The notes under the pieces: model-generated | What the model saw: only the letters and a program-made list of their open reading frames with translations | Told to the model about the DNA's origin: nothing | The model's database searches: none | DNA from: Hormiphora californensis | Lineage: Eukaryota; Animalia; Ctenophora | Assembly: GCA_020137815.1 (NCBI GenBank) | Contig: CM035351.1 | Span: forward strand, 2,418,001-2,482,000 | DNA: 64,000 nucleotides | Direction of reading: 5' to 3' | Part shown: in pieces, positions 1 through 64,000 of the stretch | How positions within the stretch are numbered: position 1 is the first letter of the stretch | Layout: each line of letters begins with the position of its first letter | Translations under genes and position numbers: made by a program

Positions 1-748
1 ACAGTATAGCAACACGAGACAGTACAGTTCAGCAACACAAAACAGTACATTATACAATATATTGATGCGGCTTACCGGCGCTTGTCATTGTGTTTCCAAA
101 CTTCTCCTCAGTGGTTCATATCACCTAGCAGCGGAGGGGATTGTTATGTAATATGTTGTTTGTCATGTCATGATCGAGCAAGCGGAGGGGGTTGGAGCGG
201 AGGGGAGAATTAATCTCGTTTCGGCGAAAATACCTAAAATAAAATGAAATGAATAATCAAATAACAAAATAAATGAAACGTGATGTTTATTGTACTTTAT
301 TATGTTACAGGGCCCAATAATTGAAATCATAAATCCAACAATTGCATTCCAAGTGTACAACTATAGTCTATACATGCAACAGCCAAGCATCAAAGCAGTA
401 AACCGGACCTTTCAAATAAATAATATAACAGTAGGTATTATGCATCATTCATTGCCTATCAAATATGAATATTTTCCACCATCCCCAATTATAACATGCC
501 TGTATTTCTTCTTAAAATCCTTACTAATAAACTTGCACTTTACCAAACTAAGACGCTTGAGATTCATTAGATTATCCATTAAAAACAGGCAATCTTCTTC
601 CGTAACGTCTGTCTAGTGAGAGAGGTCCGAATTCGAGATACGGCGGGAACTTAATTTCATCTGACTCATAATCTCTGTCGTATGATATGCTAAGGTGTTT
701 TAAGTTTTTACAGTGCTGAACCAAGTGTGGCATTATTTGAATCAGTGG

Positions 749-1982
749 TCAAATAAACAGTTCTTCTTCCCATTTAGTCTCATCTATACTCTCACCCCAG
801 TTCATTGTTACACTCTCGAGATTCGGTGCTTTTCGCAAAAAAATCTCCAAAAGGTTTTTGTCACGACTTAGGTTCCTTCCAGTTTTAGTATTTTGATACC
901 AGCATACGGAGGTACATACTAATTCTCTCAACGAAGTCAATCGAATGTCATCACGCTCCTCTATTTGAACGTAATTGGTTTTAAAGTTCGTGAGCGTGTC
1001 TTGAAACTTGGTAAGAATATCAGTCATCATGGGTACATTCTGTATGGCCAGATGAGTCAAACTTCTGTTCTCTACTTGGAGAAGAAACTCGCCTGATAGA
1101 TTGTCCCGTTTCTGTATATCCCAAATCAAGCTTCCTTAGATTAGGGAGTTTAGACAAAACCATCTTAAGGAGTTTGTCATCTGGGTCCGGCTCAATTTGT
1201 AGAAAACTAAGTGCTTCTATATTAGGCGGTGGACTCTCAAACAGGAACTTCATATACTGTTTATTCATTGATCTACCTTCCCTTAGTACACGTTCGAAAC
1301 AGGTTCCAAATTCGACTTCCCTCAGCGATGTACATGGGAAGATTTTAAAACGTAAGAGTCCTAATAAGAAAGTGTTTAAACTACCTGTAATATTTATACT
1401 TTCAACTTTTTGTCGAGATTTCAGAACCATGAATTCTGCCAATTTTTCACTGACAATATCCTCCCACTCATCCGCCACATTCCTATTCCCATTGGCATCA
1501 ATTTCACCGACATTGATACGCAATGACCTGCCCAACCTAAACATCACACTATCAGCAATCCTCTTCCAACGATGACATACAGCAGAATATTGAGCAAAGG
1601 CACGGTAACGACCACTAACAATATCATCATTTGATTCCAACAAAATCCTTTCGAGAATCTCATCTGGAAGGCAATCGATGGTTGTAACGTTTCGTACTGC
1701 TACGTCTTTTTCTACCTTCCTTCGTTTAGTTATGGGTTCATCAGCCTTGCTCGACCCTCTCTCACCGTGTTCATCAATCTCACAAGGTTCATCAATCCAG
1801 GGGGCGTGAAAGCACCGGGGACAGATTCAATTCTCAATACTCTGGACCATTGTGGTAGTCAGGCCACGCAGGGAAACACAGGAGGCGTGAAAGTTCTGCA
1901 AACATGAGGTACACCTGATTTCCACCTGATGTTCTAGGATCTTCGAGCCACAGGGACAGTAATTGTCATCGTGGTATGACAT
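749..1982 (-). pseudogene. PHD finger - F-box - LRR-like gene, intronless, with one in-frame TGA and one frameshift (pseudogene or sequencing errors)
   Basis: Manual translation from ATG 1982 gives MSYHDDNYCPCGSK..IRCTSCLQNFHASCVSL..N*ICPRC, a Cys4-His-Cys3 PHD with TGA at 1827-1829 in the conserved Trp position. It continues in frame into an F-box (TTIDCLPDEILERILLE..SAVCHRWKRI) and LRR-like segments (SLREVEF, NLRKL). A 1-nt shift near 1129 leads into ORF 749-1129 (SLTHLAI, SLRELVC, NLESVTM). Confidence 0.75.
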
Positions 1983-2404
1983 TCTGTAAAGAGTTTTGAT
2001 TGAACGGAAATAGTTTCACAATAGGGAGAGGGAGAAAGGGAGTGAGAGAGATAGAGGGGGGAGAGAAAGGGAGGAAAGAGGATGAATGAAAATGAGTTCC
2101 TGCACATATTGTTGGGGAAAATACACACAGGGCGAGAGGGAAAATATCCTATAAAAGGGAAGGCAACTGTGTCAAAGGGGAGAGGAACTGGTAGTTGAAT
2201 AGGATTCGAAGAACAAAATACGACAAATTGATAAAATAGTAACATTTAAATTAAGAGATAGTATAAAATAAATATTGCTGAGTTTTGGTCATTGCTCTCT
2301 CGGTTAAACACAATAGTCCACCTTGCCAAAGAACACTGATATATGATCTGATGTTTTGAGTGAGAACACTATAATAGATATTGAGAATTGAGATAAGTGA
2401 GGTC

Positions 2405-2916
2405 CTAGTGTACGGGCTCCAATGCTTCCACCATCACAATACTGTTACCTCGGATCACAACCATACCAATGTTAGCGTTTGTAGCGCCTGTGAGGGGATA
2501 TTAGAGTTTAGGTTACGGAGTCGTCGTACTTTTTTCAAATTCAAGATTAATTAGTTATGTAGTATGAAACAATGAACCGGTAACGCACCAGTTACAGATT
2601 TAGACCCTGATATTAGCTGATGCCCGGGCATGTGCTCTAGATCGGAGGCTCGGTAAAGTGTCATCTAGATGATCGCGTGACACAGATTTCCATGTAAACG
2701 AATCGTTCCCTGGAACGCATGCCTTGATATCAGGGCCTCAATCTGTAACTGGTCCCTAACATTACCTGGAGTTGTGTCTATTGTGTCATCCACCACCACG
2801 TTCATGAAGGGATCAAAGCCACGGAGGATACCTGTAACCTGTCTGTTGGCGTTCAACTTCAGCGTCAACCGTTTGTCCATCAACTTCTTCAATTCAGGAG
2901 GGTGTGCCTTACTCAT
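2405..2916 (-). CDS. SNRPG: Small nuclear ribonucleoprotein G (SmG), 2 exons (2916-2766, 2487-2405)
   Basis: Exon 1 reads [44 protein letters not shown]. After a GT-AG intron (2765-2488), exon 2 reads [27 protein letters not shown], containing the Sm2 motif. Confidence 0.96.
2589..2751. mobile_element. Small inverted-repeat element (MITE-like) in the SmG intron
   Basis: Imperfect TIRs ccagttacagatt..ccctgatat / atatcaggg..aatctgtaactgg. Confidence 0.5.
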
Positions 2917-3602
2917 GATTTCCTAGAAAGAAAATAGAGACTTGTAATTCTTGTAACTTTATTTCTGATACAAAAAAACAAAACGCTACCAAAAATGTTC
3001 AGTCTTGGCAGAGTCAATAAAATCAACGGCTACCGACTACTCAGCTTCGACACCCCTTTTCCAAAAATCAGCAGAGTGGGGGCCACAGCAGGGTTGATAC
3101 ATAATTGATGCAAAGCCTGCATTACAATTCGAGTGATTGTTCTGTCCCGTATAATAATACACGCTTCACGCCTACCCAACTAATGAATCACAAACGGTGA
3201 AGGGAACGTCCGAGTTTTTTTTACCGCGAAGGGAAATTTAAATTTTGAACTCGCGGTTTTTTCCAGAGCGAGTCCGATCCCGCCGATTCGTGCGCGGCGT
3301 AGCTATCATTCTCGCGCGGCACAGTGAACTCTTAAAATGAGAAAAGTTAGCGTGTTCCATTTTCGGTTTGAAATTACAATTGCAATGTTGAAGGTGTGCC
3401 CCGCGGTAAGGTGGTTTCTCAACAATTGACGACACTTTTATAATGTAACAAAAAAACAGTATAAACTGAGTTCATATTTTATTTCATATGAGCTAAACTT
3501 GGCCCTGTATGAGCGGCGCCATACCCCATTTGATTCTCTCTCGACAGTGCGCTCAGATGGGTCGCGGCGCCAGACAGACTTGGCCTTTACTTTGAGTTTT
3601 AA

Positions 3603-6600
3603 CCCTTTGGAGACGATTGGGTCACAGGTGACCCACAACTTTGAACCCATGTTGATGTAGCGTCTTTCTAGACCATATTTGAAAGTTTTAAATCGTTTCC
3701 AGGATTGAACCATACATTTTTCTAGCATTTTGAGGTCGTTTTGAGCCTCTGAAGTTGTCGACTTTGGAAAGCAGGGCCAAAACAGTGAATTTGGTAGGCA
3801 AAATGGGTAGTTTAATGGCCATATCTCAAAATTGGTACGAGTATACTTAAAATGGACTTGGAAAATGCAAGAAAAGTGTGTATTTTACCCCGGGGTAAAG
3901 TTTCAGGGTGATATTCCAAATTTTGTGCCTCTCAGAGGCCTTCAAAGTGCTGGGTCACCTGTGACCCAATCGTCCCCTAACGCTAAAACAGGAATTTGCA
4001 TTTTACGAGCATTTCTAAAGGAATGGCTCCCGATAAAAGTCTAAAACGGCATTTTTTAAACAGGTGCTAGCGACTAACCGACTCCATCATTGTTATCTCA
4101 ACATCTTAGGGAGTCGATGAAAAAATTTTTGAGATCCGTGCTCCTTCAGAAAATTTTTCATCTCGGCCAATTTTGAAATTCTAAAATCGGCTACAGATGA
4201 GATAGAGAGGCCCATAGGGTGTGCAAACTGTGCAGAATGGTCGGGTCATGGCTGCAGCCATCACGGAAACTTGGTGGCGGGCAGAATACTCGGACGCACA
4301 GGTTAATATTCCTGGTTTTTCTGTCATCCGCAGCGATCGGGAAGGTAGGGTTGGGGGTGGCTGTGCCCTCTATCTCCACTCATCGGTGACCCCTTCCGAT
4401 CAGATCACATTTTCAGATGAAAGCAACAGTGTTGTGGCGGTATACATTCCAAACATGAACTGTATTATCTCGTCAGTTTACAGGGCTCCCACAGTGCCTG
4501 TGAACCTAGTTCTTGGGATTTTGGAGGAATTTATCTCACGTCACTCGTGTGAAGATTGTCCTCCAGATGTGTTTACGCTTGGTGACTTTAACATGCCTCA
4601 GGTAAACTGGACATCAGTATCAGCGGATCAGGGAAATGCTCTGGTTGACTTTGCTGAGAGAAATTTCCTTACCCAGTTGGTTACAGAGCCTACTAGAGGA
4701 CGGAACATTTTAGACATTGTACTTACAAACAGGGTGGATTATGTTTTTGACACCGATGTATCAGCCACCCAGATGTCGGACCACTCCATGGTGTCTTGTG
4801 TCCTCGGAATCGGGATCCACCAGTCCAAAACAGAACGTGCAGCAGCTGGAAAAGGATTCAAGGCCCTTGACTACCACAACGCAGATTTTACTGCTGCAGG
4901 AGAGGAGTTGAGCAGTATTGATTGGGACACACTCCTATCCTCTTGTATTTCAGACGATGATGGCCACTCAATTGTGCAGTGTATCAGAGAGAAGATACTA
5001 GAGGTATTTGAAAAACACAGCAAGAGAAAGAGGTTTGGTACCCAGAGAAAGAGAGATCCCTACCTGAGAAGACTGAAAAGGAGGCAGAAAAAGCTGAACT
5101 CTCGGATGAAACTGGCCAAGCAGAGATGCTCACACCAGTCCCTCATCGATAAACTCGAACGCAAGATAGACAAGACAGCCGATAAGATTAAGGCGTACTT
5201 GTTAGGCCTGCTGGAAGTAAAGGAGAGGAAAGCCATTGACACTATCAAATCAAATTCACGGTTTTTCTGGTCCTTTGTCAACAAGCACCGAAAAATCAAA
5301 TCGAGTGTGGCTCCACTCCTGAGACCTGATGGTACAGTGACTGATGACCCTCTGGAAAAGTCAAATATTCTCCAGTCGCAATATGTAGGAGTATTCAGTG
5401 ATCCGTCCATGTGCTCGGTTGAGGAGGCTATCAAGGACATTCCTTCTACGACCTGCACGCTAGATGAACTTGACTTCACCCCTGGTTGTATTGAAGCTGC
5501 ACTGGCTGAATTGGACCCCTACGCTGGAGCACCTTCAGATGACATACCTGCGGTTATACTATCAAAGTGCCGGAAACAGCTAGCATACCCACTTTGGTTG
5601 CTCTGGAACCGTTCATTCACTGAGGGTGTTGTACCAGGTTGTCTCAAACGGCAACAGGTGACCCCAATTTTCAAAAAGGGTTCAAAGATGGAGGCTAAAA
5701 ACTATTGCCCTGTTGCCCTCACATCCCATATGATAAAAACTTTTGAAAGGGTTGTGAGGAACAAAGTTGTGGATCACCTGGAGGGAAATGGAATCTTCAA
5801 TGATGATGACACTTCACACGTAGGATTGAGAGCTGTTCCGGCATGGGGTACTGGGATCGGCTCCAACATCTTGGTATCTTGTCCCTCCAGCGGCGTCGTG
5901 AGCGATACATGATTATCCATGTCTGGAAGGTTCTTCATGAGGTAGTTCCAAACGGCACGGGTCTCCTGTTTACTGAGCACACCCGTCTTGGTACCAGAGC
6001 ATTGGTCCCCCGTTACAATTACCTCGCTCAAAAATCCATATCTGGCCCTTATGACTCATCATTCGGTGTTAGAGGAGCGCAGTTGTGGAATTCCCTACCC
6101 CGTGCAGTGAGAGAGTCAACATCACTGCTCGAGTTGAAACAGTCCCTTGGGTCCTACTTAACCACCATCCCCGACCAGCCACCTGTCCGCGGTTACCGGG
6201 TGGAGCACAGTAACTCCTTGATTGATTGGAGAAATGACCCCAGTGTGTTTAAAGAGATGGGCGAATCATAGAAATGTGTTTTGCTTTTCATTGTCATTTG
6301 GCTGATACATATAACCTGCTGACTTTCCATGTCATCTGAGTGTTGGCTCCTTTTGAGCTAAAGCTTTGTGTACAATACTAAATTTATTTACGAATGTTTA
6401 CGAATGTTTACGAATGTTTATATAAGTGTTATGAACAAACATAGGGACTAAAATGAGCGGTTTTCGAGTTATCGGGCAAAATAGCGGCAAAATCTCAATT
6501 CCTATTTTAGCGTTAGGGGACGATTGGGTCACAGGTGACCCAATAGAAATACAGGTGGTAGAACCAAAATTCCTTTTCCTGCGTTCAAGTAGGTTCAAAG

Positions 6601-6661
6601 TGAGTGTCTCCAGAAAGTTTTAGAGAATTCTGTCGACAGGGGGCTTATCGTCCCCAAAGGG
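3603..6661. mobile_element. Non-autonomous piggyBac-type element carrying a LINE insertion
   Basis: Termini TTAA|CCCTTTGGAGACGAT ... ATCGTCCCCAAAGGG|TTAA, with TTAA at 3599-3602 and 6662-6665. Internal inverted repeats tgggtcacctgtgacccaatcgtcccctaacgctaaaa occur at ~3951 and in reverse complement at ~6505. Confidence 0.85.
4190..6420 (+). mobile_element. CR1/L2-group non-LTR retrotransposon ORF2, 5' truncated, RT core deleted
   Basis: APE endonuclease motifs ITETW, YRAP, GDFNMP, TRGRNILD and SDH are present. The RT start (PIFKKG..NYCPVALTS) breaks off near 5800 and jumps to the C-terminal YWDRLQHLGILSLQRRRERY. The 3' tail is tandem (ttacgaatgt)n at ~6388-6420. Confidence 0.92.
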
Positions 6662-7021
6662 TTAATTTGAAAGCTGATAGTATCCCTTCGTTCATATCAG
6701 TTTCACACTCATTCTCACAATGTGATGGTTAACCATGTTTTTAACTTCACACTCAATTCATTTTAGATTCATAGCAAACACAAAAACAAGTACATAAATT
6801 CCCTGGGGGTAGTAAAAAGACCGTATAAATCTCCCTAGCGGCCCCAGTGTCAAAGTATCTCAATCCGACTAGGATCCTGAATTTTTTAAACAAATTTGAC
6901 TAGGATGGAAACAAATTTTTCTATTTAATAATTAAGTTTCAACACATTGATTAATTAACTAGATTATTATATCATAAAAAAGGGTTACATTTAAAAAAAA
7001 ATGTTTTAGATTTCTGTTAAA

Positions 7022-7086
7022 CCTGAGGATCGAACCCGGGTCTCCCGCTTGATAGGCGAGAGTCATACCACTAGACCACCAACCTT
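7022..7086 (-). pseudogene. tRNA-Asp-derived sequence (pseudo-tRNA / SINE head)
   Basis: A box TGGTCTAGTGG, anticodon arm CTCGC-CTATCAA-GCGGG, B box GGTTCGATCC; the acceptor stem does not pair. Confidence 0.65.
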
Positions 7087-7382
7087 ATGCTTAATTCACT
7101 ATTCAACGCTCTATATAATGTTTGGATCTCTAGTCTACAAAGCATGACTTTTCAGCAATTAGCTTGTCGTGCGCTGCGGGATCCGTGACTATCACAGGCT
7201 ACCTCCTAGACTCCCTCTCTACCGACTAGAGATCCTGACATCGATGAGCGAGATCTCACACATATGCACTGACAAGCGTTCTTCTATGATATTGTGATGT
7301 TATCACTATCAGTGTCATGTTACAACACACTGGTATGAACAAAGAGAGAAAAATCATGAAAGTAAAAAGTAAGCCAAATCAC

Positions 7383-7450
7383 CCCATCCGGATTCGAACC
7401 CTGATCATCGGGGTGAGAGTCCATGGTGTAACCACTACACCACTGATGGA
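7383..7450 (-). pseudogene. tRNA-Glu(CTC)-derived sequence (pseudo-tRNA / SINE head)
   Basis: TCCATCAG-TGGTGTAGTGG (A box), loop CT-CTC-AC, GGTTCGAATCC (B box); anticodon and T stems are imperfect. Confidence 0.65.
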
Positions 7451-7763
7451 AAATGTAAGAATGGAGGTGGTGAAAATCAGAGCAAAACAATGTTCTGTAA
7501 ATTAGAGAAAATACATAGATGGTGATTTGAAGTTTGTCATCCCTATTTACCTTGTTTTTTTAAATGTGCTACCATTTTCTCAATTTCTCACTATAATTTT
7601 CCCATTTTAGAAAATTGACTAGATATTTTGGCGATAAAATTGACTAGCAGCCAGGATCCCCGGATACCCGAACTTTGACACTGGGCTAGCGGCTAGCATA
7701 TAACCATGATGATAACAAGTCTTTTTCTGTTCATAACAACTTCAGAGAGGGGCCCTCCCTCTC

Positions 7764-8180
7764 TCAACAAAAGAAAAGTTTCTCACTGATCGAAGATTTG
7801 GAAATGTACTGGGAGAGTTTATCGCCCGTTGCACAGCCCATACTGACCGTGCTGGCAATGTACCCTGGCATGAAGATGTAAGCGGTATAGAAGGACATGG
7901 AGAGAACAAAGATGAGGGAGATATTGAACATCCTCCTCTCCCACGGCTCCAGACAGTACAGACCTGAGCAGGGGGGGGGGGGGGGGGTCATTTTGGTATG
8001 GGAGATATTGAATGGGGGGGGGGGGGTTAGTTTGACATTTTAGTTTGTAGGATTTTATTGTGTCCTAGTTTCTGTAGCTGATCACACGTAGTACGTACCT
8101 GTCCAGAGGCTGTATTTCATCCAAATGACCCAGAAGAAGTACTTTAATCCTGATCTGTCCTTCACGTACTCTTGCTCCAT
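7764..8180 (-). CDS. SPTSSA: Serine palmitoyltransferase small subunit (SPTSSA/B family), 2 exons
   Basis: Exon 1 MEQEYVKDRSGLKYFFWVIWMKYSLWT is spliced (GT ~8098, AG ~7964) to GLYCLEPWERRMFNISLIFVLSMSFYTAYIFMP, matching the LY.LEPWER..FN family motif. Confidence 0.88.
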
Positions 8181-8369
8181 GACGGCTAAATAAATTAAAG
8201 TGGTGAAAAAGGAGATGATCTAGAGTGGGGGACTGGGGGGGGGGCTAGTGGGAGAACAGATATCATATATTTGGATAAAAATAAGGGTTCATCAATTATT
8301 CAAACATTTCAAACATTTCAAATAATATTTCAATATTAAAGAGTTCAGCCTGCCTCATCTCTCTCTCTC

Positions 8370-9908
8370 TCACCCATCGCTACAGCGTTGGTTATAAATC
8401 TTGGTGAATTGTGCCTCAATACTCTCCTTATTATTAAGTAGGAATTTCAGCACAGTATCCTCACTGTTCTCCCTACATGATGTCACGTGACCCTTCAACA
8501 ACTTGACAACATCCTCCTTGCTCGACCTTGATCTCTTACCACCCTCAAGGTCCAACTTGAGATCTGTCTTGGAGGCGAGGTATAGGAGCTCTTCCAGTAG
8601 TTCTATCTGTGTGATGTACTCAAGTAACCCCTTGAACTTGAATATCTTCAGTTCCCGCATGCTGGTGAGTGTCGCCTGGAAATCCTCCCGGAAAGCCTCC
8701 CCATTAAACTGACAGATGACAAGAAGGGAACCCAGAGTTTCCGGATCTCTAAGGTCTGGAATTTCATCTCTCACCATGGCAACGAGAGCCCGGCAAACGT
8801 GTAGAAGTAGTTTGGAGCGAGTACTGGCCACCAGGCTGAACGAGGTGCTAGCATCGTCTCTGTGGTGTAGGGTAATATCGGGGACTTTCTGTCGGTAGGT
8901 CGAGGTGTTCTCAGAAGGAAGGTTGTTCAATATCTTCCAGAGTGAGGCTGTGGACCTGCTGGCCAGGCCATCTTGGATAAGTAATCGTTGGGCATCTGAA
9001 ATGTTTATGAAGGAGTTTAATGTAAAGAACACGTTCTGATTCTATTAGAAATTAAACATGTCCGTGGATGAATTTCAAGTGACCTATATAAGGAACATTG
9101 AGGAACCTACAGAGACACCCCTCCTAACATGTTTCTGCCTGAAAATCTACTGGAACGCTTACTGGGCTAAAATCTTTAAACAAAGAACGGGCAAGACACT
9201 AAAATGCCGCCCAAAACGTCCCGTGTTTACGAATGGATCTCGATGGATCAGTGATGATGATGTGCTCTCAGATCATACCGGGATCATACCTTGGGGAAAG
9301 AATGCCGAGTGAGTGGTCTGTAAGTGGTGCATGTCATCATCCCCTGTGTAGAGTGAGACGTCACAGAGGAAGAGGGAAAACCATCGCCACCGAGATGAAC
9401 ATAACTCCCGGCATTCACCAGAGAACATGCCATCTTTTTTTAACACTCTGTGTAAATCATGTTAATTAATGTTAATGTCATTCAAACGAAATATCAAACA
9501 ACTTTATGAGGAATTCATTCTGTTAATTGACTATTCTAAACACCCTTTATTTACATACCCAAAAGCATCGGATGCTGTTTGAAAAGAGTTGGTAATACTG
9601 CCAGCGGATTCAGAAACACTCAGTGTGGTTCTCCTCCTCTTATTGGCTGGTTCACCTCCCCTATCTTCCTGATCTCGTTTAGTAGTCGACCCTGCCTCCT
9701 CAGATGTATTTGTGCTATTATTGGCTGCTCCCTTTACCAAGATGAGGGATAGGGAATCAATGGTTTTGATGTACCGGAAACCGTTTTCTAGCATCGTTAT
9801 CAGAGAATTATAAAACTCTCCGATTCCTTCATATGATGCCTCCTGAAACGGGTAACAAGCGTGACGTAGATGAATAGTGTTTGATAAATGATAGGGAGAT
9901 GGGAGAGG

Positions 9909-9993
<85 letters not shown>

Positions 9994-12900
9994 AGAGAGA
10001 AAAAGAGAGAGGAAGAAAAAAGATTGAGAGATTGATGGTGTGCACAGAAAACGATATGAAGAAGAGAGACAGGAAGAGCAAGACGCGGCCAGGTTGAGAG
10101 AAAGGGAGAGAAAGGGAAAGATAGAAAGAGTGAGCAAAAGAGGGAGAGACAGAGAGAAAGACAGAGAGAGTGATCAGTGTGAGCAATTCTAATTGCCATT
10201 TCCTCGTCATCTGCGTTTCCCAAGTATTCCGTGTTTCGTTAACTTCTCTTGATTTGGTCATCTGATCATCTGGCCGGGTCGGTGGCATGTCAATCGGTGG
10301 AGATGGACACGGCCGGGTCATGAGGGCCCGTTTAGCCAGCCAGGATTCGGGTAGCAGTAAGATACTGTTGAGGTTCAATGCCCCGCCCAGACAAAGCCCC
10401 TATAACACCAACCCAAATGGACGTCCCTCTTCGCTGAAGGATAAGGGAAGTGTGAAGAGAGAAGGACTGCAGAGTCTCCAATATCAGTTAGGGGCGGGAG
10501 GGAGTAACCCTGCTCTCACTGACAAGAGTGCCTGGAGGAGGGTTAAGGGGGCATTCATGAAGGCACGGAAACCATCCTACTTGCCACCCACGGACGGAGC
10601 TAGTAACTTCTTTGTGACGGTTATTGTGGGTGGAGACCGGTTCAAAACAAGGAAGAGCACCCTGGAGTACTTTCCCGATTCCCTGCTGGGAGGTCCTGGA
10701 ACAGCTGCCGAGTATTGGAACGAAGACCGGGCTGCGTATGTGTTCCCAACCCGGTGTCGCATGTCTTTTGAGAACATCCTCTACTTTTACCAGACTGAGG
10801 GGTACGTGTTGAAGTGTCCCGAGTCTGTTCACATGGCAACCTTCAAGGAGGAGTGCCTGTTTTTCAAGCTCCCTGAGGATGATATAGCGAGGTGCGAGCA
10901 CGGGGAGGTACTGGACATGGTGAAGAAGATGGAGAGTGAACCAAAAAATGAGGGAACACTCAACAAGATTGGAAAGAAGATCATGGCACCGGGGTCTCTG
11001 ACAAAGAAAGTTCTGGGGGTGATTGACATGATAGCAACAGTGGTGTACATCCTAATTCTCATTACAATGACTGAGTACGTGATATTCCGATCTGAGAATG
11101 ATCTCACTCAGGTCATCCTAACCTACCTGTCTGCCTCCTGTGTGGGATGGTTTATAATCCACTATCTCGTTATGCTGCTTAGTACTACAGACAAGAAGGG
11201 CCATTGTTTGGGGTTGTTGAGTCTGATTGATTTTCTTGTCGTCTCCTCCTTTCTCATGGACTTCTTTAGTCAGTACATGTTTGAGGACCAGACGCTCCGG
11301 AAGAAGGTGACAGAGGCAAGAATTCTAATTGGCGTCGCTAGGCAACTGTGTATAGCCCGGTACTCTACACTTCTGTATTGTTTGGGTGTTGCAGTGAAAC
11401 GCTCTGGCAAGGATCTCCTACACATTCTCTACCTCCTGATAATTCTCATCCTGGTCTTCTCATCTGCTGCCTACTTCTTTGAGACAGACAGCGGGCTGCA
11501 CATTGATAACAAGGAACGTATGTGGAGGGAGATGGATAAAGCCATTGTGGATATGAAGGTGGAAGAAGAGACTCTATTCTCTGATCTGCAGTATGTGGCT
11601 AGGAATGGGACTCAATGGGCCCATAACCGGTATATCGAGGAGACAAGTGCTGCTGCCATTTTCAAATCCTATATAAACGGAACCTCTCTAATGAGACTGG
11701 ACCCATCGCGGTGGCTTTCCATTGACCAGTACACAGAGAAAAACGGCCGGCCAGACAAAAACAGTTTCGTCTCCCAGGTGATATATACGAGGTTTATAGA
11801 GAAGGTGAACCTGACACTGCGATTCCGGCCGGTTATTCGGAATGGAAGTATGATTATCATAATGGTGGAGAACTTTATACCGATATGGGTGGGCAACTGG
11901 GGTATAATAATTGAGATTGAGTCCATGTTTACCAGTATTCCTGCCTCTCTCTGGTGGGGTTTCGTCACCATAACAACAGGTTAGAATTATTTATTGCCAT
12001 AGCAACACAATGGCTCATAGTATCGTTATGTTGTAGTGCACCCAATGTTGCGGCCCTACTAGGTATGTAGTAAACAATGTATGTATGAGTGATGATAATG
12101 TTACCCAAACATAGTCACTCAACCTGTGTTATGCTTGGTTGAACTACTACTCTACTCATTTGTCCAGCCGGAAGGAGAAAACAAAACTTCCTCACTGATA
12201 TGCGGCTAATAAACAATCAACCGATCCTTATTCTCTGTCAGCTTGGTTGAAACATACAATAATTCCCCCCCCCTCTTTTTCAGTGGGTTACGGTGACCTA
12301 GCACCCCGGACAGCCTGGGGAAAAGTTATCAGCGCAGTACTTGCCCTAACCGGGATTCCTCTCATTGCCATCCCACTCCCTCTGATTATGAACGAGTTCA
12401 CCAACCAGTACCAGGAGACAAAACGGCGGGAAGAGTTGGAGAGACAGGCAGGGAGGTTATACAAACAGCGGGCAGCTGAGAGGAGCAGAGTGGCCTCCAG
12501 GGAGCCAGATTACAGCTCACAAAACGATGAAGAAAGTGAGGATCGGAGGAAGAGGTTGTTGAGTGTGGTCCGGCTGTTTCAGAGTGAGGTGTTCAGACGG
12601 GGCTCATTGTTTAAAGATGAGTCTATTGTGAAAGAGGAGAGTGAGAGTGAGGTGGTGGGAGAGGAAGATGGAAATGATGTGGGGAGTGGAAACCAAGAGA
12701 GGGAGGAAGGGGATGAGGAAGGACAGTGGAGAAATGCAGGATTCAGAAACACATACTGAAGAAGACATTGGAAGTCTTGAAGGTGAAGAAGTGGATGAAC
12801 GAGGGAAGACGGCAGACTGGAAAACAGTTAGGAGAAATACACGGAATGAGGGATAATAAGACAAGAGGAGGAGGCAGAAAGAGAAAGTCTGCTAAATGAT

Positions 12901-15773
12901 GGGGAACCACATACCTGATTATTCTCTCCAGCTGTTGTCCAGTTCATAGCTCGGGCAAATTCCTCAAAGCTCTTGCGTAGGTCAGACCAACAATTGGATA
13001 TTCCGTACTCCTACAGGCAATGAGAGACAATTGATATCAGAAACTCAGTTTGAATAATGTGTAAATTTGTGTGTCAACTACATTATTTTATCTAACAATT
13101 ATTAGTCAGCATTTTAACGAAGTTTATGACAAAAAAGAGCAGATCAGTAGTTTACTAGTACCCTCACCTCTCGTGTTTGAAGGTCCTTGATAGAGGCACA
13201 TTCCACATGGTACTGTATAACACGGCGTAGTAAGGACACTGCCATTGTTTCACTCAACTCCACACCACCCTTCTCCTTACCCACTGAAGACAACATCGGG
13301 ATATCTTCGGTAATGAAGTTGAACGTTGTTCTCTTTTGTGATATTAGCTTATGATGAATGGTAGAAAGGTTTAATTTGTTAGTACTCACCGTTAGAGAGG
13401 ATTAGCGGTACGAGTTCCCTCACCAACATTCTCCTTACTGGGTTAACAGCGCTCTGGTAACCCAAGGGACCCTCGTGTCTCGTCAGAACGGTAGCTGCAT
13501 TGATAGCGTGGGGGTCTACCGAGGAGGGGTAGTTTCGCATCATCTGGGAGGTGGGAGATAAAGTTAGGGTGTTAGAGATAGGAGGGTACAGTGTTTGAGA
13601 TGGGAGGAGGGCCAGGGTCATTCCAATTATGAAACTTAATAAGTTGGCAAAATGTTTTCACTGGCAATAATTAATAAGCTAATACGCAGCTCTTGCTAAT
13701 CACGACAGACGGCACACAGATCTCACTGAATAGAAGTTGTATTGATTGAAATGGTTGATTGAATGAAGTCTGTGTGCGCGTGTAAATTGCGCGGCACCCT
13801 CTACTCGTGAGGTGTTTGGCAGTCGCGCGGGGAAAGAATAGTGTGTATATACAGGGTGGGCCACGGATTGTTGGTAAGGGTTAGCGAGTTGTCCCGTCAA
13901 AACGGTGATAGTTGCGAGAATAAAAATTATGGGAGCACTCTGGATCAATTTCTTGGTAACTTTTTCCATAATTTTTTGTCAAAAATTCGAAAATTCATTT
14001 TTCATTCCTTCATTCATTTCTCGTTCATTTATGATGTGAGCATCCTAATTTTCCATCATGGTGCTATTTTTCTTTGGCTTGAATTTATCTTTCCAATGAA
14101 CACCATAAAAATGAAATTGAAGCACCAGGTCACGTTGCAGTTGAGAAAATGCTCATGCATGATTTTGGCTCTTCCTGCGACTTTCAATGAGATGTATCAC
14201 GGTTCCCTTTTGTTCAATCTTTTTCAAAATTTGGGTGAACATTGGATAAACAAAGATCTTTGCTCACAAGAAAAATCAAGGTCAAAACTCAAAGTTCATT
14301 TTTCATTTTTGGTAGTTCATTCCACTCATTCAGGAACTAACATCCCTAAAGTCATGAAAAGTTTTGGGTTTTGTTTGGCCTATGCTCTGCAATGCCAGAG
14401 AGGTGTAGTAGCGTGTCTCCGGGCTAGTTTTTGGGTGTCCATGTGATCATGATGATACCTGACACCTTATTTGGGCCATAATTAAGAGATTTTCTCAAGT
14501 TGAAGCATGTGACTTGGGGTTTCTGTGATTGATATCGTGAAACAATGTTATGGGATCCTATAGCACCCCTAAAATGATGATTAATTCAACAAAATGAGTT
14601 GATTTATGATCGAAATTGTTCGTTTAGTTGAGTTTGTCTTCGGTTTAAATCTTTTCAATAATAAATCAACTCATTTTGTTGAATTAATCATCATTTTAGG
14701 GGTGCTATGGGATCCCATAACATTGTTTCACGATATCAATCACAGAAAACCAAAGTCGCATGCTTCAACTTGAGAAAATCTCTTAATTATGGCCCAAATA
14801 AGGTGTCAGGTATCATCATGATCACATGGACACCCAAAAACTAGCCCGGAAACACGCTACTACACCTCTCTGGCATTGCAGAGCATAGGCCAAACAAAAC
14901 CCAAAACTTTTCATGACTTTAGGGATGTTAGTTCCTGAATGAGTGGAATGAACTACCAAAAATGAAAAATGAACTTTGAGTTTTGACCTTGATTTTTCTT
15001 GTGAGCAAAGATCTTTGTTTATCCAATGTTCACCCAAATTTTGAAAAAGATTGAACAAAAGGGAGCCGTGATACAGCTCATTGAAAGTCGCAGGAAGAGC
15101 CAAAATCATGCATGAGCATTTTCTCAACTGCAACGTGACCTGGTGCTTCAATTTCATTTTTATGGTGTTCATTGGAAAGATAAATTCAAGCCAAAGAAAA
15201 ATAGCACCATGATGGAAAATTAGGATGCTCACATCATAAATGAACGAGAAATGAATGAAGGAATGAAAAATGAATTTTCGAATTTTTGACAAAAAATTAT
15301 GGAAAAAGTTACCAAGAAATTGATCCAGAGTGCTCCCATAATTTTTATTCTCGCAACTATCACCGTTTTGACGGGACAACTCGCTAACCCTTACCAACAA
15401 TCCGTGGCCCACCTTGTATGTGACAGGTGGGGCACATCTTGCAAAAACAGATCTCTTTATTTCACACTCGACAATCCCCATCTTCTTCTCTTGAAACATG
15501 ACCCGGCCATGATCTTGTCTGTGAATATGGAGATCCTTTTACCAGGGGGGGATTAGCATACAATTATAATGTATTTTCCCGCTCTTCCTAAACCTGGGAA
15601 TCTTGGGCGGGTTTACTTTTCATGAATATTGATAGAATTGGTAGAATAAGGATTGGATAGGCCTTTATTCCCTCTCTACAATTAATTCCTTTCTAGAGAT
15701 CTATTGTATTTGTTGATGCCCCACTACCGTAGAACTGGGGTCTGAATTCACTCTCTCTTTTTCTTATCTTTTT

Positions 15774-15851
<78 letters not shown>

Positions 15852-16053
15852 CTCTCCTCCTCGAACTCTCTCTCTCTCTCGCACAACCTGGCCGTCGTCT
15901 TGCTCTTCCTGTCTCTCTCTCTCTTCTATCGTTTTTGTGCACAACCATGCAATCTTCAGTCTTTGTCTCTCGCTTAAGATCGTTTTCAGGTGCAGACAGC
16001 AGATTTCAGTCTGTTATCTGCTATAGAGAACTCCCTCTCTCTATCTCTCTCTC

Positions 16054-16118
<65 letters not shown>

Positions 16119-17458
16119 CCACTACACGCACCACTCCCACATGGGGCCGTAAGGTCCCATGTGGGAACAGGGTTAAATCCCCCGAGCCCGGATCCTGTTG
16201 GATCTGAGGGCCCGGAGGGCCTGCGGAGTAAAGGTAGGTAGAACAATGTACAAAGGGGTAGGTTGAACAATGTACATATAGGTTAAGGTAAGGAAAAATA
16301 AAATAGGGGAAGTAAAGCTCATGGTGGCAGAGCAAAAGACCTCTTAAACTATCTGGAAAGAAGCTCAGCTTGCTGGAACGGAATCTAAGAAGAGTCAACC
16401 TATCAGGAACAAAACGTCTGGAACAAAACTTCTGGAACGGAATCTAAGGCAGTCTAAGAGCAAGCAGGAACGGGTGAATCGGTAAAAAACTAATACAAAT
16501 ATACATCGAGTGGGGTTACAGGAGGCTAATTACATGTCGAGAACTTTCCGGAGCGTGTTCATCGAGTTAAAGAGGACTGACTTTTGGAGCTGTGAGGGGT
16601 AGATTTGGCGGGTTATAGCAGTCAGGTACTTCTCCAGTCGGGGGCTGACTCCGCCAAGAGCTCCAATCACGATAGGGATGACCGTGGCCTTTTTAAGTTC
16701 CCAAATTCGTGTGAGCTCCCTCCGTAGTTCTTGGTACTTCTCGATCTTCTCCATCTCCCTGTCCGAGACTGACCTGTCTTTTGGTACAGCGACGTCGATC
16801 AGTAGCGCCTCCTTCTTTGATTTGTCTAGAAGGACCAGGTCAGGTTTACATGCCTCGATGGGGTTGTCCGTCTGTATGTGGAAGTCCCAGAGGATCTTGT
16901 AGTTCTCATTCTCGAGCACTTTCTCTGCATAGTGGCTCCACCACTTTGATTCAGCAGGAAATCCGTAGTCCTTGCACATTCCCCAGTGTAGGGCGGCAGC
17001 TACTCGATCGTGTCTGAGCTTATAGTCTCCGTTGGCAAGTTTCGTGCATCCGTTTAGGATGTGTTCCACCGACTCGTTGTGTTGGTTACAGATACGGCAC
17101 TTCTCAGTCACTCCTTGCTCTTTCTCGATAGCAGCCTTCAGCCAGTTTGTGCGAATGGCTTGATCCTGGGCAGCAAATACATCGGCTTCGGTGTATCTGC
17201 TGAGGCTCTCTTTGTTGAGCCAGGCCCAGGTCGCATCAGGGTCGCATCCCCCTTCTTCCAGTTGCTTCAGGAATCTTCCATGTAGGACTTTGTTTTTCCA
17301 TTTCTCTACAAGTTCCGTCTGTAATCTTTCTTTCAGGGCTCCTGAGTCTTCTGGAGGTTTAGTTAGCATATCTTCATTTTGCATCGCCGTGTGGAGGGCA
17401 CGTATCTTGGGGTCCGTAGAATTACTGAAGAATGTCACGAGTCCTGTCTCTTCCTTCA

Positions 17459-17531
<73 letters not shown>

Positions 17532-18643
17532 GGACAGCGATAGTCGATAGATTATCAAAACAGCTCTCTTTTTCTTTTCCGTGCCATAGCTTTGTCCTAG
17601 CAATATCTCACACATTGATCTAAGCTCTCCCATTAAATCTCAGGATACAAGAAACTACCACTCTTCTTCAGCTGTTCTCCCCTATTGCTTGGGCTGTTCC
17701 ACTACTATTAACGAACTTGTCGTCTTCTTTCATTAGTCTCTTCACTCCTCTCCATTTATTTACCCATGACTACTGGGTTCTGAGTAGAAGATGTAAAAAG
17801 AGGCCACTTCTAATATCCATTTTTCCGTCTTTCTGTATAGACTCGCTTGCCTTGTTCGACCCTCCCCGCGCCCCAAAACAAAGACTCGGATACTAGGATC
17901 AGCAATACATTTTGCCTGCTTTCCCTGGAAATATGTTTCCCTGTTTTGCCCCTATTATATAATTTGGGTGACAAGTCCCATGTTCACAGTAAACAGTTGT
18001 AGTACATGTTAATATACCTGGAGGACAGTAGCTGTACATTTTAGTTTGTCTGTGTGAGAAGTTGCCACAGTTAGATAAACACTCTGCTGCTCAGATTCGT
18101 TTAGATGCTCAAACAACTCTATCTGTGGAGAGAGAGTAAAGTATACGTTGGGTAATTAGCTGTTTATTAGAATAATCTCATTTATGGGATTTATAAACAC
18201 GTGATATTAAAAAACGGCTCATATATTCACATCTCACTCACATCTTTAGAGGGCGTGCCAGCGCTGACAAGTGCCAGCAACTCCACCAGGTATTCTACCA
18301 GCTCAGAATTGTCCGGGAACTGCTTCATGAGACGGGAAAACTGTTCCCGAGCGGCGGCCAGGGGCGAATGACAGAGGTGCCATTTGTAGAGTGTTATGTG
18401 GAGTGCACAGTTGGATGGATATAGAGCCAATCCACACTGCAACCATATCTGAAGGGAGGGGAGTAGGAGGGGATTAGGAGTGGGGAGTAGGAATGGGGAG
18501 GGATTAGGAGTGGGGAAAGAGGGGATTAGGAGTGAGGAGTAGGAATGGGGAGGGATTAGGAGTAGGAGTAGGGAGAGAAGAGGTTTAATGGGGATTGGGA
18601 GGCCGGAATGGGAACAGAGGGTGAACCTCTCTTTTTCATCCAT
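8370..18643 (-). CDS. INTS10: Integrator complex subunit 10, multi-exon; 5' exon structure approximate
   Basis: N-terminal WLQCGLALYPSNCALHITLY..FSRLMKQFPD (18240-18448); exon ~9290-9447 RWRWFSLFLCDVSLYTG; C-terminal LGSLLVICQ..LLEYITQIELLEELLYL..KEDVVKLLKGHVTSCREN..VLKFLLNNK. These match INTS10 motifs as recalled (WLRIFLTDMIIYQG; NYVTNIDMLEEFAYL; KEDF..QVSRCGEN). Further GT-AG exons lie at ~9558-9842, 12915-13010 and 13168-13552. Confidence 0.82.
9905..10010. repeat. (GA)n microsatellite; others at ~15775-15880, 16030-16114, 17461-17529, 62122-62410, 63925-63968
   Basis: Directly visible dinucleotide runs. Confidence 0.98.
10287..12759 (+). CDS. Shaker/Kv1-like potassium channel (T1 + 6TM), 2 exons (10287-11979, 12284-12759), nested antisense in an INTS10 intron
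   Basis: T1 domain VIVGGDRFKTRKSTLEYFPDSLLG..SFENILYFYQTEG..FKEECLFFKL; S1-S5 hydrophobic segments; pore FTSIPASLWWGFVTITT/VGYGDLAP restored across the GT-AG intron 11980-12283; S6 IAIPLPLIMNEF. Confidence 0.93.
13852..15416. mobile_element. Foldback Tc1/mariner-type MITE, ~755-bp inverted arms with ~55-bp spacer, TA TSD
   Basis: Termini TA|CAGGGTGGGCCACGG ... CCGTGGCCCACCTTG|TA. The mirror ORFs 13841-14446(+) and 14822-15499(-) are near-identical. Confidence 0.93.
16115..17460 (-). mobile_element. R4/Dong-type (RLE) non-LTR retrotransposon 3' fragment inserted in a (TC)n microsatellite
   Basis: CCHC knuckle CRIC..ESVEHILNGC, RHD motif, and restriction-like endonuclease KPDL..LIDVAVP..EKIEKYQEL..PIVIGALG. 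A 3' UTR spans 16115-16529, and both ends abut (TC)n. Confidence 0.92.
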
Positions 18644-18822
18644 CTCTAAGGAAGCGAAAACGAGAGCTGAAGAAGTGGTGAAGCTCTCTCTCTTCTTGCA
18701 GATGGGAGACAGAAGCGGAAAAGAAAGTTAAATAGGGGGGGGCCAACGCTCATTTTTTATATATTTTTATATATTTTATATACCTTTTTTTTAGAAAAAA
18801 AAAACATAATTTTTTATATATA

Positions 18823-19707
18823 CAGGGGTGGGCATAAAAAATGTCCGCCCTAGACTAGCATAGTTCCAGATATCGTAGAGGGCTAAAACTTGGCAGAGTT
18901 ACTCTATAGAACAAATAAATAGGTTGACCAAAATTTCAGACTTTTAGCTCAAAGTTCATTTTTTTGATCGGAATGAACATTGTCAGTCATTCCAAAAAAC
19001 ATGAATTTTCGGTCCAGAAGTCAAACAATTGTCTTTGGCTATCGAATTTCTTTCAAATGCGACCAAGAAAATCGAAAACGGACAAACACAAGGCACACAG
19101 AGGTCATGTTTCCGACAGTTAGTCAAGTCACGTGATCCCTATCGAATCGTGGACTTCTGAATTGCTAATCAGGATTAGTGGTGGAGAATCACGTATCACA
19201 GCCGCCAATGAGGGATGACGAAGATGATTGACCATGAGATCCGAGACTCATTAACAAGTGGCCTCTTTATTCCAGTGCTCTCGAATCACATGTCGCTTTT
19301 TCGATACACATTCCTCATTAGCGGCTATGATACGTGATTCTTCCCCAATAAGCCTGACCAGCAATTCAGAAAGTTGTCCACGATTCGGTGAGGATCACAT
19401 GACCTGACTAACTGCCAGAAACATGATCACTGTGTGCCTTGTGGTTGTCTGTGTTTGATTTTCTTGGTCGCATTTGAAAGAAATTCGATAGCCAAAGACA
19501 ATTGTTTGACTTTTGGACCAAAAATTTATGTTTTTTTGGAATGAATGACAATGTTCATTCCGATCAAAAAATGAACTTTGAGCTAAAAGTCTGAAATTTT
19601 GGTCAACCTATTTATTTGTCCCATAGAGTAACTCTGCCAAATTTTAGCGCTCTACAATATCTGGAACCATGCTAGTCTAGGGCGGACATTTTTTATGCCC
19701 ACCCCTG
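18823..19707. mobile_element. Palindromic Tc1/mariner-type MITE, TA TSD
   Basis: Termini TA|CAGGGGTGGGCATAAAAAATGTCCGCCC ... GGGCGGACATTTTTTATGCCCACCCCTG|TA; ~390-bp arms. Confidence 0.9.
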
Positions 19708-20314
19708 TATATATATAAAATATATAAAAATATATAAAAATGCATATGAATATATAAAAATATATAAAAAATATATAAAAATATGTAAAAAATTGTGCCG
19801 AAAGTGTGAAAACAGAAAGCTGTTTTTCGCCATAGCGGGATCAAATATCATTCAATTGATCTCAAACTTGGTCAGCATCTTCATCTAGATAATCCTGATG
19901 ATTTTCCGTCATCAATGTGACGTTTGTAACATCGTGACGTCGCGTCAATAACTTCATGACGTCAAAATGACGTCAAAAATGATTTGTTTTTTTAGTTTCG
20001 CGATCCCAACCTCTCTTCACCAGTTCTAGTACATATTCACGGATCAACATACAAAAAATGATTGAAATCACACCAAAACTGGTAGATATTATTAGGCCGG
20101 AACCTCTCTTCACCAGTTCTACTTTTGACAGTGCATAATTCACTTTTGAACACATTCTCAATTATGTAAAACAGCTATCACCCTCTCAAACACTTAAATT
20201 AACTCTATGAAACATATTCAAGTGAACAATAGATGGAAATAATCCCCTTTTTTGAAAGTAAAAGGGGTGAAAAAAGGGTTTATTTTATATATTTTTATAT
20301 ATTTTTATATATTA

Positions 20315-21180
20315 CAGTCGGACCCCGATTTAACGGCCCCCGATTTAGCGGCACCCCGATTTAACGGCAGGATAAATTTCCCCCAAAAATTTTTTGAAAA
20401 TTTTTGAAATTTTTTTCAAAGGTGTAGCCTTTCCGAATCGTGTTTCGAATCGGTGCACCTTATTGCATGTCTTGCCGGTAATTAGACGGTTCGAATCGAA
20501 CAGATATGTGATCCCCATGAGGCCCATCGAGTCGCGATTTTGACGCTTATTAAACTGGCCCCATGGGGATCACGTATCGGTTAGTCTCAAACCGTCTAAT
20601 TAGCGACAGGACGTGCGATAAGATGCACTGATTCGAAACACGATTCGGACGTGGTTTATATACCTTTGAAAAATTTTCATAACTTTTTTTGCAAAATTCT
20701 ACAGAATGATTGTCAATGCTTTGATCGGTGCTCCCCATGAATTTTCAGAGGAAAATATATTTTGAAATTCGAATTCTTCCTCACCCCGCTTAAAGTGCCC
20801 AGATTCGGCATGGTATCACGTATCGGTTCGTTTCGAACCGTCTAATTAGCAGCAAGACATGCGATAAGATGCACTGATTCGATAAACGATTCGGACGTGG
20901 TTGATATGTTACAGTATGTACCTACCTTAGAAAATTTTTATAACTTTTTTGAAATTTAAAAAAAATTATTGTCTTTTTCTAATCAGAAAATAGAAATGAT
21001 ATTGATCATGTAATCAATACATGGACATTGCATTTAACACTTAGAGGTGTTTTAGTACAGCATTTTGTACAAAAATAGGGTTTTATGGGCCAAATATGCT
21101 CTACCCCGATTTAACGGACACCCCGATTTAACGGACAAAACCCTTTCCCCCGAGGGTGCCGTTAAATCGGGGTCCGACTG
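20315..21180. mobile_element. Pogo/Tigger-like MITE, TA TSD
   Basis: Termini TA|CAGTCGGACCCCGATTTAACGGC ... GCCGTTAAATCGGGGTCCGACTG|TA, with internal ccccgattta repeats. Confidence 0.9.
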
Positions 21181-21705
21181 TATTTATATAACTTTATATA
21201 TTTTTATATATTTTTATATATTTTTATATATTTTTATATATTTTTATATATATATAAAAAATTCCAAAATTAAGGAAATATGTAAAAAATTCGTTGGCCC
21301 CCCCCCCCCCCCCGTTAAATATTGAAGACAACTCCACGGAAACCATTTCCATCTTTTCTTGGAGAAGAGTCAGGAGACAAGAGGCCCACGCGTACATGCC
21401 ACAGCTAGAGAAAGATTATAGCACACTAAAGTCTGAAGATAACGAGATAACATAGATGATGGTTTGCAGTTGGTAGCTTTAGAGAGTTTAGTCTAGGGAG
21501 GAAAAGGAGAGAAAGAAAAGGAGAGAAAAGTGTTCTAAATAGGAGAGGGAAAGGGAGAGACATGGGAAAATTATGTTGACCAATAAAGAAGGAAAATATT
21601 CAGCTCGCAGTCGCACGTGTCATATATGTTGCTTGTGGCAACTGACTCAACTGAGATCAGAGATGTCATTATAACGGCTCTCTTTTCCCATTTATAGTTT
21701 CAAGG

Positions 21706-23738
21706 ATGTTGTGTCTCTCGATAGCTGCTATCGTCTTGGTATTTGTGACAGGGTCAGCAGACCAAGGACCAAAAGGTAAGAGTAGTTCTAGGGAAATCGA
21801 TTAATTTATAATTTTGAGGGTTTCATGATTGATAAAACGTCGGCCCGATTAAATTAATTTTTCTTCCTTGTTTCAGCCCTCTACCTGCCCTCTCCACAAA
21901 ATACCAGTAACTACGCCAGAGCTGACCTCTCTCAACTGAGTCTGCAGTCTCTAACAGGATACACTGTTGCTATATGGGTGAAACCAGACCTAGCCCCCGA
22001 CCTTGTGTGTCTCTTCTCTTATTCAACAAGTGAAGACGCGGACGAGACGAATGTTTTGGACGTTTGGTTTGCCAGTGATTTCATCGAAATGAGAGTAAAG
22101 AATGGCCCGGAATTTATAAGTGTAAAATGTAAGTAAAATCATTCTCTATCTGTTGACTGCAGCTACTAACTGAGTTGTATAACCAGGTGAATCGTGTACT
22201 CACCCTCCAATCGGGCAGTGGACACACTTTGCTGGTCTATTGAACTCTACAGGGGCCTACGTCTTTATAAATGGACTTGTCGTAGCTAGTGTTGGAATCT
22301 CGGAACCTGTCACCGTCAGCATGGGGGGTATACTGATTATTGGGCAGGTAACCTTCAACAATATTAGTTCAGAATTCAGATACTAGAAATTTATGAATGT
22401 TCCGTAACATAACGAAATCTTCAGACATTTTTTACCAACATAAGAAATGTATAAATACTCCATTTAAAGTCGCAAAATCTTTATTAATTTAAAATATTCC
22501 CAGGACCAAGACAAACTTGATGGAGGATTTGAAGTAGAGCAGGCATTCACCGGTCTGGTTGAAGCCATGTGGTTTTCAGAAGCTAAAAGTGAAGGAGAAA
22601 TCAGGAGTCTTTATGGAGAACGGGGGACAGTGGAAGTGAACCTTCTAAACAACGATGTCTCTCTTGAAACCCACGGTGCAGCTAAAATTATATTCATCAC
22701 CAGTAAGTCTAGAAACAAACATCGTTATTGGTAGAGTAAACATTCTCTATTTTGTCTGACTCACAAGGACATTGATATTATCTTCTAGTTTTCCTTCCTG
22801 AAAGTTCTAACACCACCATCTTTCAGCCCTCTACCTGCCCTCTCCGCAAAATACTAGTAACTACGCCAGGGCTGACTTCTCTCAACTGAGCCTGCAGTCT
22901 CTAACAGAATACACTGTTGCTATATGGGTGAAACCTGACCTAGCCCCCGACCTCGTGTGTCCCTTCTCTTATTCAACAAGTGAAGACGCGGACGAGACGA
23001 ATGTTTTGGACGTTTGGTTTGCCAGTGATTTCATCGAAATGAGAGTAAAGAATGGCTTGGAGTTTATAAGCGTAAAATGTAAGTAAAATCATGCTTTATC
23101 TGTTGACTGCAGCTACTAACTGAGTTGTATAACCAGGTGAATCATGTACTCACCCTCCAATCGGACAGTGGACACACTTTGCTGGTCTATTGAACTCTAC
23201 AGGGGCGTACGTTTTTATAAATGGACTTGTTGAAGCTAGTGTTGGAATCTCGGAAAATGTCACCGTCAGCATGGGCGGTATACTGATTATTGGGCAGGTA
23301 ACCTTCAACAAATATAACTTCAGAATTCAGATATATTAGAAACTTATGAATGTTTCGTAACATCACGAAATCTTTATTAACTTAAAATATTCCCAGGACC
23401 AAGACAAACTTGATGGAGGATTTGAAGTAGAGCAGGCATTCACCGGTCTGGTTCAAGCCATGTGGTTTTCAGAAGCTAAAAGTGAAGGAGAAATCAGGAG
23501 GCTTTATGAAGAACGGGGGACAGTGGAAGTGAACATTCTAAACAACGATGTCTCTCTTGAAACCCACGGTGCTGCTAAAATTCTATCCGCCGATGACATC
23601 TTTACTTCACCGAGTGAGTATTTGGGGTTTCACCGTCGGATTGGGGAATTTTATCGCCGCAGATTTGCTTGCAACGCTAACGAAGCTAGTCAGTACACCC
23701 AAAGATTGTGCAAGATATTTTCCAACTGGCTTCCATAG
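21706..23738 (+). CDS. Secreted protein with two tandem pentraxin (PTX/LamG-like) domains, 7 exons
   Basis: A signal-peptide exon (MLCLSIAAIVLVFVTGSA) precedes two three-exon modules: YTVAIWVK..FSYST; GQWTHFAG..VFING..GGILIIGQ; DQDKLDGGFEVEQAFTG. A phase-1 splice links module 1 to module 2. Confidence 0.87.
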
Positions 23739-23807
23739 TTACAGCTCAATTTCACTATGCTCGTGTGCTATGGCAACTTAATCTGACATAATAACTTAGA
23801 TATGATA

Positions 23808-25828
23808 AACTTACTTACTTGATACTTGATACTTGGTTCGGTCTCCTCAATCATTCGAGTGGCCGGCTCCAAGTATCCTCGCTCGTAGCGACGTGAGCTG
23901 TCTCCATTCATTTCTGTTCTCTGCAGTGTTAGTAATGGCACGGAGAGACTGGGATTGACCCGTAGCGTCTCGGTAATCGTTCAGAACACAGGAAGTCCAG
24001 GTTTTACGCGGTTTTCCTCTGGAACGTCTCCCATGACTAGGCACCCAGTGATAGAGTTTGTTGGGCACCCTATCCTCAGGCATTCTAATCAGGTGTCCAA
24101 ACCAGCGGAGTCTCCCATTGCCAATGAACTTCGAGATTGGTTCTATCCCCGCCCTCTCCAGTACCTCCCTGTTAGATACTCTCCTAAACCACTGTATTCT
24201 CAGGATTCTACGCAGGCACCGTTGGTGGAATGCCTCCACCCGGCGATCTTGGACCTGAGTAGTTGTCCAGGCCTCACAACCATAGAGAAGCACCGTCAGA
24301 ACAGCAGCCCTGTAAATCCTAATCTTGGTACAGGTCCTGATATTACGGTTGTACCAGATCCTACAGAGCATACTGAATGCACTATACGCCTTCCCTATCC
24401 TGATACCCAGCTCCTTGTCGATGGTACCATCAGAGGACATAGCCGATCCGAGATAGGTAAAATTGGTCACCTGCTCAGCCGGATTGCCCTCCACAGATAT
24501 GTTGACCGTATCCGCCTCCGAAAAAGGACGCTGGTTAAGACCCTTAGAAAATGCCATAACTTTAGTCTTTTTCGCATTGATCTTCAAACCAGCATACCCT
24601 GCGTATTTAGCCAGTAAATCCGTTGACTCCTGGAGCCCTTCCTCTGTATCATCCATTACAGCCATGTCATCCGCGTAATCGAGGTCCAGAAGCCACTCCC
24701 CTCCATCCCCACTCTCAACACCCTGAAGAGTGAACCCCCTGGAGATAGTCTTGTTACACTCAGCAAGCTGAGCTGCCCAATTTATAACGATGTTAAAGAC
24801 TGGCGGCCCCTGGATGTCGCCCTGACCAGTACCACTAAGAACACTGAACCAATCGGAGAGTTCCCCACCATGTTTCACTGCACTCACTGTACCATCAAAA
24901 AACGCACGAATTATCCGGATATATTTCTCAGGAAGACCATAATGGCGAAATGATGCCCAGACAAATTCTCTGTTTATACAATCGAATGCTGATTTAAAGT
25001 CTATAAAGTTTATGTACAATGGTAAATTATATGCTATACACTGGTGTATGATAGTACGGAGGGAATAAATCTGATCCACACAAGAACGGTTTCGCCTAAA
25101 ACCGCACTGGTTTTCCCTGAGTGCCAGTTCCAGGCCTGATGCCAACCGATCCAGCATTACAATCTGAAACAACTTAGAGGTTGTTGACCGCAGTGTCATA
25201 CCCATGTTGTTAGAACAAATACTGGGGTCACCCTTTTTAGGGATCACCGAAATAACCCCCTTCAACCACTCCTCCGGGACCTTCTCCTCCCTCCAGACTC
25301 CACCAAACAAATCCACTAGGGGGCAGACAAGACCACTCGAGCCATACCGAAGCTGCTCATTCGTAATCCCATCAACGCCAGGACTCTTATGATTCTTGAG
25401 CCTCTTCAGTGCCGCTAAAACTTCTCCACGAGAAGGTGGAGGATCATCCTCACCAAGGTCCTCAAAACACGGGTCCACATCCAGACCATCCAGATCCGAG
25501 AGCTGTGATGTAGTTACAGGGGGGTTTAACAGCTCAGAGAAGTGCTCCGCCCAGCGCTCCCGCTGTTGGACAGGATCAGCAATGAGTTCACCGTTCCTAT
25601 CGCGAACAGCAGTACCGCCACGTTTCCTCACACCTGACAGATCTTTCATGTGCTGCCAAAGCTCCCTCTGCCGCCCATGCACCGCAGCATTCTCCAAATC
25701 CGATGCCAAACTATCCGCCCACCTATTGTCATCCAAACGTGAGGCCTTCTTGACCAGCTTGTTAAGCCTGGAGTACTCAGATCCACCAGCGGGATCATTC
25801 TTCTTCAGCTCAGCACGTTGAGAGATAA
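23808..25828 (-). mobile_element. RTE-clade LINE, 5' truncated, with a complete RT domain
   Basis: RT motifs KSPGVDGI, QCGFR, FIDFKSAFD, GTGQG and YADD; RTE-type C-terminus RLRWFGHLIRM..GRRSRGKPRKTW; short tandem 3' tail at ~23808-23835. Confidence 0.93.
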
Positions 25829-25830
25829 GT

Positions 25831-27758
25831 CTGACTTCCAAACGAGCCTGCAGTCTCTAACAGAATACACTGTTGCTATATGGGTGAAACCACACCTAGC
25901 CCCCGACCTTGTGTGTCCCTTCTCTTATTCAACTAGTGAAGACGCGGACGAGACGAACGTTTTGGACGTTTGGTTTGCCAGTGATTTCATCGAAATGAGA
26001 GTAAAGAATGGCCCGGAATTTATAAGTGTAAAATGTAAGTAAAATCATTCTCTATCTGTTGACTGCAGCTACTAAGTACTAACTGAGTTCTACAACCAGG
26101 TGAATCGTGTACTCACCCTCCAATTGGGCAGTGGACACACTTTGCTGGTCTATTGAACTCTACAGGGGCCTACGTCTTTATAAATGGACTTGTTGTAGCT
26201 AGTGTTGGAATCTCGGAAAATGTCACCGTCAGCATGGGCGGTATACTGATTATTGGGCAGGTAACCTTCAACAAATATAACTTCAGAAACTTTTTACCAA
26301 CATTAGAAATGTATAAATACTCCATTTAAAGTCGCAAAATCTTTATTAACTTAAAATATTCCCAGGACCAAGACAAACTTGATGGAGGATTTGAAGTAGA
26401 GCAGGCATTCACCGGTCTGGTTGAAGCCATGTGGTTTTCAAAAGCTAAAAGTGAAGGAGAAATCAGGAGACTTTATGAAGAACGGGGGACAGTGGAAGTG
26501 AACCTTCTAAACAACGATGTCTCTCTTGAAACCCACGGTGCAGCTAAAATTCTATTCATGACCAGTAAGTCTAGAAACACATTTTGTTGTTCAGTTATTC
26601 ACTTTCAGGCCAATGCTCTGACCACAGTTCTCGCGCGCTCTGCGTGCAGAACAAATTTGAGAGAAATGAGAATGGGTTAGGCCAATGCTCTGACAGATTG
26701 ATCAACATTTTCTATTTTGTCTGACTCACAAGGATATTGATGTTATCTTCTAGTTTTCCTTCCTGAAAGTTCTAACACCACCATCTTTCAGCCCTCTACC
26801 TGCCCTCTCCACAAAATACCAGTAACTACGCCAGAGCTGACTTCTCTCAACTGAGCCTGCAGTCTCTAACAGAATACACTGTTGCTATATGGGTGAAACC
26901 AGACCTAGCCCCCGACCTTGTGTGTCCCTTCTCTTATTCAACAAGTGAAGACGCGGACGAGGCGAATGTTTTGGACGTTTGGTTTGCCAGTGATTTCATC
27001 GAAATGAGAGTAAAGAATGGCTTGGAGTTTATAAGTGTAAAATGTAGGTAAAATCATTCTCTATCTGTTGACTGCAGCTACTAAGTACTAACTGAGTTCT
27101 ACAACCAGGTGAATCGTGTACTCACCCTCCAATCGGGCAGTGGACACACTTTGCTGGTCTATTGAACTCTACAGGGGCGTACGTCTTTATAAATGGACTT
27201 GTTGTAGCTAGTGTCGGAATCTCGGAACCTGTCACCGTCAGCATGGGGGGTATACTGATTATTGGGCAGGTATCCTTCAACAATATTAGTTCAGAATTCA
27301 GATACTAGAAATTTATGAATGTTCCATAACATAACGAAATCTTCAGACATTTTTTACCAACATTAGAAATGTATAAATACTCCATTTAAAGTCGCAAAAT
27401 CTTTATTAATTTAAAATATTCCCAGGACCAAGACAAACTTGATGGAGGATTTGAAGTAGAGCAGGCATTCACCGGTCTGGTTGAAGCCATGTGGTTTTCA
27501 GAAGCTAAAAGTGAAGGAGAAATCAGGAGTCTTTATGAAGAACGGGGAACAGTGGAAGTGAACCTTCTAAACAACGATATCTCTCTTGAAACCCACGGTG
27601 CAGCTAAAATTCTATCCGCCGATGACATCTTTACTTCACCGAGTGAGTATTTGGGGTTTCACCGTCGGATTGGGGAATTTTATCGCCGCAGATTTGCTTG
27701 CAACGCTAACGAAGCTAGTCAGTACACCCAAAGGTTGTGCAAGATATTTTCTAACTGA
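25831..27758 (+). pseudogene. Second copy of the double-pentraxin gene, lacking the signal exon and the start of exon 2
   Basis: Near-identical to 21921-23807; begins directly at the RTE 5' junction; earlier stop (TGA after KIFSN). Confidence 0.8.
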
Positions 27759-28428
27759 CTTCCATGGGTACAGTTCAATTTCACTATGCTCGTGTGCTAT
27801 GGCAACTTAATCTGACATAATAACTTAGATATGATATAATCAGTCTGAAAATAAGGGCTTACTCTAAACTCCATGAGTGTTTATAGACATCAAGTAGCAC
27901 TGTGCTCATCCCTTCATCTCAACCCAAGTAGAGACGGCCTCCAAGAAGAAGAAGAAGCATGTGCTTTTAATTACACACAGGTGCGGAACGTTGGGTACCT
28001 TGTATACAATTAGATTGCCCATGATACACCATCTGCCTAATAAAACACACCAAGATTCTTTACATAGTAAAGTATCGTAAGTACAAAACACACACAATAA
28101 TCCCGATTACAATTATATTGTTTCACACACGACAACAAGTTAAACCAAGAGTTGAAGGTTCACTAACCTGTTGTTGGATAGGGCTGTGTTGGGGTAGTTT
28201 GGAACGTTCAGAAAACCAGACAGCGGTAGGGGAAGCAAAGGAAACGACCATGGGCTGTAAAGAAAAGTGTGGGTCTTATCATATCAGGTTACACTCAGAC
28301 TGAGTGACTCAGTAAGCACTCAAACAGGTTTATAAGACAAAGATAATAAAATAAATGTGACATGTAATATAAGAAGTAAGAACGATTAAAAAGATATTAA
28401 AATTGGAATAAAATTGGTAAAAAGTTGT

Positions 28429-28983
28429 CTATCGGTTATCCCCGTCCCCTTTCATAACTCCTCTAGCTCTCCGAGATTCAATTTTGTCCTTATTTGCTTG
28501 TATTACCTCGAGCAGAGTAAAGCCTAATTTGGGTGCTAAACACCTTTCAAATAGTCCAATAATCCTTCCAATTCCATCCAAAATGGCACCTATTTTCTCA
28601 GCTGTTAGACCGTCATCCCGAATACTTTTCTTAGTTCTCCCACAAATACTTCCAATATGAAGCAGCACTGCCGTCATCGTACCCTCAACAGTGTCAGGTT
28701 CAGTAACAGGTGCTACACTGTCAGGTGTAGACGGTCCTAATTCCAGAGACATTGCAGTCAGGTACCAAGTTACATCCCCCATTTCCTTCAGAACAGCCGT
28801 CTTATCACCCCCAGACAGGGCCGCTTGTAGCTCGCAGAACTCCTCAGTCAGCCCGCAGCAGAGGTAGGCTAAGTTGCGGGGGATGGTGTTGGGTGGGAAG
28901 ATGGAGGTAGATTTAACGAATGTAGCGTATTCAGACATACTGGTTAGAGGGGCTGAACTCCCTTCATGAGAGAGGTGGACCAT
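28429..28983 (-). CDS. MazG-like nucleoside triphosphate pyrophosphohydrolase, prokaryote/phage type, intronless
   Basis: GLTEEFCEL (EExxE) and KEMGDVTWYL (ExxD) metal-binding motifs, plus the C-terminus LEVIQANKDKIESRRARGVMKGDGDNR. Confidence 0.88.
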   Translation of the reverse strand: MVHLSHEGSSAPLTSMSEYATFVKSTSIFPPNTIPRNLAYLCCGLTEEFCELQAALSGGDKTAVLKEMGDVTWYLTAMSLELGPSTPDSVAPVTEPDTVEGTMTAVLLHIGSICGRTKKSIRDDGLTAEKIGAILDGIGRIIGLFERCLAPKLGFTLLEVIQANKDKIESRRARGVMKGDGDNR

Positions 28984-29274
28984 TGTGAAAGGATCTGTCA
29001 GGGAGGTGTGTTATTGGTTACGAAGTCACCCCTATATTATTGCAGATAAAGGGGGTGTTAGGGGACTATACATTACTGCAAAGTGTTTTTATTTTAGGGT
29101 ACACATTTAGAGAGAAGACAATGGTTTCTGTGTAAAATAACGGTTAATATTTGATTAAAAAGAATACAGTAATTTCGCAGGTGTAGTAAAGAAAATAAAA
29201 GAGAGAGAGAGAATTATTACTGTTCTGTAACATTGCAGGGAGATGTGTGTAGTTAAATTAAATATTGTCTATTT

Positions 29275-30515
29275 TCATTGGGACGATGCTGTTGATTTGC
29301 TTGCGTATTGCGTGTTGTACAGGAAAATGAAAAAGTAGATGGAACATCCGATAAGCAGGACACTACCCAACATAGACTTCCACAACGCAATCGTCCTGAA
29401 ATAGTTGAGGAATTTATAATTTAGTAATTCTTTTATCAATGAATTTGTCAAAATTATCTAGTAGGCGCGAGTTAATATTTATAAATAGTGTTTTGTATTT
29501 TAACATGTTAAATTACTGATTTACTACAGATTATTACTTGTTTTCGCTGTTTTCCAGATCTGCTCCTACGAGTTCCTCGTGGGGGAACTTCTTAACAACT
29601 TCCTCAAAAACCCGTATCCTCTTTCTCACCCTCCATCCTGGAGTACCTGGTGTTTCCTCGCCCTGAAGCATTGGGAGGATAATGGGAGGGACCGGGGGAT
29701 TGGGGAATAATAGGGGTAAATTCTGGGGTTCTTTCATTCTAACGGAGAGTAAGTGCCATCTTGTCTCACAAAATACTGCCCTCCATTTACCTAACGCTTG
29801 GGTAAATGGAGGGCAGTATTTTGTCCAAAGTTAAAAGGAAAGTGTTTTGGTAAATCACCTCAGAAAAGAGGACAGCAGACACCTCCGCAGCAGCAGCACT
29901 GGTATCAGCCGGGACTTCCCTTGGCTCCAACGGAGCATGATCAATAACATCTGGGTTTAATAACCGCGGAACCTCTCCAACCTCATGTTCACCCTTTCTC
30001 AACCAGTACTGTGTGCTACCCCGAGTTGTTTTCTGGTGCCACCTGGCCAGCCATCCCAACTTCTTATCCACCCCATTCTCTGCCTCATTCTCCTCATCAG
30101 ATGAATCAGCCAGGGAGGAGAGGAGTTTTAGTAACCTGTCATCGGGATGGTTGGTAAGGAGATACTGACGGAGAGCTTCACTTGCTCCACCAAGGTTGCT
30201 AACTGGTTCCCATGTTATATCCCCATCCTTCCAGTGAACTTCGTACAGATGGTCATCATCTACCTCCCTACGTGATGTGATCTCTGAGACCTGAGGAGGG
30301 GGAAGGTGAGTAGGTCGTGATGTGATCTCTGAGACCTGAGGAGGTGGAGAAACAGTGAGTTTCCCACAATGTACTTTCAAATTTACAGCTGGATTTTTAT
30401 ACAGCTGTATGAATTAAATTTTTCTTCAATAAAATACCTCGAACTCGGGCGTTGATTCTTTTTCTGTAGTATCTGGTTCCTCAAGGATGTCAACTGTTTC
30501 CATAATATCCGCCAT
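29275..30515 (-). CDS. Chromodomain protein with a C-terminal transmembrane helix, 4 exons (30515-30438, ~30290-29859, ~29663-29538, ~29395-29275)
   Basis: Spliced translation gives EFE/VSEITSRREVDDDHLYEVHWKDGDITWEPVSNL (chromodomain). The last exon, joined in phase 2, reads KTIALWKSMLGSVLLIGCSIYFFIFLYNTQYASKSTASSQ*. Confidence 0.78.
29768..29824. repeat. Short near-perfect hairpin (mini-MITE) in an intron
   Basis: acaaaatactgccctccatttacc ... ggtaaatggagggcagtattttgt. Confidence 0.75.
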
Positions 30516-31034
30516 AGCACTAAAAATATGTGTATTCAATTCCTTGTTTAATTCCTTGCTTGATATGTTTCAAAATCTATTATCCCATTACCCATGGTCT
30601 AAACATTGTGAATAACGATTAGTGTAACTCATTGAACAGTTATAACTGGCCGCGGACGCTCAATCTCAAGTTTCAAATGGTTTAACTATCGCAACTGCAG
30701 CTAAGAGAGTCTTTTTGAAATGATCCGATACGCCCACGACCCAATGAAGTTTCGGGATTCATAATTCTTAAACAGTAATTTATTCAAATCATCATTGCCC
30801 ATGTCAAAAATTACCCCGGTCTCCAAGTGGCAACCCTAAAAGGTAAGAGACAAAAATTTAAATTGGCAAACGCTGCTGGCCCCCGGGTAGGGATAAGGTA
30901 GCGCTTTTCAAAGTGAAACAGCAATTCGACACCGGGGTCTCAGATAATAAACGCACAGCACGATCGGTCACAGAGCGCGCTTTTCAAAAATTTAAATGTT
31001 TCCAAAATGTTTGGAACTTTTGAAATAACCAAAC

Positions 31035-31258
31035 TAGTGGAAGCTCTTACGGTATTTCCCACGCCCCGTGGGAAAGTTTTTCGACCGTGGGAAAGTTTTC
31101 AAACCGTGGGAAAAGAGAGATACATGCAATAACTAACAAAAAACAATTTATTTTTTATAGTTATTGTATGTATCTCTCTTTTCCCACGGTTCGAACATTT
31201 TCCCACGGTCGAAAAACTTTCCCACGGGGCGTGGGAAATACCGTAAGAGCTTCCACTA
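31035..31258. mobile_element. Palindromic MITE with TAG...CTA ends and 3-bp TSD (Academ-like)
   Basis: AAC|TAGTGGAAGCTCTTACGGTATTTCCCACG ... CGTGGGAAATACCGTAAGAGCTTCCACTA|AAC. Confidence 0.85.
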
Positions 31259-31721
31259 AACTGGGAACTCAGATCGCTTTGCGCGGCTCTTTATGCCCCG
31301 CTTTGTATATTTTTCCGCCACGTCCATTAAATTGCGCCGCGCAGGTCTATAATATTAACGCCTGGCCCCAGCTAAAAAAATGTTTGGTTGGAATTTCATA
31401 TTTTTTGGAATTTCAACTAAACACTAAGAGGCGTGTGGTACCATTTATGCCGAGCGAAATTGATTTCAGAGTGACGTAATTTATTCTGTGTTTACCTTTA
31501 TAAATCGCTAGGGACGTGCGTGGTGTACCAGGAGTGGTGAATTATGCAGCCATTCTTTATTGTGTCTCTACCTCTTTTCTCCGTGTCCTAACACAATATA
31601 CCTATGGTACACCCGCACACGTGTTCCTTTTTCACTTTCCAGCCTTTTTTACTAAATTTTGGCTGTAACATAAGTGCGTGTCACAATAAGCTAACCTTTT
31701 TTACATTTTAGTGACAGTAAG

Positions 31722-33304
31722 ATGAGAGGCGGAGGATTTGGTGGACTTGCTATGGCTGCGGGGACTGGTGCCCAACCGATAGTAGATGAAGAGAGAGAAA
31801 GGGAAAATCGACAGTTGCAGAATTTTAATCCCCTTATGGACGACTTTAAAAACAAATCACCAAAGCGCTTTGGTCCAACTGTCTACGTTAATAACATTCC
31901 ACCAACCATGACAGAAAGTGGATTCAGGCAGTTCATTGAACAGCAAGTGGACATTACTATTACGAGCGTGAAGGTCAGAGAAAGTTCAAGACCTGGTCAA
32001 TTATATGCAATGGTCGAATGTGCCACTATGGAAGGCTGCATGGAAGTCATAAGAGTGCTAAACAACTACCAAATGGGTAGCCGAACTCTGAGGGCTGAGA
32101 TGTCCAAAACCACCTTGGGTCGAGGTGATGGTAATCGCCGTGGTGGACATGGAGGAGGTAGGGGTATCTCACCTCGGAATGGATTTGAACACAGACCTCG
32201 ACACAGAAATAGTAATGGCGGTGGCTCACACTCCTCCATTAAGTCAGGTGATCGTGAGTGCAACTTTTGTGGAGGACCAGCCGGAATGCATTGTTCTACT
32301 TGTGAAAGGGTCAGTTACTGTTCCGGTACTTGCCAAGGCAAAGATTGGAGTGACCACGAGGCACAATGTTTCCCAAAAGCAGCAAAGAAAAGCAGTGACC
32401 CCATGATTGATGATCTACTTTCAAAGATATCAATGAAATCGCCCAATGCAAATAGCGCATCCCCAGCAATTGTACCTTCTTCGTCTACAAGTAACCACAC
32501 AGCAAGTACAACAAAGAAACCAGTGGCACCTCAAAAACCGTGCACCGTCCCAGAGCCTAATACCATATCCATGGACCCTTCAAAGCCTATCATCGATCAA
32601 CTACAGATGGGTGATACATTCAAGGGGCTTTGGAGCGGAGGGGAACATCCAACAGAGTTTTTCATCCAGCCGTATGACTTTGGAGATGCCTTGGGGAAGC
32701 TGAGCGAACAATTGACACAACTATACCCTCACTTGCCGCGGAACCCTGATTTCTTCCCTGCCAAAGATGACCGTGTAGTGGCTCTCTTCGAGGGAGATTG
32801 GTACCGATCAAAGGTCCTGTCTGTCGATGGCCAGGGACAGTATTCTGTCTTGTACATGGACTATGGAAATGTGAGCACAGGTTTCACGGGAAGACATTCG
32901 TGCTCTCCTCAGCCATACGGATCGTCCAGCAATGGCCCTAAAATGCAGTTTATCTGACGCTGAATGTGGCGATGTGGAGTGCTTCAAAAGCTCCCTCCTC
33001 AATAAGATTGTGTCTGTAACCGCAGTGGGGAGTGTGAATGGTGTCGTGTCTGTCTCCATCACCCTTCCCTCCGGGGAAGATCTGGGAGAAGAAGATCAAC
33101 ACCACTATCCCAACTGCTATAGAAGAGGCCCCCGAAGATGCTGCTGCCACTCCCGCTCCTAGGAAACCCAGATCTGTTACTGGAAGCTCACAGGAGGCTC
33201 GTATAAAGGATCTGGAGGAGAAGGTTCAACAACAAGCGAGGGAGATAAAAGAGCTGAAGGTATGGAAGGAGAGAATGGAGGAGTTAATCAGGGGTGGCAT
33301 GTAA
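31722..33304 (+). CDS. RRM + MYND zinc finger + extended Tudor protein (Vreteno/TDRD1-like), intronless, two apparent +1 G frameshifts
   Basis: RRM (TVYVNNIP..YAMVE), MYND (CNFC..CSTC..YCSGTCQGKDWSDHEAQC), Tudor (GDWYRSKV..VLYMDYGN). Removing one G at ~32880 gives VSREDIRALL..PAMALKCSL; a second shift at ~33085 leads to a coiled-coil end. Confidence 0.82.
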
Positions 33305-33629
33305 CAGACTGTAGAAGACACTTTTTATCTTGCATTTCGCAGCACACAGTATCTTGATTTAACATCTTAATAAGCATCTTATTTGACGTTAACATCTTCA
33401 ATGACATCTCATTTGATGTCAACATCTTAATTTTATTTAAATTTCCTACAACATTTTTATCGCCAATTATTTTTATCAACCGTTGGGACAACCCCGCACA
33501 TAATATTCCCTGTGTTTTACTGTCTGTTTTACTGTGGCCCTTCCCAATTCTTTATATCCCCCCTCAATTTAACCAATCAATTCCACCGCGGCCTCTCTCC
33601 CTCTCAATTCCACTCCTTTTCTCTCTAGA

Positions 33630-35190
33630 ATGTCCCTCCTGTTGTTATATGGGGCGTACGGTATTATTCTTGGCTTGGTCTTGTTCGCTGCTTTAATAAT
33701 TGGCATCAGAGCTACCTCTGCCGTGCCTACAAAATCCAGGTGAGATCTCATGTATTATCATCATATTTGTGTATAAACGGGGATGTCATGGAAGAGGGAA
33801 ACTTAGCCTTTTTGTTGGTTTAAAACCCTCTTAGTCGGTCCATCTCAGTATTTCCCTCACACGGTTTATAATGTCAGTACTTCCCTCACACAGGCTGCAG
33901 TTGAACTTCAAGGACTCCAAAACTGGGGAGGAGCACCCGTTTCCCTCTATTGATGAGGAACCCACTAAAGACCTAACTATCGTGATACCTGCTTACAATG
34001 AGAGTCAACGATTACCAAAGTAGGTGATATAACTAGCTGTTTATGATAGGAGACACTAATGTCCGAACATTAGTGCGGCTGAGATGTTTGGCACCTGTAA
34101 TAATTCTAGGCGTGGTGAACTTGTGTTGCTCATACCACGCAATGCTAGCGTCCCTTACAGACAGTCTATCAACAGTGATGGGCAGTGATATATTGTTATT
34201 GTTTGAGCCGTGTATCTCAAATTTCAATATCAATTAAGTGGTGGAATGAGAGGGAGAACATTATCGCGTGAGAGCAGTTATACATTTTAACTCATATAAT
34301 CACCATGTGACAACTAATCCCTCCCACGATTAGATTTTTGGATGTGTTGATACCCTACCTGAAGACGGTTAGTTACAGTTACGAGATCATAGTGGTGGAT
34401 GATGGTAGCAAAGACAAAACTGTGGATGTGGTTCAGTCGTATGTGAGAACACATGGTACTGATATGATCAGGTACGTGAGAACACATGTTACTGACATGA
34501 TCAGGTACGTGAGTCACCCTATCACGTGATATCGAACAATTTTTCTGAATATTTGCAAATTCTGCACCCACCCTGTATCATCACATCACATCTCCAATAA
34601 ACACCACATATTTCCCCTTTATTAGGTGTATGAAGCTGCCCTGTAACAGAGGAAAGGGAGGTGCAGTGAGACAGGGAGTACTCAGTGCCCGAGGTACAGA
34701 GATCCTATTTGCTGATGCGGACGGTGCCACTGATATCAATGACCTGGGTAAAGTCCGGGCTGGCCTGGCCTCCCTCAACACCAACATGGGTATATCGGCT
34801 GGGTCACGTGCACATCTCCAGGATGATGCTGTTGCCTCCAGGACAGTCATCAGGAATGTGCTCATGTGGGGTTTCCACGTGTTTGTCCAGGTTGTCGGGG
34901 GAGTTAGTGATGTCAAGGATACGCAATGTGGATTTAAGTTGTTTACACGGAAGGCCGCTGCGGCGGTTTTTAAAAATATGAACGTGGAACGGTGGGCATT
35001 TGATGTGGAGATCTTTGTTATTGCGAATATTCTGGGGATCAAGGCGTGTGAGGTGGCGGTTAACTGGCAAGAGATTGATGGCTCTAAACTGGTCCCCATC
35101 TACAGTTGGTTGGAGATGGCTAAAGATTTAGCGATGATTAGGGCTAGGTACCTTATAGGAGCATGGTCTGTTAACGTCAAGGAGGAGTAG
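33630..35190 (+). CDS. ALG5: Dolichyl-phosphate beta-glucosyltransferase, 4 exons
   Basis: N-terminal TM exon, then LTIVIPAYNESQRLP, YEIIVVDDGSKDKT, NRGKGGAVRQG, ILFADADGAT, GSRAHL, DTQCGFKLFTR, RWAFDVE, EVAVNWQEIDGSKL. Confidence 0.95.
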
Positions 35191-35926
35191 TCGAGAGAAA
35201 GAAAGATGACTTTCAGAATGCCAATGTCAATTTCAAAGTAGACGGAATTGTCATATTTTAGAGGGTAATACTATTCAGTAGACATTTAGAATGTGCATAG
35301 GGATTAGTGTTAGACTGTATATTTATCTGGTGAGAGTGGGGAGAGAGAGGAATAAGGAAACATTGATGTGTATTTAACTCATTGACCGAGTTGGAGGTTG
35401 TTGTGTGTGTTTTTCAGATAATAATATTATATTAACTCTTCTAAACTCTATAACATAATATTCTCACAAGTTCTCACGAATGACGTTTTTGGTTTTAGTG
35501 TAAACAAATTTAATGATTGTTGATTTATTTTCCCTAAATTTTACCTGTCTTATTTTGCCACACAACCATCAACTGTCGAGTGTCGATCTGATACAACCCC
35601 CTACTACCAGTGTTGCCCTCAATAAACTCACATTCGTTTGGGAGTGCCCTAACTGTACTCAAAAACAAGGCGTATCAAATTATACAGTACATAAAATAAG
35701 AAGTTATAACGTAGTTAATAGACAAAATTACTATAGCATAGCATAGTATCTAGCACATATTGGGTCATTTTGAAATCAAATGAAAGTCCGTTAATTTTCA
35801 GTTTCTCAAGCTGTTGACTCCACAAATAAATATCACAGCTATCACCACCTGAAAACAATTTATTTAAGTCCTGCAGTTATTCAATACTGAACATAAATTA
35901 ACACAGTTCAAGTTGGCTTGGTAGTA

Positions 35927-37491
35927 CAGGGTGTCCCATATATATTCTGTGGGTCGGTTGGCGGGCTGTCACGCAAAAACCGTGATAGTTGTGTGAAAAC
36001 AAACTACGGGAGTGTGCTGGATTAATTCCTTCCTAACTGATGGCTTTGTTTTTAAATTAAATTTCAAAAGTTCATTTTTCATGAATGAACATTCCTGTCA
36101 TTCATTCGTGAATTCTGAAATATTGTTTACCTTGAGTAAAAAACTTTTCTTTGGCTCGAAATTATCTTTCCAATGAGCACCATAAAAATCAAATTGAAGC
36201 ACCGGATCGCATGGCAGGTGAGAAAATGCAAATGCATGATTTTGGCCATTCCTGCGACTTTCAATCAGCTGTATCACCGCTACTTTCAGTTCAATCCTTT
36301 TAAAAGTTTGGGTGAACATTGGTGAAGATAAGATCTTTGCTCACAAGAAAAATCAAGGTCAAAACTCAAAGTTCATTTTTCATTTTTGGTAGTTCATTCC
36401 ACTCATTCAGGAACAAACATCCCTAAAGTGACGAAAAGGTTTGGGTTTTGTTTGGCCCATGTCCTGAAACGACAGAGAGGTGTAAAAAACGTGTTTCCGG
36501 GCTAGTTAGTGGGTGTCCATGTGATCATTATGATATCTGACACCTGTGCTGAGCCATAATTAAGAGATTTTCTCAAATTCAAACATGGGATACGAGTATT
36601 CTGCGATTGGTATCGTGCACCAATAACAAGAGATCCCATAGCACCTCAAAACTTATGATTAGCTAAAGGAAATGAGTTGATTCACGCTTGAAAATGTTCG
36701 TTTAGTCCGAATTTACATTGGTTTTAATCTTTTCAATCGTAAATCAACTCATTTTTAGCTAATCATAATTTTTGAGGTGCTATGGGATCTCTTGTTATTG
36801 GTGCACGATACAAATCACAGAATACTCGTATCCCATGTTTGAATTTGAGAAAATCTCTTAATTATGGCTCAGCACAGGTGTCAGATATCATAATGATCAC
36901 ATGGACACCCACTAACTAGCCCGGAAACACGTTTTTACACCTCTCTGTCGTTTCAGGACATGGGCCAAACAAAACCCAAACCTTTTCGTCACTTTAGGGA
37001 TGTTTGTTCCTGAATGAGTGGAATGAACTACCAAAAATGAAAAATGAACTTTGAGTTTTGACCTTGATTTTTCTTGTGAGCAAAGATCTTATCTTCACCA
37101 ATGTTCACCCAAACTTTTAAAAGGATTGAACTGAAAGTAGCGGTGATACAGCTGATTGAAAGTCGCAGGAATGGCCAAAATCATGCATTTGCATTTTCTC
37201 ACCTGCCATGCGATCCGGTGCTTCAATTTGATTTTTATGGTGCTCACTGGAAAGATAATTTCGAGCCAAAGAAAAGTTTTTTACTCAAGGTAAACAATAT
37301 TTCAGAATTCACGAATGAATGACAGGAATGTTCATTCATGAAAAATGAACTTTTGAAATTTAATTTAAAAACAAAGCCATCAGTTAGGAAGGAATTAATC
37401 CAGCACACTCCCGTAGTTTGTTTTCACACAACTATCACGGTTTTTGCGTGACAGCTCGCCAACCGACCCACAGAATATATGGGACACCCTG
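35927..37491. mobile_element. Foldback Tc1/mariner-type MITE related to 13852-15416, TA TSD
   Basis: Termini TA|CAGGGTGTCCCATAT ... ATATGGGACACCCTG|TA; identical mirror ORFs 36098-36319(-) and 37101-37322(+); shares internal blocks (gatctttgctcacaagaaaaatcaaggtc) with the first element. Confidence 0.93.
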
Positions 37492-37582
37492 TATAAAAGC
37501 ATTGGGAGCATTAGGCTGTCACATTAGGCTGTCACGATGATATAATATATCGCTTTGAGCAACTCGTGAACATGAAACCACT

Positions 37583-37675
37583 GGTAACCGCTACAGTTTA
37601 CAGGTAACCATGGTTACCGCTAAAGTTTGCAAGTAACCATGGTAACCGCTACAGATTATAGGTTACCATGGTAAG
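37583..37675. repeat. 29-bp minisatellite containing palindromic X-box-like motifs
   Basis: GTAACCATGGTTAC (37604), GTAACCATGGTAAC (37633), GTTACCATGGTAAG (37662). Confidence 0.75.
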
Positions 37676-38291
37676 CACAATTCACAAGGAGTTATCTTCC
37701 TCGTCGCTCGAAAATGCAAAATAGATATCGTGTTGGTCGGCAGGAATAGCACAGCCACAGCAAAAACTTCCAAAAATGTATCTTCGTACCGTCACAAGTA
37801 GACTTGACCTGATAGGGGGCGGTTTTTGTATATTTGATAGGGAGAGAGACAAAGAAAATGAAGGGATGACAGAGAGAATGAAGACAAAAAGATTTAGATA
37901 GGGACAGCACTTTTTGATAAAATTTCCTTTAGGCCCCTCTTATAAGCTTAGTACATAATTTATGATTACACAATGCGCTTATATTGATCTCAGGCTACAC
38001 CATTAACTGTAGTACTGAAGTTCTAGAACTAGAAGTGCCATCCCTATTTCGAGGAAAAAAGTCGTAACTGATTGAAATAAATGTACTAATAAAACGAATA
38101 ACCAATTAATATTTTACAGAAAATTCACAATTTATAAATGGCACTGAATGCAACAAAAAAACACATAAAGATTATTTTTATAAATGAAAATTCACTTCAA
38201 CACCCCTTTTAATTTTCTCACACGTCACTCTCACACGTCTCAGTTAATATTTTTTCTTTGCAAAGCCCTCTGATATTAATCAATGAAGGAC

Positions 38292-41200
38292 TCATTCCAA
38301 CATGGGGCACGATTGGCAGACGTGTACATACAAATGTACAGGCTCATCTCCAATGCCCATTCGCACACTAATCTCCTCTAGATGTTGGGCAAGGGCCACA
38401 CACAGGTCACATGCACAGTTTTCAGCGGGCGACATGGTCGTCGCTTCTTCTATCATATCTGTCTGAGTCGCAGCGTCGCAGCGATCCCTAGTGGAGAACA
38501 GGAATGTTACTATGGTAACCTAATCTGAACAGTGGTGAACATGAACCATGGAGCATGAATGTTGCTACATGTTACTACTTGTATAGTAACAATTAACGAA
38601 TTAGGGGTGAACAATGGTATATGCAATGATTTATGAATACAAATATCAAGTTCTAGGAAGTTCTCCAAGCCATCTAGAAAACCCATTGGAGAACCTTTTA
38701 AACACGACGTAACACAGATTTCACTTGTCACAGATCAGTTTTTGCACAAACAATAAACATTGTGGAACACATTTAGTCAAGTGAAGAAAGGCTTTCCAAT
38801 CTTGTTATTGGTGAGCCGATCCACAGAATAACATACCACCGCACTTTTACTAACAATAACATGTAAAGAGTTTTCAAGAACAATGAAGGATTAAAAGAGT
38901 TTTACGATGTATACATACCAGGGCGTGTGAGTAAATCGGTCTTCAGGGACCAAAATGACTGAACTCGGATCATAGCTTTGCAATCGTTTTAATTTAATCG
39001 TCATCTGAAAATGGATGAATGATTAAAGTCGGTTACGGTTTGGAATTTGTTGTATGGAAGTTTAAAATTCAAAAAGACAGTGATTCTATTGACTAATGAG
39101 TCATTAGTTATGACTATTGCAAATACAATTACCTCAGTTTGAGTTGTCTGTCGTTTGTCCTCTGGTTTGATTTCAGGTAGAGATCCTGCCTCGAACGTAG
39201 GGTCACAGGGAAGACAAAGGGACAACTCTACTTTAGGAATGGTTTCCTCGGAAATATCAACTATCTCAATTATTTTTGGGTATCTCCCTTTCACCTCCCA
39301 TCTCTTTCTTGAAGATGAGGAGGAAGATGAGGAGGAAGAGCTATCAGAAGATGATGAGCTATCCGAGACGGAGGGGCTAGTTGAAGGATCTCCCACAATC
39401 AGCCTTCCGATTTCATAATCGTTCAGGTAGATAGGCTCAGGAAGTCGGAGAGTTAGAATGGTGGCTAGGAATAGTACCACATCATCAGAGCTCTCTCTCA
39501 GTTCAGGATGTGTGAAGTCTCGTGGGTTGAGATCAAGTGTTGGCAAGTCTAGGAACCGCTCAGCAGCGCTCAGAGATGCCTCAATTCTGGTCCAAGGAGG
39601 TTGTTCCATTATCACGATGAATGTAGGAATGTGTACTACAATTATTGTAACAAGCACACGTCCATCCCGTAGATCAGTGGTGAAATTATTTACCTCTGGG
39701 AATTGTCTTTGGAGTTGACCCAAAACTACAGTCTCACGTGATTCAGGATCCAAAGCTCTCAATGCTATTTCAGCGTGAGAAGAACTTGTACTGGTTGACC
39801 GAGATTTCTTGCTGGACTTGGATGATTTGGATGACTTGGAAGTCTTGGAAGAGTCACTAGAAGAACTGTCACTTGAGTCATCCTTTATCAGCGAAGCAGG
39901 CTTCTGGGATGATTTCTTGCTAGACTTGGATGTCTTGGATGTCTTCGACGCCTTGGAAGAGTCGCTAGAAGAACTATGATCTGAGTCACGCTTCTTTTCA
40001 GAAATGTCAACCTCCGGAGTTTTAGGTTTTACATCTGGCTGACTCTTTACGTTCACTGCAATGTCAGGAATATCCACGTCGGATTCGTCAGAAATCTGGA
40101 TATTTTGACTTGTCGAGGATGGCTTTTCAGAAGAGGGCGTGGGAAGTTCTGGATTCCTTGCTTTTAGTAGACTTGAAAATACCAGTTGCTTTACGCAAGA
40201 AACCTTTGAAACCTCCAATCTTAGCAGGTTTTTTGTCCTCAGACTTTTGGGTCGGTTGATTTCCAGTGGTGGAAGTTTTGATACTAGTTGAATTATCTGC
40301 AGGGTCCCGATTCAAAGAAAGTGAAACTTCGGGATCCTTTTTATCATCCTTCTTGGTGGTTGTTTTCGACGATGAAGGTGAACTCGAATCGTACTTCTTC
40401 AACAACTTAACTCGATTTGGAGGGTTCTTGGACGATCGAGAAACAGCCGGCTGACTTGATGAACTATTAGAAGTACCATCAGACTTGCTGCTAGAACTTG
40501 ATGAAGAGGTACTACTCGTATCGTACGACTTTAAAATGAAATCTTTCCAGGAGACCGATTCTTCGATTTACTGCCAGTTTTACTTGCAGTATGTTTATCC
40601 TTATTAGTTTTGGATTCGGACGTATCGGAAGAGTCGCTAAGGTAGTACTTCTTCCGTGAACCTGGCTCACTGGAAGATTTTTTGCCGGACTTGGATGTCT
40701 TGGAAGAGTCACTCGAAGAACTGTCACTTGAGTCATCCTTTTTATGCGAAGTAGATTTCTGGGATGATTTCTTGCTAGACTTGGATGTCTTGGACGTCTT
40801 GGAAGAGTCACTAGAAGAACTGTCACTGGAGTCATCCTTTATCAAGGAAGCAGGCTTCTGGGACGATTTCTTGCTAGACTTGGATGACTTGGAAGTCTTA
40901 GACGTCTTGGAAGAGTTGCTAGAAGAACTGTCACTGGAGTCATCCTTTTTCTGCGAATCAAGCTTCTGGGATGATTTCTTGCTAGACTTGGATGACTTAG
41001 AAGTCTTGGACGTCTTGGAAGAGTCACTAGAAGAACTGTCACTGGAGTCATCCTTTTTCTGCGAAGCAGGCTTCTGGGACGATTTCTTGCTAGACTTGGA
41101 TGACTTAGAAGTCTTGGACGTCTTGGAAGAGTCACTAGAAGAACTGTCACTGGAGTCATCCTTTTTCTGCGAAGCAGGCTTCTGGGACGATTTCTTGCTA

Positions 41201-44200
41201 GACTTGGATGTCTTGGACGTCTTGGAAGAGTCACTAGAAGAACTGTCACTTGAGTCATCCTTCTTATGCGAAGTAGATTTCTGGGATGATTTCTTGCTAG
41301 ACTTGGATGACTTGGAAGTCTTAGGACGTCTTGGAAGAGTCACTAGAAGAACTGTCACTGGAGTCATCCTTTATCAAGGAAGCAGGCTTCTGGGATGATT
41401 TCTTGCTAGACTTGGATGACTTAGAAGTCTTGGACGTCTTGGAAGAGTCACTAGAAGAACTGTCACTGGAGTCATCCTTTTTCTGCGAAGCAGGCTTCTG
41501 GGACGATTTCTTGCTAGACTTGGATGTCTTGGACGTCTTGGAAGAGTCACTAGAAGAACTGTCACTTGAGTCATCCTTTTTATGCGAAGTAGATTTCTGG
41601 GATGATTTCTTGCTAGACTTGGATGTCTTGGACGTCTTGGAAGAGTCACTAGAAGAACTGTCACTGGAGTCATCCTTTATCAAGGAAGCAGGCTTTTGGG
41701 ACGATTTCTTGCTAGACTTGGATGACTTGGAAGTCTTAGACGTCTTGGAAGAGTCGCTAGAAGAACTGTCACTGGAGTCATCCTTTTTCTGCGAAGCAGG
41801 CTTCTGGGATGATTTCTTGCTAGACTTGGATGACTTAGAAGTCTTGGACGTCTTGGAAGAGTCACTAGAAGAACTGTCACTGGAGTCATCCTTTGTCTGC
41901 GAAGCAGGCTTCTGGGACGATTTCTTGCTAGAATTGGATGTCTTGGACGTCTTGGAAGAGTCACTAGAAGAACTGTCACTGGAGTCATCCTTTATCAAGG
42001 AAGCAGGCTTTTGGGACGATTTCTTGCTAGAATTGGATGACTTGGAAGTCTTAGACGTCTTGGAAGAGTCGCTAGAAGAACTGTCACTGGAGTCATCCTT
42101 TTTCTGCGAAGCAGGCTTCTGGGATGATTTCTCGCTAGACTTGGATGACTTAGAAGTCTTGGACGTCTTGGAAGAGTCACTAGAAGAACTGTCACTGGAG
42201 TCATCCTTTGTCTGCGAAGCAGGCTTCTGGGACGATTTCTTGCTAGACTTGGATGTCTTGGAGGTCTTGGAAGAGTCACTAGAAGAACTGTCACTGGAGT
42301 CATCCTTTATCAGGGAGGCAGGCTTTTGGGACGATTTCTTGCTAGACTTGGATGACTTGGAAGTCTTGGACGTCTTGGAAGAGTCACTAGAAGAACTGTC
42401 ACTGGAGTCATCCTTTGTCTGCGAAGCAGGCTTCTGTGACGATTTCTTGCTAGACTTGGATGTCTTGGACGTCTTGGAAGAGTCACTAGAAGAACTGTCA
42501 CTGGAGTCATCCTTTATCAGGGAGGCAGGCTTTCGGGACGATTTCTTGCTAGACTTGGATGACTTGGAAGTCTTGGACGTCTTGGAAGAGTCACTAGAAG
42601 AACTGTCACTGGATCCATCCTTTTTCTGAGAAGCAGACTTCTGGGATAACTTCTCGTAGGACTTGGATGATTTGGAAGTCTTAGAAGAATCACTTGCAGA
42701 ATTATCACTCGATTTTTCCCTATTTGCAGATGTAGGAATCATTTTATGAGTTGTTGGCTGTGTGCTTTTAACTTGCACAGCTAGGTTCAAAACTTCCTCT
42801 GACTCACTAGACTCATCTGTCAGTGATCTGCTGGTAGTTTGGTCCTCTTTCTTACTGGTTCCACTTCTTGACAGCGTCTTAGTACTTGGCGAATCCTCGC
42901 TTGAGTCTGAGCTAGTTGAGCTAGTTTCAGAATCCTCTGAATCAATGGAAACAGTCACTGATTTGCTGATAGAAGTAGTATTTTTGCTAGTGGATGTTCC
43001 TGTTGTAGTCTGTTTCTCTGAAACGGTGGGCGTTTCGCGGTCGGTAAGAACTAACTTCGAACTATCAACCTTACTCGTAGTTTTTTCTTCTGTTTCCCAA
43101 TCTGTAACTGATTTGGAGGCAGTAACGGTAGAAGGCTTTGTAGAGGACTGATGAGAGGAGGAAGTAACTTCTGATGATGAAAGCGAAGAAGATTTGCTTC
43201 CAGAATCACTAGAATCGGAAGAAAGAGAGGTAGTGGTAATTGTTAAAACCAATCCAACTTGATTGTCCTTGCTATTTGAACTATCACTCGATGTACTCTT
43301 TGCCTTCGAAATAGATTTGGTCGGTTTGGATGTCTTGGACGTCTTGGAAGAATCGCTAGAGGAACTGTCACTTGAGTCATCCTTTTTCTGAGAAGCTGGC
43401 TTCTGGGATGATTTCTTACTAGACTTGGATGTCTTGGACGTCTTGGAAGAGTCACTTGAAGAACTGTCACTTGATTCATCCGTTTTCTGTGAAGCAGGCT
43501 TTTGGGACGATTTCTTGCTAGACTTGGATGACTTGGAAGTTTTGGACGTCTTGGAGGAGTCGCTAGAAGAACTGTCACTGGATCCATCCTTTATCAGTGA
43601 TGCTGGCTTCTGGGATGATTTCTTACTAGACTTGGATGTCTTGGACGTCTTGGAAGAGTCACTAGAAGAACTGTCACTTGAGTCATCCTTTTTATGCGAA
43701 GTAGATTTCTGGGATGATTTCTTGCTAGACTTGGAAGTCTTAGATGTCTTGGAAGAGTCACTAGAAGAACTGTCACTTGAGTCATCCTTTTTATGCGAAG
43801 TAGACTTCTGGGATGATTTCTTGCTAGACTTGGATGTCTTGGACGTCTTGGAAGAGTCACTAGAAGAACTGTCACTGGAGTCATCCTTTTTCTGAGAAGC
43901 AGGCTTTTGGGACGATTTCTTGCTAGACTTGGATGACTTGGAAGACTTGGACGTCTTGGAAGAGTCACTAGAAGAACTGTCACTGGAGTCATCCTTTATC
44001 AGGGAAGCAGGCTTTTGGGACGATTTCTTGCTAGACTTGGATGACTTGGAAGTCTTAGACGTCTTGGAAGAGTCACTAGAAGAACTGTCACTTGAGTCAT
44101 CCTTTTTATGCGAAGTAGATTTCTGGGTTGATTTCTTGCTAGACTTGGATGTCTTGGACGTCTTGGAAGAGTCACTAGAGGAACTGTCACTGGAGTCATC

Positions 44201-47200
44201 CTTTATCAGGGAGGCAGGCTTTTCGGACGATTTCTTGCTAGACTTGGATGACTTGGAAGTCTTTGACGTCTTGGAAGAGTCGCTAGAAGAACTGTCACTG
44301 GATCCATCCTTTTTCTGAGAAGCAGGCTTCTGGGATAACTTCTCGTAGGACTTGGATGATTTGGAAGTCTTAGAAGAATCACTTGCAGAATTATCACTCG
44401 ATTTTTCCCTATTTGCAGATGTAAGAATCATTTTATGAGTTGTTGGCTGTGTGCTTTTAACTTTCACAGCTAGGTTCAAAACTTCCTCTGACTCACTAGA
44501 CTCATCTGTCAGTGATCTGCTGGTAGTTTGGTCCTCTTTCTTACTGGTTCCACTTCTTGACAGCGTCTTAGTACTTGGCGAATCCTCGCTTGAGTCTGAG
44601 CTAGTTGAGCTAGTTTCAGAATCCTCTGAATCAATGGAAACAGTCACTGATTTGCTGACAGAAGTAGTATTTTTGCTAGTGGATGTTCCTGTTGTAGTCT
44701 GTTTCTCTGAAACGGTGGGTGTTTCGCGGTCGGTAAAAACTAACTTCGAATTATCAACCTTACTCGTAGTTTTTTCTTCTGTTTCCCAATCTGTAATTGA
44801 TTTGGAGGCAGTAACGGTAGTAGGCTTTGTAGAGGACTGATGAGAGGAGGAAGTAACTTCTGATGATGACAGCGAAGAAGATTTGCTTCCAGAATCACTA
44901 GAATCGGAAGAAAGAGAGGTAGTGGTAATTGTTAAAACCAATCCAACTTGATTGTCCTTGCTATTTGAACTATCACTCGATGTACTCTTTGCCTTCGAAA
45001 TAAATTTGGTCGGTTCGGATGTCTTGGACGTCTTGGAAGAGTCGCTAGAAGAACTGCCACTGGAGTCATCCTTTTTCTGTGAAGCAGGCTTCTTGGATGA
45101 TTTCTTACTAGACTTGGATGTCTTGGACGTCTTGGAAGAGTCACTAGAAGAACTGTCACTTGAGTCATCCTTTTTCTGAGAAGCAGTCTTCTGGGATGAT
45201 TTCTTACTAGACTTGGATGACTTGGAAGTCTTGGACGTCTTAGAAAAGTCGCTAGAAGAACTGTCACTGGAGTCATCCTTATTCTGAGAAGCAGGCTTCT
45301 GGGATGATTTCTTACTAGACTTGGATGTCTTGGACGTCTTGGAAGAGTCACTAGAAGAGCTGTCACTTGAGCCATCCTTTTTCTGAGAAGCAGTCTTCTG
45401 GGATGATTTCTTACTAGACTTGGATGACTTGGAAGTCTTCGAAGAGTCACTAGAAGAACTGTCACTTGAGTCATCCTTTATCAAGGAAGCAGGCTTCTGG
45501 GATGATTTCTTACTAGACTTGGATGACTTAGAAGTCTTGGACGTCTTAGAAGAGTCGCTAGAAGAACTGTCACTGGAGCCATCCTTATTCTGAGAAGCAG
45601 GCTTCTGGGATGATTTCTTACTAGACTTGGATGACTTAGAAGTCTTGGACGTCTTAGAAGAGTCGCTAGAAGAACTGTCACTGGAGTCATCCTTATTCTG
45701 AGAAGCAGGCTTCTGGGATGATTTCTTGCTAGACTTGGATGTCTTGGAAGAGTCACTAGAAGAACTGTCACTTGAATCATCCTTTTTCTGAGAAGCAGGC
45801 TTCTGGGACGATTTCTTGCTAGACTGGGATGTCTTGGACGTCTTCGAAGAGTCACTAGAAGAACTGTCACTGGAGTCATCCTTTATCAAGGAAGCAGGCT
45901 TCTGGGATGATTTCTTACTAGACTTGGAAGTCTTGGAAGTCTCCGACGTCAATTCTGATGACGAAAGCGATGAAGAATCGCTCCCAGATTTACTAGACTC
46001 CGAGGAAAGAGTGGTAGTGGTAATTGTTATAACCAGTCCATTTTTATTCTCTCTGTCTGTTGAACTATCACAAGTGTTATCCCTTGACGGTGATCCAAGT
46101 TTGCTAGACGTCTTGCTTAACGAATCCTTTCTTGAGTCTGGTTTCTTCAAAGGAATCATGTTGTTAGATTGTGGTTGTGCATTCTTAACTTTCACAGCTA
46201 GGTTCAAAACTTCCTCCGACTCACTAGACTCATCTGTCAGTGATCTGCTGGTAGTTTGGTCCTCTTTCTTACTGGTTCCACTTCTTGACAGCGTCTTAGT
46301 ACTTGTGGGCGAATTTAAATTTGAATCTGAGCTACTTGAGCTACCATCGGACTCCTCTGAATCAATGGAATCATCTGATTTCCTGGTTGAAGTAGTATCT
46401 TTACTAGAAACGGGTTCTTTATCTGATTTAGGACCTGTTTTACCGGATATATCAGATGAAGAAGTCTTATGAGAAGTTATTTTATCGATCTTCTTATAAG
46501 ATATAGATTCAACCCTTGAGTCTTGACTTGTAGAGTTTATCGAACTTGATGATTTTTTCGTTGACGAGGAATCAGATGAAGATTCATCGGAAGTCGACGA
46601 GGATTCATTTGAGGACGAGGACGATAGTGATGTGGTTGAGGACGTATTATCACTTTTTGTCTGGGACACTTTACTTGACTTTGATGAGAAATTCGTTCCT
46701 GATGTTTCTGAATCGAGATGAAGTAGAAGATCGATTTCCTGGGGATGTAACTCAATGGGATCTCTAGGATTCAATAGCATCAGTTGAACTATGAACATTG
46801 GAATCAAAGTTTTATCCTGGCGAGTGTGAGGATTTAAGAAATCTTCAGTTGATATATCATCCACAGGTATATCAAGATATCGTTCAGCAGCATTTAAAAC
46901 TGCCGAAATACGTTCTTGTGGGGGATGTTCAAGAACAATAACGAAGGCAGGAATGTAAACAACTATGAGCTGAACCAGGACTCTACCATCTGCTAAATCC
47001 GATGAAAGGTTGTTCACGTTAGGAAATTCATCCTGTAGGTTCCCCAAAACGGCAATGTTCATTTCTTCAGGTTCCAAATTTCTGAAATGTTCAACAAAAG
47101 TTTCAGTTGTAAAATTGGTTATAGTGGATGTTTTTCTGCTCTGTGACCCCACTATGGACTCTGTACTAAACTTGGATGTCTTGGAAGAAGCGCTAGAAGA

Positions 47201-50200
47201 ACTGTCACTGGATTCATCCTGTATCAATGAAGCAGGCTTCTCTGATTCATCATTCGACTCGAGTTTCTCTGACTTTGGTGACACAGGTCTTTGGTTAACC
47301 GTGACAGGAACAGATTTCACTGGCTTTTGTTCAACGAGTTCCTCTTCAGACAATTCATCGGAATCTGTAGATTTTTTCGAAATCTTGAAATCTATTTCTA
47401 GTTTCGGATGATCGGAAGCTGTGCTTTTGTTTTTGCTGGACGATTTCCTGCTAGAATTGGACTTCTTGGAGGAGTCACTATAAGAACTATCACTGGATCC
47501 ATCCTTTATCAGTGATGCTGGCTTCTGGGATGATTTCTTACTAGACTTGGATGTCTTGGAAGAGTCACTAGAAGAACTGTCACTTGAGTCATCCTTTTTC
47601 TGAGAAGCAGGCTTCTGGGATGATTTCTTGCTAGACTTGGATGACTTGGATGTCTTGGACGTCTTGGAAGAGTCACTAGAAGAACTGTCACTTGAGTCAT
47701 CCTTTTTCTGAGAAGCAGGCTTCTGGGATGATTTCTTGCTAGACTTGGATGAATTGGAAGTCTTGGAGGAGTCGCTAGAAGAACTGTCACTGGATCCATC
47801 CTTTATCAGTGATGCTGGCTTCTGGGATGATTTCTTACTAGACTTGGATGTCTTGGACGTCTTGGAAGAGTCACTAGAAGAACTGTCACTTGAGTCATCC
47901 TTTTTCTGAGAAGCAGGCTTCTGGGATGATTTCTTGCTAGACTTGGATGACTTGGAAGTCTTGGACGTCTTGGAGGAGTCACTAGAAGAACTATCACTGG
48001 ATCCATCCTTTATCAATGATGCTGGCTTCTGAGATGATTTCTTACTAGACTTGGATGTCTTGGAAGAGTCACTAGAAGAACTATCACTTGAGTCATCCTT
48101 TTTCTTAGAAGCAGGCTTCTGGGATGATTTCTTGCTAGACTTGGATGACTTGGAAGTCTTGGACGTCTTGGAGGAGTCGCTAGAAGAACTGTCACTGGAT
48201 CCATCCTTTATCAGTGATGCTGGCTTCTGGGATGATTTCTTACTAGACTTGGATGTCTTGGACGTCTTGGAAGAGTCACTAGAAGAACTGTCACTTGAGT
48301 CATCCTTTTTCTGAGAAGCAGGCTTCTGGGATGATTTCTTGCTAGACTTGGATGACTTGGAAGTCTTGGACGTCTTGGAGGAGTCGCTAGCAGAACTGTC
48401 ACTGGATCCATCCTTTATCAGTGATGCTGGCTTCTGGGATGATTTCTTACTAGACTTGGATGTCTTGGACGTCTTGGAAGAGTCACTAGAAGAACTGTCA
48501 CTTGAGTCATCCTTTTTCTGAGAAGCAGGCTTCTGGGATGATTTCTTGCTAGACTTGGATGACTTGGAAGTCTTGGACGTCTTGGAGGAGTCACTAGAAG
48601 AACTATCACTGGATCCATCCTTTATCAGTGATGCTGGCTTCTGAGATGATTTCTTACTAGACTTGGATGTCTTGGAAGAGTCACTAGAAGAACTAGTCAC
48701 TTGAGTCATCCTTTTTCTGAGAAGCAGGCTTCTGGGATGATTTCTTGCTAGACTTGGATGACTTGGAAGTCTTGGACGTCTTGGAGGAGTCGCTAGAAGA
48801 ACTGTCACTTGAGTCATCCTTTTTCTGAGAAGCAGGCTTCTGGGATGATTTCTTGCTAGACTTGGATGACTTGGAAGTCTTGGACGTCTTGGAGGAGTCG
48901 CTAGAAGAACTGTCACTGGATCCATCCTTTATCAGTGATGCTGGCTTCTGGGATGATTTCTTACTAGACTTGGATGTCTTGGACGTCTTGGAAGAGTCAC
49001 TTGAAGAACTGTCACTTGATTCATCCTTTTTCTGTGAAGCAGGCTTTTCTGAATCATCTTTTGATACGCTTTTCTCTGACTTTGGTGACACAGGTCTTTG
49101 GTTAACCGTGACAGGAACAGATTTCACTGGCTTTTGTTCAACGAGTTCCTCTTCAGATAATTCATCGGAATCTGTAGATTTTTTCGAAATCTTGAAATCT
49201 ATTTCTGGTTTCGGATGATCGGAAGCTGTGCTATTCTTTTTGCTGGACGATTTCCTGCTAGAATTGGACTTCTTGGAGGAGTCACTAGAAGAACTATCAC
49301 TGGATCCATCCTTTATCAGTGATGCTGGCTTCTGGGATGATTTCTTACTAGACTTGGATGTCTTGGACGTCTTGGAAGAGTCACTAGAAGAACTGTCACT
49401 TGAGTCATCCTTTTTCTGAGAAGCAGGCTTCTGGGATGATTTCTTGCTAGACTTGGATGAATTGGAAGTCTTGGAGGAGTTGCTAGAAGAACTGTCACTG
49501 GATCCATCCTTTATCAGTGATGCTGGCTTCTGGGATGATTTCTTACTAGACTTGGATGTCTTGGACGTCTTGGAAGAGTCACTAGAAGAACTGTCACTTG
49601 AGTCATCCTTTTTCTGAGAAGCAGGCTTCTGGGATGATTTCTTGCTAGACTTGGATGACTTGGAAGTCTTGGACGTCTTGGAGGAGTCACTAGAAAAACT
49701 ATCACTGGATCCATCCTTTATCAATGATGCTGGCTTCTGAGATGATTTCTTACTAGACTTGGATGTCTTGGAAGAGTCACTAGAAGAACTGTCACTTGAG
49801 TCATCCTTTTTCTGAGAAGCAGGCTTCTGGGATGATTTCTTGCTAGACTTGGATGACTTGGAAGTCTTGGACGTCTTGGAGGAGTCACTAGAAGAACTAT
49901 CACTGGATCCATCCTTTATCAGTGATGCTGGCTTCTGGGATGATTTCTTGCTAGACTTGGATGACTTGGAAGTCTTGGACGTCTTGGAGGAGTCGCTAGA
50001 AGAACTGTCACTGGATCCATCCTTTATCAGTGATGCTGGCTTCTGGGATGATTTCTTACTAGACTTGGATGTCTTGGACGTCTTGGAAGAGTCACTAGAA
50101 GAACTGTCACTTGAGTCATCCTTTTTCTGAGAAGCAGGCTTCTGGGATGATTTCTTGCTAGACTTGGATGACTTGGAAGTCTTGGACGTCTTGGAGGAGT

Positions 50201-53200
50201 CACTAGAAGAACTATCACTGGATCCATCCTTTATCAGTGATGCTGGCTTCTGAGATGATTTCTTACTAGACTTGGATGTCTTGGAAGAGTCACTAGAAGA
50301 ACTATCACTTGAGTCATCCTTTTTCTGAGAAGCAGGCTTCTGGGATGATTTCTTGCTAGACTTGGATGACTTGGAAGTCTTGGACGTCTTGGAGGAGTCG
50401 CTAGAAGAACTGTCACTTGAGTCATCCTTTTTCTGAGAAGCAGGCTTCTGGGATGATTTCTTGCTAGACTTGGATGACTTGGAAGTCTTGGACGTCTTGG
50501 AGGAGTCGCTAGAAGAACTGTCACTGGATCCATCCTTTATCAGTGATGCTGGCTTCTGGGATGATTTCTTACTAGACTTGGATGTCTTGGACGTCTTGGA
50601 AGAGTCACTTGAAGAACTGTCACTTGATTCATCCTTTTTCTGTGAAGCAGGCTTTTCTGAATCATCTTTTGATACGCTTTTCTCTGACTTTGGTGACACA
50701 GGTCTTTGGTTAACCTTGACAGGAACAGATTTCACTGGCTTTTGTTCAACGAGTTCCTCTTCAGATAATTCATCGGAATCTGTAGATTTTTTCGAAATCT
50801 TGAAATCTATTTCTGGTTTCGGATGATCGGAAGCTGTGCTATTCTTTTTGCTGGACGATTTCCTGCTAGAATTGGACTTCTTGGAGGAGTCACTAGAAGA
50901 ACTATCACTGGATCCATCCTTTATCAGTGATGCTGGCTTCTGGGATGATTTCTTACTAGACTTGGATGTCTTGGACGTCTTGGAAGAGTCACTAGAAGAA
51001 CTGTCACTTGAGTTATCCTTTTTCTGAGAAGCAGGCTTCTGGGATGATTTCTTGCTAGACTTGGATGAATTGGAAGTCTTGGAGGAGTTGCTAGAAGAAC
51101 TGTCACTGGATCCATCCTTTATCAGTGATGCTGGCTTCTGGGATGATTTCTTACTAGACTTGGATGTCTTGGACGTCTTGGAAGAGTCACTAGAAGAACT
51201 GTCACTTGAGTCATCCTTTTTCTGAGAAGCAGGCTTCTGGGATGATTTCTTGCTAGACTTGGATGACTTGGAAGTCTTGGACGTCTTGGAGGAGTCACTA
51301 GAAAAACTATCACTGGATCCATCCTTTATCAATGATGCTGGCTTCTGAGATGATTTCTTACTAGACTTGGATGTCTTGGAAGAGTCACTAGAAGAACTAT
51401 CACTTGAGTCATCCTTTTTCTGAGAAGCAGGCTTCTGGGATGATTTCTTGCTAGACTTGGATGACTTGGAAGTCTTGGACGTCTTGGAGGAGTCGCTAGA
51501 AGAACTGTCACTTGAGTCGTCCTTTTTCTGAGAAGCAGGCTTCTGGGATGATTTCTTACTAGACTTGGATGTCTTGGACGTCTTGGAAGAGTCGCTAGAA
51601 GAACTGTCACTTGAGTCATCCTTTTTCTGAGAATCAGGCTTCTGGGATGATTTCTTGCTAGACTTGGATGTCTTGGACGTCTTGGAAGAGTCACTAGAAG
51701 AACTGTCTCTGGAGTCATCCTTTATCAGTGATGCTGGCTTCTGGGACGATTTCTTGCTAGATTTGGATGACATGGAAGAGTCACTAGAAGAACTATCACT
51801 TGAGTCATCCTTTTTCTGAGAAGCAGGCTTCTGGGATGATTTCTTGCTAGACTTGGATGACTTGGAAGTCTTGGACGTCTTGGAGGAGTCGCTAGAAGAA
51901 CTGTCACTTGAGTCGTCCTTTTTCTGAGAAGCAGGCTTCTGGGATGATTTCTTACTAGACTTGGATGTCTTGGACGTCTTGGAAGAGTCACTAGAAGAAC
52001 TGTCACTTGAGTCATCCTTTTTCTGAGAAGCAGGCTTCTGGGATGATTTCTTGCTAGACTTGGATGACTTGGAAGTCTTGGACGTCTTGGAGGAGTCACT
52101 AGAAGAACTGTCACTGGATCCATCCTTTATCAGTGATGCTGGCTTCTGGGATGATTTCTTACTAGACTTGGATGTCTTGGACGTCTTGGAAGAGTCACTA
52201 GAAGAACTGTCACTTGAGTCATCCTTTTTCTGAGAAGCAGGCTTCTGGGATGATTTCTTGCTAGACTTGGATGACTTGGAAGTCTTGGACGTCTTGGAGG
52301 AGTCACTAGAAGAACTGTCACTGGATCCATCCTTTATCAGTGATGCTGGCTTCTGGGATGATTTCTTACTAGACTTGGATGTCTTGGACGTCTTGGAAGA
52401 GTCACTAGAAGAACTGTCACTTGAATCATCCTTTTTCTGTGAAGCAGGCTTTTCTGAATCATCTTTTGATACGCCTTTCTCTGACTTTGGTGACACAGGT
52501 CTTTGGTTAACCGTGACAGGAACAGATTTCACTGGCTTTTGTTCAACGAGTTCCTCTTCAGATAATTCATCAGAATCTGTAGATTTTTTCGAAATCTTGA
52601 AATCTATTTCTGATTTCGGATGATCGGAAGCTGTGCTATTCTTTTCGCTGGACGATTTCCTGCTTGAATTGGACTTCTTGGAGGATTCACTAGAAGAACT
52701 ATCACTGGACCCATCCTTTATCAGTGATGCTGGCTTCCGGGATGATTTCTTACTAGACTTGGATGTCTTGGACGTCTTGGAAGAGTCACTAGAAGAACTG
52801 TCACTTGAGTCATCCTTTTTCTGAGAAGCAGGCTTCTGGGATGATTTCTTGCTAGACTTGGATGACTTGGAAGTCTTGGACGTCTTGGAGGAGTCGCTAG
52901 AAGAACTATCACTGGATCCATCCTTTATCAGTGATGCTGGCTTCTGGGATGATTTCTTACTAGACTTGGATGTCTTGGACGTCTTGGAAGAGTCACTAGA
53001 AGAACTGTCACTTGAGTCATCCTTTTTCTGAGAAGCAGGCTTCTGGGATGATTTCTTGCTAGACTTGGATGACTTGGAAGTCTTGGACGTCTTGGAGGAG
53101 TCGCTAGAAGAACTATCACTGGATCCATCCTTTATCAGTGATGCTGGCTTCTGTGATGATTTCTTACTAGACTTGGATGTCTTGGACGTCTTGGAAGAGT

Positions 53201-56200
53201 CACTTGAAGAACTGTCACTTGAGTCATCCTTTTTCTGAGAAGCAGGCTTCTGGGATGATTTCTTACTAGACTTGGATGTCTTGGACGTCTTGGAAGAGTC
53301 ACTAGAAGAACTGTCACTTGAGTCATCCTTTTTCTGAGAAGCAGGCTTCTGGGATGATTTCTTGCTAGACTTGGATGACTTGGAAGTCTTGGACGTCTTG
53401 GAGGAGTCACTAGAAGAACTATCACTGGATCTATCCTTTATCAGTGATGCTGGCTTCTGGGATGATTTCTTACTAGACTTGGATGTCTTGGACGTCTTGG
53501 AAGAGTCACTAGAAGAACTGTCACTCGAGTCATCCTTTTTCTGAGAAGCAGGCTTCTGGGATGATTTTTTGCTAGACTTGGATGACTTGGAAGTCTTGGA
53601 CGTCTTGGAGGAGTCACTAGAAGAACTGTCACTGGATCCATCCTTTATCAGTGATGCTGGCTTCTGGGATGATTTCTTACTAGACTTGGATGTCTTGGAC
53701 GTCGTGGAAGAGTCACTAGAAGAACTATCACTTGAGTCATCCTTTTTCTGAGAAGCAGGCTTCTGGGATGATTTCTTGCTAGACTTGGATGATTTGGAAG
53801 TCTTGGACGTCTTGGAGGAGTCGCTAGAAGAACTATCACTGGACCCATCTTTTATCAGTGATGCTGGCTTCTGGGATGATTTCTTACTAGACTTGGATGT
53901 CTTGGACGTCTTGGAAGAGTCACTAGAAGAACTGTCACTTGAGTCATCCTTTTTCTGAGAAGCAGACTTCTGGGATGATTTCTTGCTAGACTTGGATGAT
54001 TTGGAAGTCTTGGACGTCTTGGAGGAGTCGCTAGAAGAACTATCACTGGACCCATCTTTTATCAGTGATGCTGGCTTCTGGGATGATTTCTTACTAGACT
54101 TGGATGTCTTGGACGTCTTGGAAGAGTCACTTGAAGAACTGTCACTTGAGTCATCCTTTTTCTGAGAAGCAGGCTTCTGGGATGATTTCTTACTAGACTT
54201 GGATGTCTTGGACGTCTTGGAAGAGTCACTAGAAGAACTGTCACTTGAGTCATCCTTTTTCTGAGAAGCAGGCTTCTGGGATGATTTCTTGCTAGACTTG
54301 GATGACTTGGAAGTCTTGGACGTCTTGGAGGAGTCACTAGAAGAACTATCACTGGATCTATCCTTTATCAGTGATGCTGGCTTCTGGGATGATTTCTTAC
54401 TAGACTCTGATGTCTTGGACGTCTTGGAAGAGTCACTAGAAGAACTGTCACTCGAGTCATCCTTTTTCTGAGAAGCAGGCTTCTGGGATGATTTTTTGCT
54501 AGACTTGGATGACTTGGAAGTCTTGGACGTCTTGGAGGAGTCACTAGAAGAACTGTCACTGGATCCATCCTTTATCAGTGATGCTGGCTTCTGGGATGAT
54601 TTTTTGCTAGACTTGGATGTCTTGGACGTCTTGGAAGAGTCACTAGAAGAACTGTCACTTGAGTCATCCCTTTTCTGAGAAACAGGCTTCTGGGATGATT
54701 TCTTGCTAGACTTGGATGATTTGGACGTCTTGGAAGAGTCACTAGAAGAACTGTCACTTGAGTCATCCTTTTTCAGAGAAGCAGGCTTCTGGGATGATTT
54801 CTTGCTAGACTTGGATGACTTGGAAGTCTTGGACGTCTTGGAAGAGTCGCTAGAAGAACTGTCACTTGAGTCATCCCTTTTCTGAGAAACAGGCTTCTGG
54901 GATGATTTCTTGCTAGACTTGGATGATTTGGACGTCTTGGAAGAGTCACTAGAAGAACTGTCACTTGATTCATCCTTTTTCTGAGAAGCAGGCTTCTGGG
55001 ATGATTTCTTGCTAGACTTGGATGACTTGGATGTCTTGGACGTCTTGGAGGAATCGCTAGAAGAACTATCACTGGATCCATCCTTTATCAGTGATGCTGG
55101 CTTCTGTGATGATTTCTTACTAGACTTGGATGTCTTGGACGTCTTGGAAGAGTCACTAGAAGAACTGTCACTTGAGTCATCCTTTTTCTGAGAAGCAGGC
55201 TTCTGGGATGATTTCTTACTAGACTTGGATGTCTTGGACGTCTTGGAAGAGTCACTAGAAGAACTGTCACTTGAGTCATCCTTTTTCTGAGAAGCAGGCT
55301 TCTGGGATGATTTTTTGCTAGACTTGGATGACTTGGAAGTCTTGGATGTCTTGGAGGAGTCACTAGAAGAACTGTCACTGGATCCATCCTTTATCAGTGA
55401 TGCTGGCTTCTGGGATGATTTCTTACTAGACTTGGATGACTTGGACGTCTTGGAAGAGTCACTAGAAGAACTGTCGCTTGAGTCATCCTTTTTCTGAGAA
55501 GCAGGCTTCTGGGATGATTTCTTGCTAGACTTGGACGACTTGGAAATCTTGGACGTCTTGGAGGAGTCACTAGAAGAACTATCACTGGATCCATCCTTTA
55601 TCAATGAGTCTGGCTTCTGAGATGATTTCTTACTAGACTTGGATGTCTTGGACGTCTTGGAAGAGTCACTAGAAGAACTGTCACTTGATTCATCCTTTTT
55701 CTGTGAAGCAGGCTTTTCTGAATCATCTTTTGATACGCCTTTCTCTGACTTTGGTGACACAGGTCTTTCGTTAACCGTGACAGGAACAGATTTCACTGGC
55801 TTTTGTTCAACGAGTTCCTCTTCAGATAATTCATCAGAATCTGTAGATTTTTTCGAAATCTTGAAATCTATTTCTGGTTTCGGATGATCGGAAGCTGTGC
55901 TATTCTTTTCGCTGGACGATTTCCTGCTAGAATTGGACTTCTTGGAGGAGTCACCAGAAGAACTATTACTGGATCCATCCTTTATCAGTGATGCTGGCTT
56001 CTGGGATGATTTCTTACTAGACTTGGAAGTCTTGGACGTCTTGGAGGAGTTACTAGAAGAACTGTCACTTGAGTCATCCTTTTTCTGAGAAGCAGGCTTC
56101 TGGGATGATTTCTTGCTAGACTTGGATGACTTGGAAGTCTTGGACGTCTTGGAGGAGTCGCTAGAAGAACTATCACTGGATTCATCCTTTATCAGTGATG

Positions 56201-59200
56201 CTGGCTTCTGGGATGATTTCTTACTAGACTTGGATGTCTTGGACGTCTTGGAAGAGTCACTAGAAGAACTGTCGCTTGAGTCATCCTTTTTCTGAGAAGC
56301 ATGCTTCTGGGATGATTTCTTGCTAGACTTGGATGACTTGGAAGTCTTGGAAGTCTTGGACGTCTTTGAGGAGTCACTAGAAGAACTATCAATGGATCCA
56401 TCCTTTTTCAGTGATTCTGGTTTCTGGGATGATTTCTTACTAAACTTGGAAGTCTTGGACGTCTTGGAAGAGTCACTAGAAGAACTGTCACTTGAGTCAT
56501 CCTTTTTCTGAGAAGCAGGCTTCTGGGATGATTTCTCGCTAGTCTTGCATGACTTGGAAGTCTTGGACGTGTTGGAGGAGTCGCTAGAAGAACTATCACT
56601 GGATCCATCCTTTATCAGTGATGCTGGCTTCTGGGATGATTTCTTACTAGACTTGGATGTCTTGGACGTCTTGGAAGAGTCACTAGAAGAACTATCACTT
56701 GATTCATCCTTTTTTTGAGAAGCAGGCTTGTGGGATGATTTCTTGCTAGACTTGGATGACTTGGAAGTCTTGGACGTCTTGGAGGAGTCAGTAGAAGAAC
56801 TATCACTGGATCTATCCTTTATCAATGATGCTGGCTTCTGAGATGATTTCTTACTAGACTTGGATGTCTTGGACGTCTTGGAAGAGTCACTTGAAGAACT
56901 GTCACTTGAGTCATCCTTGTTCTGTGAAGCAGGCTTCTGGGATGATTTCCTGCTAGACTTGGATGACTTGGAAGAGTCACTAGAAGTTCTGTCGCTGGAG
57001 TCATCCATTTTTTGCGAAGCAGGCTTCGGGGATGATTTTTTGCTGGACTTGGAAGAGTCACTTTTACTGGAGTCATCCTTTTTCGGGGAAGCAGGCATCT
57101 TCGATTTTTCTTTGTCAGATTGTGATTCTATTTCTGTCGCTTTCAATTGTTTTTTCTGATCATATTTAGGAGTTGACTTTACGGTATGGACAATTTCAAT
57201 TTCAATTTCATCCGATATTTCTTCAGTTTCTGATAAGGTTGAGGTTCTTTTGTCTTTACTTCTTGATTCATTGTGGTTGAAGTAGTCGGAGTTGATTTGA
57301 CTGTGTCCATCACATCCACTTTTTCTTCTTCAGATAATTCTTCTGTATCAGTCATAGGTGAATTTTTGTGTTGTTTTGCTGCCCTATCCACATGCTTTTT
57401 GGACTGTTTCTTGATCGGTTCTGCCTGTAGAAGTGAGGAGGAGGAAAATTGCAAAGTCAGAATTAGAGTCATTTTGTGATTCAAGACAAGTTGAGTTCAG
57501 TCCATCTACACGGATTTCTAACTCTGTTCCAGCTAGTCTAATACACTCTTCCACTGTGTCCTCTCTCTCCATTGTGGCTCGATAAATTCCCGGTATTTTG
57601 GTGTCTAACAACGCTGTTAAAGCAGAGCCATCTCTCCAAGAGACATCTAGATCCCTCACTTGGACCTTGTACGCTCTTATCGCTCTATTGACCGTGTCGA
57701 TAATGAGTGGTTTGAGTGGTAAATTCCTGGCCTGTGCCTGTGCTAAGGTAATTTGTGCTGGTTGGTCAGCATCAGAGGACGAAGAGGCCAATTCTTTCCT
57801 GACTTGTGGTTTTGGAGACCCTTCCGGTCGCTGGTAGACTTTCCTCACGTTAGTCATGACCGAGTTAAGACTTATCTTTCTGGGTTGTAGTCGAGTTGCA
57901 ACAAGCTCAGATAAGAATCGCTGTTTATGAATAAGGGACAGTGTCCCATTCACCCACCCACCAAGTGGGACATCACTCACTCCGATACCAAGTTGCTTTT
58001 CAGCGACCTCCAGACAGATCTTAATCCGAGTAATACTGTCAGTGAACTGGTACTTGGCGTACAACCCGGGAATGTAGCTATCCAACAGAGCTAACAACGC
58101 AATCCCATCATCCCAGTCCTCAACCAGGTTCTTGACCGTTATTTTACACGGCTGAGTTCGTCGGTTGATTCTAGCGAGCAGCTCAGGAAGATCGAACAGC
58201 TCGGTTATCTTCTCAAATTGGAGCTTTGGCAGCTCCTCCGTGAAGCAACCAATAAATGTAGCTAGAGCTCTCTCTGGTACACTCTGGTATACCACGCTAT
58301 ACCAACACAGCTGCACAGGAATGTTTAAGTACACTTTGGAGAATTTGAGGCAGGTTTTCACTCTCTCCTCCGCTGAAGGGTTGGCCATGTTTGCCTGGTA
58401 GAACCCTGGAATTTGTTGGTCTATCAGGATACTGATGAGTCTCCCGTCTCGCCATTCTCTGTCCCATGTCTTGACAGGATCCAGGGAGTAGTTCCTCAAG
58501 ATCAAGTTGGTTCGTTTCAGGATAACAGCCGGGTCCATGCCTTCTTGCTCCAAAATAGGCAGTGGGATACGAGTGTCATTCAGTAGGAACTTGTCAAACC
58601 TACTCAAATACCGAATCATAGCCGTTTTGTTGACTTTTGGATTGGTGAAATCGTTGACACTGATGACTCGCTCTACCTTGAGGTAATCCTCCGCGTACAG
58701 CATGCACTTTTCCACCCGGACACTCACCTCCACCGTTTTGAAAGTGTCGTGAAATCCGGGGATACAAGTATCAACAAGGACCGACAGGGCTATGCCGCTG
58801 TTCCAATCGGTGTTCAGGTTAGTTACCGGTTCTATCCTGGGAACGAGGTACTTGTTCAGGAACGTGATGAGAAGTTTCTCCGGGTCCTTTCCCTTTCTCT
58901 CCAGCTCACTAACGGTGAGTCGTCGTTTTCTCGGTTGTTGGACCCCCTCATCTTCCTCCGGGTCCTCAATGAATGTGGATCTCTTCATATAGAAGTCTGC
59001 CACTGCCCAAAGCAGGGCCTTTGTGGCAAACACATCCCCCTTTCCGATATCCCTCTCCCCGATACTGGTGAGCACGACCCCGTCTTGTTTCAGAACATTG
59101 AATGCGGTCCTCAGATTGTCAACCCTCTGGAAGAATGATTTGGGTTCTTTCTTGTGGGGAAGTCGTCTTTCAGCGACAACCTCGAGCAGCTCACATAGTA

Positions 59201-60676
59201 GAACACCACTCTGTACGTCAGTTGTAATGTCAGCCAGGACACTGGTCTTCTTTCCTCTCTTCAACTGAGCATTGATCCACAGGAAGGACGTTCTTTGAAG
59301 ATCATCCTCGGAAGATACTCCCGAGGGCCCTGGTCCCCCTGGACGGCGTGCTACGGAGTCCCTCTTACTTGGTGTTGTCAACTGTTTCCTTGGTAACGGG
59401 GTTGATTTTGGAGTTAGCTTGCTGAGCCCTTCTTCCAGTCTCAGACGGTTCAGTGGTGATCCAGAGGACCGGTTAGATCGGGACGCTAATGGTGATACAG
59501 GTGCAGATAAGCTACCACTAACACCCGGGCCAGCTATTATTGCAGGGATAATCTGAGACCTCCTCCTAGCCTTCTGGAAGTTGCCCCATTGGGTAGGATC
59601 CTCGGTGTAGGGCATTGTAACGGTATCCAGTTCGACTCTGAGGAAACACTTCAGATAGGTGATCATCGTGTTATCGTATCTCTTATCTTCTAACTTGAGG
59701 AGATCACCAGCCTCTAGAAAACTCTCAATCCCAATAACTTCGGCCGACTGAAGGGTCTTCTCAACTCTAACTCTCGGTGTCTCGTTCTTCATTGCCAGAT
59801 AGAATCCAGGTCTGAAAATGTCCACCAGGGCAGAAAGTGCCCGGCCATCCTTCCAGTCTGTGTTGAAGTTTTGAATGGGCTTCAACCCATACGGCATCAA
59901 CTTGAGGTTCAGATCATTTAGAATCAAATCCTGGTAACGTAGCTTCTTCCTGGTCTTGTTCACCTCCATCAAATCTCGAATACTAGCTCTCCTAGTGATA
60001 CTAGTCCTTCTAGTTGTTGCCTTCTTCAACAGGTCAGCGTGACTGAGGGGAGCAGCTCCCTCCTCTATGTTGATTTCCACATGCTGGTTCAGAAGGTCGT
60101 AGTTCAGAATCAAGATCCAGATCAGTCCCATAGTTATGTGTTGGTTGCCCTCGTAGATGTCCTCAGAACCAATGTTGGTCCTAACCACCTTGTCCCTATC
60201 CAACACAGACAGTGCTGTCTGAATGTTGGTACGCTTTTGGTACACACTGGTTGGGTCACGGGTAAATCCCAGTCGTGTTCCTTTTAGCACCTCCATCAGC
60301 TCACACAGCACAACTCCATCTCTTAGGTCCTCGAAAATGTTCTTGAACGTTCGCTCCGACCTCTTTTTACCTAACAAAAGCAGTGAAAAAGTCAAACAAG
60401 TGAATACAGTGAATACAGTCAAACAAGTTAATATAGGTACACATGTGTTTCCTAGAGTTATGTTTCACGATCAGCTAGCTGCTAAAAACATTCTAAGATG
60501 CTCCTATTCCTAAGCTAGGTTGCACCAAATACAAGTTTAATCTAAGTCATTACAACATGGATAATTAATGACTTACCAAGTCTAAGGCGGGTTTTGATCC
60601 ACCCAGTGAATGTTTTGCGTTGCATGACCGCCCATAACGGCGCCTCGCCACTAGATCGCTGTCTTCTTCTACTCAT
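38292..60676 (-). CDS. Giant (~7,200 aa) protein with 9 filamin-like calponin-homology domains, Ser/Lys/Asp repeat region and TQT/Cys-rich tail; exons 60676-60577, 60370-39133, ~39004-38919, ~38486-38292
   Basis: Exon 1 EAPLWAVMQRKTFTGWI splices to EDLRDGVVLCELMEVL..MGLIWILILNY (CH1). Further CH motifs: NFNTDWKDGRAL, DVQSGVLLCELL, NLNTDWNSGIAL, REWRDGRL, EDWDDGIAL, VSWRDGSAL, SDLADGRVL (~47000), TDLRDGRVL (~39670). Overlapping long ORFs join through ~6 single-base shifts. The terminal exons splice in phase to a TGA at 38292. Confidence 0.8.
39800..57100 (-). repeat. Coding tandem repeat array (90/99/108-bp units) with higher-order structure
   Basis: Unit KPAS(LIK/QKK)D(D/G)SSDSSSSDSSKTSK(TSK)(SSK)SSKKSSQ. 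A 207-bp dimer period is common, and larger blocks recur at 1608 bp (48853/50461) and 1689 bp (42762/44451). Confidence 0.97.
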
Positions 60677-62120
60677 TTTCTAACTCCTGCAAGTCAGGGT
60701 GATAAGAACTGTTATTGGGAGGGGAGAAGAGGTAATGAAATATGTATGTAGGTAGATTAATTAGTTTGAAAAATGTCTCTAAATTTGAACTCAATAAATT
60801 TCTAAAATTTGAATTTTTGGAACTCCTCTACTATTTACTCACGTTATCTCCATGTCATACAGAGCCACCTGTAAAACAATTCAAGTTTGAATTTAAATAT
60901 TAAATCAAAAATTGCAAATGACAACTAGGCAGCAGCAGCTAATTAAAACTCTATAAAATAAGATAAAATGGAGTACGGAATCTATGAAACAAATCAAGAA
61001 ACAATCGCAAGAAATATAAACGATAAACCACGGTTTAGTGCGATCAAGTAACAGGGTATGAAACAATCAAAGTGTAAACAACTAAATATATGCTGCCGGG
61101 GTGCGATGCCGCGGTGCTGAGTAAACAATTTACCAATGTCTCACCCTATAATGTGTGGCACCCTGACTAACAGTTGACAGGTCATGCCATGAATAAATCA
61201 ACATAACAATATCTCGATATATCGTCACGACATGGTGACGCAAATCCAAGCCAAACAAAATGTAACAATAATTATGAGCATAGGATTTAACGCGAATTAT
61301 GCGTTTATTTGTCAGCCATTCCTGTCTCCGCATTTATTATAAGCTATGTACGATTCTCCGATATTTATCTCTTTATCTCTCCCTTCCTCTATCTCTCTCT
61401 ATCTATCCGTCTATCCCTCCCTATCTATCCGTCTATCTATCCCTCCCTCCCTATCCCTCTACATCTATCTCGCCATATAACTGACAGTTTCAGTTACAAG
61501 GTCCCATTTGCGCCCTCTCTATTGACTATTATCTTATTACAGCTCCCCTTCTGACACCAGGTCCCCTCTACTAATGCCGTTTTAGTAATCCTTATTGGTA
61601 TGCTGAGCTATGTAGGGTGCTGTCTAAACACTATGGTTTTTTTTTTTTTTATGTCTTCATCGTTCCTATATCTGTCACCCCCCACCACATCATGTGAACC
61701 CTGTCAGGCAATTGCTGACCCTATTTGCTTCAATCACGAAGGCAGGTCAGGCGGGCTAAGTCTGACAGCGTCTATACAACATACATGTGAGGTGGAGTTT
61801 GACAGATATCATCTCTGCAGCCATTTAATTGACTTCGGACTTCCGTATACTACGAGCACCCAATCTCTGGTGCTCTATGTCTTTTTGACCAATCACGGAA
61901 AGTTAGACTAGCAGTATATAGTCAATTAAACTTCTTGGCATAGCATATGACGACACCCTAGAGACTAGCTGAAAAGCAGGGTGTGGAAGCGGGGTCAGAT
62001 GTTCATGAGCAAGCATGTATATGTTCGTGTGTGAGACGGGAGTGAACGCCGTGTGCTGGTCGTGCAATTTGATAGTGTTCGTGAAAAATGGTTATGCTCA
62101 AGGGTAAAGATAAATAGAAA

Positions 62121-62201
<81 letters not shown>

Positions 62202-62338
62202 AGAGAGCTAGAGAGATAGATTAAGATAGATAGAGAAAGGGATAAATTCAATATATACATCATGAATATAAAGAAATAATCCCGGCTGGCTCCTATCGAC
62301 AGGCTGTCCATAGCGAGAGAGAGAGAGTGAGAGAGAGA

Positions 62339-62376
<38 letters not shown>

Positions 62377-62382
62377 GAGAGA

Positions 62383-62419
<37 letters not shown>

Positions 62420-63880
62420 CAGAAGGAGAGGACTACCGACCGGATCCACTTTTGCGGGAAAGGACTACCAATCACCAACACCCTCGGCCTAAGCTAAGAC
62501 GCAAACCCGCCCAGTCTGGATGGATACTGCTGCTGCTTCAGTACAGCACCATAACAGACAGCCACCATCACTCCATAAGCCCCCCCCCTCCCCCCGGAAA
62601 TCCACAGGCGCAAATGTGGGTTCGGTACTCCTCTCTTCAGGGTAAATGGTGTCCGGAAGAAAAGGCCGGTAGGTGACGTGGATGAGTGGCTTGTGATGTA
62701 CGCATTAAGCTGCGGTAAGGTGCTGGCTGAGTTGACTTGCGTGTTGTGCCAACTTTTTGAAGATGGTCAGTACCACAGCCTGTGGCACTGTACCACAGGC
62801 TGTGGTACTTTCCACCAGCCTAAGGAACCCTCACCCTAACTCTACCCCGGTGGAAAAGAAAGATGGAGAGAAAGGGAAAAAACAAAGAAAAAAAGAGAAG
62901 CGAAGAGAAGTGGATAAGAGAGAGGAAGAGGAGAGAGCGGGGTGGTTCATAGAAAAAAAAAAAAAAAAACCCCCCCAAAAAGGGAAAAAACCCCCCTTTC
63001 CCCCACCCCCCCCCCCCCCCGGGGGGGGAATTTTAAAAAGGGGGGTTTGGGGGGGGGGGGGAAAAAAAGGGGGGGGGAAAACCCTTAAAAAAATTTTTTT
63101 TAAAAAAAAAGGGGTTGGGGGGCCCCCCCAAAAACGGCCCAAGGTTCCCCCCCCAAAAAAAAAGAGGGGGGGGAAAAAATTTCCCCCGGGGGCCCCAAAA
63201 AAAAAAAAAAATTTTTTTTTTTAAAAAAAGGGCCCCCCGGGGGGGTTGGGGGTTTTTTTAAAAAAGGGGGGCCCCCCAAAATTTTAAAGGGCCCCCCCCC
63301 CCCGGGGGAAAAAGGGGGGGTTTTTTCCCCCCAAAAAGGGGGAAAAAATTTTCCCCTGGGGAGGGTTGGGGGGGGTTTTTAAAAAAAAAAAAAAGGGGGG
63401 GAAAGGTTTGGGGGAAAAAAGGGGGAAAAAAAAGGGCCCCCGGGGGGAAAAAAGGGGGGGCCCCCCCCCCAAAAAGGGGGGGTTTTTTTGGGGGGAAAAA
63501 ACGCCCCAGGGGGGGGGTCGCTCCATTTGCGAAGGACTACCAAAAATGGCCTAGCTGGAGAAATGGGTTCGTGTCTAGTACAGCCCCATAACAGACCCCC
63601 CTCCCCCGGAAATCCACAGCCGCAAATGTGGGTTCGGTACTCCTCTCTTCAGGTAAATGGTGTCCGGAAGAAAAGGCCGGGTAGTTGACTGGATGAGTGG
63701 CTCTTGTGATGGTACGCATTAAGCTGGGCGGTAAGGTGCTGGCTGAGTTTGCCTTGCCGTGTTGTGCCAAACTTTTTGAAGATGGTCAGTACCACAGCCT
63801 GTGGCACTGTACCACAGGCTGTGGTACTTTCCACCTAGCCTAAGGAACCCTCACCCTAACTCTACCCCGGTGGATAAATG
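62420..63880 (+). repeat. Two copies (~62420-62860, ~63520-63880) of a ~400-bp element with a 17-bp perfect hairpin, flanked by (GA)n and separated by low-quality sequence
   Basis: Both copies share aaatgtgggttcggtactcctctcttcagg ... agtaccacagcctgtgg-cactgta-ccacaggctgtggtact ... cctcaccctaactctaccccggtgga. Confidence 0.7.
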
Positions 63881-64000
63881 AGAAAGAATGGGAGAGAGAA
63901 AAGGGAGAAAAAAAGAAAGGAAGCTAGAGAGAGAGAGTGAGAGAGAGAGAGGGAGAGAGAGAGAGAGAGGGGGGGGGGTGGTTTCAAAATTAAGTTTTCA

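Follow-up and report, generated by a model that had tools for sequence, protein, structure and literature searches.

We found that a potassium channel gene of the ctenophore Hormiphora californensis represents a real, conserved, and apparently undescribed Shaker variant, in which a domain-sized, probably glycosylated turret is combined with a voltage sensor stripped of charge. The gene lies in the window, by which we mean the whole 64,000-nucleotide stretch of DNA analyzed here, and tblastn detected no second Kv gene in these 64 kb. Pfam identified T1 (BTB_2), Ion_trans (PF00520), and Ion_trans_2 (PF07885) in the channel, the closest PDB structures by phmmer were the Kv1.2/2.1 chimera and Drosophila Shaker, and the closest named relatives were ctenophore sequences. 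Two hallmarks of the Shaker family, a T1/BTB domain and a six-helix core with a TVGYGD filter, were present, and two others, a charged voltage sensor and a short turret between S5 and the pore helix, were absent. Judged from its sequence, the channel is a Shaker by descent for which voltage gating is only putative, and it is not a K2P.

The gene has two exons on the + strand. The first lies within a single open reading frame (ORF) at 10266-11984, and its coding part (10287-11979) specifies the N terminus, T1, S1-S5, the insert, and the pore helix. The start codon is uncertain, with ATG candidates at 10287 (the first) and 10320 (the second) and a Pleurobrachia bachei model that begins at 10557; three homologues also have the N-terminal PR..PY motif encoded upstream of 10557, which favors an upstream start. 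The T1 (BTB_2) tetramerization domain is encoded at 10614-10895 (ORF residues 117-210; Pfam PF02214, E=2e-15), S5 at 11415-11483 as placed by alignment to the Kv1.2 chimera (mean hydropathy, 2.58), and the pore helix with the start of the selectivity filter at 11928-11979, aligned to residues 368-389 of the chimera. A phase 1 GT..AG intron (11980-12283) splits the TTVGYG filter motif at a position common to the homologues, and the ORFs of genomic homologues end at the same point. Coding exon 2 (12284-12759; Pfam Ion_trans_2, E=6.5e-9) provides the GYGD of the filter, so that an intact TVGYGD is completed across the intron, followed by S6 and an acidic C-tail whose far C terminus is uncertain. 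The S6 gate, PLPLIM, is encoded at 12373-12390, with an additional proline after the glycine hinge. At its start, one oligo-dT RNA contig links the final bases of exon 1 (a loose end of 11 bases) to exon 2; this is a short sign that the channel gene is transcribed and spliced at the filter intron.

Two further observations concern this part of the locus. The P. bachei protein (P0003) matches exon 2 at 98% up to 12618 and then at 12737-12802 in another frame, leaving the acidic C-tail at 12619-12802 out of frame with that model past approximately residue 615 of P0003. The difference could stem from an indel, an error in the model, or a small intron. Within the filter intron, the segment at 12151-12236 was matched by several contigs that continue into unrelated sequence, and it is probably a dispersed repeat.

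The original prediction had reported approximately 148 stop-free codons between SSAAYFFE and FTSIPASLWW, and positions 11484-11927 indeed hold 148 codons between these motifs. In a phmmer comparison with the Kv1.2/2.1 chimera, query residues 289-409 aligned to chain residues 245-368 and query residues 550-571 to chain residues 368-389, so that approximately 140 residues between the end of S5 and the pore helix had no match in the chimera. As had been expected of Shaker channels, this linker was short in the five ordinary Shaker-type proteins of our alignment, at 3, 6, 6, 7, and 12 residues. When the bases of these 444 nucleotides were shuffled 20,000 times, only one shuffle was stop-free in frame, the other two frames of the insert DNA contain 12 and 9 stops, and GC3 of the insert (0.57) is close to that of the upstream coding part (0.60). 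The four N-glycosylation sequons that had been predicted were all found, with NGT at 11604 and 11676, NLT at 11808, and NGS at 11841. Residue shuffles gave 1.2 expected sequons (p ~0.02), which alone places the window insert mildly above chance. Together with the homologues described below, these data support a coding, conserved insert that lies outside the cell by topology and has many glycosylation sites.

If most of the insert were an in-frame intron, splicing would leave an ordinary short turret, and we consider this very improbable. Twelve in-frame GT..AG pairs of at least 300 nucleotides do occur within the region, and contigs from three sequencing runs leave 11382-12119 uncovered, including the insert, a gap that we count neither way. 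Against an intron stand the protein-level conservation over five clusters of homologues described below, the rarity of stop-free shuffles together with the codon-like GC3, and candidate acceptors that are mostly purine-rich, unlike the genuine acceptor at 12283. The specific donor that had been proposed as a possible refutation, CAG/GTGATA with its GT at 11778, did not hold up. Its in-frame acceptors at 11870, 11915, and 11921 would remove just 31-48 codons, they are purine-rich without a pyrimidine tract, and the best-conserved part of the insert would be lost. Homologues also argue for retention. The 822-amino-acid ORF P0004, from a contig of 2,760 bases, continues across the filter junction with the insert whole, and three genomic members of the same cluster end just past TITTG, at the intron. 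Because P0004 spans the junction at which these genomic members stop, its simplest interpretation is a spliced transcript with the insert retained. A RefSeq model from Bolinopsis retains the insert as well.

A search with the insert recovered one protein, P. bachei sb/3462683 (P0003), which is about 97-98% identical, and a search with residues 1-530 recovered 25 proteins. The search for relatives sharing the insert, which had been suggested as a check, yielded four further clusters (P0004-P0007) that carry it at the same place, with 44-48% identity over 86-97% of the query. The insert thus occurs in all five clusters of the clade, at 148 amino acids in the window protein and 162, 149, 167, and 165 in P0004-P0007. 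Bolinopsis microptera XP_063673904.1 sits in the P0004 cluster, and on sequence grounds the P0005, P0006, and P0007 clusters are taken to be other ctenophores. With a profile of the five inserts we detected six proteins, namely the five known clusters and one match to the pore helix only, so that longer proteins yielded no additional member. A scan of metagenome contigs returned 65 loci in which the insert was untouched save for weak partial matches beside the pore helix.

In a quick tree of 22 proteins, the insert-bearing sequences formed one group (SH-aLRT, 100). The tree joined this clade to the Bolinopsis paralogue XP_063676830.1, also with an SH-aLRT of 100, a placement that carries a long-branch warning and was drawn from few ctenophore paralogues. 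This sister Shaker (P0008/P0038, the XP_063676830.1 cluster) has a turret of 38 amino acids with four cysteines and two sequons and has partly lost its S4 charges. Its turret is possibly an intermediate or possibly a second, independent turret expansion.

Conservation is unevenly distributed along the insert. All 10 pairs of clusters aligned above shuffles over the insert (z, 7.0-24.5), and we could divide it into a conserved N-terminal part of 42 amino acids (11484-11609), a variable middle of 51 amino acids that is longer in homologues and holds many of the sequons (11610-11762), and a conserved C-terminal part of 55 amino acids that leads into the pore helix (11763-11927). Pairwise z values were 5.9-16.3 for the first 42 residues, -1.1 to 2.8 for the middle, and 5.0-20.6 for the last 55. 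Invariant or all-hydrophobic columns numbered 13 of 42, 2 of 51, and 24 of 55 in these parts, and 14 columns of the insert are invariant. Identity of distant members to the window protein is 17-24% in the insert, compared to 54-57% in T1 and 61-64% in S1-S5. Helical hydrophobic moments of 0.37 and 0.53 in the N-terminal part and strand-like moments of 0.41-0.57 over three segments in the C-terminal part suggest two likely amphipathic helices after S5 and likely β-strands before the pore helix, a reading taken from five sequences and one model at pLDDT 34. A β-strand-like end had also been described in the original prediction.

Sequon density further supports an extracellular position. The five inserts contain 4, 9, 7, 6, and 9 sequons, above residue shuffles in every case, and the counts of 6-9 in the homologues were reached by none of 5,000 shuffles at the printed precision. 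Because sequons are dense in the insert and scarce in the longer cytoplasmic N termini, which hold 0-2, an extracellular, glycosylated location is supported, and we infer from topology and sequons that the insert is probably both. No extra membrane helix was found in the inserts, whose best 19-residue hydropathy of 0.77-1.57 (highest in the window insert) compares with 2.58 for S5. Cysteines number 0-2 per insert; none is invariant, and the window insert has none. Of seven pairs of close variants, three, all belonging to a single cluster, showed a significant excess of variation in the insert over the core, mostly in the middle part; in one cluster, 17 of 167 positions differed in the insert against 4 of 313 in the core.

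Neither Pfam, a PDB sequence search, HMMER, the protein atlas, nor Foldseek assigned the insert to a fold or family. AlphaFold2 gave no usable model, with pLDDT 40.5 for the full protein without an alignment and 33.6 for the insert with five sequences, and Foldseek of the insert model had no match at E 0.001 or better, a result that is uninformative at pLDDT 33.6. A four-copy complex prediction of the insert scored 0.00 with the alignment unused, and we counted it neither way. An HMMER search of 1.84 billion representatives, insensitive enough to miss known homologues too, returned two matches. Both were repeat proteins with scores summed over near-identical repeats, and we rejected them; for the PKD-repeat protein, the best single BLAST segment reached just 26.6 bits. 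Searches of the protein atlas gave nothing at 0.9 or above. Weak Pfam matches to DUF7422 and CsgE (E ~0.03) were likewise set aside, as they occurred in just one of the five members.

The original prediction had missed the degenerate voltage sensor, which alters what kind of channel the gene encodes. The S4 helix (11316-11366) lacks R1, R2, R3, and K5 and keeps R4 and R6. Across the five insert-bearing clusters, the residues at R1 to R6 read E/N/T-I-G-R-C-R, in contrast to R/K-R-R-R-K-R in all eight controls, and this charge-poor S4 is nearly invariant in the clade; four of the five clusters have an off-register arginine in S4. In the S2 helix (11118-11180), both acidic counter-charges are replaced in all five clusters, E1 by serine and E2 by histidine, and the S3 aspartate is retained. 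In Shaker, R1-R4 hold most of the gating charge, and with R1-R3 absent, this subunit is unlikely to be strongly gated by voltage. The near-invariance of S4 indicates a sensor that was remodeled and then fixed rather than one that is decaying. The sister paralogue XP_063676830.1 lacks R1, R3, K5, and E2 (one S2 acid), and Mnemiopsis ML00641a and ML21868a share by eye the glycine at R3 and the extra S6 proline; these sequences suggest that the S4 charges may have been lost stepwise. The gate reads PLPLIM in the window gene and in the two clusters with S6 available. It differs from PVPVIV by three hydrophobic changes, with both prolines retained and an extra proline upstream, and many Mnemiopsis Shakers likewise deviate from the PVPVIV gate.

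As a tentative best explanation, which we hold with somewhat less than even confidence, the gene may encode a K+-channel subunit that is insensitive to voltage, probably has a modulatory role, and bears a predicted glycosylated lid. The subunit would assemble through T1 with ordinary, voltage-sensing comb-jelly Shakers, and voltage dependence of the mixed channel would be shifted or flattened. The insert would cover the outer pore mouth as a glycosylated lid, shielding the pore from blockers or anchoring the channel; the conservation pattern is consistent with both insert ends folding together into a stalk at the membrane that would carry a variable, glycan-rich tip. In favor of this modulatory reading, S4 and S2 charges are absent together in all five clusters, and the ctenophore survey provides a precedent, in which no homomeric current was obtained from 7 of 16 Mnemiopsis Shakers, two of which form heteromers with a cnidarian Kv1 (10.1101/2024.12.09.627618). 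The variable, glycan-rich middle may also be better suited to shielding than to precise binding. Several observations stand against the same reading. Typical regulatory subunits, as described in PMC6279357, have gates with proline loss or polar or aromatic substitution, and PLPLIM has lost no proline and gained no polar or aromatic residue, so the typical regulatory-subunit marks are absent. Vertebrate silent subunits retain S4 arginines (Kv6 rows, by eye). With a near-invariant S4 and S1-S5 more conserved than T1, the pattern indicates a retained new function rather than passive-partner drift, which favors the rival explanations. For the shield in particular, the excess variation of the insert was significant in just those 3 of 7 pairs from a single cluster.

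One such rival is a receptor-like K+ channel, a type that the original prediction had put forward as a possible new Kv class. The channel would have abandoned voltage gating and would be opened or closed by an extracellular cue (a ligand, a partner protein, pH, or a mechanical tether) that the insert senses; being joined directly to S5 and the pore helix, the insert could act on the filter gate. We regard this rival as unlikely. In its favor, a single clade has both gained the insert and lost the S4 and S2 charges, conservation of the insert ends continues to the very borders with S5 and the pore helix and includes 14 invariant columns, the remodeled S4 is near-invariant, and the ctenophore survey offers non-voltage gating, rare in Shakers, as an alternative for its silent channels (10.1101/2024.12.09.627618). 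Against it, Pfam, HMMER, the protein atlas, and a sequence search of the PDB detected no known ligand-binding fold; distant members share just 17-24% identity in the insert, with conserved columns that are mostly hydrophobic, like a structural core; and charge loss predates the large insert, since the sister with the 38-amino-acid loop already lacks R1, R3, K5, and E2. In its fullest form, this rival would make a Shaker into a K+-selective, T1-assembled receptor gated via a domain of ~150 residues, either an inhibitory ionotropic receptor or a mechanosensor, which we judge rather doubtful from sequence evidence; if true, such a receptor would have arisen independently in the earliest-branching nervous system.

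Alternatively, the protein could be a background (leak) K+ channel convergent on K2P, a homotetramer open at rest with a frozen sensor and the insert as its cap. An intact filter with a hydrophobic, two-proline gate and a frozen, charge-poor S4 would fit such a channel, and the K2P cap, as described in PMC8436263, occupies the same position after M1 and ahead of the pore helix, forming an arch above the pore. We nevertheless give this a low probability, because four domains of 150 amino acids with 4-9 glycans each would presumably have to fit above one pore, and the insert showed no detected sequence similarity to K2P caps and has no conserved cysteine for a K2P-type disulfide. Lastly, the insert could be a loop expansion without function, tolerated in a Shaker subunit that is otherwise ordinary or decaying. 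Its middle third is unalignable, it has no confident fold, and an unrelated protein with S5-pore loops of 32-47 amino acids indicates that the position tolerates insertions. Conservation of both ends in a comparison of a cydippid with a lobate ctenophore (z, 7.3 and 8.9), a length held at 148-167 amino acids, and sequon enrichment in five of five clusters make this explanation improbable.

The rest of the window contains several other candidate genes and elements. An opposite-strand neighbor (12914-13657, -) has its end close behind the channel stop codon; an RNA contig skips 157 bases of it between 13009 and 13167, with CT..AC ends, and Pfam found no match for two of its ORF pieces. Beyond it, 13811-14446 (+) and 14822-15538 (-) are near-identical copies of ~600 bases in opposite orientation, judged from their translations, and may be the two arms of a foldback element. 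At 39001-60464 (-) lies one very large gene, or a pair of genes, in which an ORF with five calponin-homology (CH) domains (57384-60464, -; Pfam E=5e-65) is followed by ORFs of 2,878 and 2,535 codons with Ser/Lys/Asp-rich repeats and more weak CH-like segments. We also annotated genes of ordinary appearance for an F-box-like protein (1020-1826, -), a serine palmitoyltransferase small subunit (7764-8039, -), a MazG-like pyrophosphohydrolase (28429-29010, -), which is the least usual of these for an animal, an RRM-MYND-Tudor protein (31695-32957, +), and a family-2 glycosyltransferase (34549-35190, +). Non-LTR retrotransposon pieces with endonuclease and reverse-transcriptase domains lie at 4218-5912 (+) and 23847-25856 (-), and another, recognized by eye only, lies at 16530-17639 (-).

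Shaker channels serve as the standard example of voltage gating, and pore-blocking toxins bind to their outer turret, which is a short loop. The gene described here would imply that the Shaker scaffold can be rebuilt towards a K2P, TRP, or ligand-gated type, with the 38-amino-acid cysteine-loop sister and its partial charge loss offering a possible intermediate. Ctenophores are thought to lack many bilaterian transmitter systems, and the gene bears on how they may build inhibitory or sensory conductances. It is also a concrete candidate for the non-voltage gating that the ctenophore survey names as a possibility (10.1101/2024.12.09.627618). In a literature search that covered few subscription papers, we found no published description of the insert domain. 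The words "extracellular," "insertion," "turret," and "voltage sensor" are absent from the main text of the same preprint, which trims variable linkers from its channel alignments; such trimming may explain why the insert has gone unremarked. In the portion of the PMC11287247 supplements consulted, no row has the clade motifs, and no orthologue occurs among the 38 Mnemiopsis rows.

Among known systems, B. microptera XP_063673904.1 and P. bachei sb/3462683 are probably orthologous and share both the insert and the degenerate sensor; the former is automatically named "potassium voltage-gated channel subfamily A member 5-like," and the automatic names reflect neither feature. The nearest paralogue type is Bolinopsis XP_063676830.1, which matches Mnemiopsis ML00641a by eye and, like the window gene, has a glycine at R3 and a proline after the S6 hinge. 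With the ctenophore Kv1-like Shakers (the MlShak set; 10.1101/2024.12.09.627618), the channel has T1, six helices, and TVGYGD in common, but the insert clade differs in a turret of 148-167 amino acids rather than 3-12 (38 with four cysteines in the sister) and in the loss of R1-R3, K5, and both S2 acids. Silent and regulatory subunits (Kv5/6/8/9 and cnidarian regulatory Kv1/3/4) resemble the window channel in an atypical S6 and a plausible dependence on partners, whereas the window channel retains both gate prolines, shows hydrophobic changes only, and has lost S4 charges; a large ectodomain is not known from these subunits. K2P channels likewise sense voltage weakly or not at all and have an extra extracellular domain after the outer helix, ahead of the pore helix. 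However, the window channel has one pore domain with T1 and S1-S6 rather than two pores and four helices, and its insert, which has probable strands and no cysteine, is much longer than the two-helix K2P cap with its apical disulfide; the insert profile matched no K2P at E up to 10. Finally, the L5 turrets of Nav, Cav, and NALCN channels and the S5-P linker of hERG are enlarged, glycosylated loops in the same topological place. The L5 turrets span 15-105 amino acids according to PMC6259924, and the window insert, which belongs to a Shaker-type subunit, exceeds the lengths given there and has none of the cysteines conserved in those turrets.

Follow-up and report, generated by a model that had tools for sequence, protein, structure and literature searches.

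F-actin is reported to be bound by the CH1 domain of CH1-CH2 modules, with affinity tuned by CH linkers (PMC7240100). Among the proteins built on such modules, filamins of the jitterbug/FLN-2 type are described as combining three CH domains with long low-homology spacers (PMC3143143). Ctenophores, reported to be without titin/connectitin (PMC12198301), have muscle cells that are described as centimetres long and as contracting tonically when stretched (PMC2215185); the independent origin of ctenophore muscle is an open question. In Mnemiopsis a separate, normal alpha-actinin is reported (PMC13245172), and three muscle-cell genes are labelled filamin in the PMC13749725 supplement, under ids that could not be linked to the gene described here. 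We describe a giant ctenophore CH-domain protein; no description of its architecture, and no characterised orthologue, was found in the literature searched, in keeping with the preliminary description of this DNA.

A transcribed and spliced giant gene

The giant CH-domain gene of Hormiphora californensis is real, transcribed and spliced. It lies on the reverse strand of the window (the whole 64,000-nt stretch of DNA analysed, to which all coordinates refer). The read-through model, with frame breaks bridged, predicts 7,204 aa (~760 kDa), laid out as CH1-CH2-CH1-CH2-CH2-CH2-CH2, then a 5,886-aa tail in which one CH2-type domain is embedded, then the ninth CH domain, and finally a C-terminal end where two TQT motifs and a Cys/His cluster are found. 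A 5'-UTR intron (about 60842-60686), whose joint was found in RNA run X2, precedes the first coding exon (60577..60676, ATG at 60676), which has joints in RNA runs X1 and X2. The intron that follows (60371..60576, 206 nt, GT..AG) is skipped in X1 and X2 and retained in the DNA runs X3 and X5. The giant exon (39133..60370, 21,238 nt) ends in the first TQT motif (39153-39133). Beyond it are a small coding exon (38919..39004; joints 39004/39133 and 38486/38918 in both X1 and X2) and the last coding exon (38292..38487), with the second TQT motif (38477-38456), the Cys/His cluster and the stop (38294-38292). In all, three coding introns are spliced in X1 and X2, which cover 57167-60366 and both C-terminal exons. 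The single exon of ~21.2 kb proposed earlier thus stands as to its two RNA-supported ends, while its continuity through the repeats is what we infer: the RNA contigs are short-read, and the mRNA would carry the whole tail in one piece. Loose ends of spliced RNA contigs do reach three internal islands, at 47139, 43295/44984 and 42688/44377.

The giant exon is in one frame after seven single-base corrections. Five of the seven frame breaks are single-base assembly errors that reads correct, including an apparent stop at 57384, which one 771-nt X1 contig crosses. Reads are without one base at 57431-3 (4/4 runs), 57270/2 (3/3 covering runs), 57280 (3 runs) and 40153 (3/4 runs), and have one extra base within 40392-40720 (3 runs); the other two breaks, near 48695 and 41323, are probably assembly errors as well. 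A real stop at 57384, or a pseudogene, is ruled out by the reads, and the earlier view of one expressed giant gene held up. The protein matches two fragments from Pleurobrachia bachei at 98–99% identity; the public P. bachei models that we found are 210- and 662-aa pieces of the head, and annotation-based surveys would therefore miss the whole protein.

CH domains and the known families

CH1/CH2 typing used profiles built from 14 reference proteins. From N to C the head domains score as CH1 (90 bits), CH2 (40), CH1 (52), CH2 (53), CH2 (19), CH2 (29) and CH2 (21), and a Pfam scan finds CH in three ORFs (E 5e-65, 3.6e-6 and 8e-4), which bears out the two pairs and three CH2-like domains that had been read from the letters. 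Pair 1 (59622..60625), of the canonical actin-binding type as first proposed, has a ~50-aa linker with RRTS and RRAS. Pair 2 (58575..59300), its CH1 more divergent, has RRLT in its linker, and three further CH2-type domains follow within 57427..58526 (58526-58221, 58187-57975 and 57713-57495). Among solved structures the head is closest to the actin-binding domains of filamin A/B (E 1e-23), followed by alpha-actinin (2e-19). The first CH1 retains QxKTFTxW and GNxxxxxGLIWxLIL, as do filamin B, dystrophin, plectin and beta-spectrin. In the second, some of the consensus is gone (LLWAVAD in place of LIWxLIL); this counts against an actin reading, and the domain may not bind actin. There are six [RK]Rx[ST] sites in the protein against 1.6 in shuffles (P 0.006), and five against 1.3 (P 0.0065) in P0002, the orthologue introduced below; four of these are at aligned places in both. 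A structure model of the head, based on an alignment of 3 sequences, scored poorly (pLDDT 55, pTM 0.24) and was uninformative on domain packing, and an Atlas search with the head returned generic CH/fimbrin clusters, all under 0.9.

The two divergent CH domains that had been suspected in and after the repeats are there too. Domain 8 (46760..47056), embedded in the tail, is CH2-type (Pfam CH E 3.6e-6; profile 9 bits), as is domain 9 (39442..39738; Pfam CH; profile 18 bits), for which a CH fold is predicted (pLDDT 84; Z 11.1, rmsd 2.7 A over 99 residues against alpha-actinin CH1). A candidate basic amphipathic helix (40171..40219) has the top hydrophobic moment of the tail, 0.65. The final 154 aa contain two TQT motifs where 0.04 would be expected, motif and region having been picked after viewing. 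Both match [TVI]-Q-[TV]-[DE], with D at -4 in one and K at -3 in neither, and are candidate LC8 sites by comparison with the LC8/DYNLL motif described in PMC3078936. The last coding exon had no Pfam and no Atlas match, and its homodimer model (score 0.01) was uninformative.

Filamins are the best-scoring CH1-CH2 relatives and share the N-terminal actin-binding domain, but the giant protein differs from them in having no Ig repeats (no PF00630 match in four long ORFs and four further pieces, with a library that detects the filamin ones), two CH1-CH2 pairs and seven CH2 domains in all, and in the trees it does not fall within either filamin group. There its actin-binding domain forms a group with P0002 and P0023, to which the nearest outside rows by path are filamins, but with no starred joining branch. 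The ~50-aa linker of pair 1, compared with ~16 aa in filamin B, counts against the reading we favour below; a CH1-CH2-CH2 layout occurs in 68 of the 204 CH proteins compared. Alpha-actinin, spectrin, dystrophin and plectin join their CH domains to spectrin repeats plus EF-hands, plakin or WW parts, which the giant protein lacks: Pfam found no spectrin repeats in the four long ORFs scanned (the 280-aa repeat ORF 41370-40531 lay outside the scan), and the CH domains fall outside the starred spectrin, plectin, dystrophin and nesprin groups, in trees without alpha-actinin. Like fimbrin/plastin, the chain has two tandem CH-CH actin-binding domains, and fimbrin clusters rank with those closest to the head in the Atlas (0.87, a lead only). 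It departs from fimbrin in lacking EF-hands, in the basic linker of ~105 aa that separates its two pairs, and in carrying five additional CH2 domains together with the giant tail; fimbrin matches (E 1e-12 to 5e-4) are at least 11 orders below filamin at 1e-23. The trees included no named fimbrin, and a fimbrin ancestry appears unsupported. Searches among longer proteins, with upper limits of 5,000 aa or less, gave only filamin-, dystrophin-, plectin- and spectrin-type matches (5 hits; 35 hits); at that size limit full-length orthologues could not appear. A JGI metagenome scan gave 0 relatives among 200 pattern matches.

Titin, connectin and twitchin, which passively and elastically connect the thin and thick filament systems of muscle, resemble the giant protein in giant size, a long low-complexity charged segment and an actin-anchored end, and the titin PEVK spring offers a functional analogy for the tail. 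The tail composition is S/K/D rather than P/E/V/K, no myosin-binding part was identified, and Pfam scans found neither Ig and Fn3 arrays nor a kinase domain. The comb-plate protein CTENO189 was excluded by its reported metalloprotease and death domains (10.1101/2022.03.27.486007), and mesoglea 'mesocentin' as extracellular and with filamin domains (10.64898/2026.02.02.702917).

A constrained tail and its orthologue

The Ser/Lys/Asp-rich low-complexity tail (39770..57430) is 40% Ser, 20% Lys and 10% Asp, with tandem arrays at 47454-57053 and 40690-45950; it contains 119 acidic-Ser blocks or units, mostly of 33 or 36 aa, and four occurrences of a ~95-aa island with [PL]EIDFKIS. The alternation of acidic-Ser and basic blocks reported earlier is present, in repeats as quoted and blockier than shuffles (z 13), but each 'acidic' block has only about 3 Asp, the net charge is +496, and the tail is strongly blocky only if phosphorylated. 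Simulated CK2 phosphorylation takes the net charge to +74 (the 211 CK2-consensus sites) or -246 (371 sites) and the blockiness to z 20-31. Frame and codon statistics rule out read-through of a non-coding satellite. In 66 of 68 cases the distance from one repeat core to the next is divisible by 3, the other sense frames have 147 and 776 stops, and nonsynonymous/synonymous ratios per site are 0.15 and 0.08 for all copies (0.43 and 0.49 with each allele once). The repeats stay in frame and differ mainly at synonymous sites, which supports coding constraint on the disordered tail.

P0002 shares the 1-2-1-2-2-2-2 head, at 39% identity over that region, as does no other of the 208 proteins compared, and its domains 1-6 pair one-to-one in the tree with those of the giant protein (three branches starred). 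P0089/P0165 continue the P0002 repeat for >2,000 aa and have four CH2 domains that group with domains 8 and 9 (support 100/92); a segment resembling, by eye, the amphipathic helix candidate follows their last CH domain. P0002 and P0089/P0165 are on different contigs, joined only by shared repeats (67-93%). The orthologue repeats have a different Ser/Asp/Lys sequence and lack the charge-block pattern (P0165 z 0.3-1.5, with or without simulated phosphates), and net charge per residue is -0.06 compared with +0.08 in the giant protein. Between the ~95-aa island and the orthologue unit, alignment falls short of significance (E 1.5), and the two have in common no more than a short PE[IL]D[FL]K[IL]S-like motif. 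The 'block polyampholyte' is therefore not a conserved trait, and since repeat sequence, charge and blockiness all differ, the tail may need only length and disorder. At the level of the predicted proteins, what is conserved in this distant orthologue is the overall layout of seven-CH head, giant repeat tail and embedded CH domains.

Nopp140 and Treacle, whose family domains are LisH, SRP40_C and Treacle, likewise alternate acidic-Ser and basic blocks with CK2 sites. The Nopp140-like architecture first proposed applies to the giant protein but is absent from the orthologue repeats, and a CH head is found in the giant protein and not in Nopp140/Treacle or the Ki-67 repeat domain.

A proposed tether or spring, and its alternatives

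On balance, and with only middling confidence, we read the protein as a ctenophore-specific giant intracellular actin cross-linker with a disordered, phosphorylation-tuned tether, the CH pairs likely binding and cross-linking filaments; its role as spring or cross-linker, its phosphorylation and its cell type are all what we infer. Pair 1, and perhaps the divergent pair 2, would grip F-actin, so that a single chain could bundle filaments in the manner of fimbrin, from a filamin/actinin-type module. Actin affinity would be switched through the PKA-type RRx[S/T] sites that the CH linkers contain. The tail would act as an entropic spacer or spring, of about 24 nm Rg as a coil and about 2.2 micrometres fully extended, with CK2-type phosphorylation lowering its net charge from +496 toward zero or below. 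The embedded CH2, amphipathic helix and TQT motifs may anchor or dimerise the far end via LC8 or membrane. Conserved and of ~760 kDa, the protein offers a concrete candidate for an elastic or tethering element that ctenophores would otherwise be missing, possibly as a titin stand-in, and its tail provides a natural model for very long disordered regions with a charge that phosphorylation would switch.

The tail could be glue rather than spring, in an actin-microtubule or actin-membrane cytolinker whose basic Lys/Ser chain attaches electrostatically to tubulin tails, F-actin or acidic lipids until phosphorylation releases it. This we consider unlikely, if the least so of the rivals: the net positive tail with its 952 S/T-x-K/R sites, weak CAMSAP_CH and CH_2 matches, the basic helix candidate and the LC8-type motifs would suit it, but the orthologue repeats are net acidic (-124 over 2,080 aa), and the ninth CH model fits actin-type CH domains (Z 10-11) better than EB1, SPEF1 and Hec1 (Z 6.5-7.6). 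Less probable is an actin-anchored condensate scaffold, in which phosphorylated acidic-Ser blocks phase-separate, like Ki-67 or Nopp140, into dense plaques on actin. Charge blockiness, with block sizes of about 30-40 aa, is reported to govern Ki-67 and NPM1 phase separation (PMC9106583), and our tail has a charge period of 33-34 aa and becomes blockier on phosphorylation; that phosphorylation is simulated only, however, P0165 is not blocky even with it, and no Nopp140/Treacle family domain matched in Pfam at E 0.01.

Function might instead reside in the two ends, CH head and C-terminus, with the tail a runaway coding minisatellite of nearly neutral length, or largely removed from the main isoforms by splicing. 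The divergence of the unit between the two lineages fits this, as does the summed contig depth of one repeat unit over unique depth (~30-35x in RNA vs ~1,300-3,300x in DNA, a ratio that is not copy number). We rank it just below the condensate scaffold, given the coding constraint, the persistence of a giant tail with embedded CH domains in so diverged a lineage, and the three internal islands reached by RNA contigs. The tail's DSS-rich blocks (960 Ser in 121 core blocks counted) resemble phosphophoryn and silaffin. A cation- or mineral-binding phosphoprotein of that kind, such as one of statolith cells or colloblast granules, is nevertheless highly improbable: the CH head is cytoplasmic, Asp (9.8%) is outweighed by Lys, and the N-terminus has no stretch that is hydrophobic (11-residue hydropathy peaks at 0.5, by hydropathy scan, not SignalP). 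The resemblance drawn earlier is weakened accordingly; the same scan and the Pfam scan of the four long ORFs agree with the reported absence of signal peptide, filamin Ig and spectrin repeats.

A bolder form of the cross-linker reading, doubtful as a whole, is that of an independently evolved giant ctenophore spring, with a PKA-controlled double CH head, a micrometre-scale Ser/Lys/Asp chain stiffened by phosphorylation and an LC8-dimerised anchor, which would provide passive elasticity or catch-like tone in extensible smooth muscle or tentacles and would head a ctenophore-specific family of CH-plus-disordered-spacer proteins. Among uncharacterised ctenophore paralogues, P0023 (Mnemiopsis KAL5252660.1) also joins CH domains to a long low-complexity region, and its CH1 and CH2 group with those of the giant protein (95/81 and 98/95), from which it differs in having one pair and an acidic E/V/P/A-rich repeat. 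No functional description of P0023, P0016, P0018 or P. bachei sb/3460445/ (P0025) was found. The last three, also paralogues, likewise combine CH domains with long low-complexity regions but have three CH2 and no CH1; common to them is an RRx[ST][IV]x[DE]L motif before the first CH2.

Reading frame and transcription of the giant CH gene

The giant CH-domain protein of ctenophores is real, expressed and conserved. An ORF scan placed its open frames on the minus strand at 60464-57384, 57329-48693, 48928-41321, 41370-40531 and 40311-39001. Among the public sequencing runs compared with the window, X1 and X2 are spliced and are thus RNA; X1-X3 come from a single sample, and X5 from a second sample and study. 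The introns at 60576-60371, 39132-39005 and 38918-38488 (minus strand) are skipped in both X1 and X2, and a 5'-UTR intron on the same strand is skipped in X2.

A stop at 57384 had been named as a possible end of the protein, yet the gene reads through it: a single X1 contig runs unspliced over 57167-57940, so the TAG is an assembly error. A base at 57431-57433 is absent in all four runs compared (X1, X2, X3 and X5), and X1, X3 and X5 have one base fewer at 57270/2 and another fewer at 57280 (for X3 at 57280, in one of two contigs). The base at 40153 is absent in X1, X2 and X5, which also carry one additional base within 40392-40720, put by frame logic near 40532. The breaks near 48695 and 41323 fall inside the long repeat; each is the sole one-base-longer variant of a motif found 89 and 95 times, respectively, and on these motif copies, rather than reads, we infer that both are errors. 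Loose ends of RNA contigs fall on unique islands at 47139, 43295/44984 and 42688/44377, and therefore the middle of the gene is transcribed at these islands. With the frame breaks corrected, the predicted read-through product has 7,204 aa, ~760 kDa and a pI of 9.8. Elsewhere in the window, 78% of the bases at 62970-63530 lie in homopolymer runs of ≥5, flanked by two near-copies of one stretch; this looks like assembly noise, matching the single-base errors in the giant gene.

CH domains and the repeat tail

Of the four long ORFs searched with Pfam, three matched CH families alone and the fourth, made purely of repeats, matched nothing, in keeping with the preliminary description of a protein lacking filamin Ig and spectrin repeats. 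Profiles made from 14 filamin, dystrophin, utrophin, plectin, spectrin and nesprin-type references order the N-terminal head as CH1-CH2-CH1-CH2-CH2-CH2-CH2, and type domain 8 (47056-46760, minus) and domain 9 (39738-39442, minus) as CH2, agreeing with the seven head domains (two CH1-CH2 pairs, three CH2-like) and two later ones proposed earlier. The predicted structure of domain 9 (pLDDT 84) matches CH domains, actin-type first (Z 10-11). Actin-binding consensus stretches are kept in pair 1; pair 2 is more divergent. The order of the head recurs in one of 208 fetched proteins. CH number by itself does not make the protein unique, because arrays of 10-18 domains are present in other proteins. 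Tandem arrays of 8-18 occur in P0015, P0017, P0054 and P0009; P0009, from Mesorhabditis, also has filamin repeats.

CH7 and CH9 are separated by a tail of 5,886 aa (Ser 40.5%, Lys 19.8%, Asp 9.8%, hydrophobic/aromatic 6.5%, net +496), of which short units make up 3,555 residues. Its 119 acidic-Ser blocks are spaced by 33 or 36 aa in 97 of 118 cases; charge has a period of 33-34 aa, with blockiness above that of shuffles (z 13). The tail is under constraint as protein. Core spacings are divisible by three in 66 of 68 cases, the exceptions (316 and 109) being a common spacing plus one base, and the two remaining sense frames are interrupted by 147 and 776 stops. Core variation is mostly synonymous: nonsynonymous/synonymous ratios are 0.15 (128 copies) and 0.08 (122 copies), or 0.43 and 0.49 when every allele enters only a single time, the copies not being independent. 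A non-repeat block of ~560 aa is doubled within the array at 40690-45950 (minus), at about 45030-44380 and 43340-42690, which shows higher-order duplication. At the repeat unit 39860-39947, summed contig/unique depth, which is not copy number, is ~30-35x in RNA vs. ~3,300x (X5) and ~1,300x (X7) in DNA; this is a possible sign that the array is longer or collapsed, or that DNA resembling the unit exists elsewhere.

Relatives among ctenophores

Only four proteins in 1.84 billion representatives reached E 1e-30: a nematode poly-CH filamin, P0002, and the Pleurobrachia bachei models P0008 (210 aa, 99% identical) and P0001 (662 aa, 98%). The near-identity of the last two places the window in Pleurobrachia or a near relation of that genus. 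Run X7, from a second organism, extends over the C-terminal exons and departs from the window there by roughly 5-10%. P0002, an ENA entry, has the same seven-domain head, 39% identical, followed by Ser/Asp/Lys repeats. Its ~120-aa repeat runs for up to ~2,080 aa in P0089 and P0165, followed by four CH2 domains; repeat identity ties these two to P0002, although their contigs differ from its own.

In a CH-domain tree of 52 rows (two duplicate utrophin rows dropped; without alpha-actinin or named fimbrin), domains 1-6 pair one-to-one with those of P0002 (1, 3 and 4 starred), domains 8-9 cluster with the four CH2 domains of P0165 (100/92), and both CH classes cluster with Mnemiopsis P0023 (95/81 and 98/95). 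A quick 30-row joined-pair tree groups the family with P0023 at an SH-aLRT of only 89 and draws in a long-branch protist row. From these trees P0002 is probably a ctenophore protein. Since the P0002-lineage repeats are net acidic and without blockiness, the conserved trait is a giant Ser/Lys/Asp-rich disordered chain rather than the block pattern; the block-polyampholyte tail of the preliminary description thus holds for this gene but not for the P0002 lineage.

P0023 itself has one CH1-CH2 pair and then an acidic E/V/P/A-rich repeat, nearer PEVK in composition than the giant gene's tail. P0016, P0018 and P0025 (the last from P. bachei) form a second family of 2,300-2,800 aa. Ser-rich regions separate their three CH2 domains, an RRx[ST] motif stands ahead of the first of these, and CRKCxR[RK]K is conserved at the C-terminus.

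Possible function and neighbouring features

Filamin, spectrin-family, titin, Nopp140 and phosphophoryn identities were each ruled out by the defining features tested. Two CH pairs are shared with fimbrin, and extra CH2 domains with jitterbug/FLN-2 (PMC3143143). No such protein or architecture was found in the ctenophore literature covered (mostly titles and abstract beginnings, few subscription papers, without bioRxiv supplements); this is apparently a giant ctenophore CH-domain protein without earlier description, of the tandem-CH actin cross-linker kind.

Heads are enriched in [RK]Rx[ST] sites relative to shuffles (6 vs. 1.6 for the giant protein, 5 vs. 1.3 for P0002), all within linkers, four at positions aligned between the two. 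The giant protein and its paralogues P0016, P0018 and P0025 share a motif of the RRx[ST][IV]x[DE]L type upstream of CH2 domains. By the established consensus we take these motifs to be candidate PKA sites. The last 154 aa hold two TQT[ED] motifs, candidate sites that match the LC8 anchor (PMC3078936) only in part. The Cys/His cluster of the last exon had no match in Pfam or Atlas.

F-actin is bound by CH1 with CH2 supporting, affinity being tuned by the linker (PMC7240100). Because CH1 binds F-actin and pair 1 keeps the actin-binding consensus, we lean towards an actin cross-linker and tether: the head would grip actin, the disordered chain would act as tether (by generic polymer scaling, an Rg of ~24 nm and a contour length of ~2.2 micrometres), and the C-terminus would serve as anchor. 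Simulated CK2 phosphorylation takes the net charge of the tail to +74 or -246 and its blockiness z to 20-31. An electrostatic cytolinker is an unlikely alternative to the cross-linker and tether, a condensate scaffold anchored on actin slightly less likely again, and a tail that is near-neutral or spliced out a shade below that. A phosphoprotein binding mineral is very improbable.

The window also holds an ORF like a voltage-gated potassium channel (10266-11984, plus; Pfam BTB_2 and Ion_trans) and Pfam RRM, MYND and Tudor domains at 31695-32957 (plus), a TDRD1-like layout. Weak to moderate Pfam matches are F-box-like (1020-1826), INT10 (8370-9041), MazG (28429-29010) and Chromo (29787-30413), all minus, and Glycos_transf_2 (34549-35190, plus). 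Retroelement pieces at 4218-5912 (plus) and 23847-25856 (minus) carry endonuclease and reverse transcriptase ORFs by Pfam.
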